From NCBI GenBank assembly GCA_041671225.1, contig JBAZBY010000001.1:961130-1025129 (forward strand): a stretch of 64,000 nucleotides of DNA, read 5' to 3'. Under the pieces are notes generated by a model that worked only from the letters and a program-made list of their open reading frames with translations, made no database searches and was not told where the DNA came from. A program made the translations under genes and the position numbers. This document shows, piece after piece, positions 1 to 64,000 of the stretch (the first letter of the stretch is position 1; the number at the start of each line of letters is the position of its first letter). The stretch comes from Patescibacteria group bacterium (GTDB lineage: Bacteria > Patescibacteriota > Patescibacteriia > JBAZBY01).

Positions 1-198
1 GTTCGCCTTTGCAATGGGCAGTGCAGAGAGCTTTTCTGCTAACTTCTCCCAATCCTGCTTTGGATAGAGGAAAAGACAGCGGTCGAGGCCTCGTGTGACC
101 ACTGCGCCGGTCTTGAGTTTTGCCTGGAACTTTTTTGGGACTGCGAGACGTCCCTTATCGTCCAGTGAATGATTGTATTCGCCAATAAACATGGCAAA
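1..198 (-). CDS. mraZ: Transcriptional regulator MraZ, N-terminal 66 codons; gene runs off the window start
   Basis: Minus-strand translation from ATG at 198: MFIGEYNHSLDDKGRLAVPKKFQAKLKTGAVVTRGLDRCLFLYPKQDWEKLAEKL..., matching the conserved MraZ N-terminus (DDKGR...P, RGLD.CLFLYP). Absent from the ORF track because no stop lies inside the window. Confidence 0.75.
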
Positions 199-261
199 AG
201 TAAATATTCAGAAGAGTCGAGGAGAAAGTCCCACAGGGATACGGTTATCCACAGTGTAAGG

Positions 262-331
262 TACTTTTCCCCACTTTTTTCCACTTTCTACCCCGTAAAT
301 CCATTCTACCCCACTTTCCCCTATTCGTCAA
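262..331 (-). promoter_or_regulatory. Pmra-like promoter (TTGACG-17-TAGAAT) with GTGGGG/GTGG direct repeats in the mraZ 5' UTR (candidate MraZ operator)
   Basis: Minus strand: -35 TTGACG at 331..326, 17-nt spacer, -10 TAGAAT at 308..303. GTGGGG at 314..309 and 274..269, GTGG at 284..281, CGGGG at 295..291, phased at roughly 10-bp multiples. MraZ is known to bind GTGGG direct repeats in its own promoter. Confidence 0.5.
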
Positions 332-354
332 ATACCCTGCCCCACCGCAAATAT

Positions 355-1126
355 GCGTATAAAAAGGAACCGGTAGGAAGAGGTTAGTCTTCATACCGGT
401 TATCCGAGACGCTGTGTCGAGTTTCCTCCACTGACTCCGTAGAATCAGTCTTCCGGGGCACAGCTCCCGAATGCGAGAAAGGGGGGTGGTTGGCACTCTC
501 AAAGTGCCCAGGTTTGCTACGCGGGAAGAAGAGCCGCGCGAAGAAGGACCTGTCGTCATGGGGACGAAACCACCTTATGGTGCCGCCAAGCACCCGCAAA
601 AAGAACGGCGAGAGTGCCACGCCCCCTTGGTGTCCTAGGAGGGCAATAGACAGGGATGTGGATCCCGCCGCCAGGATCACGTTGTGGGCTGGGGTTTTTG
701 GGCCAAGTAATCGACCGCGGTGCAAGACCTACATGGCCTGCGAACCCGAGCTGACTCTCGAAGAGTCTGCAACGTATCCTGTAATGCATGTAACGAGCTA
801 AAGAGTGGGGCTCATCCCTCATAGCGCCGTGGTCAACCAACACCTTTATGAACCATCTGTCTGCGATGTCATGGTGAGGTCAACACACGAGCGTAGAAGG
901 ATTCGCCCTCCAAAGAAGAGGCGCTTCTTGCGCACGGAGCAAGGGAGATTCTGCTTCTCTCGATTCACTCACGCGGAGTTCAGGTCGAAAGAGTGAACAT
1001 CCCTCCAGCAGCGTCAGAAGCGCCCGGGCTTCCGGACAATCACGGAGATAAACCCCACTAGCGTGGACGGGCAGGGTTTGCAAACCGCAACTGCTCGGTC
1101 GCCGAAATTGGGCATGGAAAATGTGC
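355..1126 (-). ncRNA. Candidate large (~770 nt) structured non-coding RNA of unknown class
   Basis: ~60 % GC segment with only short overlapping ORFs in all six frames, no RBS and no coherent translation. Bracketed on the minus strand by a consensus promoter (1161..1133) and an intrinsic terminator (400..357). Many local hairpins. No RNase P P4, tmRNA T-arm or group II domain V motif recognised by eye. Confidence 0.3.
357..400 (-). terminator. Intrinsic terminator (minus strand) ending the GC-rich transcript upstream of Pmra
   Basis: Plus 369..400 ACCGGTAGGAAGAGGTTAGTCTTCATACCGGT forms stem ACCGGTAG/TACCGGT with inner stem GAAGA/TCTTC. On the minus-strand RNA it is followed by UCCUUUUUAU. 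Confidence 0.5.
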
Positions 1127-1132
1127 TGGCCT

Positions 1133-1161
1133 AAGCTACCAGCTTATGACATTTTTGTCAA
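1133..1161 (-). promoter_or_regulatory. Sigma70-type promoter TTGACA-17-TAGCTT reading into the GC-rich segment
   Basis: Minus strand: TTGACA at 1161..1156, 17-nt spacer, TAGCTT at 1138..1133. Lies directly after the uvrD stop (1165..1167). The same -10 hexamer is used at 33981..33986. Confidence 0.5.
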
Positions 1162-1164
1162 GCC

Positions 1165-3249
1165 CTAGTACCCAATTTCCTCTGTATCATCCTTATTTTC
1201 GCCCTGATCCGCATCATCCCATTCAAGCTGATTCTTAAAAATCGTGCTTCCAACCCGTTCCTGATATTCTTCCTCAAGTTCCACGCGTTCAATAAGATGT
1301 GAATCTATATCTTCAAGAAATTGCGACGGCGACTGCAAGTGCATTGATGTGGTTCGCATGTTGAGCCCAAGATGATACGTCAGGAAACAATAGGTCTTTG
1401 CGCGCGTGATTGCCACATAAAAAAGACGGCGTTCTTCCTCAAGACCCCCTGCATCATCCAAAGCCTTTGCATTGGGAAATGCCCCTTCCGAAAGATTCAG
1501 CACAAAAACAACTTCCCACTCCAACCCCTTGGCCTGATGCACCGTTGAGAGCACCATGGCATCTTCATTATCGCCATCTGCCTCGCCTGTCTGCGCCATG
1601 CCAAATGACTCCTGCAGACTCACTTCCGAAAGAAACGTTCCGAGGGATGCGTATTGCTCTGCAAAAACGGCAAGCTGCTCAATATCTTCCATGCGGGATT
1701 CCCAATCGGGAAACTGATTCCGCAGATACTCCGCATAATCAGAATCCTTCACGAGTCGTATCAATACCGCGGGACCGCTCTCTCTTTGCTGCGTGAGTTT
1801 GATCGCGAGAGCCTGAAACCGCTTAAATCCCGTTGCGGAGCGCGACGTCAGCACAGAAGAAAAATCCTGGCGCAGCGCATCGGCCAGCTGCTCCTGCCTC
1901 CTGGCGATTGCCGTGAGTTTGCCGGCGCTCACGCTTCCGATGCCCATTTGCAGCGTCAACACGCGCATCCATGTCACTTCATCGTGGTTATTTTCCAGAA
2001 GGCGCAAGTGCCCGATCGTGTCCTTAATATGCGCGCGTTCAAAAAAACGCATGCCTCCGCGATATTCATACGGCACGTCACGCTTCGTCAGTTCAAACTC
2101 CAGTTGCTGTGAATGATGTGAAGCACGGAACAGCACGGCCATTTCTCTCAGTGGCACGCCTTCATCTCTCAATTCCAATATCCGTTGCGCGATAAACTCC
2201 GCTTCCTGGCTCGCAGACTGCGCGGGAATGACTTGCGGCTTCTCTCCCCCGCTCCGCACATGCACCAGCTCTTTTTCGAACTGCTTCGTATTTCTCGCAA
2301 TCACATCGTTTGCAAGATCAAGCACGGGCTGCGTGGAACGATAATTCTTCGTAAGATAAAACGTTTGTGCGTCGGGAAACTGTTTTGGAAAATCAAGGAT
2401 GTTGGCAATATCCGCGCCGCGAAAAGAATAAATGGACTGCGCATCATCCCCCACAACAAGCAGATTCTTATGATGCGACGCCAAGAGCTGCACAATATCC
2501 GCCTGAATCGTATTGGTGTCCTGATACTCATCCACCAAAACATACTGAAACTGCGCTGCGAGTTTCTTCCGCACATCATCATGCTCTTTAAGGAGTTTCA
2601 AAAGATACACGAGCATGTCATCAAAATCCATCTGATTGTTCTGCAACTTGCGTTCTTTATATGCCACGCCAATGCGTTCAAGATCCGGAATGATATCTTC
2701 AAACGCAGAACGGTATTCAAGAACCGTCTCCTTCACGGAGCTTTCTGTATTCGCGGCAAGCGAGAGAATGCCCTGAATGACCGCAGGGGAAGGAAAGCGT
2801 CGCGCTTTTGGATCAATACCAAGATCCTTCACAAGAACCTTCACGAGACTGCGAGAATCCTCTTGGTCGAGTATGGTGAAGTTATTGTGAAAGCCGAGCC
2901 GCTTCGCATGTTTGCGTAACAAAAGATTCGCCACATGGTGAAACGTGCCGCCCCAAAGGCTTTTTGGAAATGTGCCAAGCAGGCGCTCGACGCGGAAGAG
3001 CATTTCCTTGGCAGCCTTGTTCGTGAACGTGACAAGAAGGATATTCTCCGGCCGCACGCCGCGTTCGATCAAATACGCGACACGATAGACCAGCGTACGC
3101 GTTTTTCCGGAACCGGCACCTGCAATAACAAGCACAGGGCCTTCACCCTTTTCAATCACCTCAAACTGCTCCGTATTGAGCTCCTTTGAATAATCCACCG
3201 TAAACTGCGAAGGGTCGAAGGATTTTTTAATGGTATATCTTGTTGCCAT
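1165..3249 (-). CDS. ATP-dependent DNA helicase, UvrD/PcrA/Rep (SF1A) family
   Basis: Walker A AGAGSGKTRTLVYRVAYLI, motif II VLVDEYQDTN, motif VI VAITRAK. Start moved to MATRYTIKK (ATG 3249); the 13 codons upstream in the track ORF carry no RBS. Confidence 0.9.
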   Translation of the reverse strand: MATRYTIKKSFDPSQFTVDYSKELNTEQFEVIEKGEGPVLVIAGAGSGKTRTLVYRVAYLIERGVRPENILLVTFTNKAAKEMLFRVERLLGTFPKSLWGGTFHHVANLLLRKHAKRLGFHNNFTILDQEDSRSLVKVLVKDLGIDPKARRFPSPAVIQGILSLAANTESSVKETVLEYRSAFEDIIPDLERIGVAYKERKLQNNQMDFDDMLVYLLKLLKEHDDVRKKLAAQFQYVLVDEYQDTNTIQADIVQLLASHHKNLLVVGDDAQSIYSFRGADIANILDFPKQFPDAQTFYLTKNYRSTQPVLDLANDVIARNTKQFEKELVHVRSGGEKPQVIPAQSASQEAEFIAQRILELRDEGVPLREMAVLFRASHHSQQLEFELTKRDVPYEYRGGMRFFERAHIKDTIGHLRLLENNHDEVTWMRVLTLQMGIGSVSAGKLTAIARRQEQLADALRQDFSSVLTSRSATGFKRFQALAIKLTQQRESGPAVLIRLVKDSDYAEYLRNQFPDWESRMEDIEQLAVFAEQYASLGTFLSEVSLQESFGMAQTGEADGDNEDAMVLSTVHQAKGLEWEVVFVLNLSEGAFPNAKALDDAGGLEEERRLFYVAITRAKTYCFLTYHLGLNMRTTSMHLQSPSQFLEDIDSHLIERVELEEEYQERVGSTIFKNQLEWDDADQGENKDDTEEIGY

Positions 3250-3392
3250 GTGCTTCCCGCATGGTAGCATCGGCGTACCGCTGGGCACAATCCCTGTGTT
3301 GACGCATCATAAGGGAAGGCGTAGGTTCTGAGTATCACGTTCTCTTTCGCACCTTTGCACCTGCCTCACAACGGTCCCAATTGGAGGTCCCC

Positions 3393-3602
3393 ATGGCACT
3401 CACTAGCGTCCTGCTCCTTCTTCCGAGGGTACTCTGGCGGTACGTCATCGTGCCACTCTGGAACATTGTACTCGTTGGAGGACTCCTGATCATCGCCGTC
3501 GTGTTGCTGGTCGGCATCCTGCTGATACCCGGCAGAGAGCCTGACCACTACACTGACGTTTTTCTGCCCGCAGACTTCAGCCGTCCTAGGAGGGCACCAT
3601 GA
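3393..3602 (+). CDS. Small hypothetical membrane protein (2 predicted TM helices), GC-rich
   Basis: GGAGG 5-6 nt upstream of ATG 3393. Hydrophobic MALTSVLLLLPRVLWRYVIVPLWNIVLVGGLLIIAVVLLVGILLIP. Stop overlaps the next start (ATGA). GC-rich third codon positions. Confidence 0.4.
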   Translation: MALTSVLLLLPRVLWRYVIVPLWNIVLVGGLLIIAVVLLVGILLIPGREPDHYTDVFLPADFSRPRRAP

Positions 3603-4105
3603 GCTCCTATGCGCCCCTTCCCGCGGATCTCATCCTGCCGAAGAGCATCAGGAATCCCCTCCTGTTGCTGACCCTTCCGAGGCTCCGCCTCATCGAGAGA
3701 ATCGCCGGCTCTACTCTGCTGGTGAGTATGGTGGCGTTGGTGCTGGCGATTCGCTTCGGCGATGCGCTCGGTGCGTGCATGTTCCTCGCGCTCTCAGTGC
3801 TCTCCGCCGAGTACTGGTCCGGCGCCGGTGCGCTACGAATATCCGGATACTACGTCCGACTCTTCAAGCACTGCTGGATCCGGAAGGCGCTGCTCTCCAT
3901 CCCCGCCCTGCTGTATGGGGTATGGCTCATCCGGAGCCCGCACTCCGGATTCAGCGAGACCGACATCGCGGCCGGTATCGTCGTGCTGATCAGCAGCATC
4001 GCGCTGCTCCTCCCCACCTGCGACTGGAAAGGCCTCACCGATCCCTTCATCGCAGAGGACGACCCTGATTGTGCGGATGCCCGGCATCCCCGCGTCGACG
4101 ACTGA
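3599..4105 (+). CDS. Hypothetical polytopic membrane protein, GC-rich (foreign-looking)
   Basis: AGGAGG RBS 6 nt upstream. About 4 hydrophobic helices. Translationally coupled to 3393..3602. No recognisable family. Confidence 0.45.
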   Translation: MSSYAPLPADLILPKSIRNPLLLLTLPRLRLIERIAGSTLLVSMVALVLAIRFGDALGACMFLALSVLSAEYWSGAGALRISGYYVRLFKHCWIRKALLSIPALLYGVWLIRSPHSGFSETDIAAGIVVLISSIALLLPTCDWKGLTDPFIAEDDPDCADARHPRVDD

Positions 4106-4194
4106 CGCTGCCACCACCGCAGTACCCACGCTCCTTTCCCCAACAACCTTGCTTCGCAACAACGACCTCGGTTCCGCACCCGAGGTCTTGCTCT

Positions 4195-4241
4195 ATGTGG
4201 ATAACCACATCTTGACTTCGGTTTTTATTCGGTATATCCTT
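4195..4241 (+). promoter_or_regulatory. Promoter/operator region of the small-ORF-lexA operon: near-palindrome ATGTGGATAACCACAT, -35 TTGACT, direct repeat TTCG-N7-TTCG
   Basis: Palindrome at 4195..4210 contains a perfect DnaA-box 9-mer on the complementary strand. TTGACT at 4212..4217. TTCG at 4217..4220 and 4228..4231 lie between the -35 and a TATATC/TATCCT -10. The same TTCG-ATTTTTA-TTCGGTA motif recurs upstream of dinB. Confidence 0.4.
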
Positions 4242-4250
4242 CTTTCTACT

Positions 4251-4592
4251 ATGACCTACTACACCGGAATGATTATCAAAGAGAGCATTAAAGACGAAAA
4301 ACTTCTAAAGAACTTTGACGTGACCGAAGAACAGACATCAGATACCAGCGGCTGGCACATTGTGAATATCCGTATCCCCTCTCCATACATCGGCTTGGTT
4401 TTGCCAAGCATTCAATATGAGTTGAATGAAGAAGGCCGATGGTACGTTCAGCTTTCAAATGGCATGGAGCGTATTATCGTATTTGCAAAGAAAGTTTTCC
4501 GCTTCTCACGCTGGGATGTAGCCGCACAAGAAGCAGCCCGCACCTATGGCACAAGTCTTGGAATTTCAACAAAGTATCTCCGCTTTACATAA
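4251..4592 (+). CDS. Hypothetical small protein, first gene of the lexA operon
   Basis: AT-rich, host-like codon usage. The track ORF's 5' part (4071-4250) is GC-rich read-through. No SD, so possibly leaderless given the promoter just upstream. Stop at 4592 abuts the lexA ATG at 4594. Confidence 0.4.
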   Translation: MTYYTGMIIKESIKDEKLLKNFDVTEEQTSDTSGWHIVNIRIPSPYIGLVLPSIQYELNEEGRWYVQLSNGMERIIVFAKKVFRFSRWDVAAQEAARTYGTSLGISTKYLRFT

Positions 4593-4593
4593 C

Positions 4594-5226
4594 ATGGCAT
4601 ACGTTCTCCCAAGAAAAAAACAAGAAATCCTCGCATATCTCGAGGACTATATTGAAAAAGAAGGCTTTGCGCCGACACTCACAGAAATTGCAAAGCAGTT
4701 GAAAGTACACTCACTCGCAACCATTCATGAGCATCTCACATATCTTGAAGAAAGAAAGTTTATTGCTCGTGATGCACGACAGGAGCGCGGTATCCGCATT
4801 CTCAGAACGACACGCAAAACAAAAGAGTCAAGAGAAATTGGTAACGATGCGATCAGCCTTCCGTTGGTTGGTCTCATTACTGCGGGAGAGCCGATTGAAG
4901 CAATAGAAAATATCGACCGGCATATTCCCGTTGCAAAAGAAATGGTTCGCGGTAAGAACGCCTATGTCTTGAAGGTGCAGGGTGACTCCATGATCGAAAG
5001 CCTCATTCAGGATGGTGACTATGTCGTTGTTGAAAAAACAGAGTACGCACAGAATGGGGATACGGTTGTTGCATTGTTAGAAGATGGAACAGCAACGCTC
5101 AAAAAATTCTTTAAAGATAAACACTACATTCGTCTGCAACCAGCAAATAAGAAGTATAAGCCGCGTCTGGTGAAAAATCTCGTCATTCAGGGCAAGGTGC
5201 TTGGCATCATCCGTTCTTTTGCCTAA
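4594..5226 (+). CDS. lexA: LexA repressor (S24 peptidase)
   Basis: N-terminal winged HTH (LTEIAKQL). Ala-Gly cleavage region. Catalytic Ser in VQGDSMIE and Lys in LKKFFK. Start moved to MAYVLPRKKQEIL. Confidence 0.9.
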   Translation: MAYVLPRKKQEILAYLEDYIEKEGFAPTLTEIAKQLKVHSLATIHEHLTYLEERKFIARDARQERGIRILRTTRKTKESREIGNDAISLPLVGLITAGEPIEAIENIDRHIPVAKEMVRGKNAYVLKVQGDSMIESLIQDGDYVVVEKTEYAQNGDTVVALLEDGTATLKKFFKDKHYIRLQPANKKYKPRLVKNLVIQGKVLGIIRSFA

Positions 5227-5244
5227 AAAAATTTACTTTTTATC

Positions 5245-5259
5245 TTCGATTTTTATTCG
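5245..5259 (+). promoter_or_regulatory. Candidate SOS operator upstream of dinB: TTCG-N7-TTCG direct repeat
   Basis: TTCG at 5245..5248 and 5256..5259 (CTTCGATTTTTATTCGGTA). Near-identical to 4216..4233 (CTTCGGTTTTTATTCGGTA) in the lexA-operon promoter. Confidence 0.35.
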
Positions 5260-5347
5260 GTAATGACTTCTCCGCGTATGGCGGATCCGCCGAAGTCCCG
5301 CTAAAGCGGGACGAAGGCGGAGGTTTTTCTTCGGTAAAAGATATTCC

Positions 5348-6556
5348 ATGAAACCCGTTATTCTCCATTGCGATCTCGATGCCTTCTTCGCCTCTGTTGA
5401 AGAGGTGCTGCATCCCGAACTTAAGGGTAAGCCTTTGATCGTTGGTGGAAACCCAGAAAAGCACCCAAAAACGCGGGGCATCGTTGCATGCCCTTCATAC
5501 GCTGCGCGGGCGCTCGGTATTAAAACGGCAATGCCGCTTAAAAAAGCATACCGTATCGCACCGCAAGCGATCTACCTTGAAGGAAGCTTTGCTCATTACC
5601 GTCAATTCTCAGAGCGCTTCTTTCAGATTCTTGCTGAATACAGTAATCATTTGGAACCGCGTTCACTGGATGAGGCATTCATTGATGTAACGCCAATAAC
5701 CTCATGGGTGATGGCGCATGAGTTGGCACAAGAAATCCGTGACCGCGTCCGTACTGAACTCGGCCTTGCGGTAAGTATTGGTGTGGGTACAAGCAAAACA
5801 ATCGCAAAGATCGCCTCCGAAGAAGCAAAGCCTAATGGAATGTGTGTTGTACATCCTGGCACAGAAGAACGATTTCTTGCTCCCCTGCCCGCATCTGCCA
5901 TGCCCGGTATTGGCAAGCAAACCCAAAAGTACCTTCGTATGAATGGATTACATACCATAGGCGACATTGCGCGCCTACCAGAACGACGAGTGATCCAACT
6001 TTTTGGATGGCGCGGAACCATACTGCAAGATAGGGCTCGTGGAATCGATACAAGACCAGTAAAAGCTTATGAGGATGTAAAGTCCGTGGGTCACGCTCAC
6101 ACCTTCAACGACGATCTCACAGATACAAAAGCGCTGCTGAGTACCGCTTCATATCTTTTAGAAAAAGCAGCGAGTAGGCTTCGGCGCCACAATACATATG
6201 CGCATGTCATAAAAATCACCATCCGATACTACGACTTCACGACAGAAAGCAAACAGTTGCGCCTGCAACACCCAACAGATGACCAGCATTTACTGTATGA
6301 AAAAATTGAACAGCTTTTTCATGTGCTCAGAAAACCGCGCCCCATAAGACTCATCGGAGTCACGCTCAGCGAGCTCACGCCAAATCCGCGCCAGCATTCC
6401 TTCCCATTCTCACGATTGATGCGCATTCAGCATATTCAACGTGCCGTAGACACGCTCAGAGACCGCTTTGGTTTTGAAGCGGTTCTTTCTGGCAGTACGA
6501 TGCCAGTCAAACGCGCCTTTGGCAACGCTGGGCGCACGCTCTTCTATCAGCGTTGA
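5348..6556 (+). CDS. dinB: DNA polymerase IV (Y-family, DinB)
   Basis: ILHCDLDAFFASVE N-terminus, SIGVG motif, little-finger domain. Sits immediately downstream of lexA. Confidence 0.9.
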   Translation: MKPVILHCDLDAFFASVEEVLHPELKGKPLIVGGNPEKHPKTRGIVACPSYAARALGIKTAMPLKKAYRIAPQAIYLEGSFAHYRQFSERFFQILAEYSNHLEPRSLDEAFIDVTPITSWVMAHELAQEIRDRVRTELGLAVSIGVGTSKTIAKIASEEAKPNGMCVVHPGTEERFLAPLPASAMPGIGKQTQKYLRMNGLHTIGDIARLPERRVIQLFGWRGTILQDRARGIDTRPVKAYEDVKSVGHAHTFNDDLTDTKALLSTASYLLEKAASRLRRHNTYAHVIKITIRYYDFTTESKQLRLQHPTDDQHLLYEKIEQLFHVLRKPRPIRLIGVTLSELTPNPRQHSFPFSRLMRIQHIQRAVDTLRDRFGFEAVLSGSTMPVKRAFGNAGRTLFYQR

Positions 6557-6990
6557 TGCCGTATTCTTTGCGGCATTCTGCGCACCTTTGATTTGGAAAT
6601 GTTGGGTGCCTTGTGATAGCGCGGAATAAGATACACACCTGCTGTACTCCTTTTTAGAACAACTGCGCCCTTGTGCAGTAATTGCGTAAGTGAAGGAGTG
6701 CCAGAAATCTTTACCGCAGTGACAGGAATATTCTCTGAAAGCGCCAGAGCATTTGTGAGCAAAATACCAAGACGCACGCCGCTGAAGGTTCCGGCCGCAT
6801 CCCGCACAATAACGCCACTGAGATCGTTGCCTGTTGTATGCTTTTTTAAGAAACGCAAAAGCAGCGCGGTGGCATCAAGGCGCTCATCCTTTTTCGGGTG
6901 ATGCGCTTCGCTCTTTTTGATCCTGAGCCCATTGATTGAAATTCCAAAACGCAGCGTCTGCGGATCAGTAGTGTCGAGGACAAGGATCAT
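6547..6990 (-). CDS. tsaB: tRNA t6A biosynthesis protein TsaB-like (short form)
   Basis: MILVLDTT... plus AAGTFSGVRLGILLTNALAL matches the TsaB/YeaZ N-terminal ASKHA fold. Lacks the usual C-terminal half. Confidence 0.55.
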   Translation of the reverse strand: MILVLDTTDPQTLRFGISINGLRIKKSEAHHPKKDERLDATALLLRFLKKHTTGNDLSGVIVRDAAGTFSGVRLGILLTNALALSENIPVTAVKISGTPSLTQLLHKGAVVLKRSTAGVYLIPRYHKAPNISKSKVRRMPQRIRHQR

Positions 6991-8297
6991 AAAAGGTCTA
7001 CGCGCCGCAAATACTCACGAATATGCTTTCGAAGATTCTTTTTCGGCAACTTCTTTGGATCAACCCACATGGCATCCACATTCTCCCAGTTGAGTTTTAC
7101 GCGAGCAGTGTCGGATTCTACATGATAGATGTATTTACGCCTTCGTAGTGGATCACCTGGGTCGACCCGAAGCCAATAGGCTTTTTTGCGTATGGCAAGA
7201 TAGGCACGCGGAATCCCTGATTCTTCTTCTGTTTCTTCCAAGGCCTTCTTGTCGGGTATTTCATGCGAATCCAACCCTCCACCAATAACATCCCACTGCA
7301 AATGTGCAGTATAAACGCGCGTACTCCGCTTAAGAAGCAATACTTTTCCTTGATGCGTAACGGCGACTTTAACCGATGTTAACACCTTCTGGCCAAGACG
7401 CAATGTAAAAAAATCAGCAACCGCGCGGATGAGTTCATGCTCATGTTTCTTATTTGAAAAATCATGAACGGTGCCAAAAATCGTGTGAAGCGCCTTCAAT
7501 GATGCTTCAGACCCCAATTCCTGATAAAAGCGCTTTGAGTGGTACAACGGCACTATTTCATCCTTTGTTCCATGTATAATCAGGACCGGCCCATGTATCT
7601 GCTCAGCATCCTGAAGAAATGACGGATGCTTTTGATTTTCTGTGAAAAATGATCGGCTAACACGCCGCTTGTTTCCAGGGGTGGCCTCTTCATCAACATA
7701 ACTATGCGTCTTTAAAAACTCGCGTTCATCATAGGAGAGCAAACTTTCATGCACCTGTTTTGGAAAAACAACAGGCGCAACAAGTACGGTAGCGAGTAAT
7801 GTGGGATCTTGCGCAACCACCTGCAGCGTTACGCCTCCACCCTGGCTAAAGCCTGCCATGCCAATGCGACGCACTCCTTTTTTTTTCAACCAACGTATTG
7901 CATCCTGTGCGTCTTTCACGCCACGGGAATACGTAAAATCTTTGAAGGCTCCGTAGCTCTTCCCGTGCCCATTCAAAGAAAGACCAAGTGCCGCGATACC
8001 CTTCCCATTCAAAGCGCGATAAAAATTGTTATACCAAATCTGGCGATGGTCATCCATCCTGCCCGGCAAAAAAACCACCACAGGCGTATCTCGTAGATTG
8101 TGTTTCTTGGGTATATACAGCGTCCCTAAAAGCGTGCCGCGCGGGGTACGGATACGCACATCAGTTACAGACTTTTGTATTTTTCTCCTACGAGCGACAA
8201 CCCTCTTCACTTTTCCCTTCCTCTTCAAGATGGACTTCTTTGTCCGTACGACGATTCCTCTTCGCCGTATTGGTTTCTTTTTTTTATGTTTTCTCAT
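6987..8297 (-). CDS. Fusion protein: polybasic N-terminus + alpha/beta-hydrolase (GFSQGG nucleophile elbow) + C-terminal NUDIX hydrolase
   Basis: N-terminus is ~40 aa of K/R. GxSxG motif GFSQGGG. C-terminal GGGLDSHEIPDKKALEETEEESGI fits the Nudix box Gx5Ex7REUxEExGU. 4-bp overlaps with both neighbours suggest an operon. Confidence 0.55.
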   Translation of the reverse strand: MRKHKKKKPIRRRGIVVRTKKSILKRKGKVKRVVARRRKIQKSVTDVRIRTPRGTLLGTLYIPKKHNLRDTPVVVFLPGRMDDHRQIWYNNFYRALNGKGIAALGLSLNGHGKSYGAFKDFTYSRGVKDAQDAIRWLKKKGVRRIGMAGFSQGGGVTLQVVAQDPTLLATVLVAPVVFPKQVHESLLSYDEREFLKTHSYVDEEATPGNKRRVSRSFFTENQKHPSFLQDAEQIHGPVLIIHGTKDEIVPLYHSKRFYQELGSEASLKALHTIFGTVHDFSNKKHEHELIRAVADFFTLRLGQKVLTSVKVAVTHQGKVLLLKRSTRVYTAHLQWDVIGGGLDSHEIPDKKALEETEEESGIPRAYLAIRKKAYWLRVDPGDPLRRRKYIYHVESDTARVKLNWENVDAMWVDPKKLPKKNLRKHIREYLRRVDLL

Positions 8298-8899
8298 AAG
8301 GCAAGCGATGCATCTCGTTCCTCTGCCGATGCATGTAATTGATTATAAAGAATAATATGCTCGTCGCCAAGAATGCGATAGAGAAAGCGATCTGTCACCT
8401 GACGACGATAATCAAAATCTTTGCGCGTCATTGTTGTATAGCGAATCTCTCGATCAAATAATTTGGAGAAGCCATTCACGAGTCGAACAAATTTTCTTTT
8501 ATTCACCTGACCAACCACAAGAAGATCAATGAGGCTATCATTCAGGCCAACAAAAAATCCACTCAAAAGAATAAGTTTTATGCGTCCGGTTTCTTGAATC
8601 TTCTCGGCAAAGTCCTGCTCCAGAAGGAGGTCTGCCTTCACAAATAGACCTTTCATCTCCGGAAAGAGAACATTGTCTGGATTCGCGCGATAATATTTCT
8701 TCTGCTCTTTTGTTTCTGATTGCACAAAGCCAATTTTTTCCAAAAGACCCAGTTCACGACGAACTGAATTCATATGCTCTCCGACTTTACGTGAGAGCTC
8801 CCGGACGAAGTAGGTGGAGTCCGCATCCGACGTAAAAAGGCGGAGAAGCTTCACTCGCGTCCGTGAACCAAAAATGTGTTCAAGGCTTGATTGCATCAC
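8294..8899 (-). CDS. Hypothetical protein with N-terminal winged-helix DNA-binding domain
   Basis: FGSRTRVKLLRLF...YFVRELSRKVGEHMNSVRRELGLLEKIGFV resembles ArsR/PadR-type wHTH. C-terminal domain unknown. Confidence 0.45.
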   Translation of the reverse strand: MMQSSLEHIFGSRTRVKLLRLFTSDADSTYFVRELSRKVGEHMNSVRRELGLLEKIGFVQSETKEQKKYYRANPDNVLFPEMKGLFVKADLLLEQDFAEKIQETGRIKLILLSGFFVGLNDSLIDLLVVGQVNKRKFVRLVNGFSKLFDREIRYTTMTRKDFDYRRQVTDRFLYRILGDEHIILYNQLHASAEERDASLAL

Positions 8900-8980
8900 A
8901 TTGCGTCAAGGATACCCTCATAGTATAATCATATCGCTTTATCCAGGCAACGTCTGTACGTCCTGACCCGCATTTTAGCC

Positions 8981-11224
8981 ATGCAGCGTTTCTTTCTTGA
9001 CATCGAAAAACTCCACGTTGGGGACCAAAACGCAAGTGCGCATGCTTCACACGTTTTTCTCGCCCAACCCACTCCGCTCGAGGAGCAAGCTCTTGGGCGT
9101 CTTTTCATATTGGTTGATATTGCGCATCCAGATGAAAACGCAACGAACATTTTGCGTACCATACAAAATGAGCTAAAGGAGTCCTATTACCACACAGAAG
9201 AGCTTGCCATTAGCACGGCATTTGAGGAGGCACTGAATCACGTTAACCGCAAACTCCATAGCTTGGTGCGCGAAGGCATAACGGACTGGCTGGAAGAATT
9301 CTCTGCTTTGATCGGCGTGATCCATGGCGAGCACATCATCTTCACGCACCTCGGCCGCATGGATATGTTTCTTATCCTTGGTCGGCGCATGGTGAATGTG
9401 CTGGATTCTCCGGAACGCGATGAACCTGCAAATCCTCTCAAGATTTTTTCTTCTATTGTTGAAGGTGAACTCACCGAGGGTTCATCAGTATTAATGACAA
9501 CGTCAACGCTGCTGGATTATTTCTCGCAGGAAAAACTCCGACAGCTCATTGTTGGCCGCCCGACACATGAAGCCATCACTGCACTCGAGCAACTCCTGCA
9601 TGAGCATCAACATGATGCGGAATTTCTTGCGATTACCGCGCGCCTCATCCCCACGCATGATGAAGTGCCGATGTATCGCGTACCGGCAAATGAACAGCCT
9701 CGACGCGTACCAACGGGTTCTGACGCATCAATGGATGATCTCATCATCCGCGAGAACAAAACAAACGAACTACTCGCGCCGTCTATCCTCGCAGAAGCGG
9801 GAAAGCGCAGCAGCAAAATTGCGCATGATTTTGCATCATTTTGGCGCACGAAAATTCAGCACAAACCAGAGCGCCGCATACATGCGGGCGGCGTGATTCG
9901 CTCACCGCACAGTATGTCTATCGAACGGCCGCACTACTTCCTGCAATTCGTTGCACTCCTTGAACGCGGTTTGCGAATATTGGTGGGCGGGGGTGTGCGT
10001 GGTGTTCAAAAACTGCGAAAGGAAAAACCTATTCATGAACGCGCACTCGAACTGCCAAAGGAAACAGAGGGACTTATATCCAAGCAAGTGATCCGCTTTC
10101 AGCATCTCCCAAAAAACCGGAAGATAATACTCATGATAGCGCTCGTTGCGCTCGTTGTTTTTGCGCAAAGCATTGTTTGGCTCGGGCAACGTTCACGCAA
10201 TGCGGAACAAACTGAACAACTCGCACTGACATTCGTGAATATTGAGGAGAATCTTCTCGATGCGGAAACCTCTCTGAGTTTTGGCGACAATACCGGCGCG
10301 CAGAGCGTGCTCCGCGAAAATATTCATCTCCTTGATGATGCGCATATATCAAATAAAAACGATCGTGAGCGGGCTGACGATCTTCGCACACGCACCGATG
10401 TGCTACTGAATGAAACGCGCAACATCCACACCATAGATACTATGGTTGTAAAAGCGGATTTTACGAGCTTAAGCCCAGATGCGCAAGGGACAAAACTCGT
10501 TGCAGTAGGAACGCTTCTCTATGCATACAACCCGAATACCAACGCACTCTACCGCGTGGGCACTGATGAGCTCGAACTGACAGTTATTGCACCGCCCGAC
10601 TTTGCGCTTGGTGATGTGCGAATCATGACCACTGATGGTGAACGCATACTCCTTCTGAATAACGACAATCTCCTCTTTGCATACTCCCCTGACGATGATA
10701 CATGGAGTACGCTTTCATTCCCCATTCCTGCTGGTGAGCATAACTTCACTGCCGCAACAACATTTCTGGATCGCCTCTATATGGTTGATGCAAACGAAAA
10801 TCAAATCTTCCGCTTCCCGGCGGCAGCAACGGGATTTGGTGGCTCATCCACTTGGGTGCGAGATGAAGTCATTGCATTCACAAATGCGATTGATATCGAT
10901 ATCGACGGCAATGTCTATATCACTTTTAATGATGGAACTATTCAGCGTTACTTCCAAGGAGCACGTGACACATTCTCACTGAAGGCGGTTGATCCTGAAC
11001 TGACGGTTGCCACTGCGATGTGGACAATTGAAGGCAGTGAGGGTATCTATATTCTTGATGGCCCAGGCAAACGCGTTGTGCGCTTTACAAAAGAGGGTCA
11101 ATTTGTGGAACAATACAGCATCACATCAGAAGCGCCGCTACTTGGCTTCTCTGTTGATGAAGTAAACCAGCGCATATTCATCCTGAACGGCCAAACCGTC
11201 AGCGAGTTTTCCATTTCAGAATAG
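8981..11224 (+). CDS. Hypothetical single-pass membrane protein with C-terminal beta-propeller-like (NHL/SMP-30-like) repeats
   Basis: Central TM IILMIALVALVVFAQSIVWLG. C-terminal repeats such as DIDIDGNVYITFNDGTIQRYF and YILDGPGKRVVRFTKEGQFVEQY. Confidence 0.45.
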   Translation: MQRFFLDIEKLHVGDQNASAHASHVFLAQPTPLEEQALGRLFILVDIAHPDENATNILRTIQNELKESYYHTEELAISTAFEEALNHVNRKLHSLVREGITDWLEEFSALIGVIHGEHIIFTHLGRMDMFLILGRRMVNVLDSPERDEPANPLKIFSSIVEGELTEGSSVLMTTSTLLDYFSQEKLRQLIVGRPTHEAITALEQLLHEHQHDAEFLAITARLIPTHDEVPMYRVPANEQPRRVPTGSDASMDDLIIRENKTNELLAPSILAEAGKRSSKIAHDFASFWRTKIQHKPERRIHAGGVIRSPHSMSIERPHYFLQFVALLERGLRILVGGGVRGVQKLRKEKPIHERALELPKETEGLISKQVIRFQHLPKNRKIILMIALVALVVFAQSIVWLGQRSRNAEQTEQLALTFVNIEENLLDAETSLSFGDNTGAQSVLRENIHLLDDAHISNKNDRERADDLRTRTDVLLNETRNIHTIDTMVVKADFTSLSPDAQGTKLVAVGTLLYAYNPNTNALYRVGTDELELTVIAPPDFALGDVRIMTTDGERILLLNNDNLLFAYSPDDDTWSTLSFPIPAGEHNFTAATTFLDRLYMVDANENQIFRFPAAATGFGGSSTWVRDEVIAFTNAIDIDIDGNVYITFNDGTIQRYFQGARDTFSLKAVDPELTVATAMWTIEGSEGIYILDGPGKRVVRFTKEGQFVEQYSITSEAPLLGFSVDEVNQRIFILNGQTVSEFSISE

Positions 11225-11235
11225 CAGAGAACCAA

Positions 11236-11266
11236 AACGCCCCGCCGAATGGCGGGGCGTCTTTTG
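11236..11266. terminator. Bidirectional intrinsic terminator between the convergent 8981..11224 and rplL genes
   Basis: AAAACGCCCCGCCGAATGGCGGGGCGTCTTTT. Perfect GC stem flanked by an A-run and a T-run. Confidence 0.65.
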
Positions 11267-11283
11267 ATTTTCTCTAAAGAAAA

Positions 11284-11739
11284 TTATTTGAGGTTGACGG
11301 TTGCACCAGCTTCTTCGAGCTTCTTCTTCAGCTCTTCTGCTTCTGCCTTCTTCAGACCTTCTGCAATAACGGTTGGAGCGCCATCGACCATATCCTTTGC
11401 TTCTTTAAGACCTTTCTGAGTTACCTCACGAACGACCTTAATAACTGCGATCTTGCTTGATCCTGCAGCCGCGATTTCCACATCGAAGGAGTCCTTCTCT
11501 TCTGCGGCACCAGCATCGCCAGCAGCCGCGGCACCTGCCATCATCATTGGGGCAGCAGCAGAAACACCGAACTTCTTCTCAAGGATCTTCACGAGTTCAG
11601 AAAGGTCCAAGACGGACATCTTTTCGATCTCGGTGACGAGCTTCGCAAACTTTTCAGGTACTGTTACCTCTTCATTCACTACTTCTTCTTTTGTATCCGC
11701 CGCAGCTTCTGCGGAGGCGGACATTTCTTCTTCAGCCAT
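11284..11739 (-). CDS. rplL: 50S ribosomal protein L7/L12
   Basis: Ala-rich flexible hinge and conserved C-terminal domain [27 protein letters not shown]...[12 protein letters not shown]. Confidence 0.95.
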
Positions 11740-11763
11740 GGTTTTGAATCTAATGTGTATGAT

Positions 11764-12288
11764 TTATGAACTTTTTTCTGAAATTGCCTTCAAGGTTTGC
11801 ACCAAACCGCGCAGGTTACCAGCAAGCACACGTGCAAAACCGGTAATGGGGGCCTGCAACACATACACCGTCTTTGCGAGAAGTTCCTGGCGTGACGGAA
11901 GCATTGCGAGCTCATTGACCTGCGCCTCATTAACATATGCACCTTCAAGAACGCCGCCTTTGAGTACGATCTGCTCTGTGTGATCCTTTGCGAATTTGTG
12001 AAGCAATCGAGCTGGTGCAATCGCGTCACCACTGCCAAAGGCAACGGCAATCGTACGATCCCACTCATCAACAGGCACTGCGAGTCCTGAATCCTTCAGG
12101 GCAAGCTTCAGAAGTGTTTTTTTCACAGAAACGAGTTCGACCTGCTCGCTCTTGAGCTCCTTGCGGAGTTTATTCAGATCGTTCATCTCAAGCTTATCCT
12201 GAATAACAAACACCGTAGACGGTGCGTTCTTCAAGCCTGCGATGACCTTCTGAACTATTTCTTCTTTTTTTTCTCGTGATTTTGGCAT
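11764..12288 (-). CDS. rplJ: 50S ribosomal protein L10
   Basis: MPKSREKKEEIV..., typical L10 length and composition, directly upstream of rplL. ~240-nt structured leader at 12289..12528. Confidence 0.9.
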   Translation of the reverse strand: MPKSREKKEEIVQKVIAGLKNAPSTVFVIQDKLEMNDLNKLRKELKSEQVELVSVKKTLLKLALKDSGLAVPVDEWDRTIAVAFGSGDAIAPARLLHKFAKDHTEQIVLKGGVLEGAYVNEAQVNELAMLPSRQELLAKTVYVLQAPITGFARVLAGNLRGLVQTLKAISEKSS

Positions 12289-12528
12289 AAGGGTATTCGA
12301 GCTTAGCTCGATAGAGACAAAAAATACGGTTATTCACCGTAGACAATAGGCACAACGTGCGCACTTTGTTTACCTCGAGAGGATTTATTGCCCTTGTTTC
12401 TGGGTTACCTCTGGTCTTTGGTGAACGAAACGGAGTATAGCAGGTGTAAAAATACTGTCAACCAATGCGCCATTATGAGCCCCGTCGTAGCCCGAAGGGC
12501 GAAGACGCGGGCGTGGTAATAACGAAGT

Positions 12529-13191
12529 CTACGGATGAATAACCGTACCTTTAAAAGGCTTCCCAGCAAGTGCTGCCGTAAGATTTGTGATGTTCATACC
12601 GTTCAGAACAATAACGATCATACCATTCTTGCGCGCACGCTTCACCGCTGTTGGATCAAAAGGCGCATGCATCCCAGGGGTCCGAACGAGCGGGAAGCGC
12701 TGCACATACTCTCTCCATGTCACATCCTTCAGTATTCGCGCGTTTCGAAACTTTGCAGGATCTTTCTCATAGACGTAGTCGATGTTTGAAAGATTGAAAA
12801 TCGTCTTCGCGTGAAGCTTTTCTGCAAGAAACACCGTATCCAAATCCGTCGAAGAGCCGGGCTTCTCCCCCGCCCCCACCACTATCTGATGCCGCGGGAG
12901 CGGATCATGATAGCTCGCGATCACCGGCGATGCCGATGGACCGAGCACAAAACGCATGAACTCCGCATTGACCTGCGTGGTGCGGATACCGATCCAATCA
13001 AGCGCATCGTGGCCGTGAACGCCGAGGTCGCGCGCTGCGGTTTGGTAAAATCTGCATGGCTGGCCCCCGCCAAATACGACTCCCAATCGATGTGTTTTTG
13101 AGGCAGACAGCAACACACTCCGGAGCTTCCGAATGAATGCACGATCGATCTTCCCTGGATTGATGATGGATCCACCGATGGAAAGAACCAT
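12529..13191 (-). CDS. pyrH: Amino-acid-kinase-family protein, UMP kinase-like
   Basis: LSIGGSII, VVFGGGQ and VVGAGEKPGSSTDLDTVFLAEKL resemble UMP kinase motifs. Start trimmed to MVLSIGG to avoid overlapping mltG. Confidence 0.5.
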   Translation of the reverse strand: MVLSIGGSIINPGKIDRAFIRKLRSVLLSASKTHRLGVVFGGGQPCRFYQTAARDLGVHGHDALDWIGIRTTQVNAEFMRFVLGPSASPVIASYHDPLPRHQIVVGAGEKPGSSTDLDTVFLAEKLHAKTIFNLSNIDYVYEKDPAKFRNARILKDVTWREYVQRFPLVRTPGMHAPFDPTAVKRARKNGMIVIVLNGMNITNLTAALAGKPFKGTVIHP

Positions 13192-13198
13192 CGGCTGC

Positions 13199-14269
13199 TT
13201 ATTTGAGATACTTCGCTTTATTGGCATTGTGCTCATCTAATGTTCGTGAGAAAACCGCCGTACCGTCTTCTTTGGTGAGGAAATAATAATAGTCGTTCGG
13301 CGTGGGGCTCAATGCCGCTTCGATCGCCGCAATGCTCGGATTGCCGATGGGTCCCGGCGGCAGACCCGGATACTCATACGTATTGTACGGCGAGTCGATA
13401 CTGATATCCGCAAATGACGGCCGGGTGGTATTTTTCCCCGTCACATAATTCACCGTGGCATCGGACTGCAATGGGATGCCTTCATCCAACCGCTTCCAAA
13501 ACACATCAGCGGCATTCTTCATGTCAGCGTCTGTTAATACCTCGCGCTCGATAATGGAAGCAACCGTAAGAATCTCAAAAAGTGAACGGTTGCTTGCATC
13601 AATTGCATCTTCATACGGCGCAATTTTTTCCTCAAAATTATCAAGCATCTTTTTCACGATTTCCTCCACATCAAATTCAGGATAAATGTGATAGGTATCG
13701 GGATAAAGAAAACCCTCAAGCGTTGCATGCAAAGGTTTTTTTGCGAGAAACGCATAGGTTGAATCTGGTACCACCTCGCGACTGTCGGCCACATCAAGCG
13801 CAGCAAGAAAAACAGCCTCATCAATAGACCCATCATGAGCTACCTCATAGACCTCACTCAAATAGGTCGCAATGGTCGCATTCGACCAACCCTCGCGAAT
13901 CGTGATTCGTACCTGATTATTTTGAATAACCCCCTCCTCAACCACATCATCAACTTCACCTTCAGAAATCTTACGCGCAATTTCCTGACTGGAAAAACTC
14001 GGACGCAGCTCATAGGTTCCTGCTTGAAACGTTTTTGCAATACCTTCCACTTTTGCATACGTAGAAAAAACAAGCTCATTGCGAATAAGGCTGACTTCTT
14101 TAAGGTTCTTCCCGATTGTCCTTACGCCTTGACCTTCTTCAATAAGAAACGAAATTGCTGTCTCGTCATTGGAAACCGCGCGTAGCTGATTCGTAAACCA
14201 TGCAAAGCAAATGCCAAAACCAAGCAATACAACCACAACAAGCCCCGCAAGAAGTGTGCGTATGTTCAT
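13199..14269 (-). CDS. mltG: Endolytic murein transglycosylase MltG (YceG family)
   Basis: N-terminal TM anchor. LQSDATVNYV and SPYNTYEYPGLPPGPIGNP signature. C-terminal YYYFLTKEDGTAVFSRTLDEHN. Confidence 0.8.
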   Translation of the reverse strand: MNIRTLLAGLVVVVLLGFGICFAWFTNQLRAVSNDETAISFLIEEGQGVRTIGKNLKEVSLIRNELVFSTYAKVEGIAKTFQAGTYELRPSFSSQEIARKISEGEVDDVVEEGVIQNNQVRITIREGWSNATIATYLSEVYEVAHDGSIDEAVFLAALDVADSREVVPDSTYAFLAKKPLHATLEGFLYPDTYHIYPEFDVEEIVKKMLDNFEEKIAPYEDAIDASNRSLFEILTVASIIEREVLTDADMKNAADVFWKRLDEGIPLQSDATVNYVTGKNTTRPSFADISIDSPYNTYEYPGLPPGPIGNPSIAAIEAALSPTPNDYYYFLTKEDGTAVFSRTLDEHNANKAKYLK

Positions 14270-15366
14270 AGAAGATCGTCGCGTTTTTCTTCTTGTAATT
14301 TTTCCACGATCTTTTTGATTTCCTGGTCGCGTTTCTTATCTGCAACAAGCAACGCATCACCGGTATCCACAATGATCAAATCTTCCACGCCGAGCGTTGC
14401 GATCACCTTTTTTTCATCAACACCATAAATCATCGTGTTTTTGGTATCCACGCTAATGTGTTGCACGCCTTGCACAACATTATCATCGCTGTTTTCTTCC
14501 TGAACGCGCTTCAATTCACTCCATAATCCCACATCGCTCCAATCAAAAGGCGCTTTGATAATGAGCACATCCTTCGTATCCAATTTCTCTGTAATTGCAT
14601 AATCAATGGAAATCTTCTCTAATTGTGCATAAACTTCCGGAATGGCATCCTTCTTCCCTTCTTTCCACAACTGCTGAATCTCCCGCAAAAGCCTTGCCGT
14701 CTCTGGCGCATGCTTTTCATAGGCTTCCAGAAACTTCCGCGGTGTCCACATGTAGTAATTGCCATGCCAGAGATATTCCCCGCTCTTTATATATTCCTCA
14801 GCGGTTTCTTTGGGGGGTTTTTCCTTATGCCCCTTGAATTCATAGATTTCCACACCATTTCGTTCTTCCAGGCGCTTACCAACATGTGTATAACCCAGAT
14901 TCGTTGTTGGCCAGGTTGGTTCCACGCCAATATCAAGCAATTTCCCTGTTTCTCTAATCAATCCCTCGCCCACGTGAAGACTCGCCCGAAAACGCTCATG
15001 ATCCGCAATATAGTGATCTGAGGGTAAAAATGCGACAGGTTCATCAGGAGTAGAAAGTTCCAAAATGGCCGCAACAAAACCCATTGCCGGACCAGTATCC
15101 CTTTTTTCAGGTTCAACAAGAATATGGTCTTCTGGAACCTGTGGAAAAGTTTCCCGAATGAATCCTGCGGTTCCCTCAGTAACGGAATAATAGAGCGAAT
15201 CTTCGGGAAAATCAGTCCCAAGACGTTCCCGCGTGAGCTCCAAAAGGCTGGATTTTCCAAGAACTCGTTGAAACTGCTTGGGGCGCTTTGAGCGAGAAAG
15301 CGGCCAAAGACGTGTACCGCCACCGCCAGCAAGAATGACTATATTCATACTGGCATATCCTATCAT
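14266..15366 (-). CDS. Mannose-1-phosphate guanylyltransferase (nucleotidyl transferase family)
   Basis: MNIVILAGGGGTRLWPLSRSKRPKQF N-terminal NTP-transferase motif. True start may be MNIVIL at 15348. Confidence 0.7.
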   Translation of the reverse strand: MIGYASMNIVILAGGGGTRLWPLSRSKRPKQFQRVLGKSSLLELTRERLGTDFPEDSLYYSVTEGTAGFIRETFPQVPEDHILVEPEKRDTGPAMGFVAAILELSTPDEPVAFLPSDHYIADHERFRASLHVGEGLIRETGKLLDIGVEPTWPTTNLGYTHVGKRLEERNGVEIYEFKGHKEKPPKETAEEYIKSGEYLWHGNYYMWTPRKFLEAYEKHAPETARLLREIQQLWKEGKKDAIPEVYAQLEKISIDYAITEKLDTKDVLIIKAPFDWSDVGLWSELKRVQEENSDDNVVQGVQHISVDTKNTMIYGVDEKKVIATLGVEDLIIVDTGDALLVADKKRDQEIKKIVEKLQEEKRDDLL

Positions 15367-15506
15367 TTTATGGCTTTTTCTACTAGAAAAAAACTGATTC
15401 TGTATGACATTGCACTTTTCTTTTTGTAATCATGACCAATGCTGTTCGGCTATGATGATGTCTCGAAAGCCAATATGTTCATTGTAAATCCTCGCACGAA
15501 ATCATC

Positions 15507-15535
15507 TTGACAAATTTCTTCACTTGCAGTAAGGT
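15507..15535 (+). promoter_or_regulatory. Sigma70-type promoter TTGACA-17-TAAGGT upstream of the giant surface-protein gene
   Basis: TTGACA 15507..15512, 17-nt spacer, TAAGGT 15530..15535. Confidence 0.4.
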
Positions 15536-15799
15536 ATTTTGTGCCTAAGGGGGGGGTTCTATTTTGTAGAACATCCTGTTTTCAGTCATTGCTCATTCAC
15601 CGTTCTTTTGCACTCACTCTCACATACTCTCTCGCTTTCCTGGGACGATATCCCGGGTAAAACGAAAAGCCAACGAAAGGTTCAAATAATCTGCTTGCTC
15701 ACACAACCCTTTGAAAAAGGGGGGCAACATGCTAGACATAAAAAATTTGAATTTTTTGTTGGCTTTTTCATTACAAACATTACTTTTTCCATAACATAT

Positions 15800-18700
15800 A
15801 TGATTCAACTCGTAATAAAGCATAAAACGAAGCAGCGCCTTGTGAAGGCGGTGAACGTTTTTGTGCAGTTCACCTTCGTGGTGTACAGCGTCGGGTTCGG
15901 CTTTTTGGCCGCCCCGATGCAGGCAAACGCAGCTTCCACCCCTATCATCGGTGAAGCGGAAGACACCGCAGGCCTCGTAACCACCACAGACACCAAACAA
16001 CTGGCGCCCGCAGCAGAAACAGTAACCACTGATGCAACCTGCCCCACTGGGGATGTTCATGCATATGTAAGCGCGACTGGGCCCTTGGTCTACGACCTCG
16101 GCCACTACGACGGATCAGCAACGATCACGGGAAATGCAACGACGGCACATTGGGCTGTATCTCCTGGTTACACCATCAGCAAAGTGTGTATAAAAATTGA
16201 CGGTCCTGATGGCGGCAGCTTGATCACAAATCTTGACCCACCAGCAGTCGGAACATACACGAAGGACCAATACGATATCATCAGTATTGTTCTCTACACC
16301 GACCTGACGCCTTATACAAACCCCCGGCTGGCAAATTCATGTGGTCTTGATATTGCGTTGGTCATTGATAGCTCTGGTTCCATTGATACTGGCGAACTTC
16401 TAGACATGAAAAATGCATATCACGCCTTTGTGAATGCACTGCTCCCTGCAACTCCGACGCAGTTCGGTGTTGTGGAATTCGACACGAACGTGGTGACCCC
16501 GACGCTCAGCTTTACGAATATCGCCACCACGGTCAACGATCGCATTGACGATGCAGAGAGCGAAGGTTGGACCAACTGGGCGGATGCCTTGGAAGAAACA
16601 TCCCGTCTCCCGTTTAAAAATCGCACAAATCCTGATCTTGTGATCTTTGCTTCAGACGGCAATCCGAACACGATTGATATCAACGCTCCTGCATACAATG
16701 CCGGCCACTACAGCGACACCACGGCCACGAACGCAGCAATGGTGTACTCCGAGCAGATCAAAGCAGCCGGCATCCGCATACTTTCGGTTGGCATTGGTGA
16801 TGGACTTGATATTGAAAACCTCAAAGCAATCTCCGGACCGAACGTGAACACTGGCAACATCCTGACAAGTGACGTGATCACGACAAGCTTTACCACGCTG
16901 GCGGCAGATCTCGCAAAGGTTGCAACAACACTCTGCGGCGGAACCATCACCGTAACCAAGAATGTGGACGGCACACCGGCAGCAGGCTGGGAGTTCAGCG
17001 CAGATGTAACCGATGGCACCGTGGATCCGGTGAGCGGTACAACGACTGGAACAGAAGGCCAGGTCACGTTTGACATCAGCGACATCGGTGCAAATGGAGC
17101 AACGGCAAGCATCACGGAAACAACGCAGAACGGCTTTGCACTCAATGATGCGTCCTGCAGTGACCAGAATAAACATGAGGTTGGAACCTTCAACCCGCAA
17201 ACGCACAGCGTCGATGGCATTCCAGTGAGTCAGCAAGACATCATCTCCTGCACGTTCAACAACCTCACCCAGAAAGGCGATTTGACCGTCATCAAGCACG
17301 TTGTTGGCGGAACTGCACAAGCATCGAACTGGACCATGAACATCAACAATGGCGTCGGTTCATTCCCTGGCAGTGAAACGGGGACACAGAAAACAGTAAC
17401 CCCCGGAATATACACCGTTACTGAATCCGGCGGCCCGAGCGGCTACACTCTCACCTACTCTGGTGATTGTAATGCACAAGGTGTTGTTTCTGTTGCTTCC
17501 AACGAAGACAAGACCTGCACCCTCACGAACACGCGCGACACGGGCGACTTGACGATCGTCAAGCAAGATCAAAACCAGCAACGCATGCCTGGCGTCGTAT
17601 TCTCGGTTGATGGAACACAGTACACAACGGACAGCAACGGTACCATTGTCGTTCCGGCGCCAGTCTACACCGGTGAACATACTGTCCTTGAAACCTCACC
17701 GGACGGCTATACCTTCTCGAGCGTCACTGGCACGAATTGCACCAACAGCAATCCCTCCATTGCAACGGTTGTCACAGAAGGAACGACCTGTACGTTTACC
17801 AACACCAGAAACACCGCCACTATCACCTTTGACAAGGTGGTGCTCGGCGGTGGTCCAGCAATGGACCAGGACTGGACCTTCACCATTGACGGCCAGGCAG
17901 GCTCATGGAAAGACGGCCAGTCAGTTGCACTCCCCACAGGCACCGGACCGTACACCGTACATGAATCATCTGCATATGATGCACAGTACACATTGACCGG
18001 CGCATCCGGCGCATGTTCGCTCGTGAAGGGAGAGATCAAGCTCAACGTCGGCGATGAAAATGCAACCTGCACGGTGACCAACGCCCGCAAGACGGGCACC
18101 ATCACTGTGAACAAAAAATTCGATGATAACGGCGACGGACAGATCGACCGCACAAATCCCGGAACCTGGACATGGGATGTCGTTGGCGGCACGCAGAACA
18201 ATGCGGGCGGCGCAACCCTGACCCTTCCGACCGGCCCATACACGCTCACTGAAGATACGATCGCGGATTACAATTCTTCCTGGACATGCACGGATACAAC
18301 GAGCGGCAACGGCGTGAGTATTGCTACAACGCTCGGCGCAAGTCAGGATCTCACCTGCACGTTCACGAACACGCGCAAAACCGGCAACGTGACCTTTGAA
18401 AAGGTCGTTGCAACCGGAACAGCAAACCCAAGCGCATGGACGTTCACCATCGATGGAATTGTGGGAACATTCAATCACGGCCAACGCATCTCGCTCCCGA
18501 CCGGAGATTATACCGTCACTGAACACGGCCCTGCGGGTTATTCCAAGACGGGCGCGTCCGGCATCTGCGGTGCGCTGACAGCGCCAACACTGAGCGCTGC
18601 ATTTACTCCCATCATGGAAGGCACTGCCATCATGCATGTCACGGAAGACGGTGGCACGTGCACCTTCACGAACGAACGCGACACCGGAACCATCACCGTT

Positions 18701-21700
18701 CTCAAGAACGTTGACATGGACGGCGACGGCGATATTGACGTGTTCGGCGCAACCGACTGGAGCTGGAACATCACGAATGGCCAGCAGAACATCGCGACCG
18801 GGCAAGTTGTTGAAGTGGAAACCGGCGCATACACCATCACGGAAAACCAGAAGCCTGGCTACCACGTGACGAACGTGACCTGCAATGACAACAATTTCGG
18901 CGCATCGATTTCCGCAGACATCATGGTGAATAAGGATCAAAACGTCACCTGCTCGTTCATCAACACGCGCGACACTGGAACGGTGACCTTCAATAAAGTG
19001 ATCCCGGGATATCCGGACGCAAAGACACTCTTTGAGTTCCGCGCCGACGGACGCATCTTCCATGACAACGAGTCTGGCACATTCCAGACCGGTGAATACA
19101 CCGTCACAGAGAACGACGTTGAAGGATATTCCTTTGACAGCGCTTCCGGCATCTGCGAGTACGACGAAAAAACGCATGACATTACGATGAACGTGACGGC
19201 GGATGGCGGTACCTGCATCATCACCAACACGCGCGACATCGGCACCATCTCCGGAGTGAAGTTCAATGACTTGAACGGAAACGGCGTTCGCGATGCAGGA
19301 GAGCCTGGCGTTGCAAATGTCACCATCAATGCAAACAACGGCATGAGCACGACCACGGATGGTACCGGCGCATTTGCCTTTATGAACGTCCCGACCGGCC
19401 AGTACGCGGTGAGTGAAGTTGTTCCTGCTGGTTGGATCGCGACCACTCCTGCATCGGTCAACGTTACCGTAGTAAAGAATGAAACCGCATCTGTCGCGTT
19501 CGGCAACTTCAAACTTGGGACAATCACCGGTATGAAGTTCAATGATGTGAACGGTGACGGACAGGGCGATGATGAAGATGGTCTCAAGAACTGGACCATC
19601 CAGCTCTGGGTCTGCAATCCTCTTGTGCTTGATACAAACAGCGACAGTGACTTCGGCCTTGATGATGCAACGCGTTTCACAATGGCCTATAAGACCGGGG
19701 ATGTATCCGGCTCGGACGCAAACGGCAACGGTATCATTGATACCGCAGATTTGAAGTGTGCAAAGGATGCATACAGCGATGGCATCTTGAACCCGATCGC
19801 GAGCACGCTGACCGACGAAGATGGAGAGTACTCTTTCAATGACCTCGGCCCTGGCACATACTTCATCACTGAAGTCCAGCAAGACGGCTGGCAGCAAACC
19901 GCACCAGCATCCGGCTACCACCAGGTTCAACTTACCTCAGGTGCGAACATCACTGACAAGGACTTCGGGAACTTCCAGCTCGGCCGCATCAGTGGCTACA
20001 AATATGACACACAGGAAAACTGGCTGAATGGCTGGGAGATCTGCCTTATGCCCGTCGTTGGGCAGCAGGATGATCTTGCACTCACCTCCATAAGTGAAAG
20101 TGAAGACAACTGCGTCATCACCGGATCCGGCGAATGGCCAGATGGGTATTATGAGTTCACGGATCTCTTTGCCGGTATGTATACCGTGCAAGAAACACAA
20201 CAGTCCGGGTGGAAACAAGTCTCCCCGAATGATCCTGGCACATACACCGTGGAAGTCACCTCTGGTACCGGATACGGCGAATCCGAGCTGTATGACTTCG
20301 TGAACCGCCAGCTCTTCCCGGATCTCACCATCAGCAAAGATGACGGACTTGCACAGGCAGAACCAGGCGCAACGCTCACCTATGCCATCACCGTAACCAA
20401 CAACGGCGAGTACGATGCACATGGAGTGTTCATCCTGGATACACTGCCAGCACATGTCACCTACGTCTCTGATACCTCGGGCGTCTCCGTGAATCAATCC
20501 GGCACGACGCTCATGTGGGACTTCCCCGCATTGACGCTTGCCGCAGGTGAAAGCATGAGTTTTGACCTCACGGTAAAGATAGACGACATCATGCCGACTG
20601 GCACCACCACGCTCACCAATGCCATCGTGGTCTCAACTGAATCCGTGGAATCGGATCTCACAAATAACAGCGCATCAGACACAACAACTGTTGCGGCTGC
20701 TCCGATCATCAGCATCGCAAAGAGCGACTCCCCTGACCCGGTTGAAGCAGGTGCACTCCTCACATACACCATTGACTGGGATGTGATGGGCAATGCCGTT
20801 GCAACAAATGTCACCATTGTCGACACGCTGGATGCAAACACGAGCTTTGTCTCTGCTTCAAACAGCGGCGCCTATGATGCAAGCACTCACATGGTCACAT
20901 GGAATCTCGGCGATATCACACCGCTTGCAAACGGCAGCCTCACGCTTGTTGTGCGCGTTGCAAGCCCGCTTACAAACGCAACGGAACTTGTGAACACCGT
21001 TGTCATGGACAGCAGCGAAAACACACCGGTCAATGATGATGAACCGACAACGGTCACATCTGCGCCGGAACTTACCATCACAAAGGACGTGAGCCAGGTT
21101 GCGGCAAACCCAGGAAACAAGATTACCTACACCATCATTGTTAGCAACCTCGCAAGCGCAAACGCTATCGCAAAGGACGTCACGATCAGTGACACCCTGC
21201 CAAATGGCTTCACACTCGCAAGCGACGACAAAGGCGTATACAACGTGAACGTCGGCGATCTTGCTCCTGGTGAAAGTGAAAGCGTCAGCTTTGACGTCAT
21301 CATTGGCAAAGGCGTTACTGCAGGAGCCTACACCAACACGGGTATTGGCGACGCAGACAACAGCGAGCCTGTTGATGATGATGCAGTTATCACCGTCGTT
21401 GTACCAAAGGTTCTCGGCGTTGATACGAGCGCTCAGCTCACCATCAATAAGACCGTGGACAAGGAGGTAATTAATCCTCGAGGATTGCTGCTCTACTCCG
21501 TGACCGTGACCAACGTCGGCGATGAAACCGCGACGAACGTGACCGTGACGGACAACTTGCCACAGGGCTTCACCTTTGTGGCTGACGGAGCGGTGACCAA
21601 GGTCTACGCCATCGGTGATCTTGAACCGAATCACAGCCGCACCATTACGTACCAAGTACGCGTTGCAGAAGATGCAAAGGCCGGTACGTACACCAACCTT

Positions 21701-21907
21701 GCTGTGGCAACTGCGGATAATGCAAGCAAGATCGCTGATCAGGCTGATGTGGAAGTCCGCCCGGGACGCGTCCTTGCGGCAACCGGCGCAGGAACGCTTG
21801 AATACGCAATGGGTATTCTCGCAACACTACTCCTCGCGCTAGGGTTTGCTGGCATCGCCCGCTACGCCCAAAAGCGCCGCGAAGACGAATTGCAGAAAAC
21901 TGCATAA
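15800..21907 (+). CDS. Giant sortase-anchored cell-surface protein (2,036 aa): signal peptide, vWA, ~12 Cna-B/SpaA-like repeats, SdrD-B-like domains, DUF11 repeats, LAATG sorting signal
   Basis: Signal peptide MIQLVIKHKTKQRLVKAVNVFVQFTFVVYSVGFGFLAAPMQANA|AS. vWA MIDAS LVIDSSGSID...FASDGNPNT. ~95-aa repeats ending CTFTNTRDTG/KTG. GxISGxKFNDLNGNG SdrD-B-like units. DUF11 units (LTYAITVTNNG). C-terminus RVLAATGAGTLEYAMGILATLLLALGFAGIARYAQKRRE is LAXTG + TM + basic tail. Confidence 0.85.
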   Translation: MIQLVIKHKTKQRLVKAVNVFVQFTFVVYSVGFGFLAAPMQANAASTPIIGEAEDTAGLVTTTDTKQLAPAAETVTTDATCPTGDVHAYVSATGPLVYDLGHYDGSATITGNATTAHWAVSPGYTISKVCIKIDGPDGGSLITNLDPPAVGTYTKDQYDIISIVLYTDLTPYTNPRLANSCGLDIALVIDSSGSIDTGELLDMKNAYHAFVNALLPATPTQFGVVEFDTNVVTPTLSFTNIATTVNDRIDDAESEGWTNWADALEETSRLPFKNRTNPDLVIFASDGNPNTIDINAPAYNAGHYSDTTATNAAMVYSEQIKAAGIRILSVGIGDGLDIENLKAISGPNVNTGNILTSDVITTSFTTLAADLAKVATTLCGGTITVTKNVDGTPAAGWEFSADVTDGTVDPVSGTTTGTEGQVTFDISDIGANGATASITETTQNGFALNDASCSDQNKHEVGTFNPQTHSVDGIPVSQQDIISCTFNNLTQKGDLTVIKHVVGGTAQASNWTMNINNGVGSFPGSETGTQKTVTPGIYTVTESGGPSGYTLTYSGDCNAQGVVSVASNEDKTCTLTNTRDTGDLTIVKQDQNQQRMPGVVFSVDGTQYTTDSNGTIVVPAPVYTGEHTVLETSPDGYTFSSVTGTNCTNSNPSIATVVTEGTTCTFTNTRNTATITFDKVVLGGGPAMDQDWTFTIDGQAGSWKDGQSVALPTGTGPYTVHESSAYDAQYTLTGASGACSLVKGEIKLNVGDENATCTVTNARKTGTITVNKKFDDNGDGQIDRTNPGTWTWDVVGGTQNNAGGATLTLPTGPYTLTEDTIADYNSSWTCTDTTSGNGVSIATTLGASQDLTCTFTNTRKTGNVTFEKVVATGTANPSAWTFTIDGIVGTFNHGQRISLPTGDYTVTEHGPAGYSKTGASGICGALTAPTLSAAFTPIMEGTAIMHVTEDGGTCTFTNERDTGTITVLKNVDMDGDGDIDVFGATDWSWNITNGQQNIATGQVVEVETGAYTITENQKPGYHVTNVTCNDNNFGASISADIMVNKDQNVTCSFINTRDTGTVTFNKVIPGYPDAKTLFEFRADGRIFHDNESGTFQTGEYTVTENDVEGYSFDSASGICEYDEKTHDITMNVTADGGTCIITNTRDIGTISGVKFNDLNGNGVRDAGEPGVANVTINANNGMSTTTDGTGAFAFMNVPTGQYAVSEVVPAGWIATTPASVNVTVVKNETASVAFGNFKLGTITGMKFNDVNGDGQGDDEDGLKNWTIQLWVCNPLVLDTNSDSDFGLDDATRFTMAYKTGDVSGSDANGNGIIDTADLKCAKDAYSDGILNPIASTLTDEDGEYSFNDLGPGTYFITEVQQDGWQQTAPASGYHQVQLTSGANITDKDFGNFQLGRISGYKYDTQENWLNGWEICLMPVVGQQDDLALTSISESEDNCVITGSGEWPDGYYEFTDLFAGMYTVQETQQSGWKQVSPNDPGTYTVEVTSGTGYGESELYDFVNRQLFPDLTISKDDGLAQAEPGATLTYAITVTNNGEYDAHGVFILDTLPAHVTYVSDTSGVSVNQSGTTLMWDFPALTLAAGESMSFDLTVKIDDIMPTGTTTLTNAIVVSTESVESDLTNNSASDTTTVAAAPIISIAKSDSPDPVEAGALLTYTIDWDVMGNAVATNVTIVDTLDANTSFVSASNSGAYDASTHMVTWNLGDITPLANGSLTLVVRVASPLTNATELVNTVVMDSSENTPVNDDEPTTVTSAPELTITKDVSQVAANPGNKITYTIIVSNLASANAIAKDVTISDTLPNGFTLASDDKGVYNVNVGDLAPGESESVSFDVIIGKGVTAGAYTNTGIGDADNSEPVDDDAVITVVVPKVLGVDTSAQLTINKTVDKEVINPRGLLLYSVTVTNVGDETATNVTVTDNLPQGFTFVADGAVTKVYAIGDLEPNHSRTITYQVRVAEDAKAGTYTNLAVATADNASKIADQADVEVRPGRVLAATGAGTLEYAMGILATLLLALGFAGIARYAQKRREDELQKTA

Positions 21908-22004
21908 AAATGGCATACTGTGGGAGCCTCTGGTGGCTTTGCTCCGGGGCTCCCACATTGGGAATTATTCATACAAATCAACGTCATTTAAGAAAATCCT
22001 ATCT

Positions 22005-25000
22005 ATGAAGAAATATTACAAACCAGCAAAAATTGCGCTCAATGTAATCGCAATTATTGCCATGGTGTTCTACCCCGGGGGTTTTGCCCTTGTGGGTAAT
22101 GCCGCACATGGCAGCACTACCGGAAACGGAAATCCCGGGAGTATCAAAACAACGAATGTCGACTGCGGAAGCGTTCAGACGAACGTCAACCACTACGACG
22201 TAGGCGACCATGTGTACATCCACGGCAATGGTGACGACAAAGGAAGAACCTTTGATCCAGGCACGTACGACTGGGATATTACAGGAAAACCTGGCAAAGC
22301 TTCACAACATCCAAATACTGTCGTTGCACATGGCAGCTTCACTGTGGATGCCACTGGCATATTCTGCTTTGACGCATACACAATCTTACCTGGTGATGGC
22401 GGAACATATGGCGTGACCTTCAATGACAAACACGACAACTACCGCGTGCACAACCCCGCTGTATGCACCAACCCACTTGATTATGTTGATGACCAAGGAA
22501 ATCTCGGTGAAGATGGTGAGGTCTCGCTTTCTGACGCAACTTATTTCACAAACCTGTTTAAACCGAATAGCCTCACAGCAAAAGACCCTGCAGCTGATGT
22601 GAATGACGATGGCGAGGTTGATGATGATGATAAGAATTGTGCAAAAAAATACTACAGCACCGGTGAATACGCTTGCCCGATTGAATGTGATGATGAAGAG
22701 GGTGGGAAAAAAGACAAGTCAAGTCAACAAACGGTGGAACCAACCACAATCTGCTCCAGTCCATTAGACTATGTCCATGAGGACGGAACACTTGGAGCGG
22801 ATGGCAAGATAGGACTCGGCGATGCTGCAAAGTTTGAAGAGTACTACGCAACGCAAGACTCAAAAGCAAATGTCTACATTGGCAACGAGCTCTCAGAGCA
22901 GGATGTCGTGGACTCGCACGACCAAGTTTGTGCAGATAAGTATTATGCTACCGGTGAATACGCTTGTGCACTTGCTTGCCCGGAAGATTATTTTGATCAA
23001 GAACTCACGCTTAGTACTGAAATCACTCCAAAGAGCAATCCTCTCGTTTTTCAGCCAGTATGCACGGAAGGATCTGCATGGGCAAATGAAGTAATCTCTT
23101 CTGACCAAGGAACTAAAAATGACGGAGGTGTTATTGATCTGAACCGCTCAGATGCAACACAAGTCCTTGGCGCAAATGACGGCGTATTCTTCAGTCTTGG
23201 TCGCAAAATCGACCACCCATATGGCGGTACCATTACGGTAAAATTTGCACATCCAGTGGTAAACATTGCTGGCGCAGATCTCACGCTCTATGAAGTGACC
23301 AATGGCGACCGTGTTGCATATGGCGTTGAGAAAGCACAGGTGTCAGTGAGCCAGGACGGCATCACCTGGGGACTGAGCGGCGAGATCAACAACCAAGCGC
23401 CGACCGGCATCGGAGAGATCGACATTAGCAACACCGGAACCGGTTGGACATGGATTCAATATGTGCAAATTACCGATGCAACGGATTTTGAATCGGAATT
23501 TTCCGGCATCCCATCAGCGGATGGCTACGATCTGAATGCCATACAGGCAACGTATCAACTCTGCTCCTGCGTGAGTCCGCTTGATTTGAACAGCTCAGAC
23601 GGCACCAATGTGCCGGACGGCGAGATCGGTCTCTCCGATGCAACGCTGTGGACGCAGTATTTTCTAAATGATAATCCGCGTTCTGATGTGAACGGAAATG
23701 GCGTCAAAGACTACGGTGATTATCTCTGTGCAAAACCATATTTTGCTGACGGTGGCCCATACACTTGCGACATTGAATGTGCTGCAGTTTGTGGAGACGC
23801 CAGTGTTAATCAAGAAACAGAACAATGCGATGATGGAAACATCACGAGTGGTGACGGCTGTTCCTCGATCTGCCAGATCGAGCCGCAAACAGGCTCCCTC
23901 ACCATCTGCAAATACAATGATGTTGACCTGAACGGGACATACGATGATGGAACTGACCTGCCACTACAATGGAGTATGACCGTTGATGCATTGAGTGGAT
24001 CAAATGAGGGAGATACATGGTTCACTGGAACAAACTCGGAAACCGGCTGTGTAACGCTTGAAGGTTTCCCCTACGGAAACTATGACGTCACTGAGGCTAC
24101 CGTAGAAGGCTGGACTGGCACATACCCAAGCGATACCGATATGCAGAATGTCACTCTTGATGCGGAAACGCCAAACCCTGTTGTTACATTCCTTAATGCC
24201 CAAAACACCCCTGCAAGCCTCACCATCTCAAAAACAGACGGCCTTGAAACCGCGGATGCTGGTGCTACGCTTCCCTATGCAATCACCGTTACCAACACTG
24301 GAGAAACAGAAGCAACAGGCGTTGAAGTTGTTGACGCCATTCCTACAGAAGTTGCCTCTGTGAGTAATATCTCAGATAGCGGCGTGGAAGGTGCCGGAAT
24401 CATCACGTGGGAGAATCTCACGATTCCAGCACTGTCATCCATTACACTAACCTTTGATGGAATACTGAATGCAGAATTCCCTGATGGAACAACGATCGTG
24501 CACAATGAAGCAACGCTCGATTGCAGCGAACCCAATCAGGAATTGAGCTTCGCGGTTCTTGATGTTGTTTGCCCATTCAGCGGCACAGGAACGGATGACA
24601 CGTCGGTAACGATCACCCCAGAAAAAGTAGTCATTACCACTGCACCAATACTTACCATTGAAAAGAATGTGGACAAGTCATCTGTTGTAGCGGGAAGCAA
24701 CGTTACCTACACCATTACGATCACAAACAACGGCGATGGCACTGCAGAAAATGTCGTACTTGCTGATCCTCTGCCAGGCGACTTCTACATCACGCTGAAC
24801 AACAACACTGCATACAATGAATCAGTCGGTGATCTCGCGGCAGGAGACGCGGTAACGACAAGCTACACCGTAACCATTCCGTCAGACACGGCAAATGGTG
24901 ACTATGTGAACACGGCAACGGTCTCTGCAAGCAACTATGCAGATATCAGCGATTCCGCTACCGTCACCGTCTCCCGTCCAGGGAGAGTGCTCGGCGAGGA

Positions 25001-25199
25001 CACGCAGCAGCATCTCGTGGTCCCCGGCACCATCATTGATGACACCACGGCACAACCAACAGGCAAGGTACTCGGCGCGGAAGATCTCGCAGAAACCGGT
25101 GCAGGACTCATGGAATACATCATGTTTACGCTTGCCGCACTTATGATCGGCTTTGGTATCTTCGGCATCCGTAAAGCGAACATCATCAAAAACGACTAA
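22005..25199 (+). CDS. Second sortase-anchored surface protein (1,065 aa): dockerin-like Ca-binding repeats, Cys-rich CxxCDDGNxxxGDGCSxxC repeat, prealbumin-like and DUF11 domains, LAETG sorting signal
   Basis: Signal peptide MKKYYKPAKIALNVIAIIAMVFYPGGFALVGNAAHG. Four repeats of C..PLDY..(D/E)DG.LG.DG...L.DA..F....DVN(D/G)(D/N)GEVDD...CAK.YY..GEYAC. Myxococcus-type Cys-rich repeat CGDASVNQETEQCDDGNITSGDGCSSICQIE. C-terminus GKVLGAEDLAETGAGLMEYIMFTLAALMIGFGIFGIRKANIIKND. Confidence 0.85.
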   Translation: MKKYYKPAKIALNVIAIIAMVFYPGGFALVGNAAHGSTTGNGNPGSIKTTNVDCGSVQTNVNHYDVGDHVYIHGNGDDKGRTFDPGTYDWDITGKPGKASQHPNTVVAHGSFTVDATGIFCFDAYTILPGDGGTYGVTFNDKHDNYRVHNPAVCTNPLDYVDDQGNLGEDGEVSLSDATYFTNLFKPNSLTAKDPAADVNDDGEVDDDDKNCAKKYYSTGEYACPIECDDEEGGKKDKSSQQTVEPTTICSSPLDYVHEDGTLGADGKIGLGDAAKFEEYYATQDSKANVYIGNELSEQDVVDSHDQVCADKYYATGEYACALACPEDYFDQELTLSTEITPKSNPLVFQPVCTEGSAWANEVISSDQGTKNDGGVIDLNRSDATQVLGANDGVFFSLGRKIDHPYGGTITVKFAHPVVNIAGADLTLYEVTNGDRVAYGVEKAQVSVSQDGITWGLSGEINNQAPTGIGEIDISNTGTGWTWIQYVQITDATDFESEFSGIPSADGYDLNAIQATYQLCSCVSPLDLNSSDGTNVPDGEIGLSDATLWTQYFLNDNPRSDVNGNGVKDYGDYLCAKPYFADGGPYTCDIECAAVCGDASVNQETEQCDDGNITSGDGCSSICQIEPQTGSLTICKYNDVDLNGTYDDGTDLPLQWSMTVDALSGSNEGDTWFTGTNSETGCVTLEGFPYGNYDVTEATVEGWTGTYPSDTDMQNVTLDAETPNPVVTFLNAQNTPASLTISKTDGLETADAGATLPYAITVTNTGETEATGVEVVDAIPTEVASVSNISDSGVEGAGIITWENLTIPALSSITLTFDGILNAEFPDGTTIVHNEATLDCSEPNQELSFAVLDVVCPFSGTGTDDTSVTITPEKVVITTAPILTIEKNVDKSSVVAGSNVTYTITITNNGDGTAENVVLADPLPGDFYITLNNNTAYNESVGDLAAGDAVTTSYTVTIPSDTANGDYVNTATVSASNYADISDSATVTVSRPGRVLGEDTQQHLVVPGTIIDDTTAQPTGKVLGAEDLAETGAGLMEYIMFTLAALMIGFGIFGIRKANIIKND

Positions 25200-25837
25200 T
25201 GACAGAAACCCGTAGTGAGGATCACACGGGGGAAACACGAGGAGGGCGAAAACGAATCGTACTCCTCGCTGTTTCCATAGGTCTTCTCTTGATTGGTGCG
25301 GCGCTCATTGCATATCCGTTTCTCCCGCGCATCAAATACGCGCTTCTCAAACCAGAGCCACAGTTTCCATACCAGTCCCGCCTCATTGATGAGAATCCTG
25401 AACTCGCTTCCCTTCCAGAAACCGCGTTCAAGCCAGTCCCAGAGGATAATCGCCTGGTCATTCCAAAAATAGGCGTTGACGTCGCGATCGTGGAAGGGGC
25501 AGACCAAAATGCACTGAATCGCGGTATCTGGCACATCCCTGACACATCAAACCCGACACTGGGCGGCAACACCGTTCTCTCTGGTCACCGCTTCCAATAC
25601 CTCCCGCCGAGTTCGCAGACGCTTTATCTGCTGGACAAGCTGGAAACACATGATGACATCATCATCTACTGGGAAGGCAAAGAATATGATTACAAGGTAA
25701 CCGGCCGCGATATCATTCTCCCAACGCAAGTTGAAATATTAGAGAACACCAGTAACGCACAATTGACGCTCTTCACGTGCACACCGCTCTTCACGACATC
25801 AAAACGTTTAGTTATCTTTAGCGAACAAGTGAGCTAA
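25199..25837 (+). CDS. Sortase (class E-like, candidate LAXTG-specific transpeptidase)
   Basis: N-terminal TM anchor. Catalytic His in TVLSGHR. TLxTC motif QLTLFTCTP. Conserved Arg in KRLVIF. Start overlaps the preceding stop (TAATG). Confidence 0.85.
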   Translation: MTETRSEDHTGETRGGRKRIVLLAVSIGLLLIGAALIAYPFLPRIKYALLKPEPQFPYQSRLIDENPELASLPETAFKPVPEDNRLVIPKIGVDVAIVEGADQNALNRGIWHIPDTSNPTLGGNTVLSGHRFQYLPPSSQTLYLLDKLETHDDIIIYWEGKEYDYKVTGRDIILPTQVEILENTSNAQLTLFTCTPLFTTSKRLVIFSEQVS

Positions 25838-25839
25838 TT

Positions 25840-26928
25840 ATGAAAAAAAATATGTTAACTGTGCTTCATGGGGGGCTGGCACGGATTCTCGTTCTCTTCA
25901 TTGTTATACTCGGTCTTGGTGTGCCTGCCGCACATGCACAAATGGGCCCGGTAACAGAAATCCAGCTCTCAGAAACAAAGAGCACCGTAACAAGCGATAA
26001 CATCGTTCCCTTTCTTGTACATGCGCTTGATGCAGCGGGAAACGTAGAAGAGGTCACCGCAGATGCGGTCTTCTCGGAAAATGATCCATTTGGTGACTTT
26101 TCTGCGAATGTCTACTTCCCTGGCATGGTAGGAACATGGGATGTACAGGCAACTTATAATGGTTTCGCCGTGCAAACCACCATCACTGTAACAGAAGGTC
26201 CATTGGCAACCATCGTTATCAACCCGAATACGAATCCGGAAATCATCAATATGAATGAAACGCGCGCATTCATTGCGCAGGGTTTTGACGCGGATAACAA
26301 TATTGTTGCTGAGTTGTCACCAACGTGGGCTGTCCAAGGGACTGCGGGTACCATTGATGAATCAAGTGGAGTCTTTACGGCAAAAGCTGAAGGGGATGCC
26401 ACAATCACCGCAACAATGGGCGACGTGAGTGCTGCGGCACGCATCACGGTCAAAAAAATTGCGACCGGCGAAGAAACGCCTCCAGTGCCTCCACCAGCGC
26501 CAGCAACAACCACGAACACAAACACTTCATCTCCAGCAACAACCGGTGAGGTGCTTGGCGAAGAAACCGAAGATGAACAGGCCGCGCAAGTTGATGAAGT
26601 GACGGAAGTGACAGCAGAAAACGTAACAACGACTGCGGAAGAAGCCGTAACCGAAGATTGCGCCACCTATGCATGGTGGGTGTGGATGCTCGGTATTATC
26701 GTCTACCTCGTCTTGCTTGGTGTTTATTACTACACCGTTCGCATGCGTAATGAGCTTACGATCTGGATCGCTCCGGTGATCCTCACTGCCGCAGGTCTCT
26801 GGGCATTCTTTGCTCTTACCTGTGCAGGACACTTCCTCTGGGTTCCCTGGATACTCGTGATCGGCGGACTCCTTGTGACGCTCTTCCGCCCACGTGAATT
26901 CCAACCAGAAAACGGCCAGGAGCTCTAA
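25840..26928 (+). CDS. Ig-like (Big_2) domain protein with signal peptide, Pro/Thr-rich linker and C-terminal multi-TM anchor
   Basis: Signal peptide ...GVPAAHAQ. Two Big_2-like modules (ATITATMGDVSAAARITV). Linker PPVPPPAPATTTNTNTSSPATT. Three C-terminal hydrophobic helices. Confidence 0.55.
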   Translation: MKKNMLTVLHGGLARILVLFIVILGLGVPAAHAQMGPVTEIQLSETKSTVTSDNIVPFLVHALDAAGNVEEVTADAVFSENDPFGDFSANVYFPGMVGTWDVQATYNGFAVQTTITVTEGPLATIVINPNTNPEIINMNETRAFIAQGFDADNNIVAELSPTWAVQGTAGTIDESSGVFTAKAEGDATITATMGDVSAAARITVKKIATGEETPPVPPPAPATTTNTNTSSPATTGEVLGEETEDEQAAQVDEVTEVTAENVTTTAEEAVTEDCATYAWWVWMLGIIVYLVLLGVYYYTVRMRNELTIWIAPVILTAAGLWAFFALTCAGHFLWVPWILVIGGLLVTLFRPREFQPENGQEL

Positions 26929-26958
26929 ACCTCCTGCTCAGTAGTACGCTCACTTACA

Positions 26959-26990
26959 AATACCCTCCGCAGATTGCGGAGGGTATTTTG
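26959..26990. terminator. Bidirectional intrinsic terminator between convergent genes
   Basis: AATACCCTCCGCAGATTGCGGAGGGTATTTTG. 11-bp perfect stem with a T-run. Confidence 0.6.
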
Positions 26991-27003
26991 TATAATAAAA
27001 GAG

Positions 27004-27819
27004 TTAGCGCATGAAAAGCGCCACGCCAATGAGGGCGATTGCAAGCACAATACGGTACCATGCAAAGGGGCGCATGGTGCCGCTCCGAAGAAACGCAAGA
27101 AGAAAGCGCAACGCGAATACTCCAGTGGCAGTGGCGGCCAAAAATCCTACACCGACGATCCCCTGATCCTGCCCAGAAAGACCCGCCAGATTCGGCAGCA
27201 GCAATGCTCCGGCTCCAAATACCGCAGGGATGGAAAGGAGAAAAGAAAAACGCGCGGCGTCGCCGCGAACAAAACCAAATGCCATTGCGATAATAATGGT
27301 GATCCCGGAACGTGACACGCCAGGAATAAGGGCAAAAGCCTGTGCGGTTCCTATAAGAAGCGCCATGCGATAGGAAATTTCAGAAAGCGTTTTTGTACCC
27401 CGATAACGCCGCTCCACAAAAAGAAACAACAACGCAATGACGAACAGAAGCGTTGCAACAACCCATGGCGTTCGCAATGTTTCTTCTACATCAAATTTTT
27501 GCAAAAGCAGACCAAAAACGACCGCCGGTATCGTGCCAACGAGAATCCGCCATGCGAGCTTTTCATGAAGACTCCAATCCCGCGCGGCATGGCGAAGACT
27601 GGTAAAAAAACCGCGCGCGAGTTGAACGATATCCTTCCAAAAGAAAATAATGAGCGCGACGAGCGTCCCCCAGTGGAGCGCGACATCAAACGCAAGATCA
27701 TTTTTGACAGAAATACCGATGAGATCATGCAAAAGCACAAGATGTCCTGAAGATGAAACGGGAAAGAATTCCGTTATCCCTTGAACGATTCCAAAAAGAA
27801 TTGCTATAATGTGATCCAT
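27004..27819 (-). CDS. uppP: Undecaprenyl-diphosphate phosphatase (UppP/BacA)
   Basis: MDHIIAILFGIVQGITEFFPVSSSGHLVL and SRSGITI motifs. 7-8 TM helices. Confidence 0.9.
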   Translation of the reverse strand: MDHIIAILFGIVQGITEFFPVSSSGHLVLLHDLIGISVKNDLAFDVALHWGTLVALIIFFWKDIVQLARGFFTSLRHAARDWSLHEKLAWRILVGTIPAVVFGLLLQKFDVEETLRTPWVVATLLFVIALLFLFVERRYRGTKTLSEISYRMALLIGTAQAFALIPGVSRSGITIIIAMAFGFVRGDAARFSFLLSIPAVFGAGALLLPNLAGLSGQDQGIVGVGFLAATATGVFALRFLLAFLRSGTMRPFAWYRIVLAIALIGVALFMR

Positions 27820-28254
27820 ATGGAAGCTATACCAAAACTACTTGCGATCCCTGCTCTTGTGGGCATTCTTGTTGCCTTTATTAAAATCGTTGATGCCATC
27901 GCAAAGCATGAACTTTCATGGAAGACCTTCACCGCGTATGGCGGCATGCCCTCGTTCCATACCGCATTCGTCGTATCGCTCACGACCGTCGTGGGAATGA
28001 ATGAAGGCATTGATTCTGCTGCTTTTGCCATTGCGGCGATATTCTCAATGATTGTCATACGTGACGCGATGGGATTCCGCAGATACATTGGAGCCCAAGC
28101 GCGTATCGTCAATTCTCTCACAGCGGTCAAAAAGACTCAAATGAAAGCCCTGGAGCCTCTTGAAGAACGCGTCGGACACACTCCGCTAGAAGTTCTTATG
28201 GGAGGCATTATTGGCTTCGTGCTTTCCGCTTCTCTTTACCTCATTCTCCCTTAA
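27820..28254 (+). CDS. Divergent PAP2-family membrane protein (DUF212-like)
   Basis: GMPSFHTAFVVSL and IVIRDAMGFRRYIG resemble the DUF212 / acid-phosphatase-related family. Start taken at MEAIPKLL (ATG 27820), back-to-back with the uppP start codon. The alternative start is 27781. Confidence 0.55.
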   Translation: MEAIPKLLAIPALVGILVAFIKIVDAIAKHELSWKTFTAYGGMPSFHTAFVVSLTTVVGMNEGIDSAAFAIAAIFSMIVIRDAMGFRRYIGAQARIVNSLTAVKKTQMKALEPLEERVGHTPLEVLMGGIIGFVLSASLYLILP

Positions 28255-29030
28255 GGAGCAAGCTCATCCGTAACAATATCCTGCGCCCGCTGCTGAATAT
28301 CCTCAGCGGTATTTTGTAATTGCTGCTTCACGCGGAACAAGCCTGTATTCATGAGCCGGGTACGCACCGTCTCACCTGCCTCTGCGCGGAGCGACTCCGC
28401 TGTCTCGCCCAATTGTTCCTGTAATTCAATTGCCTTGTGGCTCTGTCGTACGCGATCAAAGGTCTTCACGAGTCCATCCGCTGCACCCTCCATTGTACTC
28501 ACGACGTACTCTTTTTGCTCTTCAGGAACCTGCTCATAGAGTTGTTGCAATGTCTCCTGATGACGCACCGCATGACTGCTTAATGTATCAACCAAAGCAT
28601 CCACGCCCTGGTTCGTTGTTGCCTCATCCAAAGCCGTGTCAGCGGCATCGGCAATCTCATCACGCAACGCGATACCCTTTTGTTCAGCAAACCGTTCCAG
28701 TTGTCCCTGTGCGCGCTCCATATGCTTCTCAAAGCGGTGCGTGAGTCTCTCTGTCCATCTCTTGCACGTTTCTGCTGCTTTCTCGCTATCACAAATCTTT
28801 TGTAGTTCAACAAGCCGCTCATTTGCGCGTTCAAGGTCAAAAAGAGCGCGCTGCTCTGGATCACGAATAAACAATCCCTGAATCCCCTCTCCCCAGCTAT
28901 CAAGGAGGTAAAATGGCGAACTTGGCGTGAGCCCGGCATCACCGAGATCAGCAGATTCAACAGTATCCTGTGCAGACACAGACGCGATACTGACAAAAAG
29001 GAAAAAGGCGAAAACGATAAAATATTTCAT
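28251..29030 (-). CDS. Secreted coiled-coil protein (DUF5667-like)
   Basis: Signal peptide MKYFIVFAFFLFVSIASVSA. SPFYLLD motif. Long helical/coiled-coil remainder. Confidence 0.45.
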   Translation of the reverse strand: MKYFIVFAFFLFVSIASVSAQDTVESADLGDAGLTPSSPFYLLDSWGEGIQGLFIRDPEQRALFDLERANERLVELQKICDSEKAAETCKRWTERLTHRFEKHMERAQGQLERFAEQKGIALRDEIADAADTALDEATTNQGVDALVDTLSSHAVRHQETLQQLYEQVPEEQKEYVVSTMEGAADGLVKTFDRVRQSHKAIELQEQLGETAESLRAEAGETVRTRLMNTGLFRVKQQLQNTAEDIQQRAQDIVTDELAP

Positions 29031-29359
29031 AGTGCGCTTAAAAGTGAATCATCATCCATTTGCACCCAAGTATCCTGGGTATCGTTCCATTGATATACCG
29101 TCACAAAATCAACGGTATCCTCATCTGAATAGACTTTTTCAATCGTCGACTCGGCGCCAATACGATGCGCCACCATGCCCTTCTCGCCAACAATACGCGG
29201 CCGCTTGGTGCGTTCAAGTTTCATCATGCCAGCGGGACCTTCAAATTCGAACGACTCAATAATACCCCTGCCATCAAGGATACTTTCTTTCTCATATTCG
29301 TGATCCGGAAAGGCGTTCCGGATTTTTTCTGCTACTTCCTTCCAACGTTCATCGGTCAT
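29027..29359 (-). CDS. Hypothetical small acidic protein, immediately downstream of the OLD-family gene
   Basis: 110 aa with no recognisable motif. 45-nt gap to the upstream gene on the same strand. Confidence 0.35.
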   Translation of the reverse strand: MTDERWKEVAEKIRNAFPDHEYEKESILDGRGIIESFEFEGPAGMMKLERTKRPRIVGEKGMVAHRIGAESTIEKVYSDEDTVDFVTVYQWNDTQDTWVQMDDDSLLSAL

Positions 29360-29404
29360 AGGTGTAGTATACCATGCCCCATCTTAATGGCGAATATTCG
29401 CCAA

Positions 29405-30853
29405 TTATTTGAATTGCTTGCTTGCCGCAATGAGGCTTGAAAAAAGATCCTTTAGGTCCGGGAAGGATTCAATCTCCTGGCGCGTCATGGCGCGGGCGGC
29501 GGCGCGGTTCATTTCCTTGTCGTACCAGCGGATTTGGTGTTCCAAATATTTGTACGGCCGATTCGCAAAATTCTGCGGGACGCGCTTGCCAAAAGCGCTG
29601 CGGAGTGCACGCGGGGTGAAATAATTCTCGATCGCACGGCGTTCCAGAATAAGACAATACATATGTGAGTGATAGCATCGATCGCGGAAGCGGAAATGGC
29701 TCACATCTCCCTGATCCTGCTTGCTGCTTTTCTCCGAATCCAATACCACAAACGAGAAAAGGTTATTCTCCTTGAGCCGCACGGGATCCATGTTCATGTT
29801 CCCGACCGCGCCGCCGCCCAGCTGCTGTATGGAAAGCTGCACTTCCTTAAGTTCCGGGAACTTGCGCACAAATTCATCAAACACGGCAATATCCCACGGG
29901 CCCTCAACATAAAGGATCATCTCCGCCGTGAGAATGCTTTCTGGATGCGTGCCGGTATACACCAAGCTGCGCAAGAGTTCGTCCCGATTTCGCTTGCGCG
30001 CACGAACGCGCTGTTGTCCATCGCGTTGTATATGATAAAAATTCAAATGCCTGTGCTGATTCAAAAAAAGCGGCGATCTCGTCGCAATAAAGATCTGTTT
30101 TTGATACCCCTTGCTTATCCGTGAGGTAAGAATGCGCATGAACTTACGCCCCAGCGACGGGAAGAAGTGGAACTCCGGCTCGTCAATGAGCAGCACATCA
30201 TACCGCGGGTCATGAAGATACAGCAGCGTCTTGACGGTTCCCAAAAATCCAATGCCAAAAAAATCGAGTATCGCCTGCTTCGGATTATCACCAAGCAGCA
30301 AGTGTGGAAAAAAATCCGTAAGCGCTGCGAGAAAATCCGCCCACGCGTCTTTCTGTTTTGCAAGTGCATCAAGTTCCACAGCTAGGCGCTTGCGTTGCAC
30401 AACAGCAGACTCAGGACCCCCATAATACACGTCCTTGCTCTTGTTCTCCCATGAAGCAACATATTTGATGCGCGCGCCAAGATTATGCACGACCTTTCCA
30501 CCTTGAACGTCATTGATCGCCTTACCATTCATGGTAACGGTATCCCCTGCGCTTCCTGCTGCGGCGCCATGCGTTTCTACCTCAGTCGTAATGCCATACT
30601 GCTTCCCGTCTGCCGTGAGCCCGGTTTCAATCGAGTAATACTTCTCTGCTTTGCCGTGGACGATATTAAGAAAACCGAAAAATGCCTGCTCGTCGTCAAT
30701 GGACGCGTGCCGGAATTGAAAATACAATGACTCAAGAATGCTCGTCTTTCCTGCACCATCCGGACCGATGAAAATATTCACTGGGCCGAAATCCGCAAGC
30801 GAGAGTGAATCCACCGCTTGAAAATTCTTGATGCTGAGTGAAGTGATTCGCAT
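29405..30853 (-). CDS. OLD-family endonuclease: N-terminal ABC-type ATPase + C-terminal Toprim (class 1, stand-alone)
   Basis: Walker A FIGPDGAGKTSILESL. Walker B VLLIDEPEFHFFP. C-terminal Toprim ILYVEGPWDIAVF ... FVVLDSEKS (E...DxD). Confidence 0.75.
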   Translation of the reverse strand: MRITSLSIKNFQAVDSLSLADFGPVNIFIGPDGAGKTSILESLYFQFRHASIDDEQAFFGFLNIVHGKAEKYYSIETGLTADGKQYGITTEVETHGAAAGSAGDTVTMNGKAINDVQGGKVVHNLGARIKYVASWENKSKDVYYGGPESAVVQRKRLAVELDALAKQKDAWADFLAALTDFFPHLLLGDNPKQAILDFFGIGFLGTVKTLLYLHDPRYDVLLIDEPEFHFFPSLGRKFMRILTSRISKGYQKQIFIATRSPLFLNQHRHLNFYHIQRDGQQRVRARKRNRDELLRSLVYTGTHPESILTAEMILYVEGPWDIAVFDEFVRKFPELKEVQLSIQQLGGGAVGNMNMDPVRLKENNLFSFVVLDSEKSSKQDQGDVSHFRFRDRCYHSHMYCLILERRAIENYFTPRALRSAFGKRVPQNFANRPYKYLEHQIRWYDKEMNRAAARAMTRQEIESFPDLKDLFSSLIAASKQFK

Positions 30854-30923
30854 ACCACTAGTGTATCACAAAACCCCCGCCCAGATTAGCCGGGCGGGGG
30901 CGTGAAGATGAACCAATGAATGG

Positions 30924-32603
30924 TTATTTCTTTCGAGATTTCATGATAACCGCTGGAACAAAAACAACGATAAATACGGTCACAACAAGCACAAGCCAGA
31001 GTAACCATGGAGTGTTGTCATTAGAAGAAGAGGTCCCGGTTGGGGATTCAGTGTTGCTGTTTGCCACGGTGAAAGCAATCATATCGCTTTCGCTGAGCAC
31101 TGTCCCTGCATTATCACTCACCGTCACCTCAACGGTATGCTCACCTGCTGCAAGCGGACCGGGCAACGTGTATGACCACGCGCCGTCTGCGTTGGAAACC
31201 ACACTCGTGAGGATGGGGTCAGCGCTGGCAATGACAAGTGACACAATGCTATTCGGCGTCGTTGTACCGCTCAAAGTAATAATATCGGTATCGCGATACA
31301 ATGCCCTTCTCGCCTTAAATGCTCCATTCGATTCAATAAGTGAAAGCACTGCGGCATTCTGCGTAGCACCTTCCGCGGTTGCCGTTTCATCCGGGGCATT
31401 TTCGGAAAGCCAGTTTGTCAGACGGTTCAACGGGGTATTGTGATCCAAATGAAACTGAAGCTCCGTGCAGCGCGGCTCACGACCCCAATGCTGCTGGTAT
31501 GCTGCAGCGGCCGCGTCAAGATATGTATCAGTGTCTGTCCCAACACGCAACGCCTCAGAAACGCGAATAGTCCGCTCGTTTGCCTGTTCTGTGGAAATAG
31601 TGCAACCAAACTTCTCACCAATACTCTCCCCGGCAAGCCACTCCTTCAACCGATCAATTGATGTATTGTGATCCAAATGAAACTGAAGCTCCGTGCAGCG
31701 CGGCTCACGACCCCAAACATCTATATAGGCATCATAAACCTGCCCTAAATAGTTATCAGTGGTACTGCCTGCAGTGAAGCGCGAACGGACACGCACGGTA
31801 GCCCCATTTGCTTCACTGGTTGAAATGGAACAACCGTATGCTGCACGCAAAAAAGTATCAGTGGGAGTTTCGCTTGCGCTAGTATTGCTCCCATTCTTCG
31901 TTTGCGCTTTGCCTGCCGCAAGGGTGGTGAAGGATTGCTCGCTTGTGGTAACGGAACGATCCGCATCAAGAATGGGATTCTCCCAATCCATAGTGACGCC
32001 TGCCATGAGCGTGAAATAATAGGTCGTTTCCGGATTGAGGCTGGTAAATTGAATTGAATGCAGCACATCGCCGCCATGGCCGCCATAGTCGCCGGTTCTA
32101 TTTGGCAGCGTTCCGCTGACCGAGCCATACTGCACCTCTGTATAGGTTGAACGATTGGTCCTGACATACAGCGTCGCTGTGGTATCGGTAATCTCACTGA
32201 AATACATCTCCTCAATCACGACTCCCTGTTTTGGCGTATGAAAATCACCTGCCGCCGTACTGGTATTCTCAGAAGTGTCCGTAGCGGTAATTTGATAGTA
32301 ATATGTTGTGTCAAATGCAAGATTTTCCAGCAGGGCAATGTGTCGCATGCCCTGATATGTTGATGTTGCTGTGGCGCTTTGAGTGTATGAACCAGAATTA
32401 ATGCCGAAACGAACCACGCCCGTGGTTGTTTCATTTGTTGCCCAGTCAATGCCTTCTGTTATTGTTGCTGACTCCTGAAAAACTTGCGCAGCTGGCAGTT
32501 GGATAACCGGTGGATCCGGATCCTGCGCATCTGCGCGCTGCACAAACCCCCACCCAGTGGAAATCACTAGGGCGGCAACAAATAGTACGAAAAATCTTTT
32601 CAT
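30924..32603 (-). CDS. Secreted, C-terminally membrane-anchored protein with FN3/PKD-like domains and an internal ~75-aa duplication
   Basis: Signal peptide. Duplicated WGREPRCTELQFHLDHNT..(I/P)..RL..WL segments (nucleotide repeat 31440..31492 vs 31662..31715). C-terminal TM WLLWLVLVVTVFIVVFVPAVIMKSRKK. Confidence 0.55.
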   Translation of the reverse strand: MKRFFVLFVAALVISTGWGFVQRADAQDPDPPVIQLPAAQVFQESATITEGIDWATNETTTGVVRFGINSGSYTQSATATSTYQGMRHIALLENLAFDTTYYYQITATDTSENTSTAAGDFHTPKQGVVIEEMYFSEITDTTATLYVRTNRSTYTEVQYGSVSGTLPNRTGDYGGHGGDVLHSIQFTSLNPETTYYFTLMAGVTMDWENPILDADRSVTTSEQSFTTLAAGKAQTKNGSNTSASETPTDTFLRAAYGCSISTSEANGATVRVRSRFTAGSTTDNYLGQVYDAYIDVWGREPRCTELQFHLDHNTSIDRLKEWLAGESIGEKFGCTISTEQANERTIRVSEALRVGTDTDTYLDAAAAAYQQHWGREPRCTELQFHLDHNTPLNRLTNWLSENAPDETATAEGATQNAAVLSLIESNGAFKARRALYRDTDIITLSGTTTPNSIVSLVIASADPILTSVVSNADGAWSYTLPGPLAAGEHTVEVTVSDNAGTVLSESDMIAFTVANSNTESPTGTSSSNDNTPWLLWLVLVVTVFIVVFVPAVIMKSRKK

Positions 32604-32663
32604 AGGGAAGGCTTAGTTTGTAACCCCTATAAGTATATCGCGTTCCACAGGAAAGTGTTACGA

Positions 32664-33926
32664 CTACTTTTTCTCCGGCTTCTCTTTGTAATATTCTTGC
32701 AAACCGAGCTCCTCTGGAAAATAATCCTGCTTCCCCGCCTCACCCTCATAATCATGCGAATATTTGTACTCCTTGCCATACCCGATGTCTTTCATGAGGT
32801 CTGTTGACGCATTGCGCAAATGGAGCGGTACAGGAAGATTGCCATGCTCGCGTGCGTCCTGCCGCGCTTTGAGAATGCCGACGTATGCTGCGTTAGACTT
32901 AGGAGCGGTGGCAAGATACGTGGCACACTGTGCGAGGGTGAGCTGCGCTTCCGGCAAACCGATGCGCTCGCATGCGAGAAAACACGACGTGGCGAGAATC
33001 TGCGCCCGCGGATCCGCATTGCCGATATCCTCCGACGCGAGGATCACCATGCGGCGCGCGATAAAGAGCGGGTCCTCCCCTGCTTCCAACATGCGGGCAA
33101 GCCAATACAACGCGCCATCTGGACTAGACCCGCGGAGCGATTTGATGAATGCGGAGATGACGTTATAATGCTCTTCGCCGTCTTTGTCATAGAGCAACGC
33201 CCTTTTCTGCAAGGCCTCTTCAATATCTTTCTTGCTGATGGTTGCTGCGCTCGCAAAAGCCGCCGCAACATCAAGGCCATTGAGTGCGATGCGCGCGTCG
33301 CCGTTGGCAGTCTTCACAAGAAGCGCCCTGGCATCCGGTGCGAGTTTCTTCTTTCCTTTGAGGCCGCGCTTCGCATCCTTCAATGCGCGGTCAATGATGC
33401 TGCTGATCTCCTGTTCCGTGAGCCGCTGAAACACGAACACACGGGAGCGGGAGAGCAGCGGGCTTATCACCTCAAAACTCGGGTTCTCCGTGGTGGCGCC
33501 GATGAGCATAATGGTCCCCTGCTCCACGAATGGCAGGAGGCCATCCTGCTGCGCTTTATTCCAGCGGTGGATCTCATCGATGAACAATATGGTGCGTGCT
33601 CGGTGGAATTTGAGGTCATCCTCCGCCTTCTTGATGATGTCACGAAGGTCCTTCACGCCGGATGACACTGCAGAAAGCTGCACAAAGCGCGACTGCGTCT
33701 GTTTTGCGATGAGCCGCGCAAGCGTGGTCTTGCCGCTCCCTGGCGGCCCCCAGAACAGCATGGAGAACAGCTTATCATCCCGAATGGCCTTGCGGAGCAC
33801 CTTCTCTTCTCCCATGATCTCCTGCTGTCCGACGAATTCATCAAAATTCTCCGGCCGCATGCGGTCAGCAAGCGGCGCGTCTTTCCTCTTGAATTCCTCC
33901 GCTGCGTTTTCGAACAGATCTGCCAT
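32664..33926 (-). CDS. rarA: Replication-associated recombination protein A (RarA/MgsA AAA+ ATPase)
   Basis: FVGQQEIMGE...LFWGPPGSGKTTLARLIA, Walker B ILFIDEIHRWNKAQQD, C-terminal MgsA helical domain. Confidence 0.9.
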   Translation of the reverse strand: MADLFENAAEEFKRKDAPLADRMRPENFDEFVGQQEIMGEEKVLRKAIRDDKLFSMLFWGPPGSGKTTLARLIAKQTQSRFVQLSAVSSGVKDLRDIIKKAEDDLKFHRARTILFIDEIHRWNKAQQDGLLPFVEQGTIMLIGATTENPSFEVISPLLSRSRVFVFQRLTEQEISSIIDRALKDAKRGLKGKKKLAPDARALLVKTANGDARIALNGLDVAAAFASAATISKKDIEEALQKRALLYDKDGEEHYNVISAFIKSLRGSSPDGALYWLARMLEAGEDPLFIARRMVILASEDIGNADPRAQILATSCFLACERIGLPEAQLTLAQCATYLATAPKSNAAYVGILKARQDAREHGNLPVPLHLRNASTDLMKDIGYGKEYKYSHDYEGEAGKQDYFPEELGLQEYYKEKPEKK

Positions 33927-33957
33927 AGTCCTTGTATCCTATCCCAGAGCGAGCCCA

Positions 33958-33986
33958 TTGACAAAGGCGCTCACAAATGCTAGCTT
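33958..33986 (+). promoter_or_regulatory. Sigma70-type promoter TTGACA-17-TAGCTT
   Basis: TTGACA 33958..33963, 17-nt spacer, TAGCTT 33981..33986. About 100 nt upstream of the 34085 ORF. Confidence 0.45.
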
Positions 33987-34084
33987 TTGGGGCTTTTGGT
34001 GTGGCAGGTTACAAACCGCTATACTAAAGGACAGAGTCTCACCGCACCTTCCACACCAACCTCAACGAAAGGGCACGTTGAACT

Positions 34085-34627
34085 ATGGCAAATCACGATC
34101 TGGATGACCTACCGACAGCGGCAAGACCGCTCTTCACGTTCACCACGAGAGGCGACCTCGACTTCGTGATGAACGCTCTCAACATACAGGGACCGATCTT
34201 CCTTGATGGACACTCCGCGCAGATGCCCGGCGGCACCGCTGCCGGATTCACCAAGGCACTCGTTCGGTTCTACGGAAAGCACGGCCACTTCCCGAACGAG
34301 GTCACGGTCTTTCATCACGGGAGGATCACGCCTCTCGAGGTGCACACCACAAAGCCGCGCCGGCACGCGGTGATCCGAACCTTCTCCGCCGACGGATACT
34401 GGCAGCTGCATCTGCATCTCCCCGACCAGAATCCGACGGAACGCATCTGCCGCATCGAGGAGCTTCCGGATCACATCGGCCCACTCTCGCAGTACCGCTT
34501 GGGGCCTCCCCCGGGCAAGCTCGATGCGCTCCTGCGCCTCAACGAGGCCTTCAAGCACAGGGTGGGACTGCCCCCTCGGGCATCCCTGCGCCGCATCCTC
34601 ATCGGCGGCCGCGCTGACTGGCACTGA
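34085..34627 (+). CDS. Hypothetical protein, GC-rich (foreign-looking), no recognisable domain
   Basis: 180-aa ORF inside a ~62 % GC patch with GC-rich third positions. Weak RBS. Overlapping ORFs exist in other frames, so coding status is uncertain. Confidence 0.35.
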   Translation: MANHDLDDLPTAARPLFTFTTRGDLDFVMNALNIQGPIFLDGHSAQMPGGTAAGFTKALVRFYGKHGHFPNEVTVFHHGRITPLEVHTTKPRRHAVIRTFSADGYWQLHLHLPDQNPTERICRIEELPDHIGPLSQYRLGPPPGKLDALLRLNEAFKHRVGLPPRASLRRILIGGRADWH

Positions 34628-34701
34628 CCCGCTCTTTCCTCGCAAGATTCCTTCCCCCGGGAGCGCCTTCTGTCTGATAACAACAGACCAGGGCGCTTCT
34701 T

Positions 34702-35400
34702 TTAATTTCCGCCGAATCTCCGATTGCGCCTTGCGTATTCCTTGAGCACTGCCTGGAAGTCCTTTTTGGTAAAAGCAGGAAGCGATTTCTTTACAAAAAT
34801 AAGCTCACTGTACACGGACTGCCACGTGAGAAAATTCGAAAGTCGCTGCTCGCCGCTTGTGCGTACGATCGCATCTGGGTCCGGTATGCCGGCGGTATCC
34901 AGATACCCGCTCAGTTGTTGCGGAGTGATGTGCGCCATATCCACGCCGTCCTCTGCCGCGGCTCGCATGCTGCGGATCAGCTCATGGCGTCCGCCGTAAT
35001 TCAATGCGATGACCATGGTCGCGCGGGTATTGTTGCGGGTCTCCTTCTCCGCTTTGCGGATGGCAATCTGCAACGGGCGCGGGAGCTTGTTGCGCTCGCC
35101 GATGATGCGCAGCCTGACGCCTTTTACAATGAAGTCCGGCAAATCCTTCTGCAGCGCTTCAAGAAAAAGCCGCATCAACTCGCGCACCTCCGAAGGCGAT
35201 CGTTTCCAATTTTCCGTTGAGAACGCGTAGACCGTGAGGTACTTCACCTCGTATTCCAAACACCAGTCCCCGAGCTTGCGGACGGCATCCCGTCCTGCGC
35301 GATGCCCGGCATTGGCGGAAAGCCCGCGCTGTTTTGCCCAGCGGCGGTTCCCGTCAAGAATGAATGCAATGTGCGTTGGGATGTGTGAGGAAACCTGCAT
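34702..35400 (-). CDS. uppS: Undecaprenyl diphosphate synthase (cis-prenyltransferase)
   Basis: HIAFILDGNRRWAKQRGL, YAFSTENWKR and RIIGER motifs. Confidence 0.9.
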   Translation of the reverse strand: MQVSSHIPTHIAFILDGNRRWAKQRGLSANAGHRAGRDAVRKLGDWCLEYEVKYLTVYAFSTENWKRSPSEVRELMRLFLEALQKDLPDFIVKGVRLRIIGERNKLPRPLQIAIRKAEKETRNNTRATMVIALNYGGRHELIRSMRAAAEDGVDMAHITPQQLSGYLDTAGIPDPDAIVRTSGEQRLSNFLTWQSVYSELIFVKKSLPAFTKKDFQAVLKEYARRNRRFGGN

Positions 35401-35403
35401 ACG

Positions 35404-36459
35404 TTATGACGAACGGCGGACCATATATTCAGCAAGTGCGCCCAGTACCTTGCGCGTTTCGCTATGGAGATGCAGACTCTTTGCAAGCGCGCTCTTTGCC
35501 TCCTGCACCAGCGCATACGAGCGTTCCCGCGCCTTGGCAAGCGCGCCGCTCACCTGCACAATCCGGCGTGCGTCAATCAATGCGGACTCCGTCATGCGCT
35601 CATTGCTCAGAATGGCACGCAGGCGCTTCCGATCCTTCAAAGAAGCAAATTTCAGTGCATACAAAATCAAAAGGGTTTTCTTCCCCTCATCCAGATCTGA
35701 CGTGACGGACTTGCCGATGGTCTTTGCGTTGCCGAACATTCCCAAAATGTCATCCTGAATCTGGAACGCAATGCCGAGGGGAATGGCATAAAGGGTAATG
35801 CTTTTGAGGTCGCGCTCGGTGCCGCCGGCCAGAATGGCGCCGAGGTGCAGCGGCGCTTCAAACGAATACATTGCGGTTTTGAGTTGATGCACGGCGAGCA
35901 CCTGCGCTTCCGTCACCTTCTCCCGTTCAGAAAACAGAATATCCATCATCTGCCCATAATGCGTTTCCTCCAGCATCCGTTCAATGCGTTGCAGCAGACG
36001 AAATTTCTTTTCTGAAGACACGCGGCTCTCCAGGACGAGCTCCCTCGCCCAGATACTCAAAAGGTTCCCCAGCAGGATTGCCTGGGAAACACCGTAGTGT
36101 TCTGCGCGCTCCGCAGCTGGACTCAAATCCTGCACCGCAATGTGTACGGTCTTTCCGCCGCGGCGCTGCTCGTCCTGATCGATAATGTCATCGTGGATCA
36201 AAAGGTATGCATGCAGCAATTCCGCAAGAATAGAAAGCGTCGTTACTTGCGTACTCACCTTTCCCGTAATGAGCCGATATCCTTGTGTCATCAGAAACCC
36301 GCGAATACGCTTGCCCCCCTTGCGCAGCACGAATTCCGCCACGGTGTCAAAAAGCGGCACGACATCCGGGGCAATGCGCTTCACTTCTTTGCGCTTCACC
36401 GCAAAAAAGGCCTCCAGTTGAGGCTGAACGTTCATCCGATACATTTCAAGCTCTTTCAT
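35404..36459 (-). CDS. trans-Polyprenyl diphosphate synthase (FPP/GGPP-synthase family)
   Basis: FARM LIHDDIIDQDEQRRG and SARM GIAFQIQDDILG. Start moved to MKELEMYRM (ATG 36459); the 81 upstream codons of the track ORF are GC-rich read-through. Confidence 0.85.
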   Translation of the reverse strand: MKELEMYRMNVQPQLEAFFAVKRKEVKRIAPDVVPLFDTVAEFVLRKGGKRIRGFLMTQGYRLITGKVSTQVTTLSILAELLHAYLLIHDDIIDQDEQRRGGKTVHIAVQDLSPAAERAEHYGVSQAILLGNLLSIWARELVLESRVSSEKKFRLLQRIERMLEETHYGQMMDILFSEREKVTEAQVLAVHQLKTAMYSFEAPLHLGAILAGGTERDLKSITLYAIPLGIAFQIQDDILGMFGNAKTIGKSVTSDLDEGKKTLLILYALKFASLKDRKRLRAILSNERMTESALIDARRIVQVSGALAKARERSYALVQEAKSALAKSLHLHSETRKVLGALAEYMVRRSS

Positions 36460-36575
36460 AAAACAGCGTTGAGTATACCAAAACACACCCTTTGAGCAAG
36501 GGGAAGCGGGCAGGGTCTCGTATGGAGGTCCTGCCCTGGGTGGTGGTTGCGCGGGGTGCGCGTATGGCACGACGT

Positions 36576-36854
36576 TCACGCCGCGATTTCGGCTTTGGTT
36601 GAGACGAGCTGGATGGAGTACGGCGGGTGGCCGTCGAGACCGCCAGTGAAGACCTGGCAGCCAGGATGGGTGGGGGTTCCCACGCGTCTCCGATACGTGC
36701 ACACGGGGCTGTGCACGCAGGAGCCGCCTTGCCAGAGAACGCAGTCCGTGAGAACCAGGTCACTCACCACGGTGCCGTCTCCCCGCCGGAGAATGACCTG
36801 CCGTTCACACGGCTTGCTCGCATGGTGGAAATCCCGCTCGTAGTATCCGTGCAT
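36576..36854 (-). CDS. Possible small Cys/His-rich protein (92 aa), GC-rich
   Basis: GGAGGG 7 nt upstream of ATG 36854. MHGYYERDFHHASKPCERQ...CVLWQGGSCVHSPVCTYRRRVGTPTHPGCQ. No family recognised. Confidence 0.3.
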   Translation of the reverse strand: MHGYYERDFHHASKPCERQVILRRGDGTVVSDLVLTDCVLWQGGSCVHSPVCTYRRRVGTPTHPGCQVFTGGLDGHPPYSIQLVSTKAEIAA

Positions 36855-37501
36855 CTGCTGTTCCCTCCATGTACTCAGGTACGAAAGAGCACCCATTGCT
36901 GGGTGCGGTTCGTTGGAAAACGCGATATCTACCCAGATATGGGAAGCTGATTTCGGCACCGTACACGCCAGTCTGGCATGTCGGTTGCCACCGTGTTCAT
37001 TCGGGGTCAGCACCCCTCCACGGCTTCTTGATATCTGTACTGTGAAAGATGCACGGAGCCTACAGTGTTCTGTCCTGACTGTCAAATCATAGGAAAGGAA
37101 TCTATAGAAAAACCTGCCAAAGGTCATTTTGGCGCCAGGGTAAACTGAATCCCAGGTGGTTGGTAGTTCCCCTGGGATAAAGAGCGATGGGCGGTCGAAG
37201 CGAGATTTCGACCCTACCTTCCAGAAGACGTGTGTCCTCTGGGAAAGGGTGTTCTACTTATTCGGGACTGAACCCGGGGTCGTGATCTCAATGAATGCAT
37301 GTGGCACTCAGAAAATCGCGAAAGATAGAACTATATTTACGATACAATAGTCTGTTCTGCTGTCAAGACTTTTTTTTCTGTGGATAACTCAAATGGAACG
37401 GCGGCTAGTCACGAAGACGAGCCGCCGATAGAAGAAGGGTCCCCGGCGAACGAACGTTCGCTGCGAGATGTCTGCACATGCTGTACAGGGACCACAGGAT
37501 T

Positions 37502-37575
37502 GTGGGGATAGAAGGATTTGAACCTCCGACAGCCAGATTTTCAGTCTGGTGCTCTGCCAACTGAGCTATATCCCC
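37502..37575 (-). tRNA. tRNA-Phe (anticodon GAA)
   Basis: Minus-strand read GGGGATATAGCTCAGTTGGCAGAGCACCAGACTGAAAATCTGGCTGTCGGAGGTTCAAATCCTTCTATCCCCA. Canonical D-loop, T-loop GGTTCAAATCC, anticodon loop CTGAAAA. CCA not encoded. Confidence 0.85.
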
Positions 37576-37582
37576 GACAAAA

Positions 37583-37658
37583 TGGTGCGCCATCAAGGAG
37601 TCGAACCTCAGACATCCAGATTGTGAGTCTGGCGCTCTACCAACTGAGCTAATGGCGC
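37583..37658 (-). tRNA. tRNA-Val (anticodon CAC)
   Basis: GCGCCATTAGCTCAGTTGGTAGAGCGCCAGACTCACAATCTGGATGTCTGAGGTTCGACTCCTTGATGGCGCACCA. Anticodon loop CTCACAA. CCA encoded. Confidence 0.8.
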
Positions 37659-37939
37659 ACTGAAGGAACAAGAGGAGGTGGTGGCACCTGGTCCGAGCTG
37701 TGATGCAGGATCATGGTGCGTGGACAGATGTCTTTTGCGACCTTGCAGAGTGCGCAGGGCCACCACCGGGTTAACGTTGAAATAGCGGGGACGGGGAGGC
37801 CGGGTCGATGTACCGCAACCAGACCTCCCCTACCGGCAGTAAAAAGGCCCGAAGACCTCAGAACCAACGGCCCCCAAATACAAAAGCACGTATGTGCGGA
37901 AAAACATCCTATCGCACATGGCACTACCTGTCAAGGCGC

Positions 37940-38476
37940 TTATGTTTTCGGGTACAGCTCCGGGTTCTTGAAAGGCACCAGCGCCATGATCACGCCGCTT
38001 GCATACTCGCTCGTTCGGCTCAGGACATCGTGCGTGAGTAATCCAATTGCTCCGTTCTGTTGTTTCGAGTTCGATTTTCCAAAAACGATATCATCAGCAT
38101 CACCGAGCTCCATGCCACCACGAACCAATTCTGCAACGCGTCCGGGCAACATAAAGCCAATTGTGCGTGCCATACCCTCTTGCGTGCCACCTCGCACCAC
38201 AACCCACGCGCAGGTGCCAAGTTTTCCGCTTTCTTCAAATGCGCCGCCTTCGAGCCCCACATAGTACTCCGCGTCAGGATTTGTGCGCTGTGCCGCGATG
38301 ATGCGTTGACGCGCGCCTTTCAGCATTTCATCATCCCCCATCGGTTGATCAGAAACGCCAGAAGGCACCTTCACGCCTGCAAACAGAAACTCCTCGCCAG
38401 GAAACATGCGCTGAAACCCTTGTTCCACTGCCTGCAACTTCACGGGATTCATTGAAGTAATGATGACGGTTTTCAT
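37940..38476 (-). CDS. Inosine/xanthosine triphosphatase, YjjX-like (Maf/Ham1 superfamily)
   Basis: MKTVIITSMNPVKLQAVEQGFQRMFPGEEFLFAGVKVPSGVSDQPMGDDEMLKGARQRI closely parallels the E. coli YjjX N-terminus. Confidence 0.65.
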   Translation of the reverse strand: MKTVIITSMNPVKLQAVEQGFQRMFPGEEFLFAGVKVPSGVSDQPMGDDEMLKGARQRIIAAQRTNPDAEYYVGLEGGAFEESGKLGTCAWVVVRGGTQEGMARTIGFMLPGRVAELVRGGMELGDADDIVFGKSNSKQQNGAIGLLTHDVLSRTSEYASGVIMALVPFKNPELYPKT

Positions 38477-39252
38477 AGTGTAAGCGTGAGTCCGATCGGG
38501 CAGTGATCCGAGCCCACCACATCCGGCAAGATAAAAGCATCCTTCACCTGCTTCTTAAGATTCGGGCTTATATAAAAATAATCCAGACGCCAACCCACGT
38601 TGCGGTCACGGGCGCGAGTCTTCTGGTCCCAATAGGTGTACTGCTTGGGTTCATCCGGATGCTTCATGCGAAAGGTATCAATAAGTCCGGCTGCTTCAAA
38701 CCTATCCAGCCATGCGCGCTCGATGGCCATGAAGCCGGAATTATCCGCGTTCTCCTTTGGCCGCGCCAGATCGATCTCTTGATGTGCCGTATTGACGTCG
38801 CCACACACCACCACCTTGCGTGTTTTCATGAGCTTTACTGCATAATTCAAAAACTGATCATAAAACTTCAACTTATAATCCAGCCGCGGCTGCCCTGACC
38901 CGCCGTTGGGATAATAAATATTGAGTAGTACGAACGCGCCAAAATCCAACTCCTGTACACGGCCTTCTCTGGAAAGCAAGCTGTTTTTCCCAAAATCTTT
39001 TTTTTCGCATTTTGGTTCCTTCTTGGTATACGTCGCGACGCCACTGTATCCCTTCTTGGCCTCATGTCCCGCCCAATATGAAGCATAGCCGCCCACATCC
39101 TTAAGAGCTTCAGAAAGTATTCCTGGATCATGCACCTTTGTTTCCTGCACACACACAATATCAGCCTCACTCTTCTGCAGCCAATCAATAAAACCTTTCC
39201 GTTCTGCGGCACGAATTCCATTTACATTCCAAGAGAGAAGGGTTATCGACAT
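38473..39252 (-). CDS. xth: Exodeoxyribonuclease III (AP endonuclease, EEP family)
   Basis: LLSWNVNGIRAAERKGFIDWL...DIVCVQETK, ...VVCGDVNTAHQEIDLARP, ...SDHCPIGLTL. Confidence 0.9.
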   Translation of the reverse strand: MSITLLSWNVNGIRAAERKGFIDWLQKSEADIVCVQETKVHDPGILSEALKDVGGYASYWAGHEAKKGYSGVATYTKKEPKCEKKDFGKNSLLSREGRVQELDFGAFVLLNIYYPNGGSGQPRLDYKLKFYDQFLNYAVKLMKTRKVVVCGDVNTAHQEIDLARPKENADNSGFMAIERAWLDRFEAAGLIDTFRMKHPDEPKQYTYWDQKTRARDRNVGWRLDYFYISPNLKKQVKDAFILPDVVGSDHCPIGLTLTL

Positions 39253-39281
39253 GGATTGTAGTATAGCAAATAGAGACTTTT

Positions 39282-39644
39282 TTGCCTTCGTGTTATACTT
39301 TCCACATGATTATCTCATTTCTTTTCTCGGCAATCGCAGTCTTTGTAACCGCATATCTCCTACCAGGAGTTACGGTTGGCGGATGGGTGGATGTGCTGAT
39401 TGTGGCGCTCGTGCTCGGCATGATCAATATATCCATAAAGCCTATTCTGCATCTCTTGACCTTCCCTATCACAATTCTCACATTGGGACTCTTTGCACTT
39501 GTCATAAACGCACTGCTCATTATGCTCGCCGACTGGGCTGTGAAAGGTTTCTCGGTTGATAACTTCTGGTGGGCGCTTCTCTTTAGTGTGGTGCTAACAA
39601 TCGTGAACGGGTTCCTTGGACTGTTCAAGCCAAAGCACGCCTGA
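39282..39644 (+). CDS. DUF360 / phage-holin-4_2-like four-TM membrane protein
   Basis: 120 aa with 4 hydrophobic helices. Y..PGV.V.G pattern typical of YvlD/DUF360. Confidence 0.6.
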   Translation: MPSCYTFHMIISFLFSAIAVFVTAYLLPGVTVGGWVDVLIVALVLGMINISIKPILHLLTFPITILTLGLFALVINALLIMLADWAVKGFSVDNFWWALLFSVVLTIVNGFLGLFKPKHA

Positions 39645-39670
39645 TACGCACAGGATTCAAAGAGTAAAAT

Positions 39671-40204
39671 CTATGACGACGGCGATATGATAATATAGAC
39701 GTCGTCGAGTTCGATATCCGATCCCCCAGGACCGGCATTGTTATCGTCATTATATACATTCTGCGCAATGCCATTGGGACCAAACGAACCAATGACTGCC
39801 TCCCACTGCTCACCAGCAGAAGGATCAACATCATAATCCGTATCAAGAAAATAAGGATTTCCCCATGGGTCAACGGGCAGGAATGGAACATAAGGACCCT
39901 GCCAATTCGAAAAACTGCCATCCGTAGCCACGATGCCGGCCACATCAGTACTCAGATCCCAAACTTCGTTGCCGTCCACACCTTGATGTGTTACTGGTGT
40001 TTGCGCACCAGGCCAGAGGCCGGTATCAAATTCTAAAATTCGTATCGCGGTTGCAAGAGTCCGTACATCACCCTGCGCATCTGCAATCCTCCCCTTATCG
40101 CGAAGATCCGGCAACAGTGCAAGACCAACGGCAGCCAAAATCCCGATAACAGCAATTGTCACGAGCATTTCAACGAGGGTAAAACCTTTTTGATATTTTC
40201 GCAT
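39671..40204 (-). CDS. Type IV pilin / T2SS pseudopilin-like protein
   Basis: Class III signal MRKYQKG|FTLVEMLVTIAVIGILAAVGL (prepilin N-methylation site). Confidence 0.75.
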   Translation of the reverse strand: MRKYQKGFTLVEMLVTIAVIGILAAVGLALLPDLRDKGRIADAQGDVRTLATAIRILEFDTGLWPGAQTPVTHQGVDGNEVWDLSTDVAGIVATDGSFSNWQGPYVPFLPVDPWGNPYFLDTDYDVDPSAGEQWEAVIGSFGPNGIAQNVYNDDNNAGPGGSDIELDDVYIIISPSS

Positions 40205-40324
40205 AGAGAAAGTATAGCAAAAAAATCGTGGTCAGGCTTTGGGGACCTTCCACCTGAGGCGGACGCACTAATCTCAGCCAACGGCTGATCTGCCGATGGT
40301 GGAAACTCCTCAAATCCAAGGACG

Positions 40325-40401
40325 TGGTCGGGCTGGTGGGACTTGAACCCACGACCTCCACGACCCGAACGTGGCGCGCTAGCCAACTGCGCTACAGCCC
40401 G
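40325..40401 (-). tRNA. tRNA-Pro (anticodon CGG)
   Basis: CGGGCTGTAGCGCAGTTGGCTAGCGCGCCACGTTCGGGTCGTGGAGGTCGTGGGTTCAAGTCCCACCAGCCCGACCA. Anticodon loop TTCGGGT. CCA encoded. Confidence 0.8.
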
Positions 40402-40494
40402 TCCACGTCCTTGCATTATGCAATAGCTACAACTCGAAATAACAACGCTCCGCGTACCACAGCGTAGCTGAGTATGGTGTGTTTTGCAAGCGTA

Positions 40495-40878
40495 TTAGAG
40501 AGTGCTTTCTTCGAGTCGCCAGAGAACGGTGTCATCATTCTTGGTCTCATACACATCAGCACCAACTTGTCCCTGCTCGCCGTTCACATAAAACAACCAA
40601 AAATGGTTCTCATTCGCTTCCTGCCCGTCAATACTGTTCACCAACACGCCAAAATCAAATTGCTCAAACGCAACGTCGTGCTGTTCTTCAAGAAGCTGAA
40701 AGGCATTCTTCCCCTCTTCGCCTTTGTACTCAATAGTGGCAATGGCGTTCGGGAGCTCCGGTTGTTCCGTTATCTCCGCGTTCCCTGTAACCGGAACAGT
40801 AATCTCGCCAAGAGGAGCGAGCGCAAAAAGAAGGATAAGAAGTGCAAGTGGAACGATCCACAATAGATGGCGTCGCAT
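40495..40878 (-). CDS. Secreted DUF4430-like (transcobalamin-like C-terminal domain) protein
   Basis: Signal/TM N-terminus. WLFYVNGEQGQVGADVYETKNDDTVLWRL matches the DUF4430 pattern. Confidence 0.5.
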   Translation of the reverse strand: MRRHLLWIVPLALLILLFALAPLGEITVPVTGNAEITEQPELPNAIATIEYKGEEGKNAFQLLEEQHDVAFEQFDFGVLVNSIDGQEANENHFWLFYVNGEQGQVGADVYETKNDDTVLWRLEESTL

Positions 40879-40951
40879 AAAAATATGGGATTAGTGTATA
40901 CTCTCCCCCTCCGCAAGCACTCTAGCAGAGCTATGCGCGTCAGACAAGGTA

Positions 40952-41677
40952 CTACTCATATTGCTCGGTTAGAATGCGGTCCCGGTCAACACCCTCAATA
41001 GTCAGCGCCTTAATAAGGTCCTGTATCATTGCGGGCGGGCCACAGAGAAAATAGAGCGGATCCGTCAGACGCTTATGGTAACGTCTAGCTGTCTCCGGCG
41101 TGAGACGCCCCTGCATAACGCCTTCCTTTGCATCCCCTTGCGTAACGGTGAGATGCAACGTCCAATGGTCATGAACAGAAAAAAGTTGCTCAATCTCCGA
41201 GCGAAACAAAAAATCCTCTTCAGCGCGGCAGCTATAGAGCAGCGTTACCGGATTTTCTTTTTTATTGTAATGAAACGATCGCAGCATACCCATGATTGGA
41301 GCAATACCTGTTCCGCCTGCAAGCAATACAAGCGGACCAGCCTCAGTATCGGGATATGTGAAAAAGCCAAGTGGCGCACGAAGCGTCACCACATCCCCTG
41401 CCTTGAGTTTGCTCAACGCTTGTGTGAAATATCCCCGCTTTTCATAACCAAACTCCAACATATCCGGATCCGTCGGCGTGGAGCTAAAGGAAAGCGGCTT
41501 GGTACGCTGTTCGCCTGTATCTTTGTCTGTGACGGTAACCATAGCAAACTGGCCGGCATTGTACGCAAAGCGCTTGCCGCTCTTGCGATCCAGGCGCAGC
41601 GCAAAACCGTTCGATGCGAGCTGCACGGTGTTGCTCACGGTATATGATGCGGTAACGGCTTTTGGCGCTTCTGACAT
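40952..41677 (-). CDS. FAD/NAD(P)-binding oxidoreductase, ferredoxin-NADP reductase-like
   Basis: RFAYNAGQFAMVTV (FAD-binding beta-barrel) and PLVLLAGGTGIAPIMGML (NAD-binding). Start taken at MSEAPKAV to avoid overlapping trxB. Confidence 0.55.
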   Translation of the reverse strand: MSEAPKAVTASYTVSNTVQLASNGFALRLDRKSGKRFAYNAGQFAMVTVTDKDTGEQRTKPLSFSSTPTDPDMLEFGYEKRGYFTQALSKLKAGDVVTLRAPLGFFTYPDTEAGPLVLLAGGTGIAPIMGMLRSFHYNKKENPVTLLYSCRAEEDFLFRSEIEQLFSVHDHWTLHLTVTQGDAKEGVMQGRLTPETARRYHKRLTDPLYFLCGPPAMIQDLIKALTIEGVDRDRILTEQYE

Positions 41678-41688
41678 GAAAACGTTTG

Positions 41689-42612
41689 CTATTCCCCTGC
41701 TTCCTTCTCTTCCAAGTAGCGTTGCGCATCCAGTGCAGCCATACAACCCATACCGGCAGCCGTTATTGCCTGACGATATTTATAATCATGGACATCGCCA
41801 GAAACAAAAACGCCTTCAATATTCGTTAAAGAATGATCCTTCACTTGAATGTACCCCATCTTGCCGAGCTCAATTTCTTCAGCAAACACTTCTGATGCCG
41901 GCGCGTGGCCGATGGCAACGAACAATCCTTGCGCTTTGATTTCAGATTCTTCACCTGTTGTGGCATTTTTGATCTTGAGCCCTTCCATCGCGTTCTCGCC
42001 AAGCACCTCAACAACCGATGTGTTGTACATGAGGGTTATCTTCTCGTCAGCCACGGCGCGATTCTGCATTGCCTTGCTTCCGCTCAATGCTTCACCACGA
42101 ACAAGTACCGTCACCTTATTCGCAAATTTGGTCAGGAAAGTCGCTTCTTCAAGAGCGGTATCCCCTCCGCCAACCACCACAACATCTTTGCCTTTAAAGA
42201 AGAAGCCGTCACAAGTTGCGCAGGCTGAAACTCCCTTACCGCGGAGTTTTGTTTCACTCGGGAGATTCAACCACTTTGCTTCAGCGCCGGTTGCGATAAT
42301 AACTGCCTTGGCTGCATATTCCTTCTCTCCGACCCAGAGCTTCAGCGGCTTGCCAGAAAAATCCGCCTTTGTGACCTTTTCGTTTTGAATGCGCGTACCA
42401 AACCGCTCCGCCTGTTTCATCATCTTATTCATAAGCTCCGGCCCTTGAATGCCCTCGGGAAATCCCGGAAAATTCTCTACCTCCGTGGTCCACATCAGTT
42501 GCCCGCCCGGCTCTACGCCAGCAAAAAGCAGAGGCTTCAAATCCGCACGTGCGGCATAAATAGCAGCGGTGAGTCCAGCGGGCCCAGACCCGATGATGAT
42601 CAATTTTTCCAT
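41689..42612 (-). CDS. trxB: Thioredoxin-disulfide reductase
   Basis: IIGSGPAGLTAAIYAAR FAD motif, redox-active CATC, GGGDTALEEA NADPH motif. Confidence 0.9.
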   Translation of the reverse strand: MEKLIIIGSGPAGLTAAIYAARADLKPLLFAGVEPGGQLMWTTEVENFPGFPEGIQGPELMNKMMKQAERFGTRIQNEKVTKADFSGKPLKLWVGEKEYAAKAVIIATGAEAKWLNLPSETKLRGKGVSACATCDGFFFKGKDVVVVGGGDTALEEATFLTKFANKVTVLVRGEALSGSKAMQNRAVADEKITLMYNTSVVEVLGENAMEGLKIKNATTGEESEIKAQGLFVAIGHAPASEVFAEEIELGKMGYIQVKDHSLTNIEGVFVSGDVHDYKYRQAITAAGMGCMAALDAQRYLEEKEAGE

Positions 42613-42620
42613 ACGACAAC

Positions 42621-44222
42621 CTAACTAATCTCTTCTCTTTTTTCCTTGATAAAGGCGAACCATTCTTCAAGTACCTTCACGAGCGTCTTAAATGGCGCCT
42701 CAATCACAAAATCGAGAATGAATGTAAGAATATTGAAACGTGGGATCTTCTTTGAAAGCCAGTGCCCCACTTGTACCACAGGAAGCGCAAAAAGGTTCAG
42801 GAGGAGTGAAAAAATATTTTCCCGCCGCTTTGTCACATAGAGTTCCTCCACCTCTGCGCGAACCTTCATTCCAAAGAATGATACGAGGGAAAGGAAGAAG
42901 AGGAAAAGCACGCCGGATACCCAGTTAAAACCTAATCGCATCAATCCCGATCCAACGAGACCAAAAGAAAGGATAAAAAGAATGGTATAGAATCCGAGGA
43001 AAAAGCGGTTTGCGAGCGGGCTGAAGCGCCGTATTGGGAGATGGAGTTCATTCTGAATAACATTCTGATCCGCCGGGTAGAGCAACCCGCGCAAGCCACT
43101 AAGAATCTTTGCCGTATTCTTCTTGCCTGGAATGGAAATAAGGATGCCAATGAGGAAAAGCAAGGTCGGATGGAATATGGCATTCACGATGAGTGGGGTC
43201 CACCGAATCTCACTGAGAAAGAAAAGATCATACGGCAACTCGATCAAAAATGCGAGTACGAACTTCGTAAGAAAAAGATAAATAATGCTGCGGACGATAA
43301 TGCGGCCAACGCGTGAACGAACGCGCTGATATCGTTCGCGGCTCGCCTCAGAAACCGCAATCGTTAATTTGTCCGGATCCTCAAAGATCTGCCGTGTATT
43401 GTCACCATATTTTTCAAGAATATCACGAAGAATGAGAAAGTATGTTGCGTAACGCTTCATGCGGCGGTGGAGCGGATCCGTCAGTGGGTGGTTAATATTA
43501 TGTTCCACGCGCATCTTCAGTTCACGAATCTGACCCACGATCATCTTTGCGGTACTCGGATCGCGCTCTATCCAATCTGGAACAAAAAAAGTAAAAAGGT
43601 GATAACGGAGTATTGCCTCATCTGAACGTATCAGTGAACGATGAATCGCCAGATACAACTGAAGCTCTTTCTCCACCTTGGGGTAATTCCCCGCGATCTC
43701 AACAACACCATTCACCTGTCCGAAGACATACTCAACCAATGCGTCAGACTTCACAGGGGGCGCAAGGAGCTGTTCAACCTCTGTTGCGGCGATCGAGAGC
43801 ATCCAATCACGCAGATCAAAACGCTCTCCCCACGACGTTTGACCCGTGAGTTGATCAAAAACAGCGAGATAACGATCCACAACCCGATCCACGCGCTCTG
43901 AAAGCGCCATTGGTAATTTATTATTCGGGAGATATCGTCCGCGGATCAACTCATCAATGAGCTCATGCCCGAGATTTTTTTTGTTGTGTTCAATAACAAG
44001 CCGACGACGCAGAAAACGTTCAATGGCATTCTTGCGCAACAAGTGCTCTTCTTTAAAATCAATTGCGTTGCGCAGCTTCTCATAGAAGAACGCAAGGTTC
44101 CCCACAAGTAAATCAACCTGAAAACGTTCTTCTCCAGGTTTTGCATCGTGGCTTTCTGGGATGCGCATGTAGCGCTCCTCTAGCCGATTGTAGGACGGAT
44201 CGAGTTGCTGTTTTGCTGCCAT
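42621..44222 (-). CDS. Hypothetical integral membrane protein (soluble N-terminal domain, ~6 C-terminal TM helices)
   Basis: No recognisable catalytic motif. C-terminal hydrophobic segments. Confidence 0.45.
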   Translation of the reverse strand: MAAKQQLDPSYNRLEERYMRIPESHDAKPGEERFQVDLLVGNLAFFYEKLRNAIDFKEEHLLRKNAIERFLRRRLVIEHNKKNLGHELIDELIRGRYLPNNKLPMALSERVDRVVDRYLAVFDQLTGQTSWGERFDLRDWMLSIAATEVEQLLAPPVKSDALVEYVFGQVNGVVEIAGNYPKVEKELQLYLAIHRSLIRSDEAILRYHLFTFFVPDWIERDPSTAKMIVGQIRELKMRVEHNINHPLTDPLHRRMKRYATYFLILRDILEKYGDNTRQIFEDPDKLTIAVSEASRERYQRVRSRVGRIIVRSIIYLFLTKFVLAFLIELPYDLFFLSEIRWTPLIVNAIFHPTLLFLIGILISIPGKKNTAKILSGLRGLLYPADQNVIQNELHLPIRRFSPLANRFFLGFYTILFILSFGLVGSGLMRLGFNWVSGVLFLFFLSLVSFFGMKVRAEVEELYVTKRRENIFSLLLNLFALPVVQVGHWLSKKIPRFNILTFILDFVIEAPFKTLVKVLEEWFAFIKEKREEIS

Positions 44223-44289
44223 TGCTCTGTTCTAGTTTCAGAACTATACCAGCTTTGAAAGCTGTTTGTCAATCACTTGCGTACCACAA

Positions 44290-44320
44290 AACCGCCCCTG
44301 AAGGCGGTTTTGTATATCAA
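44290..44320. terminator. Intrinsic (bidirectional-type) terminator after gene 44325..47582
   Basis: CAAAACCGCCCCTGAAGGCGGTTTTGT. Confidence 0.55.
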
Positions 44321-44324
44321 TATA

Positions 44325-47300
44325 TTATGGAACCTGTTCTATATGCTCCGTTGGAGGCTTGGTGTCGCCGCCAGAACTATTTGTATTTGTCGTGCAAGCA
44401 CCTCCAGCAGTACAGGTCTCACCAATTTGGCATTCATATCCGCACATCGTGCAATTCAATACAAGTGTCCCGCCATCACACAAATAGCCATCTACATTAC
44501 AGGTATTCAGCGCTGTTCCGTCAGTGCATTCCCCCGCGGAAAAACATCCGAGCTGACCTACATCACAGGTATGGAAGGTAAAGGGTCCATAGAGGCGCAT
44601 ATTTCCATCAGCATCCTGGAGGCGAATTGTGTAGATGTAATCGGTATCGAACGTCAACCCGGTAATCTGATAGCTATGACTTGTTGCAAATTCGGGGCTG
44701 GTTATTACGCTTGAAGGAGGATTAATCGTTCCCCAGCTCACCACTGCTTCTGCGCTTTCATCTGACTGGAATGATATTGTTGTACTGCAGCCTACTGATC
44801 CACAATATATTCCAGCAAAGGGACTAATAAGTACCGGCGGTTCTGTATCGCCTGTGACCGGCTGTTCACAATCAATAGCATGCGTTAGCAACGCATCCGT
44901 GTACGGGATGCCGGCGGTGTCATAGTAGTACCTTGCGATTGATCCAGACGGTACAACAGTTTCTGGTACGCAGAGTGAAAAGTCATAGTTCCCTTCTGGC
45001 CCGACGAATGTGGCACTTATAGTACGCGCTGGGAACGTTGCTGCATCAAAGCCATTTTGCCACATGACGAGCGAAAAAGCGTCTCCAAGAGAACCCTGAA
45101 CTGTTTCGCCTTGTGCCCATTCATTATTCGCAGGGTAAAGCGTTCCCATACCCTGTGCGTTTCGGACAAAGTCATAGCCATGATCAACATCAAGACCTGT
45201 GCTCGGGCTGATACTGGCATTTGTCACCTGCAACGGAACGAGTGCATCTGCCAGCAGCTCACCACACGATGCAATGGTTGCCATTTGAGTGAGCAATACA
45301 TCCGTGTACGGTGTGCCACGAGCATCAAAGTAGTACCTTATGGTTTCGCCATACGGAACAAGAGTCTCCGGGATACAGAGCGGGAGATTAAATGCACCGT
45401 CTGGACCGACGAACGAGGCATTCAGAACCCGTGCCGGTAATGCCATCGGTTCAAAGCCATTTTGCCACATGACGAGCGAGAGCGGATCAGCAGTGGTGCT
45501 TGGAACTGTCTCACCCTGAGCCCACTCATTATTCAACGGATACAGCGTTCCCATACCCTGTGCGTTTCGGACAAAATCATAACCAAAGTCCTGGCTGAAT
45601 GTATCAATAACAGCGCTGATGCTCATATTTGTTACCTGAAGTGGAACAAGTGCATCTGCCAGAAGCTCATCGCACGGCGCAGTCGTTGCCATCTGGGTAA
45701 GCAGCGCATCTGTATATGGGGTGCCGTTGGTGTCGTAGTAGTAGACAGGGTTCGTCGCGTCTGGTTCATCGCTCACAACCGTCTCCGGCATGCAGAAGGT
45801 ATGGGTGCCGAGGTCGCTCTCGAGAGAGAATATATTTGCCGGAAGCGTGTATACACCACCGTCAAATGCCTCAAAGGTGAGGGCAAGCGGGATGGTGCTG
45901 CCAGCAAACGGCAACTCGCTGCTATTATTGAAGGTTGTGCTGCTGGCAGAGAACCCGCCGAGGAGGACGTCGTGGCGCCGGAAATCCAAACTCACATGAT
46001 CCACTTCCGCATTAAGGACGCCATTGGTGAGATCGGTGGGGATGTAGGCATTCGCAAGAAGGTCATCGCAGTCTGCGGTCGTGGCACGCTGGGTCAGCAA
46101 TACATCTGTGTACGGGGTGCCAGTGGTATCGTAGTAGTAGACAGGGTTCGTCGCGTCTGGTTCATCGCTCACAACCGTCTCCGGCATGCAGAAGGTATGG
46201 GTGCCGAGGTCGCTCTCGAGAGTAAACGTATTTGCCGGAAGCGTGTATACACCACCGTCAAATGCCTCAAAGGTGAGGGAGAGCGGGATGGTGCTGCCAG
46301 CAAACGGCAACTCGCTGCTATTATTGAAGGTTGTGCTGCTGGCAGAGAACCCGCCGAGGAGGACGTCGTGGCGCCGGAAATCCAGACTCACATGATTTAC
46401 TTCCGCATTGAGGACGCCATTGGTGAGGTCGGTGGGGCGGTAAGCATTCGCAAGAAGTTCGTTGCACGGCTTGGTCGTCGCCATCTGGGTAAGCAACGCA
46501 TCTGTATATGGGGTGCCGTTCGTGTCGTAGAAATAATGCAACCCATTTGATCCATCATAATTATCCCACGCAAAGTCAGGTACGTCGGAATCTGGAATGC
46601 AGAGATCAATGGCTCCCTGATCCGTTTCCAAGGTAAAGACATTTCCTGGAAAATGCGTTTCTCCTTGTGATGCCAGAATCATGTACAACGTCGATGTCGT
46701 CGGCGTATCTTGCAATGCACTTCCGGCACTGAACGAGTTTGTATTCGTGTCATACAAGGCCATCGTCGACATGAAACGCCGGAAAATCAACGAGAAGGGG
46801 TGAACCGTGGATGGCATTTCCACCAGATACTCTTTATCTGACGGGACAACGGGAACAGCTGGTGCCTCAGGAATCTCATTCACGAAACTTCCGGCAAGTA
46901 GTCCACCGGTCAACGCTGATGGACTGAATGACTTTGTCGCTGTCGTTCTGCAATCACCCGGATTCACCTTCTGCCGCAGACCCCGGTCAGCGTATGTATT
47001 CCCATACCTGTCCACCCAATACCGATATGGCTGCGTAATCGGTTCTATCGAAAATGGCGTTTGCGCATTCGCCGTTGGTATACCAAAAAGGGACTCTGTG
47101 GCGGATGTGCCTTTCGTAAGGGCCACATACTCCCGGGAAGAAGGAATACAGACGATGAATCCGGCTGTGCTGTTAGATAGAGTGAGATTGATTGCCGCAT
47201 GCTCTGTGTAAGTTTCAACATAGAGTGGCAGTGCTGTTGGTGAAGAGCCATCATATGTTTCTGTATTATCCGGAAAGGACCATACGCCAAATTCTACAGG

Positions 47301-47582
47301 ATTATCTAAACTTCCCGTCCATCCCTGGTACTTCAGAGTAATGCCCAGGTCTGACGTAACCGGCACAGAGAGATCCAGATCCGTGATGCGCATCGGGATG
47401 TTTTGTGGCTGCCAGGGCAGCTTCGGCAATTTCTTTATCGGGATTGCACCAATTCCCATTGCAAGCCCTGCGCCGCCGAGGAATGCGCCGAGCATCATAA
47501 CGGACACAAGTATGCGCTGTGCAACAGGAAGGCCGGTCTTGACCTCAATGCTAGTATCCTGCTGGAGTATTTGATTTGCCAT
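44325..47582 (-). CDS. Large secreted/anchored protein with at least four ~130-aa tandem repeats (YYYDT(N/T)GTPYTD(A/V)LLTQ...) and a Cys-rich C-terminal knot
   Basis: N-terminal TM anchor. Two near-identical 132-aa repeats plus two diverged copies. C-terminal CNVDGYLCDGGTLVLNCTMCGYECQIGETCTAGGAC. Confidence 0.6.
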   Translation of the reverse strand: MANQILQQDTSIEVKTGLPVAQRILVSVMMLGAFLGGAGLAMGIGAIPIKKLPKLPWQPQNIPMRITDLDLSVPVTSDLGITLKYQGWTGSLDNPVEFGVWSFPDNTETYDGSSPTALPLYVETYTEHAAINLTLSNSTAGFIVCIPSSREYVALTKGTSATESLFGIPTANAQTPFSIEPITQPYRYWVDRYGNTYADRGLRQKVNPGDCRTTATKSFSPSALTGGLLAGSFVNEIPEAPAVPVVPSDKEYLVEMPSTVHPFSLIFRRFMSTMALYDTNTNSFSAGSALQDTPTTSTLYMILASQGETHFPGNVFTLETDQGAIDLCIPDSDVPDFAWDNYDGSNGLHYFYDTNGTPYTDALLTQMATTKPCNELLANAYRPTDLTNGVLNAEVNHVSLDFRRHDVLLGGFSASSTTFNNSSELPFAGSTIPLSLTFEAFDGGVYTLPANTFTLESDLGTHTFCMPETVVSDEPDATNPVYYYDTTGTPYTDVLLTQRATTADCDDLLANAYIPTDLTNGVLNAEVDHVSLDFRRHDVLLGGFSASSTTFNNSSELPFAGSTIPLALTFEAFDGGVYTLPANIFSLESDLGTHTFCMPETVVSDEPDATNPVYYYDTNGTPYTDALLTQMATTAPCDELLADALVPLQVTNMSISAVIDTFSQDFGYDFVRNAQGMGTLYPLNNEWAQGETVPSTTADPLSLVMWQNGFEPMALPARVLNASFVGPDGAFNLPLCIPETLVPYGETIRYYFDARGTPYTDVLLTQMATIASCGELLADALVPLQVTNASISPSTGLDVDHGYDFVRNAQGMGTLYPANNEWAQGETVQGSLGDAFSLVMWQNGFDAATFPARTISATFVGPEGNYDFSLCVPETVVPSGSIARYYYDTAGIPYTDALLTHAIDCEQPVTGDTEPPVLISPFAGIYCGSVGCSTTISFQSDESAEAVVSWGTINPPSSVITSPEFATSHSYQITGLTFDTDYIYTIRLQDADGNMRLYGPFTFHTCDVGQLGCFSAGECTDGTALNTCNVDGYLCDGGTLVLNCTMCGYECQIGETCTAGGACTTNTNSSGGDTKPPTEHIEQVP
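45700..46491. repeat. Near-identical 396-bp tandem duplication inside CDS 44325..47582
   Basis: Plus-strand shadow ORFs 45790..45999 and 46186..46395 encode almost identical 69-aa peptides offset by exactly 396 nt. Confidence 0.8.
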
Positions 47583-47827
47583 ATATTATAAAGACAACAA
47601 CGCCGCTAAAACGGCGCTGCGATGATTAATATAAATTGTATGATCCACGTGAAATACGATGAATCGTTTTTGTTTTACGACATAAATCATTATAGCATAT
47701 TTCTCTTGCCAAGACAAGTGGCGAAGGCCTGGCAGGCCCGCCCGCCTCGCAAGCGAAGCGTTGCGGGCAGATGGTTTTGTTTTTTTGGATACGAAAGCGT
47801 GCCCGTCGCAGAAGCGAACGGGCACGG

Positions 47828-48466
47828 CTAGAGAGCGGGTTTTACGCTAAAGGTATTGAGTTCCTTCAGCGCGACGAGAACTGTCCGGACGGCGATCCTG
47901 CCAACGAGCGTCACGATCACGAGGCTCAGGGCTGGGTCCAGGAACCACCAGTCGGTAAGAAGTATCGCTGCATTGGAGATGATCGCGATTACTGAGGTAA
48001 GACCGTCCGTGAGAACGTGCAGCCGTGCCATGCGCACGTTGAGATTCGCATGGCCTGCGCGGTGCAGCACTGCATAGATGCCGATGTTCGCAACGAGCCC
48101 GAGGCTCGCAGTCCACAGCGCCGGTGCGGCGATTACATCCCGCGGATGCAGGAAGCGTGCAGCGGTCTCCATCAACACATAGAGCATGACGAGAATGAGC
48201 AAAGCGCCGTTCACGAGGCAGCCGATGAGATCAGCGCGCGTGTTGCCGTTCACGCGGGTCGTACCGTTGCCGACGTGCGCAGCGAGTGCCGCGATCATGA
48301 GCGCGAGCGTATCCACCAGCATGTGGCCGGCATCCGCACGCAGTGCGATGCTTCCGCTCACATAACTCACGACCGCTTCCGCAAGGAAGACTGCGCCATA
48401 CAGCATACACGCAATGAGGAGCTGCCGGCTCCCCCGCGCGTACACGACGTGCAGGTGCTCCGACAT
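47828..48466 (-). CDS. Cation diffusion facilitator (CDF) family transporter, transmembrane domain only
   Basis: HMLVDTLALMIAALAAHV and LHVLTDGLTSVIAII (CDF signature H/D residues in TM2/TM5). Lacks the cytoplasmic C-terminal domain. Confidence 0.6.
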   Translation of the reverse strand: MSEHLHVVYARGSRQLLIACMLYGAVFLAEAVVSYVSGSIALRADAGHMLVDTLALMIAALAAHVGNGTTRVNGNTRADLIGCLVNGALLILVMLYVLMETAARFLHPRDVIAAPALWTASLGLVANIGIYAVLHRAGHANLNVRMARLHVLTDGLTSVIAIISNAAILLTDWWFLDPALSLVIVTLVGRIAVRTVLVALKELNTFSVKPAL

Positions 48467-48545
48467 GTTTCCTCCGGTGCATATAGCACAGAAAAGAGCG
48501 CCTCTGTCTTAGCACAGGCGCAGCAAGAGGGCAAGGCCCTTACGT

Positions 48546-49757
48546 CTACTTTTTCCCGAACAAGCGCCGGAAGGAAAGCCGCTCTGTATACTCCAGGGAA
48601 CCAAGCTCAAAAAGTTTGAACGCGAGCCAAAATCCACCGGCAACGTATGCAGCGACCGCGACCGCACCAAGCGCCAAGCCGAGCGGAGAGATGGCATCCA
48701 GCGCGTTACGGAAGAGTAATATCAGCGGCGCGGTGAACGGGAAGTAGCTCACGATCTGCGCAATGGTGCCGCTGGGGTCCGCAAGCAGTATGGTGACGAA
48801 ATAGATGGGAAACACGGTGAGGATGATGAACACCGAGGAAAGCTGCTGCGCTTCCTTATATGACGGCACGGCAGAACCCACGCCCACCATGATGGCGGCG
48901 ATGAACAAAAAGCCGGCAAGGATGAAGTACAGTGCATAGAGCACCTGCACCGGATCCACAGTTATCTGCGAAAGGTCGATGGGGAGGTCGATGCGCGACG
49001 CCGCGACCGCAATGATCGCGCCGAACAAAGCGCTCAAGATAGCGATCTGCGTCAGCGCAACGCCGGAAAGCCCCAGAATCTTCCCCCAAATGAGCTGCCG
49101 CGGCGTTACCACGGAAAGCATGGTCTCTATCATGCGGTTCTCCTTTTCTTCAGAAACAGAAAGCAGCATGGAGCTGGATGCAAGGATGACCAGCAAGAAG
49201 AATAGTGCGATGGATGCAATGGGGACCACGAAATTCTCAAACCGCATATCAACAAGCGCGCCGTTTTTATACAACTTTTCATCAACTTTCAACGTGCTGT
49301 TATACAGCGCACGCGCGTCCGGGTCCGGAACGGTCGCCAAGATGCTCTGCTTCACCAGGTTCCGCGCTGCATCATTGTATTGCCCGCGCGTGATGATGCC
49401 GTTATCCTGCGCATACACCGTTATGGATTTGCTCTGTGCCAGGTCCTCCGGGAAGCTCATCAGCACGTCCGCCCTGTTCTGCTGCACCTGAGCGAGCGCT
49501 TCGGCCTCATCGGCCGTTCGCTGGAATGGCGGCTGGAGCGGCAGCGTCACTTTTCCGGACGGGTCATAGACAAAGATGATCTTTGCGCGCGTCGCGGCCT
49601 CTTGGATCTTCTTCTCGACCGAGGTTGCAGAAAGCCCCTGGATCGCCATGATCACCATCAAGAAAACGGGCAGCAGAAGCGTGGTGAACCAGAAGGTCTT
49701 GCTGCGCACGACCTTCACGTATTCCCGCTTTGCTATCGTTGTGATGTTATGTTCCAT
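48546..49757 (-). CDS. ABC-2 type exporter permease
   Basis: N-terminal TM, large extracytoplasmic loop, 5 C-terminal TM helices (ABC2_membrane_3-like). 11-bp overlap with the upstream ATPase gene. Confidence 0.75.
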   Translation of the reverse strand: MEHNITTIAKREYVKVVRSKTFWFTTLLLPVFLMVIMAIQGLSATSVEKKIQEAATRAKIIFVYDPSGKVTLPLQPPFQRTADEAEALAQVQQNRADVLMSFPEDLAQSKSITVYAQDNGIITRGQYNDAARNLVKQSILATVPDPDARALYNSTLKVDEKLYKNGALVDMRFENFVVPIASIALFFLLVILASSSMLLSVSEEKENRMIETMLSVVTPRQLIWGKILGLSGVALTQIAILSALFGAIIAVAASRIDLPIDLSQITVDPVQVLYALYFILAGFLFIAAIMVGVGSAVPSYKEAQQLSSVFIILTVFPIYFVTILLADPSGTIAQIVSYFPFTAPLILLFRNALDAISPLGLALGAVAVAAYVAGGFWLAFKLFELGSLEYTERLSFRRLFGKK

Positions 49758-50652
49758 GGTTTCGTGAAATCTGTACGAAGATATCCTGCAAAGACGGCGC
49801 TGTGCGCGCAAAGGACTGCAGCTTCACGTTGTCTGCAAGAAGCGCGGCAAGCACGGCATCCGTCTCGATCCCATCGCGCGGCACCAGCACGGCGGTGTTG
49901 CGCTCGCGGCGGCTCACGGAAAAAAGCTCCGGATGTTCCTTCAGCGTGCCGGTGAATTCCAGCTGGATGGTGTTCTGCCCGAACTGGTTGCGCACGTCTT
50001 CCACGCCGCCATACAGCGCGGCAGTGCCGTCCTTCAGCATGAGCAAACGGTCCGCGATCCTTTCCACTTCATCCATCTGATGCGTGATGAAGATGATGGT
50101 CGCGCCTGCGCGGTTCCGTTCCATCAGCATCTCCATGAGCAAGTCGCGGTTCACCGGATCAAAACCCTTCGTCGGTTCATCCAATATCAAGAGCTCCGGA
50201 TCGCCGATCATGGTCATGCCCAACTGTATCTTCTGCTGCTGCCCGGATGACAGCCGCTTGATCTCATCCTGCGCTTTTCCGGCGAGTTCCACGCGGTCCA
50301 GATATGCGCGGGACCATGCCTCCGCTTCCGCACGCGGCAAGCCCTTGAGCATGCCGATATACACGATGGTCTCCAGCACGTGCGACGTGGTATACAGCCC
50401 GCGTTCTTCCGGCAAGTACCCGAGCATGCGGGACAATGCCGGCGCATACGGCTTGCCAAGGACGTGCAATGTGCCGCTGTTCGCATGGTAAATGCCCAGC
50501 AGGCACCGGATGGTGGTGGTCTTCCCTGAGCCGTTGGCGCCGAGCAAAGCGAAGATCTCCCCTTTCTGCACATCAAAGGAAAGGTCGCGCACCACCTTGT
50601 GCTCACCGAATGCCTTTGCAAAATGTTCGACGTGGATGACGGGTTCCTGCAT
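49747..50652 (-). CDS. ABC transporter ATP-binding protein
   Basis: Walker A LGANGSGKTTT, signature LSSGQQQK, Walker B LLILDEPT. Start moved to MQEPVIHV; the 79 upstream codons in the track ORF lie in AT-rich promoter DNA. Confidence 0.85.
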   Translation of the reverse strand: MQEPVIHVEHFAKAFGEHKVVRDLSFDVQKGEIFALLGANGSGKTTTIRCLLGIYHANSGTLHVLGKPYAPALSRMLGYLPEERGLYTTSHVLETIVYIGMLKGLPRAEAEAWSRAYLDRVELAGKAQDEIKRLSSGQQQKIQLGMTMIGDPELLILDEPTKGFDPVNRDLLMEMLMERNRAGATIIFITHQMDEVERIADRLLMLKDGTAALYGGVEDVRNQFGQNTIQLEFTGTLKEHPELFSVSRRERNTAVLVPRDGIETDAVLAALLADNVKLQSFARTAPSLQDIFVQISRNHGT

Positions 50653-50715
50653 AACAAAAATACCTAAGATATATGCAATTGTACTATATTTCCTTTGTTT
50701 TGCATATATATGAAC

Positions 50716-50744
50716 TTGACAGAAATACATAGATATGGTATGAT
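50716..50744 (+). promoter_or_regulatory. Near-consensus sigma70 promoter P1 (TTGACA-17-TATGAT) at the island edge
   Basis: TTGACA 50716..50721, 17-nt spacer, TATGAT 50739..50744. Confidence 0.55.
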
Positions 50745-50820
50745 GCTCGGTTACACTGAAATGGGGGGAAATAGTGCTGGTTGAATACCTGTCAGCATCT
50801 ATTGTTCTATCTCCAAGAAC

Positions 50821-50849
50821 TTGACAAATTGGTGATAAAGTGGTATTAT
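50821..50849 (+). promoter_or_regulatory. Near-consensus sigma70 promoter P2 (TTGACA-17-TATTAT)
   Basis: TTGACA 50821..50826, 17-nt spacer, TATTAT 50844..50849. About 25 nt upstream of the first copy of the conserved island leader element. Confidence 0.55.
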
Positions 50850-50873
50850 ATGCTGTTACGGTAAAAGACCGCT

Positions 50874-50950
50874 CATTACAAGAAAGCATTTCAGCGAGGA
50901 ATCTACGGTATCACACCTTGTGTGGGGTACTGTGGATCCCTCGCTGATCA
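50874..50950 (+). repeat. Island leader element copy 1: CATTACAA-N8-TTCAGCGAGGA-[37-nt loop]-TCCCTCGCTGA
   Basis: Seen directly. The same architecture recurs at 51642..51720, 52498..52592, 53754..53835, 54908..55047, 56146..56230, 57199..57264 and 58205..58290. Confidence 0.6.
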
Positions 50951-51051
50951 AAAGGCGAGACAACGCATCGGCAAATACGCCGATGTAACACCCCCCTACG
51001 GTTTAACCCCGTAGCGTTGTACCAGAACGAAATCTGGTAGAGGCAATAACG

Positions 51052-51423
51052 ATGCGTATCAACGAGCTTCTCCTGGTCGATCCCGAGTCCAACTGCACGC
51101 AACCAACAGTACCCGTCCCAGAAGGGAAAAATCACTACGCATTCCAGGTCGCCATAATCCGTCAGGACGACGGTTCCTATACTTGGCGCGGACAAAGCCA
51201 GTATCTGCCCAAGGGGGTTTTGATGGGATTCGCCCTCATCCACTTCGTCGGCGATGATGATGAGAAAGATGAAATCCCACTCGATATCAACCCCGTAGCG
51301 GTTGAGATGCTGGGAATCCATGGAGCCACTTTTCGTGGGTGGACGTGGGATAACCACTACGTCGACTGGGCGGTAAGTAACATGGGTCGCGTTTTTGCAG
51401 CCCAGTTCTCTCACCTCGCCTAA
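51052..51423 (+). CDS. Hypothetical protein (island gene 1)
   Basis: 123-aa ORF with GC-rich codon usage, preceded by a ~100-nt structured leader. No family recognised. Confidence 0.45.
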   Translation: MRINELLLVDPESNCTQPTVPVPEGKNHYAFQVAIIRQDDGSYTWRGQSQYLPKGVLMGFALIHFVGDDDEKDEIPLDINPVAVEMLGIHGATFRGWTWDNHYVDWAVSNMGRVFAAQFSHLA

Positions 51424-51641
51424 CTCCTCACTCGTTCACTCTTCGCCGAAGACACGGCCTAGAGCCCCACCCTGGGGATCAAGGGGAGGCTGGCATGAGC
51501 CCGCAGCCGATGCGTCGCAGCATACACGACGCAAAGTGGAGCACCACACGGGCAACGTTCTTCGGGAGAGACGCACAATGCTTCGGCAACGTGCGTCTCC
51601 CCTTCACCTGAGTTAATCACGCACTGTGGTTGGTTCAGAAG

Positions 51642-51720
51642 AAGGTGTTCATTACAACAATTTCAGCGAGGAATCTACGGTATCACGCCTTGTGCGGGGT
51701 ACTGTGGATCCCTCACTGAA
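51642..51720 (+). repeat. Island leader element copy 2 (GGTTCAGAAGAAGGTGTTCATTACAA...TTTCAGCGAGGA...CCCTCACTGAA)
   Basis: ~90 % identical to copy 1 over the hairpin. Lies in the 1.2-kb gap between island genes 1 and 2. Confidence 0.6.
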
Positions 51721-52610
51721 GCTCCTAACAATCAATACGTCAGCGAAGGAAACGAGGGGGTGAGTCCCTCCACTCTCCCCCTCTTTCCCCTCGCTGGCAA
51801 TAACGTTTAGCGAGGCTCCGGCATCCGTCCACAGGATTGATGCCAAGTCCAAGGAGGGCTCCGATGGAAAAGAAGCAGCCCACAAGCAGCACCAAGAAGG
51901 CCCCAGACGGTTACCGCCACCTGACCCGCGCGGAGGCCGATGCCATCTGGCGTCGGGCATTCTGGCTCGCTTGGACCTCGCGGTACTAGCGAAGTTCTCG
52001 AGGGAAAGCTCTCACAACAATTGTCCTTTGGCATCTGGCGCGGCAAGCAAAACCCGCGCCTCCCTCTCCAGCACAGAAGACTTCTGTTCTGAAGAGGGAT
52101 TCTCCTACGCCCCGTCTTCGCAAAGCTTTGACGGGCTACGGCGAACAAGTGCTCATTCTCAATCTTATGAGGGAGCGGAAACGGCGGTTCAAGAATTAAG
52201 CCTCCTCGGCCGCACGCCCGCTCCCTCACCCCCCAATGATCCTGCAACCGCAGAATCAACAGTCCCCATGGGGAACGGCATACGAGGTGGATAAGTGAAT
52301 GCTCTTCACGCCCCTCGAAACCGTTCCCCAAAACTTTCGCTCGCACTGTTATGGAGGGGGATGCCGAAACGGCTTTTTGCCGCACGGCTCACGGCAACAG
52401 GAGCAGACAGCCTGGTTCACACTCGGCTGCCCGCCTCCGACTGCCACGCGGGAATGTGCATTCGTGCACCAACTCCCGCATCACCTCCAGAACAGTCCGT
52501 ACGAAGAAGGTTCATTACAATATGATGGTTTGTACCACGACCCTTATAAGAGGATGCTTCACGTCCTTTCATAAGGGTCGTATGGTACGACTTCTGGCGA
52601 TCACCGGCCG

Positions 52611-53207
52611 ATGGTGAAAAAGGAACGGCAATCCGTGAAAAAAAAGATCGTGTTGGCCGGTCCACCTCGGTCCGGCAAGTCCTGTATGCGTGAGGGGTTG
52701 AAACAAGCCCTTTTCACAATCCCCGGCTCGCCGTATCCGTATGTGATTACGGCCTGCCCGGACGGTGAAGGGGCGTGGTTCCAGGAAACTGTGAACAACA
52801 ACCCCGAGCTTGCGGCGGCGTGCAAGGCGGCCTACAAAGCCAAGTTCACGCCGGAGTTCGTCGAGCGCATCAAGACTTCGGTCGAGAGGTGCTCACTCGA
52901 GCTCACGCTCGTGGACATCGGGGGCATCACCTCCGTTGAAAACGAGCAGATCTGCGCCGCGGCGACGCACATCGTCATCCTCGCGGGTGACATGAGCAAG
53001 GTCGCCGAGTGGCGCACGTTCGCGGCAAAGCTCGGGCTTACCGTGGTTGCGGAAATCCATTCCGACTACCACGGAACCGAGGACACCGTTGAGCGCGTTA
53101 GCTCTGACGGAATCCTCCGGGGGTCCGTGCATCACCTCGAACGGGGTGAGCAAATTGCGGATCGTCCGATGATCCGCGCACTCGCCGAGCATCTCCTCTC
53201 CATCTGA
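52611..53207 (+). CDS. P-loop NTPase / small kinase-like protein (island gene 2)
   Basis: Walker A IVLAGPPRSGKSC. LVDIGG (Walker B / switch-II-like). ~190 aa. Alternative GTG start at 52635 has a better RBS. Confidence 0.5.
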   Translation: MVKKERQSVKKKIVLAGPPRSGKSCMREGLKQALFTIPGSPYPYVITACPDGEGAWFQETVNNNPELAAACKAAYKAKFTPEFVERIKTSVERCSLELTLVDIGGITSVENEQICAAATHIVILAGDMSKVAEWRTFAAKLGLTVVAEIHSDYHGTEDTVERVSSDGILRGSVHHLERGEQIADRPMIRALAEHLLSI

Positions 53208-53285
53208 GTTTCTGAAGGAGGGCAACACCTACCCTCTCAACCCGACACACGCCGGCTCAAGGTGAAGCTGGCACTGGAGGGCAAC

Positions 53286-53630
53286 ATGCCCGTGTACAAG
53301 ATCGACCGAGTCGCCGTAACCGCCACCTCTGCAGCCGTCCCCGCCGACCTGTTCAAGGTAGGCTTCGGGGACCCCGCCCAGAACGATGCCATCGTTCGGG
53401 CGGCCGAAATCCGCATCCCCGAGCTCGGCGAGCTCGGTGGCGAGCTGGCCCTCATCAACGGGCCGGCCAGCCTCCCCGTGGCGGTGGTCATCGCCCACCG
53501 TCTACTCCACGCCTACGGCGCCATCGGGGTCTTCGACCCCAAGATGAGCGCCTACGTGGTTGCGGCGGCCCACGGCGACAAGTTCGCTGTGGGGGACCTG
53601 ATCCCCGCCGAAACCGTCGTCGAGTCGTAG
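53286..53630 (+). CDS. Hypothetical small protein (island gene 3), probably co-transcribed with the P-loop gene
   Basis: GGAGGG 6 nt upstream of ATG 53286. 114 aa with no recognisable family. Only 55 nt after gene 2 and no leader element between them. Confidence 0.45.
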   Translation: MPVYKIDRVAVTATSAAVPADLFKVGFGDPAQNDAIVRAAEIRIPELGELGGELALINGPASLPVAVVIAHRLLHAYGAIGVFDPKMSAYVVAAAHGDKFAVGDLIPAETVVES

Positions 53631-53753
53631 ACGACCATCGTTCACCTCTCCTAACCTAGCATCCGCTGGGTGGCAGATAGGAGATTCGTCCTTTCCGGAG
53701 CGCAATCTGCCTGCGCTCCGACTTTCCGAGCACATCACAATACTCGTGGTGCG

Positions 53754-53835
53754 TTCAGAAGGTTAAAATGTTCATTACAACTATTCAGCGAGGAAATCTG
53801 TTGTGCTATATGCACGATGGGTTTCCTCGCTGAAG
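53754..53835 (+). repeat. Island leader element copy 4
   Basis: GTTCAGAAGGTTAAAATGTTCATTACAACTATTCAGCGAGGA-[loop with GTGCtatatGCAC]-CCTCGCTGAAG. Confidence 0.6.
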
Positions 53836-53986
53836 TTCGTCGGCTCCGGTGAGGTTTGCCCCGTTCCGAGGGGATTGCGCGACGCAATGCACTGCCCCGC
53901 TTGCAGGGGATTGAGAATGGAGGGCTTCACGCCCGCAATTACCCTACACAGGTGCTCTAGAAAATGAGCACGGAAAGAGAACGGAC

Positions 53987-54820
53987 ATGTCACGGAATCT
54001 CAACGTCGTCTTCAACTACGGCAACACTGTCACCATCGAGGAGATGGAACCCAACACCATCTACCTCGACGGCGCATGTCGCGGTCCGGCGATCGACGCC
54101 GCCCGCAAGGCCTACTCCTTCGACCACCACGCGGAGTGTCTGCGGTTCGCGACCCTCTCGACGTGCGAGCAGGTCTTGCTCGCTCTCGAACTCGGCCTCA
54201 ACCCCGTGAACTTCCGGGTCGTAATGAACGACCTGGACGCGGACGGGAGCCTCTCACTGTGGATCCTCCGAAACCCCGACAAGGCACAGAACCCGCAAGT
54301 CCGCGCTATGGTCGCGCAGATCGGATTCGTGGATTCCCACGGTCCGGTTCGCGTTCCGGCCAAGCTCCACAAGAGTCTCAGTCGGAACCCCCGCGTCCCG
54401 CAGACGATCGACATGCTCTGGGAGGATCAGGGCAAGATCGATGCGTGGTTCGCGGGAGGTGATGAAGCGCTCCCCGAGCCGTTCAGATTCCCGTGCGCGC
54501 CGGCCTTCGGGCTGACGCAGGACGGTGAGCTCGTCGAATTCGACGCGGCCGCGGACTTCGCCGACATGTATGCCGCCGGCTGCATGGTCGGAGTGATCTG
54601 TGGTGCTGGGCCGGAAAACACCATGGGCTACACCGTGGGCAAGCGCTCCGACTTCGTCGCCTACGACATCCCCGGATTCCTCGCTCGTATGAACGAGCTG
54701 GAAGCCGGCTGGGGCGGCGGCTCCACCATCGGTGGGGCTCCTCGTCTGGAAGGTGGGAAGCGATCCGCGCTTCCTGTCGAAACCGTCAAACGGGAGTTCC
54801 GCTCCATCGCGAGCATGTAG
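53987..54820 (+). CDS. Hypothetical protein (island gene 4). Contains FDHH and DLDADG motifs, but not in canonical DHH-family order
   Basis: 277 aa with GC-rich codons. Followed by the conserved post-stop hairpin CCCCTCCTCGGCAGCCGGAAATACCGGAT. Confidence 0.45.
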   Translation: MSRNLNVVFNYGNTVTIEEMEPNTIYLDGACRGPAIDAARKAYSFDHHAECLRFATLSTCEQVLLALELGLNPVNFRVVMNDLDADGSLSLWILRNPDKAQNPQVRAMVAQIGFVDSHGPVRVPAKLHKSLSRNPRVPQTIDMLWEDQGKIDAWFAGGDEALPEPFRFPCAPAFGLTQDGELVEFDAAADFADMYAAGCMVGVICGAGPENTMGYTVGKRSDFVAYDIPGFLARMNELEAGWGGGSTIGGAPRLEGGKRSALPVETVKREFRSIASM

Positions 54821-54907
54821 CCCCCTCCTCGGCAGCCGGAAATACCGGATCCCGCCTTCGCCTTTCGGGCTACGGCGGATAAAGAAGATTGATCTTTTCT
54901 CCTGTGG

Positions 54908-55047
54908 GGAGCGTGACTGCCAACGCTCCTCCCAACACCCGAGTCCCGGATATACATCCGAGGTTCAGGAAGTTGGAATGATCTTTACAAATACACTTCA
55001 GCGAGGAGATCTGTACAGAATATTTCTGTATGGGTTCTCTCGCTGAA
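54908..55047 (+). repeat. Island leader element copy 5, extended module: GGAGCG-TGACTGCCAA-CGCTCC / TCCCAACACCCGAG / hairpin / TTCAGGAAGTTGGAA / CTTTACAAA / TTCAGCGAGGA-loop-TCTCGCTGAAG
   Basis: Pairs with copy 6 at 56146..56230 through compensatory substitutions (GGAGCG/CGCTCC versus GGAATG/CATTCC; CGGATatacATCCG versus TTGAATCatagATTCAA). Confidence 0.65.
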
Positions 55048-55239
55048 GCCATATCCAAAGGCCAACGCGAGTGCTGCCCCGAGGCGTGGGGATTTCGTCA
55101 GGTTCTTGTTCTTGCCCCGTATGTGGGGATTGCGTAGAAAGCGCTTTCCACGAACGTGGAGGCAAAGCAACCTGTGCGGTAACCCGCACGTCGAGCCCAA
55201 GCCAAACCGAAAGGTACGGGCGAAGGGCAAGGAGTAGCC

Positions 55240-56082
55240 ATGTCAGTATATCGCGTGTTCACGATTTCTTCCGGCGCAGTCAGTGAAGGCGCCAAAATCG
55301 ACATCCTCCCCCTGAAGGGCGCGGGAATTACGATTCCCGCCGTCATCATCGGCGAGGAGGGGCGAGGTCGCGAACGCGGCGTCGTCCCCGTCGGAAACCC
55401 GCCGACCGTCCCCTGCCCGCGACGTGGGCAGGAAATTTCCGGCTCGACTCTTGCCAGATTCAAGGCGCCGGAAAGGCCGGCGACCTGCGAGTGTGGCGTT
55501 GCGCTTCCCCTGTGGGGGAAGCGTCCGGACGATTCCGGGTACTGGTTCGTCCAGCACCCGGATACCGGAAGCGTCCCCAGCCGCCTGATGGCCGCCGAGA
55601 TCGGGGCCACCAAGGCGGGAAAGCCCAAGTTCTGGGCAAAGCCCGCGGCGGACACGACGGAAAAGGTCCTCGTCGTATTCCGAACCCGGATGGGGTACCG
55701 GGGTGGAAACGACCACACCGGCGACCGGAACGGCTTGTTCCGAGTCGGTGACTCCTGGGACCCCTGGGCGGCGTCGGGGTTGACGCTCGAGGAGGCGCAG
55801 GCTCTCTGCGCCGAGCACGAGGTCGACTCGTCGCGTATCCGCCCGGACGGCTTCCTGCCGTTCCCGGGCGAGGTTATCACCCGCGGCTACATCGCCCAAG
55901 GCGGCGCGGGTCGGATGGGCGGCGGCGAACAGCTCGTCGCGCTCGTCCCGAAAGACGTCGTCTTCAGGACGTCCTACTCCGGCCGACTCTACGGCGGCCC
56001 CGGCGCCCACTACTACGTGTGGGACGGCGAGAAGGTTCTCGCCGCCACGTGGGAAGAAAGGTCGGCGGCCGACCTGTTCTAG
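55240..56082 (+). CDS. Hypothetical protein (island gene 5)
   Basis: AAGGAG RBS. 280 aa, Gly/Pro-rich. No family recognised. Confidence 0.45.
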   Translation: MSVYRVFTISSGAVSEGAKIDILPLKGAGITIPAVIIGEEGRGRERGVVPVGNPPTVPCPRRGQEISGSTLARFKAPERPATCECGVALPLWGKRPDDSGYWFVQHPDTGSVPSRLMAAEIGATKAGKPKFWAKPAADTTEKVLVVFRTRMGYRGGNDHTGDRNGLFRVGDSWDPWAASGLTLEEAQALCAEHEVDSSRIRPDGFLPFPGEVITRGYIAQGGAGRMGGGEQLVALVPKDVVFRTSYSGRLYGGPGAHYYVWDGEKVLAATWEERSAADLF

Positions 56083-56145
56083 CCTCCCCTCCTCAGGCAG
56101 ACCGGAAATTCCGGATGAGGAGCAACGCTCTTTTACCCCTGCGGA

Positions 56146-56230
56146 GGAATGTGACTGCCAACATTCCTTCCAACACCCGAGCTTTGAATCATAGATTCAA
56201 GGTTCAGGAAGTTGGAAAGTTCATTACAAA
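56146..56230 (+). repeat. Island leader element copy 6 (extended module, see 54908..55047)
   Basis: GGAATGTGACTGCCAACATTCC-TTCCAACACCCGAG-CTTTGAATCATAGATTCAAGG-TTCAGGAAGTTGGAAAG-TTCATTACAAA. Followed by further hairpins to ~56330, including a 13-bp stem CCCTCCTTTTTAG...TTAAAAAGGAGGG. Confidence 0.65.
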
Positions 56231-56420
56231 TCAATTCTACTTCACCCCCATGAGATATTCTGCAGGGGTTCACTTCCCTCCTTTTTAGCCCTTTCATATG
56301 AGAGTGTTAAAAAGGAGGGAGGTACGGCACCGTGGTGGTGCTGTGGTCCCTTCGGTTCCGAAGGAGTACGTCCTGTGATGGGACACGCTCATTTCGGCCC
56401 CGCTTGGCTCGGGGTAACTC

Positions 56421-56918
56421 ATGAAGGAGGAAGCCATGTTCCAGATTCTCTTGACCCGCTCGCATTTTGAAGCCCTCGTTCTCGCCGCGACGGACATCGC
56501 GGCGAACGGTCGGCCATGGGGGCCAGTCGTAACCGAGACCGGGTGGGCGACCCGGTTCGATGGTGGCGGCAACGTCCGCACCCCCAGCGACTTCGTCTCG
56601 CTATACGGCGAGGCAAGTAGGTGGGGGAAAAAGGAAGGGCACGAGCCCTGCTTGTACGCACTCGTGGAGTGCGATGCCTGGTCGCACGACCGCGACCGGG
56701 CGTGCCGCTACTTCCTGCGGCACAAAACGTTTGCCCAGAGCGACCTCGTCCTGGACAACGACGGACTCGACCATGTCGAATCCGCGGCGACTCGCGGTGG
56801 CGAATGGGAGGTCGTCGCCGAGACGGACGTGCCTGAGCACGCCCGAAAGGTGATGGAGAAATCCATCGCCACCGTTCGCGAGCTCTTCGGGCAGGGAGGA
56901 GACTTCTTCGAGGTCTAG
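56421..56918 (+). CDS. Hypothetical protein (island gene 6)
   Basis: GAAGGAGG RBS. 165 aa. Followed by post-stop hairpin CCTCCTCGGCAGTGAGGAGG and a TGACTGTCCA-loop hairpin (GGACG-TGACTGTCCA-CGTCC). Confidence 0.45.
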   Translation: MKEEAMFQILLTRSHFEALVLAATDIAANGRPWGPVVTETGWATRFDGGGNVRTPSDFVSLYGEASRWGKKEGHEPCLYALVECDAWSHDRDRACRYFLRHKTFAQSDLVLDNDGLDHVESAATRGGEWEVVAETDVPEHARKVMEKSIATVRELFGQGGDFFEV

Positions 56919-57593
56919 CTACCCTGCCCCTCCTCGGCAGTGAGGAGGCACAGTACACCCGAGGACGTGACTGTCCACGTCCTCACAACTACAGCACCGG
57001 AGGTGCTTGATGAGACCGCTGCAGTTGTAGCGGGCCAAGGGGAGTGATTCTCTCCAGATGGGGCCCTCAAAATACCGCCAAACATAAACATCCCCGCTGC
57101 AGGGCACGCAGCACGCGGGAGGGGCAGCAACGAACAACCGCTGCCTCTCCCCACCCTTCCGAACGTTGAACACTTGTTCAGCCTTCAGACAGGTGATCGC
57201 TCATTCTCAACACTTCAGCAAGGAACTTTGAACCAACGTGTTTGGCGCAAAGTCCTTTGCTGAAACGGATACGCAAGGGTACGTATTCCATGTTCGGGAG
57301 AAACGAAACGACCCATGGCGCTTACACGCACGCCGACGGGCACACGCCTCTCAGGTGGAATACCGATGTATGGAGAGGACTAGTCCGAACAAAATCTAGT
57401 CCTCTCCGCCTTTCCCTCAATATGGTCATTTACAAATCATTGACAAATCGTGCAAATATGCTAGGGTAAGCTGTTCATTTTTGTGCAGCGTGCACGTCTG
57501 ATGGCAACAAAAAAGCCGCAAGACGTGTCTGCTGCACCGCTCTCACAGCAGATGGCATCATGCCCTTTTCACATGAGAGCAAAGGAGGAGCAC

Positions 57594-58088
57594 GTGAAGA
57601 GCTCCAAGGGTTTCACCCTCATCGAGCTGATGATCATCGTGGTCATCATCGGCATCTTGGCGGCCATCGCCATCCCGAACTTCCTCTCCATGCAGGACCG
57701 TGAGCGTGAGGGCAGCGTGAAGGCCAACATGCACACCGTCCAGCTGGCGGTGGAGGACTTCTCGACCGAGAACAACGGCTTGTACGCCACGTCGGCCACG
57801 GACGCGCTCCCGAGCGGCGAGATCGTCCAGGACATGTGCCCGGGAAACGTGTGGCCGGAAAACCCGTTCGGAGGAGACGTGACGGAGGTCTACTGGACCA
57901 ACAACTTCTCCGACATCGTCCCGTACGTCCCTGCGAGGGACGACACGACGACGTGCCGATGGGGCGGCTTGGAGGTGGAGCCGCAGCGCGGCGATATCTA
58001 CATCATGAGCGACAGCGCTGGGTACGCCATCTACGGTCTCGGCGCCAGCGGGCAGCCGCTGAGCCTGATGCTCCGCAACGGCTACTGA
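57594..58088 (+). CDS. Type IV pilin-like protein (island gene 7), GTG start
   Basis: AAAGGAGGA RBS 5 nt upstream of GTG 57594. Leader VKSSKG|FTLIELMIIVVIIGILAAIAIPNF is a class III prepilin signal. Confidence 0.65.
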   Translation: MKSSKGFTLIELMIIVVIIGILAAIAIPNFLSMQDREREGSVKANMHTVQLAVEDFSTENNGLYATSATDALPSGEIVQDMCPGNVWPENPFGGDVTEVYWTNNFSDIVPYVPARDDTTTCRWGGLEVEPQRGDIYIMSDSAGYAIYGLGASGQPLSLMLRNGY

Positions 58089-58204
58089 CGTCCGCTCCTT
58101 TGCAGGATAACTACCTGCCGTACAGCAAGATTGGGAGACGCTTGTGGTCTCCCCTTTTCCGAGCCACAGAACCACTCATCCGGCTATGCCGGATTCGGGT
58201 TCTG

Positions 58205-58290
58205 GGTTCAGAAGAGGTTGCCCTTTACAAATATTTCAGCGGGGGAATTCTGTACCTCATGTTTTGCGGTGCAGTATTCCCTCGCCGAAG
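58205..58290 (+). repeat. Island leader element copy 8 (GGTTCAGAAGAGGTTGCCCTTTACAAATATTTCAGCGGGGGA-loop-TCCCTCGCCGAAG)
   Basis: Same architecture as the other copies, with a variant stem. Confidence 0.55.
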
Positions 58291-58347
58291 TAGTAGTACG
58301 CGAGGCATCATCCGCGGCAACGGCTGCGGACAAGGAGGGTCTCACCT

Positions 58348-58914
58348 ATGAGACTTGTTGGACGGGTTCCTGGAGAGAACGAACGGTTGGTGGCAGCCAT
58401 GGCCCGGCGTGGAATTCCCGCCAAGGTCGTGACCAACGCGACCGTCGTGAACCTGCTTATGGTGGACGGGCTGGGCGTGTACCAGCTTCCCCCGCGTATC
58501 AAGCGCGCTCATCTCCGCATCCAGGTTGCAGAGTACGGCGGGTGGAAGCAGGAAACCCAAGTCATCTGCAGCCCAGGCGGGCACCCCATGCGGCCGTTCT
58601 ACATTCCGCGCCGGGGAAACCTGGCTGGTGGCAAGTTCCACGCGCTGTTTTCTTGCGTGGAGTTCGTAGGCCTGGAGCTCAAGGGCAGCAACGTTCTGAA
58701 GCTCACCAGCGTTGCCATCGAGGTGGATGGCAAGACCGCCCGGATCGTGCCCAGCACACTCTGGGAGGGCAATGTCGACGCCTTCCCCGACGAACTGTGG
58801 AAGTTCCGCGACGCGGCAGATGCCGCGCTCACCAAGGCTGCCTGCCGCGATTGCACACACGTGCACTATGCGGCCATGCCCCCAACCGAACCCCAACCCC
58901 AGAGGAAGAAATGA
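58348..58914 (+). CDS. Hypothetical protein (island gene 8)
   Basis: AAGGAGGG RBS. 188 aa. Stop overlaps the next start (ATGA). Confidence 0.45.
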   Translation: MRLVGRVPGENERLVAAMARRGIPAKVVTNATVVNLLMVDGLGVYQLPPRIKRAHLRIQVAEYGGWKQETQVICSPGGHPMRPFYIPRRGNLAGGKFHALFSCVEFVGLELKGSNVLKLTSVAIEVDGKTARIVPSTLWEGNVDAFPDELWKFRDAADAALTKAACRDCTHVHYAAMPPTEPQPQRKK

Positions 58915-59321
58915 ACATCACGATCCCGAATCTCGCAATCGAAGCCGCGCGCGGCTTCAAGGCAGTCATCGTACACCAGGACAACAACTGGGAGCCGGAC
59001 AGGGCTCCGCAGATGACCGAAGTGAACGGTGAATGGCTGCTTGCCGACGCCGAACAGTTCGTCGGCCCAGACAAGCAGTTCAAGGTCGCGGTGATTGGCT
59101 TCGCAACACAGTCCGAGGCGTTCACCTCGTACTGCAACCGCAACGACGCCGGGCTGGTCATCGGCGGGCCGCCGATGAACCACCCGGATAATCCGGATCT
59201 AGCGATCAAGAAGTTCTTCTGGGACGATGCCAGGAAGATCATGTTCCTGCTCGTCCCGGGCTACTGGGTCTACATGACACCGGGTGGTAACTGGAACAAC
59301 CAGTTCACCGCACTCCCGTAA
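58911..59321 (+). CDS. Hypothetical protein (island gene 9), translationally coupled to gene 8
   Basis: MNITIPNLAIEAARGF... 136 aa. The track ORF 58131..59321 is a 5' over-extension. Confidence 0.45.
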   Translation: MNITIPNLAIEAARGFKAVIVHQDNNWEPDRAPQMTEVNGEWLLADAEQFVGPDKQFKVAVIGFATQSEAFTSYCNRNDAGLVIGGPPMNHPDNPDLAIKKFFWDDARKIMFLLVPGYWVYMTPGGNWNNQFTALP

Positions 59322-59406
59322 CTTCAACGGCTGACACCTCAGCTACGCCCACTGCTCCTTCATCCCTCAACCGTGTTTGGGACGGTACCGCATAAAAAAC
59401 CGTCCA

Positions 59407-59437
59407 CCCGAAGCGCATGCGCTCCGGGTTTTTTCTT
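59407..59437 (+). terminator. Intrinsic terminator closing the island
   Basis: CCGAAGCGCATGCGCTCCGG followed by GTTTTTTCTTT. Confidence 0.55.
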
Positions 59438-59513
59438 TACAAAACCTTCACGCTCACATATACTCATTGCAATTTTCCCATGCCACCCCCTGCCTGATTG
59501 GAGGTATGCTCCT

Positions 59514-59633
59514 ATGTCGCTCATTCTCCGCACGTTCGCCCGGATGTCCATGCCATGGCGCTGCAAGCATTGCGGCAGCCTGAATGGCTCCGCCACGGTC
59601 CAGTGCTGGAACTGCAGCCGGATCCAGTTCTGA
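59514..59633 (+). CDS. Small zinc-ribbon protein (39 aa, CxxC...CxxC)
   Basis: GGAGG 9 nt upstream of ATG 59514. MSLILRTFARMSMPWRCKHCGSLNGSATVQCWNCSRIQF. In frame with track ORF 59373..59633, whose 5' part overlaps the terminator. Confidence 0.4.
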   Translation: MSLILRTFARMSMPWRCKHCGSLNGSATVQCWNCSRIQF

Positions 59634-59715
59634 CCACATGCGCGGTCCATTCCCTTGACGAGGCGCCCTTCTCCGGAAGACGGCGCCTCCTTCCCTTTTG
59701 CACCATTGAAAAATC

Positions 59716-60126
59716 GTGTACTATACAGCCATGGCAATCGAACAAAAAAATACGCACACTGATCTCTCGCCTCATATCTACGGTAAGCGCACGCTGGGTC
59801 AGCGTATGGCAGATAACCTCGCTTCATACGCAGGCAGCTGGGGATTCATCATCCTCTTCTTTGTCGTCATTTTGCTTTGGATCATTTTGAACGCCGTTCT
59901 TCTCGCAACCAAACCATGGGATCCGTATCCCTTCATCCTACTCAACCTCGCGCTCTCACTGCTCGCTGCTATACAAGCACCGGTCATTCTCATGAGCCAG
60001 AACAGGGCAGCGCAACGGGATCGAAAAAAAGCGGAACTTGACCTTGCTGTTGATCGTAAAGCTGAAAAAAAAATTGAAGAAATTCAGTCTGAACTTCAGG
60101 AAATAAAAAAACTCCTTCAAAAGTAA
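59716..60126 (+). CDS. DUF1003-family membrane protein
   Basis: Two TM helices (SWGFIILFFVVILLWIILNAVLL...) and a C-terminal coiled coil. Typical DUF1003 architecture. Confidence 0.6.
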   Translation: MYYTAMAIEQKNTHTDLSPHIYGKRTLGQRMADNLASYAGSWGFIILFFVVILLWIILNAVLLATKPWDPYPFILLNLALSLLAAIQAPVILMSQNRAAQRDRKKAELDLAVDRKAEKKIEEIQSELQEIKKLLQK

Positions 60127-60179
60127 CAGGCAAAAAATCGAACATGCCGGCTCATCGCGCACCTGCATGTCTTTTTTTA

Positions 60180-60974
60180 TTAGGGCCACGCGACAATAAC
60201 CCGCTTAGCGCCATTCTCGACATCACCATTATTCCAATCATGCATGGCATCCATGATGGTATCTATTTGGTAAACGTAATCCTCGCCTAACCTCGTGCCA
60301 ACGTCATTCGTAATGAAGGCATCTTCGGTGTAGCCAGTGAGTACCAACATATGATACAGTGGTCCGTCATTACTAAAATTCGGATTCCCGAGTTGCTTGC
60401 CCGCTGCCGGAACGATCACGGGCCGGCCTGCGGCAATATGCCCTTTGAGCTCGAGCACGGTTGGATCCTCAAGGACATCCACATGCGTATACCCCCAGTA
60501 TGCCTGCATCAGCTCCGCAGTCTCCGCCGCAGTGGTGTCTTTATAATAACCAAAATATTCATTCTCAAAATCAACAACTCCAAGAAGTGCTTCATCTGCA
60601 CTGTCAAGCGTAAAGGTTTTTCCGCTATAAAAATAATGCACCGTAAGGGCTGACGCTTCCTCGCATGCTTCTTGATATGGCAGTTCCCAATTTGCATGCG
60701 GCGCCTGCGATGTAAACGGAACATTCAAGGCAAAGCGTGCTGGAATCACAACGGGTACCGTTTCATCGGGCAGCGCGTCCTCCTCTGCAATTTCCTGCTC
60801 TGCAATAATCGGCCTGCGCACAAAGAACTGCTGTGCCTGGGGCGCATCACCAAGCGCTTCATACACAAATAAAAACTCCCCCACGCACGCGGCTATGGTC
60901 AAAAGAATCAAGAACGGCCAAGAAGTTTTGTGTTGATTATTCATACAATAAGTATACCAAAAATACCCCTTCAT
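60180..60974 (-). CDS. Secreted papain-like (peptidase C39-like) domain protein
   Basis: Signal anchor. Candidate Cys nucleophile in YQEACEEAS, His in YHMLVLTGY, Asp/Asn in ITNDVG. Confidence 0.45.
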   Translation of the reverse strand: MKGYFWYTYCMNNQHKTSWPFLILLTIAACVGEFLFVYEALGDAPQAQQFFVRRPIIAEQEIAEEDALPDETVPVVIPARFALNVPFTSQAPHANWELPYQEACEEASALTVHYFYSGKTFTLDSADEALLGVVDFENEYFGYYKDTTAAETAELMQAYWGYTHVDVLEDPTVLELKGHIAAGRPVIVPAAGKQLGNPNFSNDGPLYHMLVLTGYTEDAFITNDVGTRLGEDYVYQIDTIMDAMHDWNNGDVENGAKRVIVAWP

Positions 60975-61017
60975 GTATTTTTTGAGTAGGAAAAAGACTT
61001 AGTGCTTTTTCGTAGCC

Positions 61018-62571
61018 TTATTCGCCGTTCTGCACGATCGCTGAAATATCATCAAGGTCGTACGGATAACGTAATTTTTTATGGCGGTATGAATGGTTCG
61101 GAAGTATTTCAAATGCTGTTCCAAAATATGCATTCAAAAGCAAACGAAAATCATTTACTGGACTCAAATCTTGAGGAATGACCGCCGGGTCAATGCCTGG
61201 AAAATATACCGCGCTCAAAATGCCCACCTTGGAGCGAAGTTCCTCATCGGTAGCCTGATCCCAATCCGTAATGCCACCAATATCCTGCGTCTTAAATCGG
61301 AAAGGATATGGTCCCTCGTCAGCCTGAAGAATAATAATCGGCGGCTCTTCAGAATGTGTGAGGATAGTATCCATCAGCGCATCCATCTGCGTATTTGCGT
61401 ACTGTAACTGATCTACGTATGACTGTTGCTGCCCTTTGTTCAGAAAATCCTGCACTGTTTGATATACACCATTACGATCATACACATACGGAGAATGTGG
61501 CATGAGAATGTGTGCAAACGTGAAGGTTGGTTCATCAATATCCGGAATGCGTCTAAGGCTTTCGAGCTGCACGCCAAAGCGATTGTAATGCTCCTTCCGC
61601 AGATCAAGACTACGAAGAAAATCGATGTCAGCGTGGAAGTACTCCGTAAACGGATGAATGAGCGTTGTGGAATACAATAAAATCGAAAAATCAGATGCAT
61701 ACGAATTATCAACGGAAAAATCCGCATTTTCATTTGTACGCGTTGGTCCCCACCATGAACCAACATGTATAGTTGTATATCCCTGCGCATTGAAAAAATC
61801 CACCACGCTGTTGTTTTCCATATTCTTATACAACCAACTCCATATTCCCGATGTCGTAGGCGGCACTCCAGGAATATCCTGAACGTAGTTCATATTCAAG
61901 GTTGCAGTGAGAGAGTGCGAAGTATCCAGGTAATTCGCAAGGCTCTGCTCAGTCACCACAAAACCCCGCTGCGTCAGTGAATCAAGAAATTCCTTGTTAT
62001 CATACGAGAACATGTCCTGTAAAACTGAGTTACTCGCGTAACGATCCATGATGATAAAATAGACATCGGGGAGTATCTCAGGCGCGCTCCCCTGCACCTG
62101 TGCCTTGGCGACGCGTGTATCAATCTGATGTTCATCGGGCGTTGTCTGCAGCTGAAAAAGGACAATCTGGATAACGGTTATGCCGACGAGAAAAAATCCT
62201 GCCGCATTGAAGCCCTTGGTTATGTGTTGAAGGCTGCCACGACTCTTCATGAGAAAGAATACCGCCGTAAAAAAACCACCTATCCACAGCACCTCCAACA
62301 CAACGGTCATGAAGGGTAAATCTAAAGGAAAAATGCCACGCACATGGCCAAACGAAAAAAGAACCACATACAAAAGGCTCACAGTGATTGCAGCGCGCTC
62401 CCACTCTCCATACACCAACCGATGGAGTCCAAGAAGAAAAACAGCAAAAAGAATGAGTGCGGCTGCCGGCGCAAGAACAACCAAAAAAGGAGCCTCAGTG
62501 ATGTTCTCCACATAGAGAAAAAGCACGGGGTACAACGCAAAAAGAAAAACATGGATCGGTGAACGTATCAT
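61018..62571 (-). CDS. LTA-synthase / sulfatase-like membrane protein (alkaline-phosphatase superfamily)
   Basis: 5 N-terminal TM helices plus extracytoplasmic domain. FIIMDRYASNSVL, HILMPHSPYVYD and ILQADEGPYP are sulfatase/LtaS-type motifs. Confidence 0.6.
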   Translation of the reverse strand: MIRSPIHVFLFALYPVLFLYVENITEAPFLVVLAPAAALILFAVFLLGLHRLVYGEWERAAITVSLLYVVLFSFGHVRGIFPLDLPFMTVVLEVLWIGGFFTAVFFLMKSRGSLQHITKGFNAAGFFLVGITVIQIVLFQLQTTPDEHQIDTRVAKAQVQGSAPEILPDVYFIIMDRYASNSVLQDMFSYDNKEFLDSLTQRGFVVTEQSLANYLDTSHSLTATLNMNYVQDIPGVPPTTSGIWSWLYKNMENNSVVDFFNAQGYTTIHVGSWWGPTRTNENADFSVDNSYASDFSILLYSTTLIHPFTEYFHADIDFLRSLDLRKEHYNRFGVQLESLRRIPDIDEPTFTFAHILMPHSPYVYDRNGVYQTVQDFLNKGQQQSYVDQLQYANTQMDALMDTILTHSEEPPIIILQADEGPYPFRFKTQDIGGITDWDQATDEELRSKVGILSAVYFPGIDPAVIPQDLSPVNDFRLLLNAYFGTAFEILPNHSYRHKKLRYPYDLDDISAIVQNGE

Positions 62572-63941
62572 GATCTTTTGCGTGCCATAAGATAAAGAAT
62601 CCGCTTTGATTCAGGAATCGTTTCCTTGCGCAACGTAACAAAATATTCCTCAAATACGCGCTCAAAGCATTCTTGTGTGTATTCCGGAAAGACATCTTCC
62701 CGCGTCGCAAGTAATTTCTGTACGCGCGAATCTTCCTTTGGCACAAACTCAATGACAAGATGCTTTCCTGTTTGCACAAAAAAGGCAGCAAGTTCAGAGA
62801 GCGGAACGTTATTGCCGATGGCAAGATGATGGACAAGCGCAAGCGCAAGAGAAAGGTCTGCTGGACCGCGCGAAAGCAATGAACGGCGTTCGGCATGCGC
62901 CCATCCCAATGACGGACTGGGGTTTGTAAAATCCATAACAAGCGGCAGGATATTCTTTTCGCCTTTCTCGCGGATTGCACGATACCCCTTCTCCACGGCT
63001 GCCGGATCAATATCAAACGCGATGGTGGGAATCCCCTGCTGCGCAGCAAGCTGAGCAAACACGCCGGTATTTGCCCCAAGATCCCAGACCGACTCCGGGT
63101 GTACCTCTTTGATCGCGTCGTGGACAAGCTGCTCCTTTGCGGTAAAGGCATGATCTGTATAATTTGTCGCGCCATAATAGTCCGCCCATTCTGTTCCACC
63201 AGGTTCCCAGGAAAGACTTGAAATTGTTTTGCGAAGATTCTCCAGCAGTGCTTCCAAATTCCGCTTTGGCATTGTGCGCGTGCGTTGATTCTCTGCGCGA
63301 TCTGCGTATCGCGATTGCGTTCGCGCGTGAAGATGAATATGTGAAAGCAGCCCAAAATTCAACTTGGTTCGCTGCGGCAGCAATGTACTCGCAAGGTCAA
63401 GTGGCACACCGCCGAGATACAACCTTGTGAGTCCAGAAAGACGTACATCGCTATATGCCATGAGCGCCAACGGTGCAAGAAAATGTTCACAAAACTGGCG
63501 ATAGGCAACCCAAGGCCTGCCATCTGTATATGGCTCAAAGGAAAGTGAATCAATGAGTATCGGCTTGCCTGCCCTGAATTGAATATTAAATGCGCTCGCG
63601 TCCTTGAGTGTCATGTTATGAGCGAGTGCGATGCGTTGTATATCCAATGTCAGCAGCGCGGCATCCTGCAGCATCCCAAAAGACCACTCATAGGGATATG
63701 AAATGAATGAAAGAAACTCCGGCCGGATAACCTGATAACTTTTCTCCGTTTGGAGCGGAACTGCATCTACCTCCTCGTGTGGAAGTAAGAGTGCTTTGTC
63801 AATCAATGCCGTATAGAGTCCTCCATCCATGAACTGCCGGTAGGCATCCTTATAAGAATGATGCACCTCCCGATACAATATGCCTTCATTCCAAAAAAGA
63901 ACCCCACTAGGATCACGAAAGGAGCTCGATTCTTTATGCAT
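62568..63941 (-). CDS. Two-domain protein with C-terminal class I SAM-dependent methyltransferase fold
   Basis: VWDLGANTGVFAQLAAQQGIPTIAFDIDPAAVEKGY is a motif I GxGxG-like segment. N-terminal ~220 aa unknown. Confidence 0.5.
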   Translation of the reverse strand: MHKESSSFRDPSGVLFWNEGILYREVHHSYKDAYRQFMDGGLYTALIDKALLLPHEEVDAVPLQTEKSYQVIRPEFLSFISYPYEWSFGMLQDAALLTLDIQRIALAHNMTLKDASAFNIQFRAGKPILIDSLSFEPYTDGRPWVAYRQFCEHFLAPLALMAYSDVRLSGLTRLYLGGVPLDLASTLLPQRTKLNFGLLSHIHLHARTQSRYADRAENQRTRTMPKRNLEALLENLRKTISSLSWEPGGTEWADYYGATNYTDHAFTAKEQLVHDAIKEVHPESVWDLGANTGVFAQLAAQQGIPTIAFDIDPAAVEKGYRAIREKGEKNILPLVMDFTNPSPSLGWAHAERRSLLSRGPADLSLALALVHHLAIGNNVPLSELAAFFVQTGKHLVIEFVPKEDSRVQKLLATREDVFPEYTQECFERVFEEYFVTLRKETIPESKRILYLMARKRS

Positions 63942-64000
63942 ACTTCACGAAGCGCTTATTCTGTCTTTTCTTTTTCCTTGCTGCGCGAGAAGCGAGCAAA

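Follow-up and report, generated by a model that had tools for sequence, protein, structure and literature searches.

BoxA-like leader modules recur between the genes of a GC-rich island in a Patescibacteria genome

The window analyzed here, a 64-kb stretch of a Patescibacteria MAG, contains an island of small genes at 50.65 to 59.44 kb, all of them on the plus strand. The GC content of the island is 0.589, against 0.507 in the rest of the window, and its genes have a GC3 of 0.76 to 0.92 (0.62 for gene 1), compared with 0.47 to 0.73 for the flanking genes. A preliminary description of this DNA had proposed a GC-rich island with these limits. The enrichment stands, but the left boundary shows no clean step, because the ABC transporter genes at 48.5 to 50.65 kb already have a GC content of 0.56 to 0.58. 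The island was probably acquired horizontally. Ten plus-strand genes had been counted; the orientation is correct, and the content is nine open reading frames (51052 to 59321) plus a 41-aa micro-ORF. The noncoding gaps, earlier put at 260 to 1,190 nt, measure 54 to 675 nt with the micro-ORF counted, and the value of 1,190 nt arises only if it is ignored. This micro-ORF (51864 to 51989, plus strand) encodes a basic product behind the RBS aaggaggg, is the cargo of leader module B described below, and is a gene call on the source contig; a family search with it returned no match.

Judged by their sequence matches, genes 2 and 3 are a split Csx3-AAA, a ring nuclease that serves as an accessory of type III CRISPR systems and is joined to a P-loop domain. 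Gene 2 (52611 to 53207, 198 aa) matches the P-loop (AAA) half (PADLOC, E = 7e-60), and gene 3 (53262 to 53630; 122 aa from a GTG start or 114 aa from an ATG start) matches the Csx3 domain (Pfam PF09620, E = 1.6e-5; PADLOC Csx3-AAA, E = 1.4e-16; TIGR02579, weakly). Unlike the fused protein, the halves are encoded by two genes, and AAA precedes Csx3, whereas the fused model has them the other way round. The 64-kb window contains no cas genes and no CRISPR array; the pair is instead conserved beside the gene 5 family. Gene 4 (53987 to 54820, 277 aa) has a divergent DHH/DHHA1-like phosphoesterase fold, and gene 5 (55240 to 56082, 280 aa) belongs to a conserved family that spans over 340 clusters, lacks a known fold, and has variable Zn-ribbon inserts. 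Gene 6 (56421 to 56918, 165 aa) falls in a small family with 25 representatives. Gene 7 (57594 to 58088) is type IV pilin-like, with 164 aa from its ATG or 201 aa if a GTG at 57483 is the start, as supported by an N_methyl motif (E = 6.9e-8) and NCBIfam pilin models. Gene 8 (58348 to 58914, 188 aa) is an ORFan whose sole match among 5.8 billion clusters is itself. Family searches gave no assignment for gene 1 (51052 to 51423, 123 aa) or gene 9 (58911 to 59321, 136 aa). The matches for genes 2 to 4 narrow the earlier view that only a P-loop protein and a pilin could be recognized. The close spacing of genes 2 and 3 (54 nt) and the coupling of genes 8 and 9 (an ATGA overlap) had been read correctly, as had the absence of an integron, CRISPR array, or recognizable prophage: a search for a tandem array in the island found none, no recombinase occurs among the flanking genes, and the pilin was the only match in a PHROG search of the island proteins.

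Two strong sigma70 promoters precede the genes on the plus strand, P1 at 50716 to 50744 (TTGACA-17-TATGAT) and P2 at 50821 to 50849 (TTGACA-17-TATTAT), each with a TG extension and a scan score of 11/12. An intrinsic terminator at 59405 to 59436 (plus strand; CCCGAAGCGCAUGCGCUCCGGG followed by UUUUUUCUUU) folds as predicted in the preliminary description, which had also found the tandem promoters. These two promoters and the final terminator are the only such signals detected by the scan in the island. A third TTGACA promoter, previously placed ahead of the pilin-like gene, could not be upheld, as its -10 is poor (TAGGGT) and it fails the sigma70 scan. No canonical intrinsic terminator was found by a plus-strand scan inside the island, so the notion that each unit is flanked by its own terminator is unsupported.

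A leader module is repeated in eight plus-strand copies (A to H), all within the island. From the second unit on, its parts follow the order of a GC-rich hairpin (H2), an irregular stem-loop (SL2), a single-stranded, boxA-like stretch, UG(U/A)UC(A/U)UUACAA, and a long hairpin. Module A (50871 to 50947) consists of the boxA-like GCTCATTACAA (50871 to 50881) and the long hairpin (50890 to 50947); it lacks only SL2, consistent with the partial module reported for the first unit. It begins 22 nt past the -10 hexamer of P2 and sits 14 to 25 nt past the expected P2 start. Lying right behind that start with only SL2 missing, it looks like an RNA element that opens one long transcript. Module B (51564 to 51720) comprises H2 (51564 to 51602), SL2 (51603 to 51643), the boxA-like stretch (51647 to 51657), and the long hairpin (51662 to 51720). 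In module C (52510 to 52590), the boxA-like GTTCATTACAA (52510 to 52520) precedes a long hairpin of other sequence (about 52530 to 52590; z score, -5.9). Module D (53696 to 53834) has H2 at 53696 to 53720, SL2 at 53721 to 53763, the boxA-like stretch at 53770 to 53780, and the long hairpin at 53784 to 53834 (z score, -7.75); 3' of it, at 53857 to 53913, are two plus-strand UGCCCCGnnnnnGGGGAUUG hairpins of a repeat family with more copies at 55075 and about 55113. Module E (54821 to 55047) opens with a post-stop element, CCCCUCCUCGGCAG, and a small hairpin and continues with H2 (54906 to 54931), SL2 (54932 to 54976), the boxA-like GATCTTTACAA (54980 to 54990), and the long hairpin (54997 to 55047). 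Module F (56083 to 56323) likewise starts with the post-stop element, followed by H2 (56145 to 56168), SL2 (56169 to 56216), the boxA-like stretch (56219 to 56229), a small hairpin, and then a long hairpin of other sequence (56272 to 56323). The degenerate module G (57117 to 57264) retains H2 (57117 to 57151), SL2 (57152 to 57195), GCTCATTCTCAA (57201 to 57212), and the long hairpin (57214 to 57264), and module H (58133 to 58286) contains H2 (58133 to 58153), SL2 (58154 to 58216), the boxA-like GCCCTTTACAA (58220 to 58230), and the long hairpin (58233 to 58286). A recurring module had thus been recognized correctly as to its presence, but the hairpins of C and F differ in sequence from the others, and G is degenerate. 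The second recurring, post-stop hairpin proposed earlier is also present, its repeats being located at 54821, 56083, and 56925.

The pattern GNYCWTTACAA matches the window seven times (0.53 expected), always within the island and on its plus strand. The sequence TTCAGCGAGGA occurs exactly at five island sites, four on the plus strand and one on the minus strand, which corresponds to the 3' arm; its eight matches with one mismatch were reached by 0 of 100 shuffles. The long hairpins fold in 8/8 copies, with z scores of -3.5 to -7.8, which bears out the suggestion that the island genes share structured boundary elements. Each hairpin spans 22 to 25 bp, with a conserved outer stem and 12 inner pairs maintained through two-sided changes. 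Pairing favors the plus strand in copies D and E, owing to G-U pairs, and the minus strand in copy G. The GGTTCAGRAG box, previously taken for a motif in its own right, is the 3' strand of the covarying SL2. SL2 and H2 are found again, in varying sequence, in copies B, D, E, F, G, and H and on a second contig (L043), so that nothing unpaired is conserved except the boxA-like stretch. The spacer between it and the long hairpin ranges from 1 to 42 nt among copies. The same layout, an AU-rich single strand beside a hairpin, would fit an RNase Y/E cleavage site as well.

The preliminary description had proposed a search for the leader elsewhere with a covariance model and a comparison of the intergenic pieces with Rfam. 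Covariance model R1 recovered two further copies on L043, an unrelated metagenome contig, where different small genes follow them, and the island on that contig also has GCTCTTTTAAAAC followed by a 20-bp hairpin. No Rfam family matched the leaders, even at E values up to 10.

One reading of these modules is that each is an island-specific promoter (GGTTCAG as the -35 and TTACAA as the -10 element) with a 5' stabilizing hairpin, making eight separate units. A conserved block of about 30 nt lies 5' of each hairpin, including those on L043, and a hairpin at the start of a transcript would confer stability. However, the two boxes are not evenly spaced (copies differ by 3 nt), the T expected at -7 is missing from the "TACAAN" hexamer, and the GGTTCAG box pairs and covaries with an upstream strand. 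The spacer between TTACAA and the hairpin shrinks to 1 to 3 nt, so that transcription start would truncate the hairpin. Module A lacks the GGTTCAG box and yet sits right behind a canonical promoter, and no module gave a sigma70 promoter in the scan. We consider this reading very unlikely.

Like integron cassette arrays, the island has small genes of diverse kinds (ORFans among them) in one orientation, along with imperfect palindromes that, as in attC, are conserved on the outside and variable within. If the hairpins were single-stranded DNA recombination or transposition sites (attC-, IS200/IS605-, or REP-like), the units would be mobile cassettes; the occurrence of the same module ahead of different cargo genes on L043 would fit, as would the ORFans among the cargo. 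At the left end of IS608, TTAC lies just 5' of a hairpin, and the island shows the same juxtaposition. Nonetheless, integrase, TnpA, and RAYT-like genes are absent in and near the island; there is no IntI integrase or attI site, and the arms lack the attC core sites (RYYYAAC and GTTRRRY). Unlike attC sites, the palindromes lie 5' of each gene, within larger RNA-like multihairpin leaders with an RBS downstream, and the spacers are far longer than those of integrons. Mobile cassettes are an extremely improbable account.

Loci of other Patescibacteria with relatives of gene 4 or gene 5 contain a canonical boxA (UGUUCUUUGAAAA) followed by hairpins of 18 to 32 bp. In L014, the exact sequence TTGTTCTTTGAAAAAG is repeated ahead of at least five small genes, each copy followed by a 23- to 27-bp hairpin, and this arrangement is also found in L012, L022, L034, L005, and L047. 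The L047 version, TGTTCTTTACAAAA, is one base off window copy E. Hairpins of at least 18 bp follow 16% of boxA-like matches in the sense orientation, compared with 3% in antisense and 3% at random sites. Ahead of gene 5 homologues, 7/32 regions match the boxA consensus at 10 or more of 11 positions, against 6% of background windows. Ten of the sister loci together carry 14 type III hammerhead ribozymes, every one on the gene strand, and three of the ribozymes lie directly upstream of the boxA-like stretch. Their stems are paired in 95% of cells, with 11/16 pairs changed on both sides, and 0/500 shuffles scored as high. Gene-strand hammerheads between cistrons are sensible only within read-through transcripts. 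Such read-through argues further against a promoter in each module and, together with the two upstream promoters and single final terminator, against the earlier picture of independent, leader- and terminator-flanked miniunits. That the module family extends to boxA-plus-hairpin leaders bearing gene-strand ribozymes is likewise at odds with recombination sites.

The window itself contains no recognizable ribozyme. The leader or a part of it (H2 with its loop UGACUGCCAA, the upstream GGCAG, and SL2) might be a new self-cleaving ribozyme, or another catalytic or ligand-binding RNA, that replaces the hammerhead of the sister islands. SL2 occupies the hammerhead position, just ahead of the boxA-like stretch. 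The H2 loop is identical in copies E and F over a covarying stem (GGAGCG/CGCUCC versus GGAAUG/CAUUCC) and complementary to the GGCAG conserved just past stop codons. The lack of an Rfam match would suit a new motif, and pistol, hatchet, and twister-sister were discovered in exactly such gene neighborhoods (PMC4604425, PMC6765202). Against this, the loop varies without conservation in copies B, D, G, and H, the covariation is thin because the motif occurs in only two genomes, and SL2, a simple irregular hairpin, shows no obvious multihelix junction; we regard a new ribozyme as quite unlikely. Neighborhoods associated with hammerhead, twister, pistol, hatchet, and twister-sister ribozymes share with the island small genes without assigned function and structured intergenic RNAs between them, and with its sister islands the coding-strand hammerheads between cistrons (PMC6765202, PMC4604425). 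They have been described mostly from Firmicutes and phages, unlike the Patescibacteria island, and the literature on them likewise leaves the reason for the association unexplained (PMC6765202, PMC4604425). The gene 5 family, the DHH-like protein, the split Csx3-AAA, and a Patescibacteria setting do not appear in the part of this literature that we searched.

The hammerheads also bear on whether the module is purely a processing or stability element whose likeness to boxA is incidental. The AU-rich stretch would then be an endonuclease site (RNase Y/E type, hairpin guided), the 22- to 25-bp hairpin an RNase III substrate, or both, and cleavage would yield monocistronic mRNAs bounded by a hairpin at each end (H2/SL2 at the 3' end). 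The long hairpins extend over about two helical turns with near-perfect pairing, and the single-stranded stretch has stable hairpins on either side. Hammerheads at the same intergenic position suggest that site-specific intercistronic cleavage is the selected function, and self-cleaving motifs of different types are interchangeable in such gene contexts (PMC6765202). However, where a hammerhead is present (L012 2916, L014 6250, and L047 9045), the boxA-like stretch and long hairpin are retained directly downstream, which cleavage alone does not explain, and the motif matches the boxA consensus at 11/11 positions in L014, L012, and L034. Processing alone is somewhat unlikely.

The consensus used, GYTCTTTAANA, is gammaproteobacterial (PMC5725501), and boxA differs between phyla (PMC7665894). 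The window motif matches only 9/11 positions of this consensus, and about 40% of random 365-nt windows do equally well. Because of this 9/11 match, the boxA identity is drawn from the architecture and the sister-island intermediates. Every locus examined lacks rRNA, which places the boxA of the host rRNA leader outside the comparison.

The closest known arrangements are the lambda N leader (nutL boxA-boxB, RNase III hairpin, and RBS of N) and rRNA leaders (boxB-boxA-boxC and RNase III stem), which share with the island the order hairpin-boxA-hairpin. In each, a promoter-proximal, single-stranded boxA-type sequence lies between stem-loops, a long double-stranded RNA hairpin lies 5' of the RBS, and the transcript is long, poorly translated, and highly structured. 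Those leaders occur once per operon, whereas the island has a module before every cistron, eight in 8.6 kb. The island also differs in its noncanonical boxA variant (UGUUCAUUACAA), a putative Nus site, in having no N-like protein or boxB consensus, and in its local 22- to 25-bp stem-loop in place of a long-range stem. Outside rRNA operons, boxA is found upstream of CRISPR arrays (PMC7665894), where it protects untranslated transcripts, and upstream of suhB and ribosomal protein genes (PMC5725501); in these settings it controls either termination by Rho or translation of the gene that follows (PMC7665894, PMC5725501). These proteobacterial cases resemble the island in having a boxA in the 5' region of non-rRNA transcripts; they have a single boxA per transcription unit, with no obligatory long hairpin partner and no ribozyme association, while the island module is repeated.

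From its promoters, terminator, and modules, we infer that the island is most likely one operon, some 8.6 kb long and driven by sigma70, that is transcribed as a unit. By analogy with nut sites and rRNA leaders, we tentatively propose that the intercistronic modules act in antitermination, processing, or both. UG(U/A)UC(A/U)UUACAA may be a lineage-specific boxA and putative NusB/NusE loading site, comparable to those of rRNA leaders and lambda nut sites; at the same leader position, sister islands hold a canonical boxA with a long hairpin and often a type III hammerhead predicted to cut its own transcript. As no internal terminators were detected, the target of antitermination is assumed to be Rho or structure-induced pausing. 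Reloading at boxA ahead of each cistron would keep RNA polymerase elongating through untranslated, highly folded RNA that is hundreds of nucleotides long, and the long hairpin, a double-stranded RNA element comparable to the lambda RNase III hairpin located after nutL and before N, may set or shield the 5' terminus of every processed cistron.

The island (50.65 to 59.44 kb of the window) carries nine plus-strand genes and a 41-aa micro-ORF with a good RBS (51864 to 51989); a preliminary description had counted ten small plus-strand genes. Gene 1 (g1; 51052 to 51423, 123 aa) and g9 (58911 to 59321, 136 aa) matched no family in Pfam, PHROG, PADLOC, or NCBIfam, g8 (58348 to 58914, 188 aa) is an ORFan, and g6 (56421 to 56918, 165 aa) belongs to a small family with 25 representatives. 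The remaining genes are g2 (52611 to 53207, 198 aa) and g3 (53262 to 53630, 122 aa), each half of a Csx3-AAA protein; the DHH-like g4 (53987 to 54820, 277 aa); g5 (55240 to 56082, 280 aa); and g7 (57594 to 58088, 164 aa), a type IV pilin. The island has a GC content of 0.589, compared to 0.507 for the rest of the window, and a GC3 of 0.76 to 0.92 in its genes (0.62 in g1), compared to 0.47 to 0.73 in neighboring genes. To the right, GC falls to 0.41 to 0.50 by 60 kb. The GC-rich island described earlier was therefore upheld except at its left edge, where the step is not clean because the divergent ABC transporter genes are already at 0.56 to 0.58; that boundary is marked by a promoter region with a GC of 0.33. 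Elsewhere in the window lie a second pilin or T2SS-G-like gene (39671 to 40204, minus strand), two adjacent very large plus-strand ORFs (15539 to 21907, 2122 aa; 21846 to 25199, 1117 aa), and a 396-nt tandem repeat (45661 to 46517, 2.2 copies, 89% identity) within a 1085-aa minus-strand ORF that has no Pfam match (44325 to 47582).

The earlier description recognized only a P-loop NTPase and a type IV pilin-like protein among the products. Genes g2 and g3 encode the halves of Csx3-AAA (PADLOC PDLC01045, E values of 7e-60 and 1.4e-16), with g2 covering model positions 102 to 285 and g3 positions 10 to 101, and Pfam Cas_csx3 (PF09620) scored above its cut-off. The predicted Csx3/Crn3 domain and P-loop domain that characterize Csx3-AAA are thus both present, split over two genes. 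In g4, the FDHH, NDxDxD, and GGxxxxGGxPR motifs are invariant, in an order that is not colinear with that of canonical DHH proteins. No Pfam match was found for g4, and sequence searches of g2 and g4 against the PDB were negative. The product of g5, annotated at NCBI as a hypothetical protein, had no fold match in the PDB or BFVD and is predicted to represent a novel-fold family of more than 340 clusters. Homologues of g2, g3, and g5 occur together in three loci from other genomes or metagenomes (L012, L032, and L033); the g2 and g5 homologues of L013 and L039 are not joined by a g3 homologue, and in L002 the g5 homologue is accompanied by a g3 remnant, a 40-aa ORF (9828 to 9950) corresponding to the C terminus of a Csx3-like gene. 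Across most of the loci, GC is higher in the g5 homologue than in the entire locus (0.60 versus 0.38 in L016). A full-length g5 homologue (36% identity) is also present among hypothetical genes in two Pseudanabaena phages, PA-SR01 (L051, 131265 to 131861) and Pam2. Some of the g5-homologue contigs (L012 to L042) were binned in Bacillota, Clostridiales, Gammaproteobacteria, Campylobacteraceae, or Anaerolineales MAGs, reflecting either a wider distribution of g5 or mis-binned Patescibacteria contigs.

The recurring leader module proved to be real. The pattern GNYCWTTACAA matches the 64-kb window seven times, where 0.53 matches are expected, and every match is a plus-strand site inside the island. 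Each of the eight module copies (A to H) is followed by a long hairpin (H4) whose fold beats shuffled sequences (z of -3.5 to -7.8). TTCAGCGAGGA has five exact matches, likewise all within the island: four are plus-strand sites, and the fifth, on the minus strand, is the 3' arm of hairpin D. The modules are spaced 0.77 to 2.2 kb apart; copy A is without the upstream part, copy G is degenerate, and the hairpins of copies C and F are unrelated in sequence to the rest. H4 is 51 to 61 nt long and begins 1 to 42 nt after the TTACAA-containing stretch. Its base is a conserved 10-bp helix (UUCAGCGAGG/CCUCGCUGAA), while its interior is free in sequence with pairing kept, 12 of 26 pairs changing on both sides yet staying paired. 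With stems of 22 to 25 bp, H4 offers the near-continuous dsRNA of at least ~20 bp that is a feature of RNase III substrates. Copies D and E pair better on the plus strand through G-U pairs (23 versus 14 and 23 versus 11 pairs); copy G has the opposite preference, pairing better on the minus strand.

Folding of the 136 nt located 5' of each TTACAA revealed the same two structures in copies B, D, E, F, G, and H and in one copy from another genome: a GC-rich hairpin (H2) and a long irregular stem-loop (SL2). SL2 is formed by a conserved linker (UUCCGAG / CCAACACCCGAG) as its 5' strand and the GGTTCAGRAG(UUGG) box as its 3' strand. Covariation is seen in the outer pairs (CCAAC/GUUGG in E and F, CUUUCC/GAAGG in D, GACAUUC/GAAUGUU in the metagenomic contig L043, and CACC/GGUG in G), covariation being read copy by copy, not as a column-wise count, across copies that align in different registers. 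The GGTTCAG(A/G)AG box noted earlier does recur, but because it is paired in this way, it is a helix strand and not a free motif. The sole conserved unpaired stretch is (A)AUG(U/A)UC(A/U)UUACAA, which is boxA-like: it lies single stranded in the transcribed strand beside stem-loops, with a promoter upstream. Leaders D, E, and F are paralogous across ~300 nt; among the elements common to them are one that follows the stop codon, CCCCUCCUC(A)GGCAG, and two UGCCCCG-N5-GGGGAUUG hairpins after H4. The H2 loop (UGACUGCCAA) is identical in E and F on a covarying stem and is complementary to the post-stop GGCAG.

Several known kinds of repeat-bounded locus were weighed against this anatomy. An integron cassette array comprises IntI, attI, and attC sites 3' of the cassettes, and the island differs on every count: no recombinase was found in the island or in the flanking genes searched on both sides, and the module arms (TTCAGCGAGGA / TCCTCGCTGAA) do not have the attC cores RYYYAAC / GTTRRRY. 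Searches for an IS200/IS605 or REP/RAYT element found no TnpA(Y1) or RAYT domain in the island proteins, the flanking called genes, or ten upstream ORFs. Since no recombinase turned up in the island or the flanking genes searched and the core sites are missing, it is extremely improbable that the hairpins act as attC- or IS200-like DNA elements. A CRISPR-repeat-like interpretation of the 30-nt box was rejected because the box is a helix strand and an array is absent, Tandem Repeats Finder having detected no regular short direct repeats with 25- to 50-nt spacers. The earlier judgment that this is neither an integron nor a CRISPR array was therefore correct. Searches of the island proteins (Pfam and PHROG) and of the flanking genes identified no phage structural, integrase, or transposase families. 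The locus is neither an artifact, nor a prophage remnant, nor a known cassette system.

The exact module pattern is absent from viral contigs and from 185,579 species-representative genomes, and in metagenomes it was found on one contig, L043. A covariance model of TTACAA plus H4 built on six leader copies recovered those six, missed C and F, whose hairpin sequence differs, and added two copies in L043 that lie ahead of unrelated small genes sharing one strand. The second L043 copy also keeps the SL2 3' strand and the boxA-like part (GTTCTCAGAATGTTGGATGATCTTTACAAC). Among loci with g4 or g5 homologues, the model found no copies save those in L043, indicating that the exact hairpin sequence is lineage restricted. 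With every copy located either in the island or on one other contig, the module is neither a scattered IS or MITE family nor confined to one genome, and it travels with diverse small cargo genes. At gathering thresholds, Rfam returned only three tRNAs in the whole window (for tRNA-Phe, tRNA-Val, and tRNA-Pro, located at 37.5 kb and 40.3 kb), one tRNA in eight sister loci, and nothing in L048. The scan of the island assigned no RNA family to the leaders; at E values of up to 1 (50.5 to 59.6 kb) and up to 10 (53.6 to 57.3 kb), it gave spurious miRNA-model matches on the long hairpins only.

A consensus scan identified only two promoter-like sites that fire into the island (50716 and 50821), each scoring 11/12 with an extended -10, in agreement with the two tandem sigma70 promoters already described. 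The TTGACA preceding the pilin gene is accompanied by a poor -10 and did not pass the scan. No canonical intrinsic terminator was found by scan on the plus strand inside the island, and a hairpin plus U-run at 59405 to 59436 folds as a good final terminator. Two upstream promoters and no internal intrinsic terminator leave the idea of independent leader-and-terminator-flanked units unsupported; on the simplest reading, the island would be one transcription unit of ~8.6 kb. Module A begins 22 nt past the -10 of the second promoter and lacks exactly the upstream stem-loop common to the other copies, as would be the case for an RNA element whose copy A sits at the 5' end of the transcript. That each module is instead a promoter is very improbable, as it clashes with module A, with the pairing of the GGTTCAG box, and with the variable spacings. 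A sigma54 or other unusual promoter was rejected: neither the spacing between GG and GC nor that between the boxes is constant.

The boxA-like stretch followed by a long hairpin is also found in counterpart (sister) islands. L014, from Yonathbacteria, is built in the same way with sequences of its own. Its g5 homologue is preceded by at least six small plus-strand genes, most of which are followed by a hairpin plus U-run, another hairpin, the boxA TTGTTCTTTGAAAAAG, a 23- to 27-bp hairpin, and an RBS; the post-stop hairpins are terminator-like by inspection only, the terminator scan having missed them. TTGTTCTTTGAAAAAG is an exact canonical boxA, the form present in rRNA leaders and spacers of Firmicutes and many other bacteria. 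A boxA-like stretch and then a long hairpin precede genes in L012, L022, L034, L005, L047, and the L043 island as well. Overall, a hairpin of at least 18 bp lies within 100 nt downstream of 16% of sense boxA-like matches, compared to 3% of antisense matches and 3% of random sites. Upstream of g5 homologues, 7/32 regions reach at least 10/11 to GYTCTTTRAVA, compared to 6% of background windows. Among the sister islands, full 11/11 matches occur in L012, L014, L034, and L047 (position 9075), and L047 has a one-mismatch intermediate at position 7944. The window copies score 9/11, which is not distinctive. TGTTCTTTACAAAA in L047 is one base from both window copy E (TGATCTTTACAA) and the window majority form (TGTTCATTACAA) and appears to bridge the canonical and window variants. 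No rRNA, and hence no host rRNA-leader boxA, was found in the loci examined. The gammaproteobacterial boxA consensus is GYTCTTTAANA (PMC5725501), and boxA drifts between phyla and acts outside rRNA, e.g., ahead of CRISPR arrays (PMC7665894).

Ten sister loci contain type III hammerheads whose CUGANGA and GAAA cores are intact around three stems, with an NUH cleavage triplet. There are 14 copies in all; each lies on the gene strand, and the opposite strand has none. In L047, the Rfam HH_3 scores of 27 and 21.9 bits fall short of the gathering threshold. All three stems covary: 95% of cells are paired, both sides have changed in 11 of 16 pairs, and 0/500 shuffles score as high. In L012, L014, and L047, the ribozyme lies directly 5' of the boxA-like stretch, the position that SL2 occupies in the window. 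The presence of ribozymes between cistrons implies that transcripts read through and are cut afterward. In L002, the annotated start of the g5 homologue (10001 to 10885) extends over a hammerhead at 10014 and is therefore probably mis-called. Neither Rfam (E up to 1, 50.5 to 59.6 kb; up to 10, 53.6 to 57.3 kb) nor a regex search detected a hammerhead in the window, which has no recognizable ribozyme, and no hammerhead was found within the 8.4 kb examined near the cyanophage g5 homologue. A twister-like candidate in the window (ACUGCCAA...CCCAAC) was discarded, as it is not conserved in copy D and gave no twister match at E values of up to 10.

From these comparisons, the window locus represents, in a form specific to its lineage, a leader architecture that is widespread in Patescibacteria and apparently undescribed. 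This architecture is made of known kinds of parts (boxA, long hairpin, and hammerhead) and is attached to a conserved uncharacterized gene set. The putative composite motif, a boxA-like strand plus an 18- to 32-bp hairpin, often with a type III hammerhead, spans at least eight lineages of Patescibacteria; it matched nothing in Rfam, and the literature searched yielded no description of it.

In the lambda N leader, nutL is followed by an RNase III hairpin and then the RBS; this leader and rRNA leaders are the closest known layouts to that of the island. We tentatively suggest that the island may be a single operon whose intercistronic leaders place a boxA-type Nus-factor site next to a long dsRNA hairpin. 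An antitermination complex would be reloaded before each cistron and would protect the transcript across untranslated, highly folded stretches of 260 to 675 nt, and the long hairpins would set or protect processed ends. Involvement of Nus factors, Rho, and RNase III is what we infer from this arrangement. The main rival, a module that serves purely as a processing site, fits most of the data but leaves unexplained why a boxA-like stretch and hairpin are kept beside hammerheads, and we consider it rather unlikely.

It is quite unlikely that H2/SL2 is a new ribozyme or another functional RNA. An equally doubtful joint reading makes the GC-rich islands of small genes in Patescibacteria an undescribed home of self-cleaving-ribozyme-associated genes, with a hammerhead-substitute RNA in the window's leader and end-processing proteins. 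The genes would include the g5 family, the DHH-like phosphoesterase, and the split Csx3-AAA, and the candidate RNA would combine H2, whose loop is conserved and may form a pseudoknot, with SL2 and the long hairpin. Cleavage would leave 2',3'-cyclic-phosphate and 5'-OH ends, on which the proteins may act: Csx3 makes or handles >P ends, the P-loop domain might serve as a kinase, and the DHH protein might have phosphoesterase activity. In bacteria, hammerheads, twisters, and related ribozymes have a common set of associated genes for an unknown reason, and new classes have been found there (PMC6765202, PMC4604425); that reason is acknowledged to be unresolved (PMC6765202). In the literature searched, no paper was found tying hammerheads or Csx3 to Patescibacteria.

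The sister loci contain further elements. L048, with the nearest g4 relative (74% identity) in a GC-rich island, has two repeated intergenic motifs without Rfam matches, GUCCRUUGGACUUCCU...GGGCAGCGCAAYGGRC (at 7650, 9440, and 10135) and GGUUUGUGUGUUCC...GAACACUCC..GGCGGAGGUYAGCC (at 9355 and 10035), both of which are candidate structured RNAs. In L044, a Magasanikbacteria island, the motif GAGGGCGCAAGAGCUG...CUAUUCUGA is repeated at 2790 to 2890 and 3790 to 3900, after two genes, and the g4 homologue lies ~770 nt, including one 57-aa ORF, upstream of an mCpol (PF18182) gene. In L004, UUUCAGRCGAUCACGCGRUGGUCGGAUGAAA occurs directly before the RBS of three genes (8800, 9214, and 9985), each time after a hairpin plus U-run; this sequence, which has GGUCGGAUG in common with the L014 long hairpin, is another leader element specific to its lineage. 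A TrmB-family gene adjoins the start of three independent islands (L004, 6865 to 7608; L048, 5655 to 6494; L049, 6590 to 7372) and could regulate them; the window island has no such gene beside it. A CCA-adding or poly(A) polymerase family gene lies at most ~1.5 kb from the g5 homologue in L004 (12395 to 14035) and from the g4 homologue in L045 (10024 to 11463).

The locus ties hammerheads to concrete families, namely, the g5 family, the DHH-like phosphoesterase, and Csx3-AAA, two of which plausibly act on oligonucleotides or RNA ends. Islands without a known ribozyme, such as those of the window and L048, are natural places to seek new processing RNAs, and the composite leader motif is itself a candidate RNA family. 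We know of no protein-coding operon in which Nus-factor antitermination is reloaded before every cistron. If the boxA reading is true, the island would be a case of such rRNA-style antitermination and would illustrate how bacteria with minimal genomes express transcripts that are long, structured, and poorly translated.

Follow-up and report, generated by a model that had tools for sequence, protein, structure and literature searches.

The intergenic gaps of a one-directional 9-kb gene array (~50.7-59.4 kb of the window, by which we mean the whole 64-kb stretch of DNA analyzed) carry a structured RNA motif without a match in Rfam 15, in a little-studied lineage. The array genes are all co-oriented on the + strand, which gives the array a cassette-like look; GC content is 60% compared with 49% for the genome, and each gap is 340-675 nt long, in an ultra-small genome. 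In our best reading, which we hold with moderate confidence, the motif is an intercistronic module for RNA end formation, processing and stability on a multi-gene transcript; on that reading it is most likely a cis-acting element of the sense-strand RNA.

From 5' to 3', the order of elements in a gap is a post-stop hairpin (SL-A), SL-B, SL-C, a linker and SL-D. SL-B is a GC-rich hairpin with the base GGAG.../...CUCC, and directly adjoining it is SL-C, an irregular helix of ~20 bp (18 modelled pairs) in which P1 and P3 are variable in sequence, whereas P2 retains the sequence CCGAG/UUCAGG, which includes a G·U pair and a C×A mismatch. The linker, UC(A/U)UUACAA, is A/U-rich and unpaired, and 3' of it lies SL-D, a long hairpin of 22-26 bp (21-25 pairs) that begins 3-8 nt after the TTACAA box. 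SL-C and SL-D both show covariation; the loops of SL-B and P3 vary freely. GGCAG(A/U) in SL-A is complementary to CUGCC in the SL-B loop, a possible tertiary (kissing) contact that extends over 7 bp in IG3 (P 0.004; P 0.16-0.44 in the other copies). The features along the array are as follows, with model matches (R1, R2 and R3) in parentheses.

50716..50849, + strand: two tandem sigma-70-type promoters at the array head, TTGACA-17-TATGAT and TTGACA-17-TATTAT, both with TG (promoter scan)
50871..50953, + strand: IG0, linker TCATTACAA and SL-D (TTCAGCGAGGA...), without SL-B and SL-C (R3 64 bits; fold)
51562..51725, + strand: IG1, SL-B/SL-C/linker at 51562-51659 and SL-D at 51647-51725 (R1 E 8e-7, R2 E 6e-19, R3 70.7 bits)
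52443..52590, + strand: IG2, a degenerate module with linker GTTCATTACAAT and a different long hairpin at ~52532-52590 (weak: R1 E 4, R2 E 0.43)
53672-53678, + strand: IG3, GGCAGAT, the complement of the SL-B loop over 7 bp (P 0.004)
53689..53839, + strand: IG3, SL-B (loop AATCTGCC)/SL-C/linker at 53689-53782 and SL-D at 53770-53839 (R1 E 1e-9, R3 73.7 bits)
54821..54850, + strand: IG4, SL-A, CCCCCTCCTCGGCAG and a CCGGAAATACCGG hairpin, 90% identical to 56086-56116
54906..54931, + strand: IG4, SL-B, stem GGGGAGCGT/ACGCTCCTC and a loop with ACTGCC; this is hairpin 1 of the sequence-only reading discussed below
54932..54976, + strand: IG4, SL-C, with P1 CCAAC/GTTGG, P2 CCGAG/TTCAGG (C×A mismatch, G·U pair) and P3, which is hairpin 2 of that reading
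54977..55052, + strand: IG4, linker AATGATCTTTACAAAT (unpaired in the fold) and SL-D at 54996-55048, ~23 bp (71.3 bits)
56086..56122, + strand: IG5, SL-A, CCTCCTC-AGGCAGA-CCGGAAATTCCGG-A-TGAGGAG (sequence and fold)
56144..56231, + strand: IG5, SL-B at 56144-56169, SL-C at 56170-56215 and linker at 56216-56231
56272..56323, + strand: IG5, a long hairpin at the SL-D position but different in sequence, its 26-nt arms 85% complementary
56927..56985, + strand: IG6, SL-A CCTCCTC-GGCAGT-GAGGAGG and an SL-B-like GAGGACG-TGACTGTCCA-CGTCCTC (partial model match at 56961-56984, E 0.08-0.23)
57111..57269, + strand: IG6, full module, SL-B/SL-C/linker at 57111-57211 and SL-D at 57199-57269 (R1 E 4e-6, R3 71.9 bits)
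58127..58294, + strand: IG7, SL-B/SL-C/linker at 58127-58232 and SL-D at 58220-58294 (R2 E 3e-6, with this copy left out of R2 training; R3 64.4 bits)
59372..59444, + strand: IG8, the array end, with an SL-B-like hairpin GGGACGG...CCGTCC, a terminator and linker CTTTACAA (weak model match, E 0.3-1.9)
59401-59428, + strand: IG8, an intrinsic terminator at the SL-C position, a GC-rich hairpin and T6, CCCGAAGCGCATGCGCTCCGGG-TTTTTT

Two of these copies had been described in a sequence-only reading of the same DNA. Its first hairpin was confirmed as GGAGCG-TGACTGCCAA-CGCTCC at 54908-54929 and GGAATG-TGACTGCCAA-CATTCC at 56146-56167, and YCCCAACACCCGAG, the second hairpin (CGGATatacATCCG / TTGAATCatagATTCAA), TTCAGGAAGTTGGAA and TTACAAA were all found as described. 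Pairing was indeed kept while sequence changed: between IG4 and IG5, four pairs of the structure differ on both sides and five on one side, none is broken, and each change keeps or gains pairing. The second hairpin is the tip (P3) of the ~20-bp SL-C helix. The flanks that were thought able to pair, CCAAC/GTTGG, are paired in minimum-free-energy folds, and the post-stop elements are real (54824-54835, 56090-56122 and 56929-56948). A hairpin GGACG-TGACTGTCCA-CGTCC, put forward as a third copy, does exist, at 56961-56985 rather than 56975-56996; however, it resembles hairpin 1 only (E 0.08-0.23), and the full module of the same gap lies at 57111-57211. Beyond that reading, the family to which its two copies belong has one member per gap, and the module runs on through the conserved linker into the long downstream hairpin.

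A covariance model of structure and sequence, trained solely on these two copies (54900-54992 and 56138-56231), identified four further full copies in the window, for a total of six (E 1e-32 to 7e-4). All six lie within the array on the + strand; each occupies a gap of its own, in a fixed order relative to the stop and start codons. Outside the array, the 64-kb window gave no match with E < 0.05, the remaining matches of this strength being the minus strand of the same copies. The module model had no match in 470 kb of unrelated control DNA, and the short motifs alone, taken without structure, showed no enrichment. From TCATTACAA onward, IG0, which adjoins the promoters on their downstream side, matches the IG1 copy with 89% identity. 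In the Rfam search of the window, only three tRNAs reached the gathering score; relaxing the threshold to E ≤ 5 for the array, and to E ≤ 10 for 246 nt of IG4, added nothing beyond spurious matches to miRNA hairpins, HgcC and lncRNAs.

Every intergenic region has a far better fold than its dinucleotide shuffles (z -5 to -10), and RNAfold, applied to single gaps with no alignment, recovered the same helices each time. The six copies have 96.8% of their pair cells paired, compared with 73.9% in shuffles (0/500 reach the observed value) and 32-49% with slid partners, and 17 of 27 pairs show double compensatory changes. In an alignment of 15 copies from four genomes, which was fitted to the model's structure and so has inflated pair counts, 94.7% of cells are paired, 26 of 27 pairs are compensatory, and the covariation score is 0.784 versus 0.237 in shuffles; both the slid-partner controls and the independently obtained folds of single sequences speak against a covariation artifact. 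The strong covariation in both the local and the four-genome alignments, a comparison that the sequence-only reading had proposed, supports its view that selection acts on structure rather than sequence and that the copies are not a decaying repeat.

Strand comparisons speak to the level of selection. The plus strand pairs in 96.8% of cells of the six copies versus 86.4% for the minus strand, and model scores for the plus strand are two to five times those for the minus strand. Sixteen cells hold G·U pairs, one of which is kept in 5/6 copies; since these cells make the sense-strand fold the better one, they indicate RNA rather than DNA, and RNA-level selection is favored over DNA-level selection. 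The sequence-only reading had left open RNA-level or cruciform/recombination-level selection: the G·U cells, the strand bias and the presence of ribozymes at the same position in relatives favor the former, whereas the cruciform or recombination-site option found no support.

Relatives were reached solely via homologues of a 280-aa protein encoded in the array; in three other Patescibacteria, related arrays also carry the motif between their genes. The linker is kept across genomes whose proteins are just 50-57% identical, as CTCTTTACAACT in L098 and CTCTTTAATAAT in L073. L098 resembles IG0 in having the linker and SL-D arrangement without SL-B and SL-C. P2 and linker sequences differ between genomes (CAGA/UCUG in L073, CUCAG/UUGAG in L074), and few unpaired nucleotides are conserved across them, the common denominator being essentially two helices, GAG/UUC and an A/U-rich linker. 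The SL-D model is detectable in this genome only, with no convincing homologue in relatives; by inspection, relatives show analogous long hairpins. A descriptor search for hammerheads, negative for the 64-kb window and for the 470 kb of control DNA, identified five distinct ones across L005, L074 and L075. These three loci have four intercistronic type III hammerheads that each begin 0-1 nt after an SL-B-like GAGG...CCUC hairpin, and at L074 1362-1459 the motif model aligns SL-B together with the hammerhead. Type II hammerheads (L080 and L081) and a twister-sister ribozyme (L096) occur near the same 280-aa gene family. The SL-C position is occupied by a hammerhead in relatives and by a terminator in IG8; that the module, ribozymes and an ordinary terminator all share one position suggests that the trait selected there is RNA end formation. 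Where hammerheads flank a single gene, their presumed role is to process long transcripts (PMC3088659), and unrelated ribozyme classes occur together in these gene neighborhoods (PMC6765202, PMC5737381).

We read the array as a single transcript on the basis of the promoters at its head, the hairpin and T6 at its end, and the same layout in L073, where one 11-of-12 promoter precedes the array and none lies in the module-carrying gaps. A scan for canonical promoters, the TTGACA/TATAAT type that this lineage uses, found strong ones at the array head and none on the + strand in internal gaps. Further promoters are one at 59436, which starts in the last linker, and one read by eye (~57441) before the pilin gene. 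In IG0 and in the L098 leader, the linker box lies ~20-25 nt downstream of a strong canonical promoter and lacks the TTCAG part, and this placement right after promoters fits an element of the RNA 5' end rather than a promoter.

Under this layout, a multi-gene transcript would start at the promoters at 50716 and 50821 and end at the terminator at ~59401-59428. A host nuclease, of the RNase III type or the RNase E/Y type, would cut it in SL-C or the linker. The upstream cistron would then end in SL-B (perhaps SL-C), which would block 3' exonucleases, and the downstream cistron would start with SL-D, which would shield its 5' end; the outcome would be separate mRNAs, each with its own stability. 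The gaps contain what an RNase III-type signal calls for, an irregular helix of at least ~20 bp between cistrons of what would be one transcript. None of the genome's RNase genes is visible within the 64-kb window.

This arrangement recalls the intercistronic RNase III processing signals R0.3-R1.3 that Dunn and Studier reportedly described in the early region of phage T7. Both have strong promoters at one end of a co-directional gene array and a ~20-bp irregular hairpin with an internal loop in each gap, and the products here would likewise retain a 3' hairpin. The present gaps differ in that SL-C adjoins a further GC hairpin (SL-B), the linker is conserved and single-stranded, and SL-D adds another long hairpin. 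They also belong to a Patescibacteria host, and cleavage is here a prediction from the layout. REP/BIME palindromes and 5' stabilizer hairpins, such as the malE-malF REP and the ompA leader, also offer a parallel, as hairpins in operon gaps can block exonucleases, set differential mRNA stability and act in RNA. Unlike REP/BIME elements, the module is restricted to one array instead of being dispersed through the genome; it is composite and far longer, its stems covary where those elements are sequence-conserved palindromes, and no RAYT transposase is in view.

An unlikely alternative is that each gene is its own transcription unit, with SL-B/SL-C as a U-tract-poor terminator or insulator, TTCAGR...TACAAN as a non-canonical promoter and SL-D as a 5' stabilizer. 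TTCAGR stands 16 nt upstream of TACAAN in three copies (IG3, IG4 and IG5) and may be a weak internal promoter, L073 has TTCTGA ~17 nt upstream of AATAAT, SL-D starts 3-8 nt past the TTACAA box as if transcripts began there, and IG8 has a true terminator at the same position. However, judged by the sigma-70 definition (-35 and -10 hexamers 16-18 nt apart, the latter with A as its second and T as its sixth base), the promoter reading of TTCAGR...TTACAA was not kept as the principal explanation. TTCAGR and the box are separated by 13 nt in IG1 and IG7, compared with 16 nt in the others; the -10 box lacks T at position 6 in 6/7 copies, and no GTTCATTACAA hexamer has A at position 2 together with T at position 6. 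The scan that detects the flanking canonical promoters of this lineage detects none in the internal gaps, and in IG0 and L098 the box follows a canonical promoter.

Less probable still is that the module is a platform for an RNA-binding protein encoded in the array (e.g., a Csx3-like or AAA protein) that controls translation or stability, with cleavage not obligatory. The conservation of the P2 internal loop and linker alongside covarying helices is typical of RNA recognized by proteins, and the AAA, Csx3 and 280-aa genes are the sole genes common to motif-bearing arrays. Against this, P2 and linker sequences differ between genomes (L073, L074), the ribozymes and terminator that share the position are indicative of end formation, not binding, and no RNA-binding domain was identified in the array's unknown proteins.

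We consider it very unlikely that SL-B, SL-C and the linker are a new class of self-cleaving ribozyme that replaces hammerhead and twister-sister in these arrays, and give as little weight to the broader form, in which SL-A, SL-B, SL-C and the linker are such a class or an obligate RNA cofactor for cleavage. The position is one shared with three known ribozyme classes in related neighborhoods, an argument of the kind by which twister was discovered (PMC6765202), and the possible contact between GGCAG(A/U) of SL-A and CUGCC of SL-B, 7 bp in IG3, would suit a tertiary fold. However, that contact is individually significant in IG3 alone (P 0.004), few unpaired nucleotides are conserved across genomes, the SL-B and P3 loops vary freely, and a search with 246 nt gave no match to any known ribozyme model even at E 10. 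The window yields no type III hammerhead by a descriptor with CUGANGA and GAAA cores, stems I/II/III and a UH cleavage site. ACUGCCAA and UCCCAA may resemble the rice twister; however, when judged by P1-P2-P4 helices, a T1/T2 double pseudoknot and conserved loop nucleotides, a twister was rejected, because the P2 partner AGUC of IG4 is absent from IG5, Rfam twister models give no match and the fold is unsupportive. A small ORF was likewise discarded, as a 1-nt indel in hairpin 2 puts its GTG-initiated frame out of register between IG4 and IG5.

A DNA-level element, whether a folded single-strand recombination site (attC-like or IS200/IS605/REP-like) or MITE subfamilies that mobilize cassettes, is the reading to which we assign the least probability, for no recombinase, integrase or transposase Pfam domain was called within ~8 kb on either side and RNA-only elements, the ribozymes and terminator, occupy the same position. 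In its favor are the cassette-like, co-oriented array with its deviating GC content (60% vs 49%) and genes that vary between relatives, structure that is more conserved than sequence, a CCAAC...GTTGG similar to attC R''/R' boxes, and a TTAC 12 nt past the hairpin foot. Like integron attC sites, the modules keep structure rather than sequence and follow each co-oriented gene once; unlike them, they lie in long gaps with further conserved RNA elements. An attC is defined by R''(RYYYAAC)/R'(GTTRRRY) and L''/L' boxes, a bottom-strand fold, and an intI integrase or an attC array. Here, CCAAC/GTTGG is confined to IG4 and IG5, the other copies having covarying pairs instead (GACTTTC/GAAGGTT, CTTTTC/GAAGAG and TTC/GAA), and the 16 G·U cells, one conserved, favor the top strand. 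The IS200/IS605 reading of TTAC was rejected on the lack of a nearby transposase domain and on the co-oriented, one-per-gap copies. Subfamilies of MITEs or of transposon terminal inverted repeats would be expected to be scattered over varied contexts and orientations and to show target-site duplications. These copies are instead co-oriented, occur once per gap in the same order with respect to stop and start codons, and are absent from the rest of the 64 kb; in other genomes they take the same position. Pattern scans of the genome, metagenome and viral contigs for copies gave, on inspection, only chance matches, and blastn against phage records found nothing.

The RNA processing and stability module that we prefer shares its gene neighborhood and position with the clustered hammerhead, twister and twister-sister ribozymes found on either side of single genes in prophage-like arrays (PMC3088659; PMC6765202), along with their presumed role, in which long transcripts are cut to single-gene mRNAs. 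It differs from them in lacking a recognizable catalytic core and an Rfam ribozyme match, and its cleavage, if any, probably depends on a protein nuclease. A covarying RNA module without a recognizable ribozyme core that sits where ribozymes sit provides a link to the biology of the bacterial hammerhead, twister and related ribozymes that cluster around certain phage-like gene arrays; were a new ribozyme or cofactor the true explanation, it would have replaced hammerhead and twister-sister in a ribozyme-associated neighborhood of Patescibacteria and phages.

Only the AAA, Csx3 and 280-aa genes are common to motif-carrying arrays; the other inter-module genes vary among genomes, and the module may on this account have a role in gene shuffling. 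The AAA and Csx3 genes are a split pair, and the 280-aa protein is all-beta. The module marks this conserved gene set of unknown function, which is also found on viral contigs.

Between ~51.0 and 59.3 kb, all genes of the array lie on the plus strand. Their intergenic gaps (IG0 to IG8) are unusually long (340-675 nt), and GC content is 56-65% across 51-59 kb vs a window mean of ~49%. The genes are as follows:

array, +, a 123-aa ORF and a ~50-aa ORF
52611-53207, +, AAA half of a split Csx3-AAA pair (PADLOC Csx3-AAA, E 7e-60)
53262-53630, +, Csx3 half of the split pair (PADLOC, 1e-16)
array, +, three proteins of 277, 280 and 165 aa, no family assigned
array, +, a type IV pilin-like protein and two further unknown proteins

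The 280-aa product (55240-56082) is identical to a hypothetical protein annotated by NCBI on a 1.03-Mb contig of a Patescibacteria-group MAG. The examined parts of the window showed no CRISPR array and no cas genes.

From 5' to 3', a gap runs through hairpins SL-A, SL-B and SL-C, a linker, hairpin SL-D, more small hairpins and a ribosome-binding site, and every gap folds far better than dinucleotide shuffles (z -5 to -10). SL-A is a post-stop hairpin (CCUCCUC...GAGGAGG) with GGCAG(A/U) unpaired. SL-B has a GGAG/CUCC base and a variable upper stem and loop, and SL-C adjoins it directly. Within SL-C, P1 varies (CCAAC/GUUGG, GACUUUC/GAAGGUU, CUUUUC/GAAGAG or UUC/GAA), P2 is conserved (CCGAG/UUCAGG, with a C×A mismatch and a G·U pair kept in 5/6 copies), and P3 (hairpin 2) differs in sequence in every copy. 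The linker is single-stranded UC(A/U)UUACAA. SL-D forms a hairpin of 22-26 bp, whose base is UUCAGCGAGGA/UCCUCGCUGAA in six gaps; RNAalifold predicted 21 pairs, 9 of them compensatory, and R3, a covariance model of linker plus SL-D, scored 64-74 bits on the plus strand vs 22-33 bits on the minus strand.

In minimum-free-energy folds, the post-stop, anti-Shine-Dalgarno-like CCUCC base-pairs with GGAGG, the ribosome-binding site of the following gene (54821-54829 with 55231-55235; 56083-56087 with 56426-56430), closing the entire gap into one domain; this predicted closure may serve as a coupling device or be an artefact of folding. The 277-aa and 280-aa genes each have, in the leader downstream of SL-D, two small hairpins built as TGCCCCG-N5-6-GGGGATTG (53857-53877, 53893-53913, 55075-55095, 55113-55132).

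Short motifs alone showed no statistical enrichment; therefore, the more-than-chance evidence rests on structure. All sequences quoted in the sequence-only reading were found in the window, and its two main copies (in IG4 and IG5) do show compensatory change, with 4 stem pairs altered on both sides, 5 on one side and 0 broken. Its third copy is present at 56961-56985, not 56975-56996, but only the SL-B part is matched by our covariance models of SL-B, SL-C and linker, R1 and R2. R1 (94 positions, 27 pairs, ending with the linker that follows SL-C) was trained on the two main copies only and applied to both strands of the 64-kb window at every position. Beyond its two training copies, it identified these:

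51562-51659, +, IG1 copy (R1 E 8e-7)
53689-53782, +, IG3 copy (R1 E 1e-9)
57111-57211, +, IG6 copy (R1 E 4e-6)
58127-58232, +, IG7 copy (R1 E 7e-4)

R2, whose training left IG7 out, recovered the IG7 copy at E 3e-6. Neither model matched outside the array in the 64-kb window at E <0.05; below that value, the only additional matches were to the copies themselves on the minus strand, and 470 kb of unrelated DNA gave 0 matches at E<=1. IG2 and IG8 hold weak, degenerate versions. The copies form a family, each gap holding a single member, and no Rfam 15 family matched the module at any threshold tried.

DNA pattern scans of genome, metagenome and viral collections returned chance matches only; relatives were reached through homologues of the 280-aa protein (340, mostly in Patescibacteria; closest 59% identical). 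In gaps of the homologous arrays, R2 matched at E 1e-7 to 2e-3:

L073: 866-975, 1999-2111, 3083-3191
L074: 610-707, 2475-2571
L098: 5720-5818, 6810-6914, 7253-7350

The linker is kept across these genomes (CTCTTTACAACT in L098, CTCTTTAATAAT in L073). Only AAA, Csx3 and the 280-aa gene are common to related arrays, the remaining genes differing, and the AAA and Csx3 pair is linked to the 280-aa gene in L077, L074 and L005. The 280-aa gene family is also present in 17 IMG/VR viral contigs and one terminase-bearing contig. Arrays from several genomes share the octamer CTTCACGC(C) in their intergenic leaders (window 52304, 53925, 59446; L073 2187; L074 1583; L096 4836; L098 5946), although overall it is only mildly enriched (26 in 345 kb of related DNA vs 11 in 470 kb of control DNA). 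At 299-560 of L073, upstream of the array promoter, (A)CGTTAGG repeats occur in a run, and a long, near-perfect palindrome (GGGTTTAGGGTATAGGGTTTAGT...ACTAAACCCTATACCCTAAACCC) follows them.

Aligning the copies in this genome and its relatives extended the double-sided changes to nearly every pair.

Pairing in alignments fitted to the model, which favours pairing (6 window copies; 15 copies from 4 genomes)
Cells paired: 96.8%; 94.7%
Cells paired, shuffled partners: 73.9% (0/500 reach observed); 64.3%
Cells paired, slid partners: 32-49%; 33-50%
Pairs with double-sided change: 17/27; 26/27
Covariation score, observed / shuffled: 0.72 / 0.26; 0.78 / 0.24

The low slid-partner controls, together with alignment-free single-sequence folds that recover the same helices, argue against an artefact. 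Because 16/154 cells are G·U, the sense strand is 96.8% paired vs 86.4% for the other strand, which points to a transcript rather than a cruciform or single-stranded DNA; of the RNA-level or cruciform-level selection originally proposed, the former is favoured. The module is a real, selected family of sense-strand RNA structures.

The main interest of this RNA module is that it occupies a position common to three classes of self-cleaving ribozyme. Complete-core type III hammerheads occur in L005 (n=2), L074 (n=2) and L075 (n=1); all four intercistronic ones begin 0-1 nt after an SL-B-like GAGG...CCUC hairpin, and R2 aligns SL-B plus hammerhead at L074 1362-1459. The fifth (L005 5552-5603) lies directly 3' of a canonical promoter, paralleling IG0 in the window. 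Among other loci of the 280-aa family, type II hammerheads in L080 and L081 score above the gathering score, as does a twister-sister in L096 (40.8 bits vs 34). An intrinsic terminator (a GC hairpin and then T6) takes the SL-C position in the last gap of the window. Based on these placements, the position behind SL-B is filled by SL-C, a self-cleaving ribozyme or a terminator, depending on the array. This fits published neighbourhoods: the processing of long transcripts is the presumed role of clustered hammerheads flanking single genes (PMC3088659), and the same gene neighbourhoods hold unrelated ribozyme classes (PMC6765202, PMC5737381).

The type III hammerhead at L005 7989-8041 extends over what is probably the true start codon of the 280-aa homologue, with the ATG within stem II (CCAGAAATGG) and the translation MAKQSIFTI aligning with the family N-terminus; self-cleavage would leave a ~30-nt leader with a 5'-OH end, consisting of the ribozyme body. 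Hairpin 2 of IG4 (CCCGGATATACATCCGAGG, 54944-54963) closely resembles stem I of an L074 hammerhead (CCTCGGATATGTGTCCGGG, 1398-1417), a likeness that hints at shared ancestry of SL-C and hammerheads.

The best reading of the family is as a new form of intercistronic processing and stability signals. With middling confidence, we propose an element that both generates RNA ends and protects them. In this model, the upstream cistron would be capped at its 3' end by SL-B, perhaps together with SL-C, cleavage would take place within SL-C or the A/U-rich linker, and SL-D would shield the 5' end so created. To the observed fold, strand, placement and equivalence of position, this proposal adds a presumed cut and nuclease.

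A terminator plus a non-canonical promoter in each gap is possible but unlikely. A promoter scan identified two strong canonical promoters at the array head (50716, 50821) and none in the internal gaps; in L073, a single 11-of-12 promoter precedes the array, and the module-bearing gaps have none. As a promoter, the TTACAA box lacks a valid -10 hexamer, its spacing from TTCAGR is inconsistent (13 nt in two copies, 16 nt in others), and in IG0 and the L098 leader it occurs without TTCAG, 20-25 nt downstream of a canonical promoter. On these grounds, we take the linker to be an RNA element. That the module serves as a protein-binding regulatory platform seems to us decidedly unlikely. We doubt still more strongly that it is itself a new self-cleaving ribozyme, as few unpaired nucleotides are conserved across genomes and SL-A:SL-B loop complementarity is weak, being individually significant in IG3 only (7 bp, P 0.004). 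A DNA recombination or mobile-element site is highly improbable beside a strand difference that points to a transcript.

IG2 (51990-52610) is a 621-nt stretch without a called gene, in which the module matches weakly. Its minus strand folds better than its plus strand (MFE -303.9, z -10.95 vs -262.8, z -8.55), and it has an internal post-stop-like element, TAA-GCCTCCTCGGCCG, at 52197-52212; the stretch could be what is left of a decayed gene unit, or an antisense RNA. Far from the array, an isolated weak R3 match (19.7 bits, E 0.006) lies at 9741-9808 on the minus strand.
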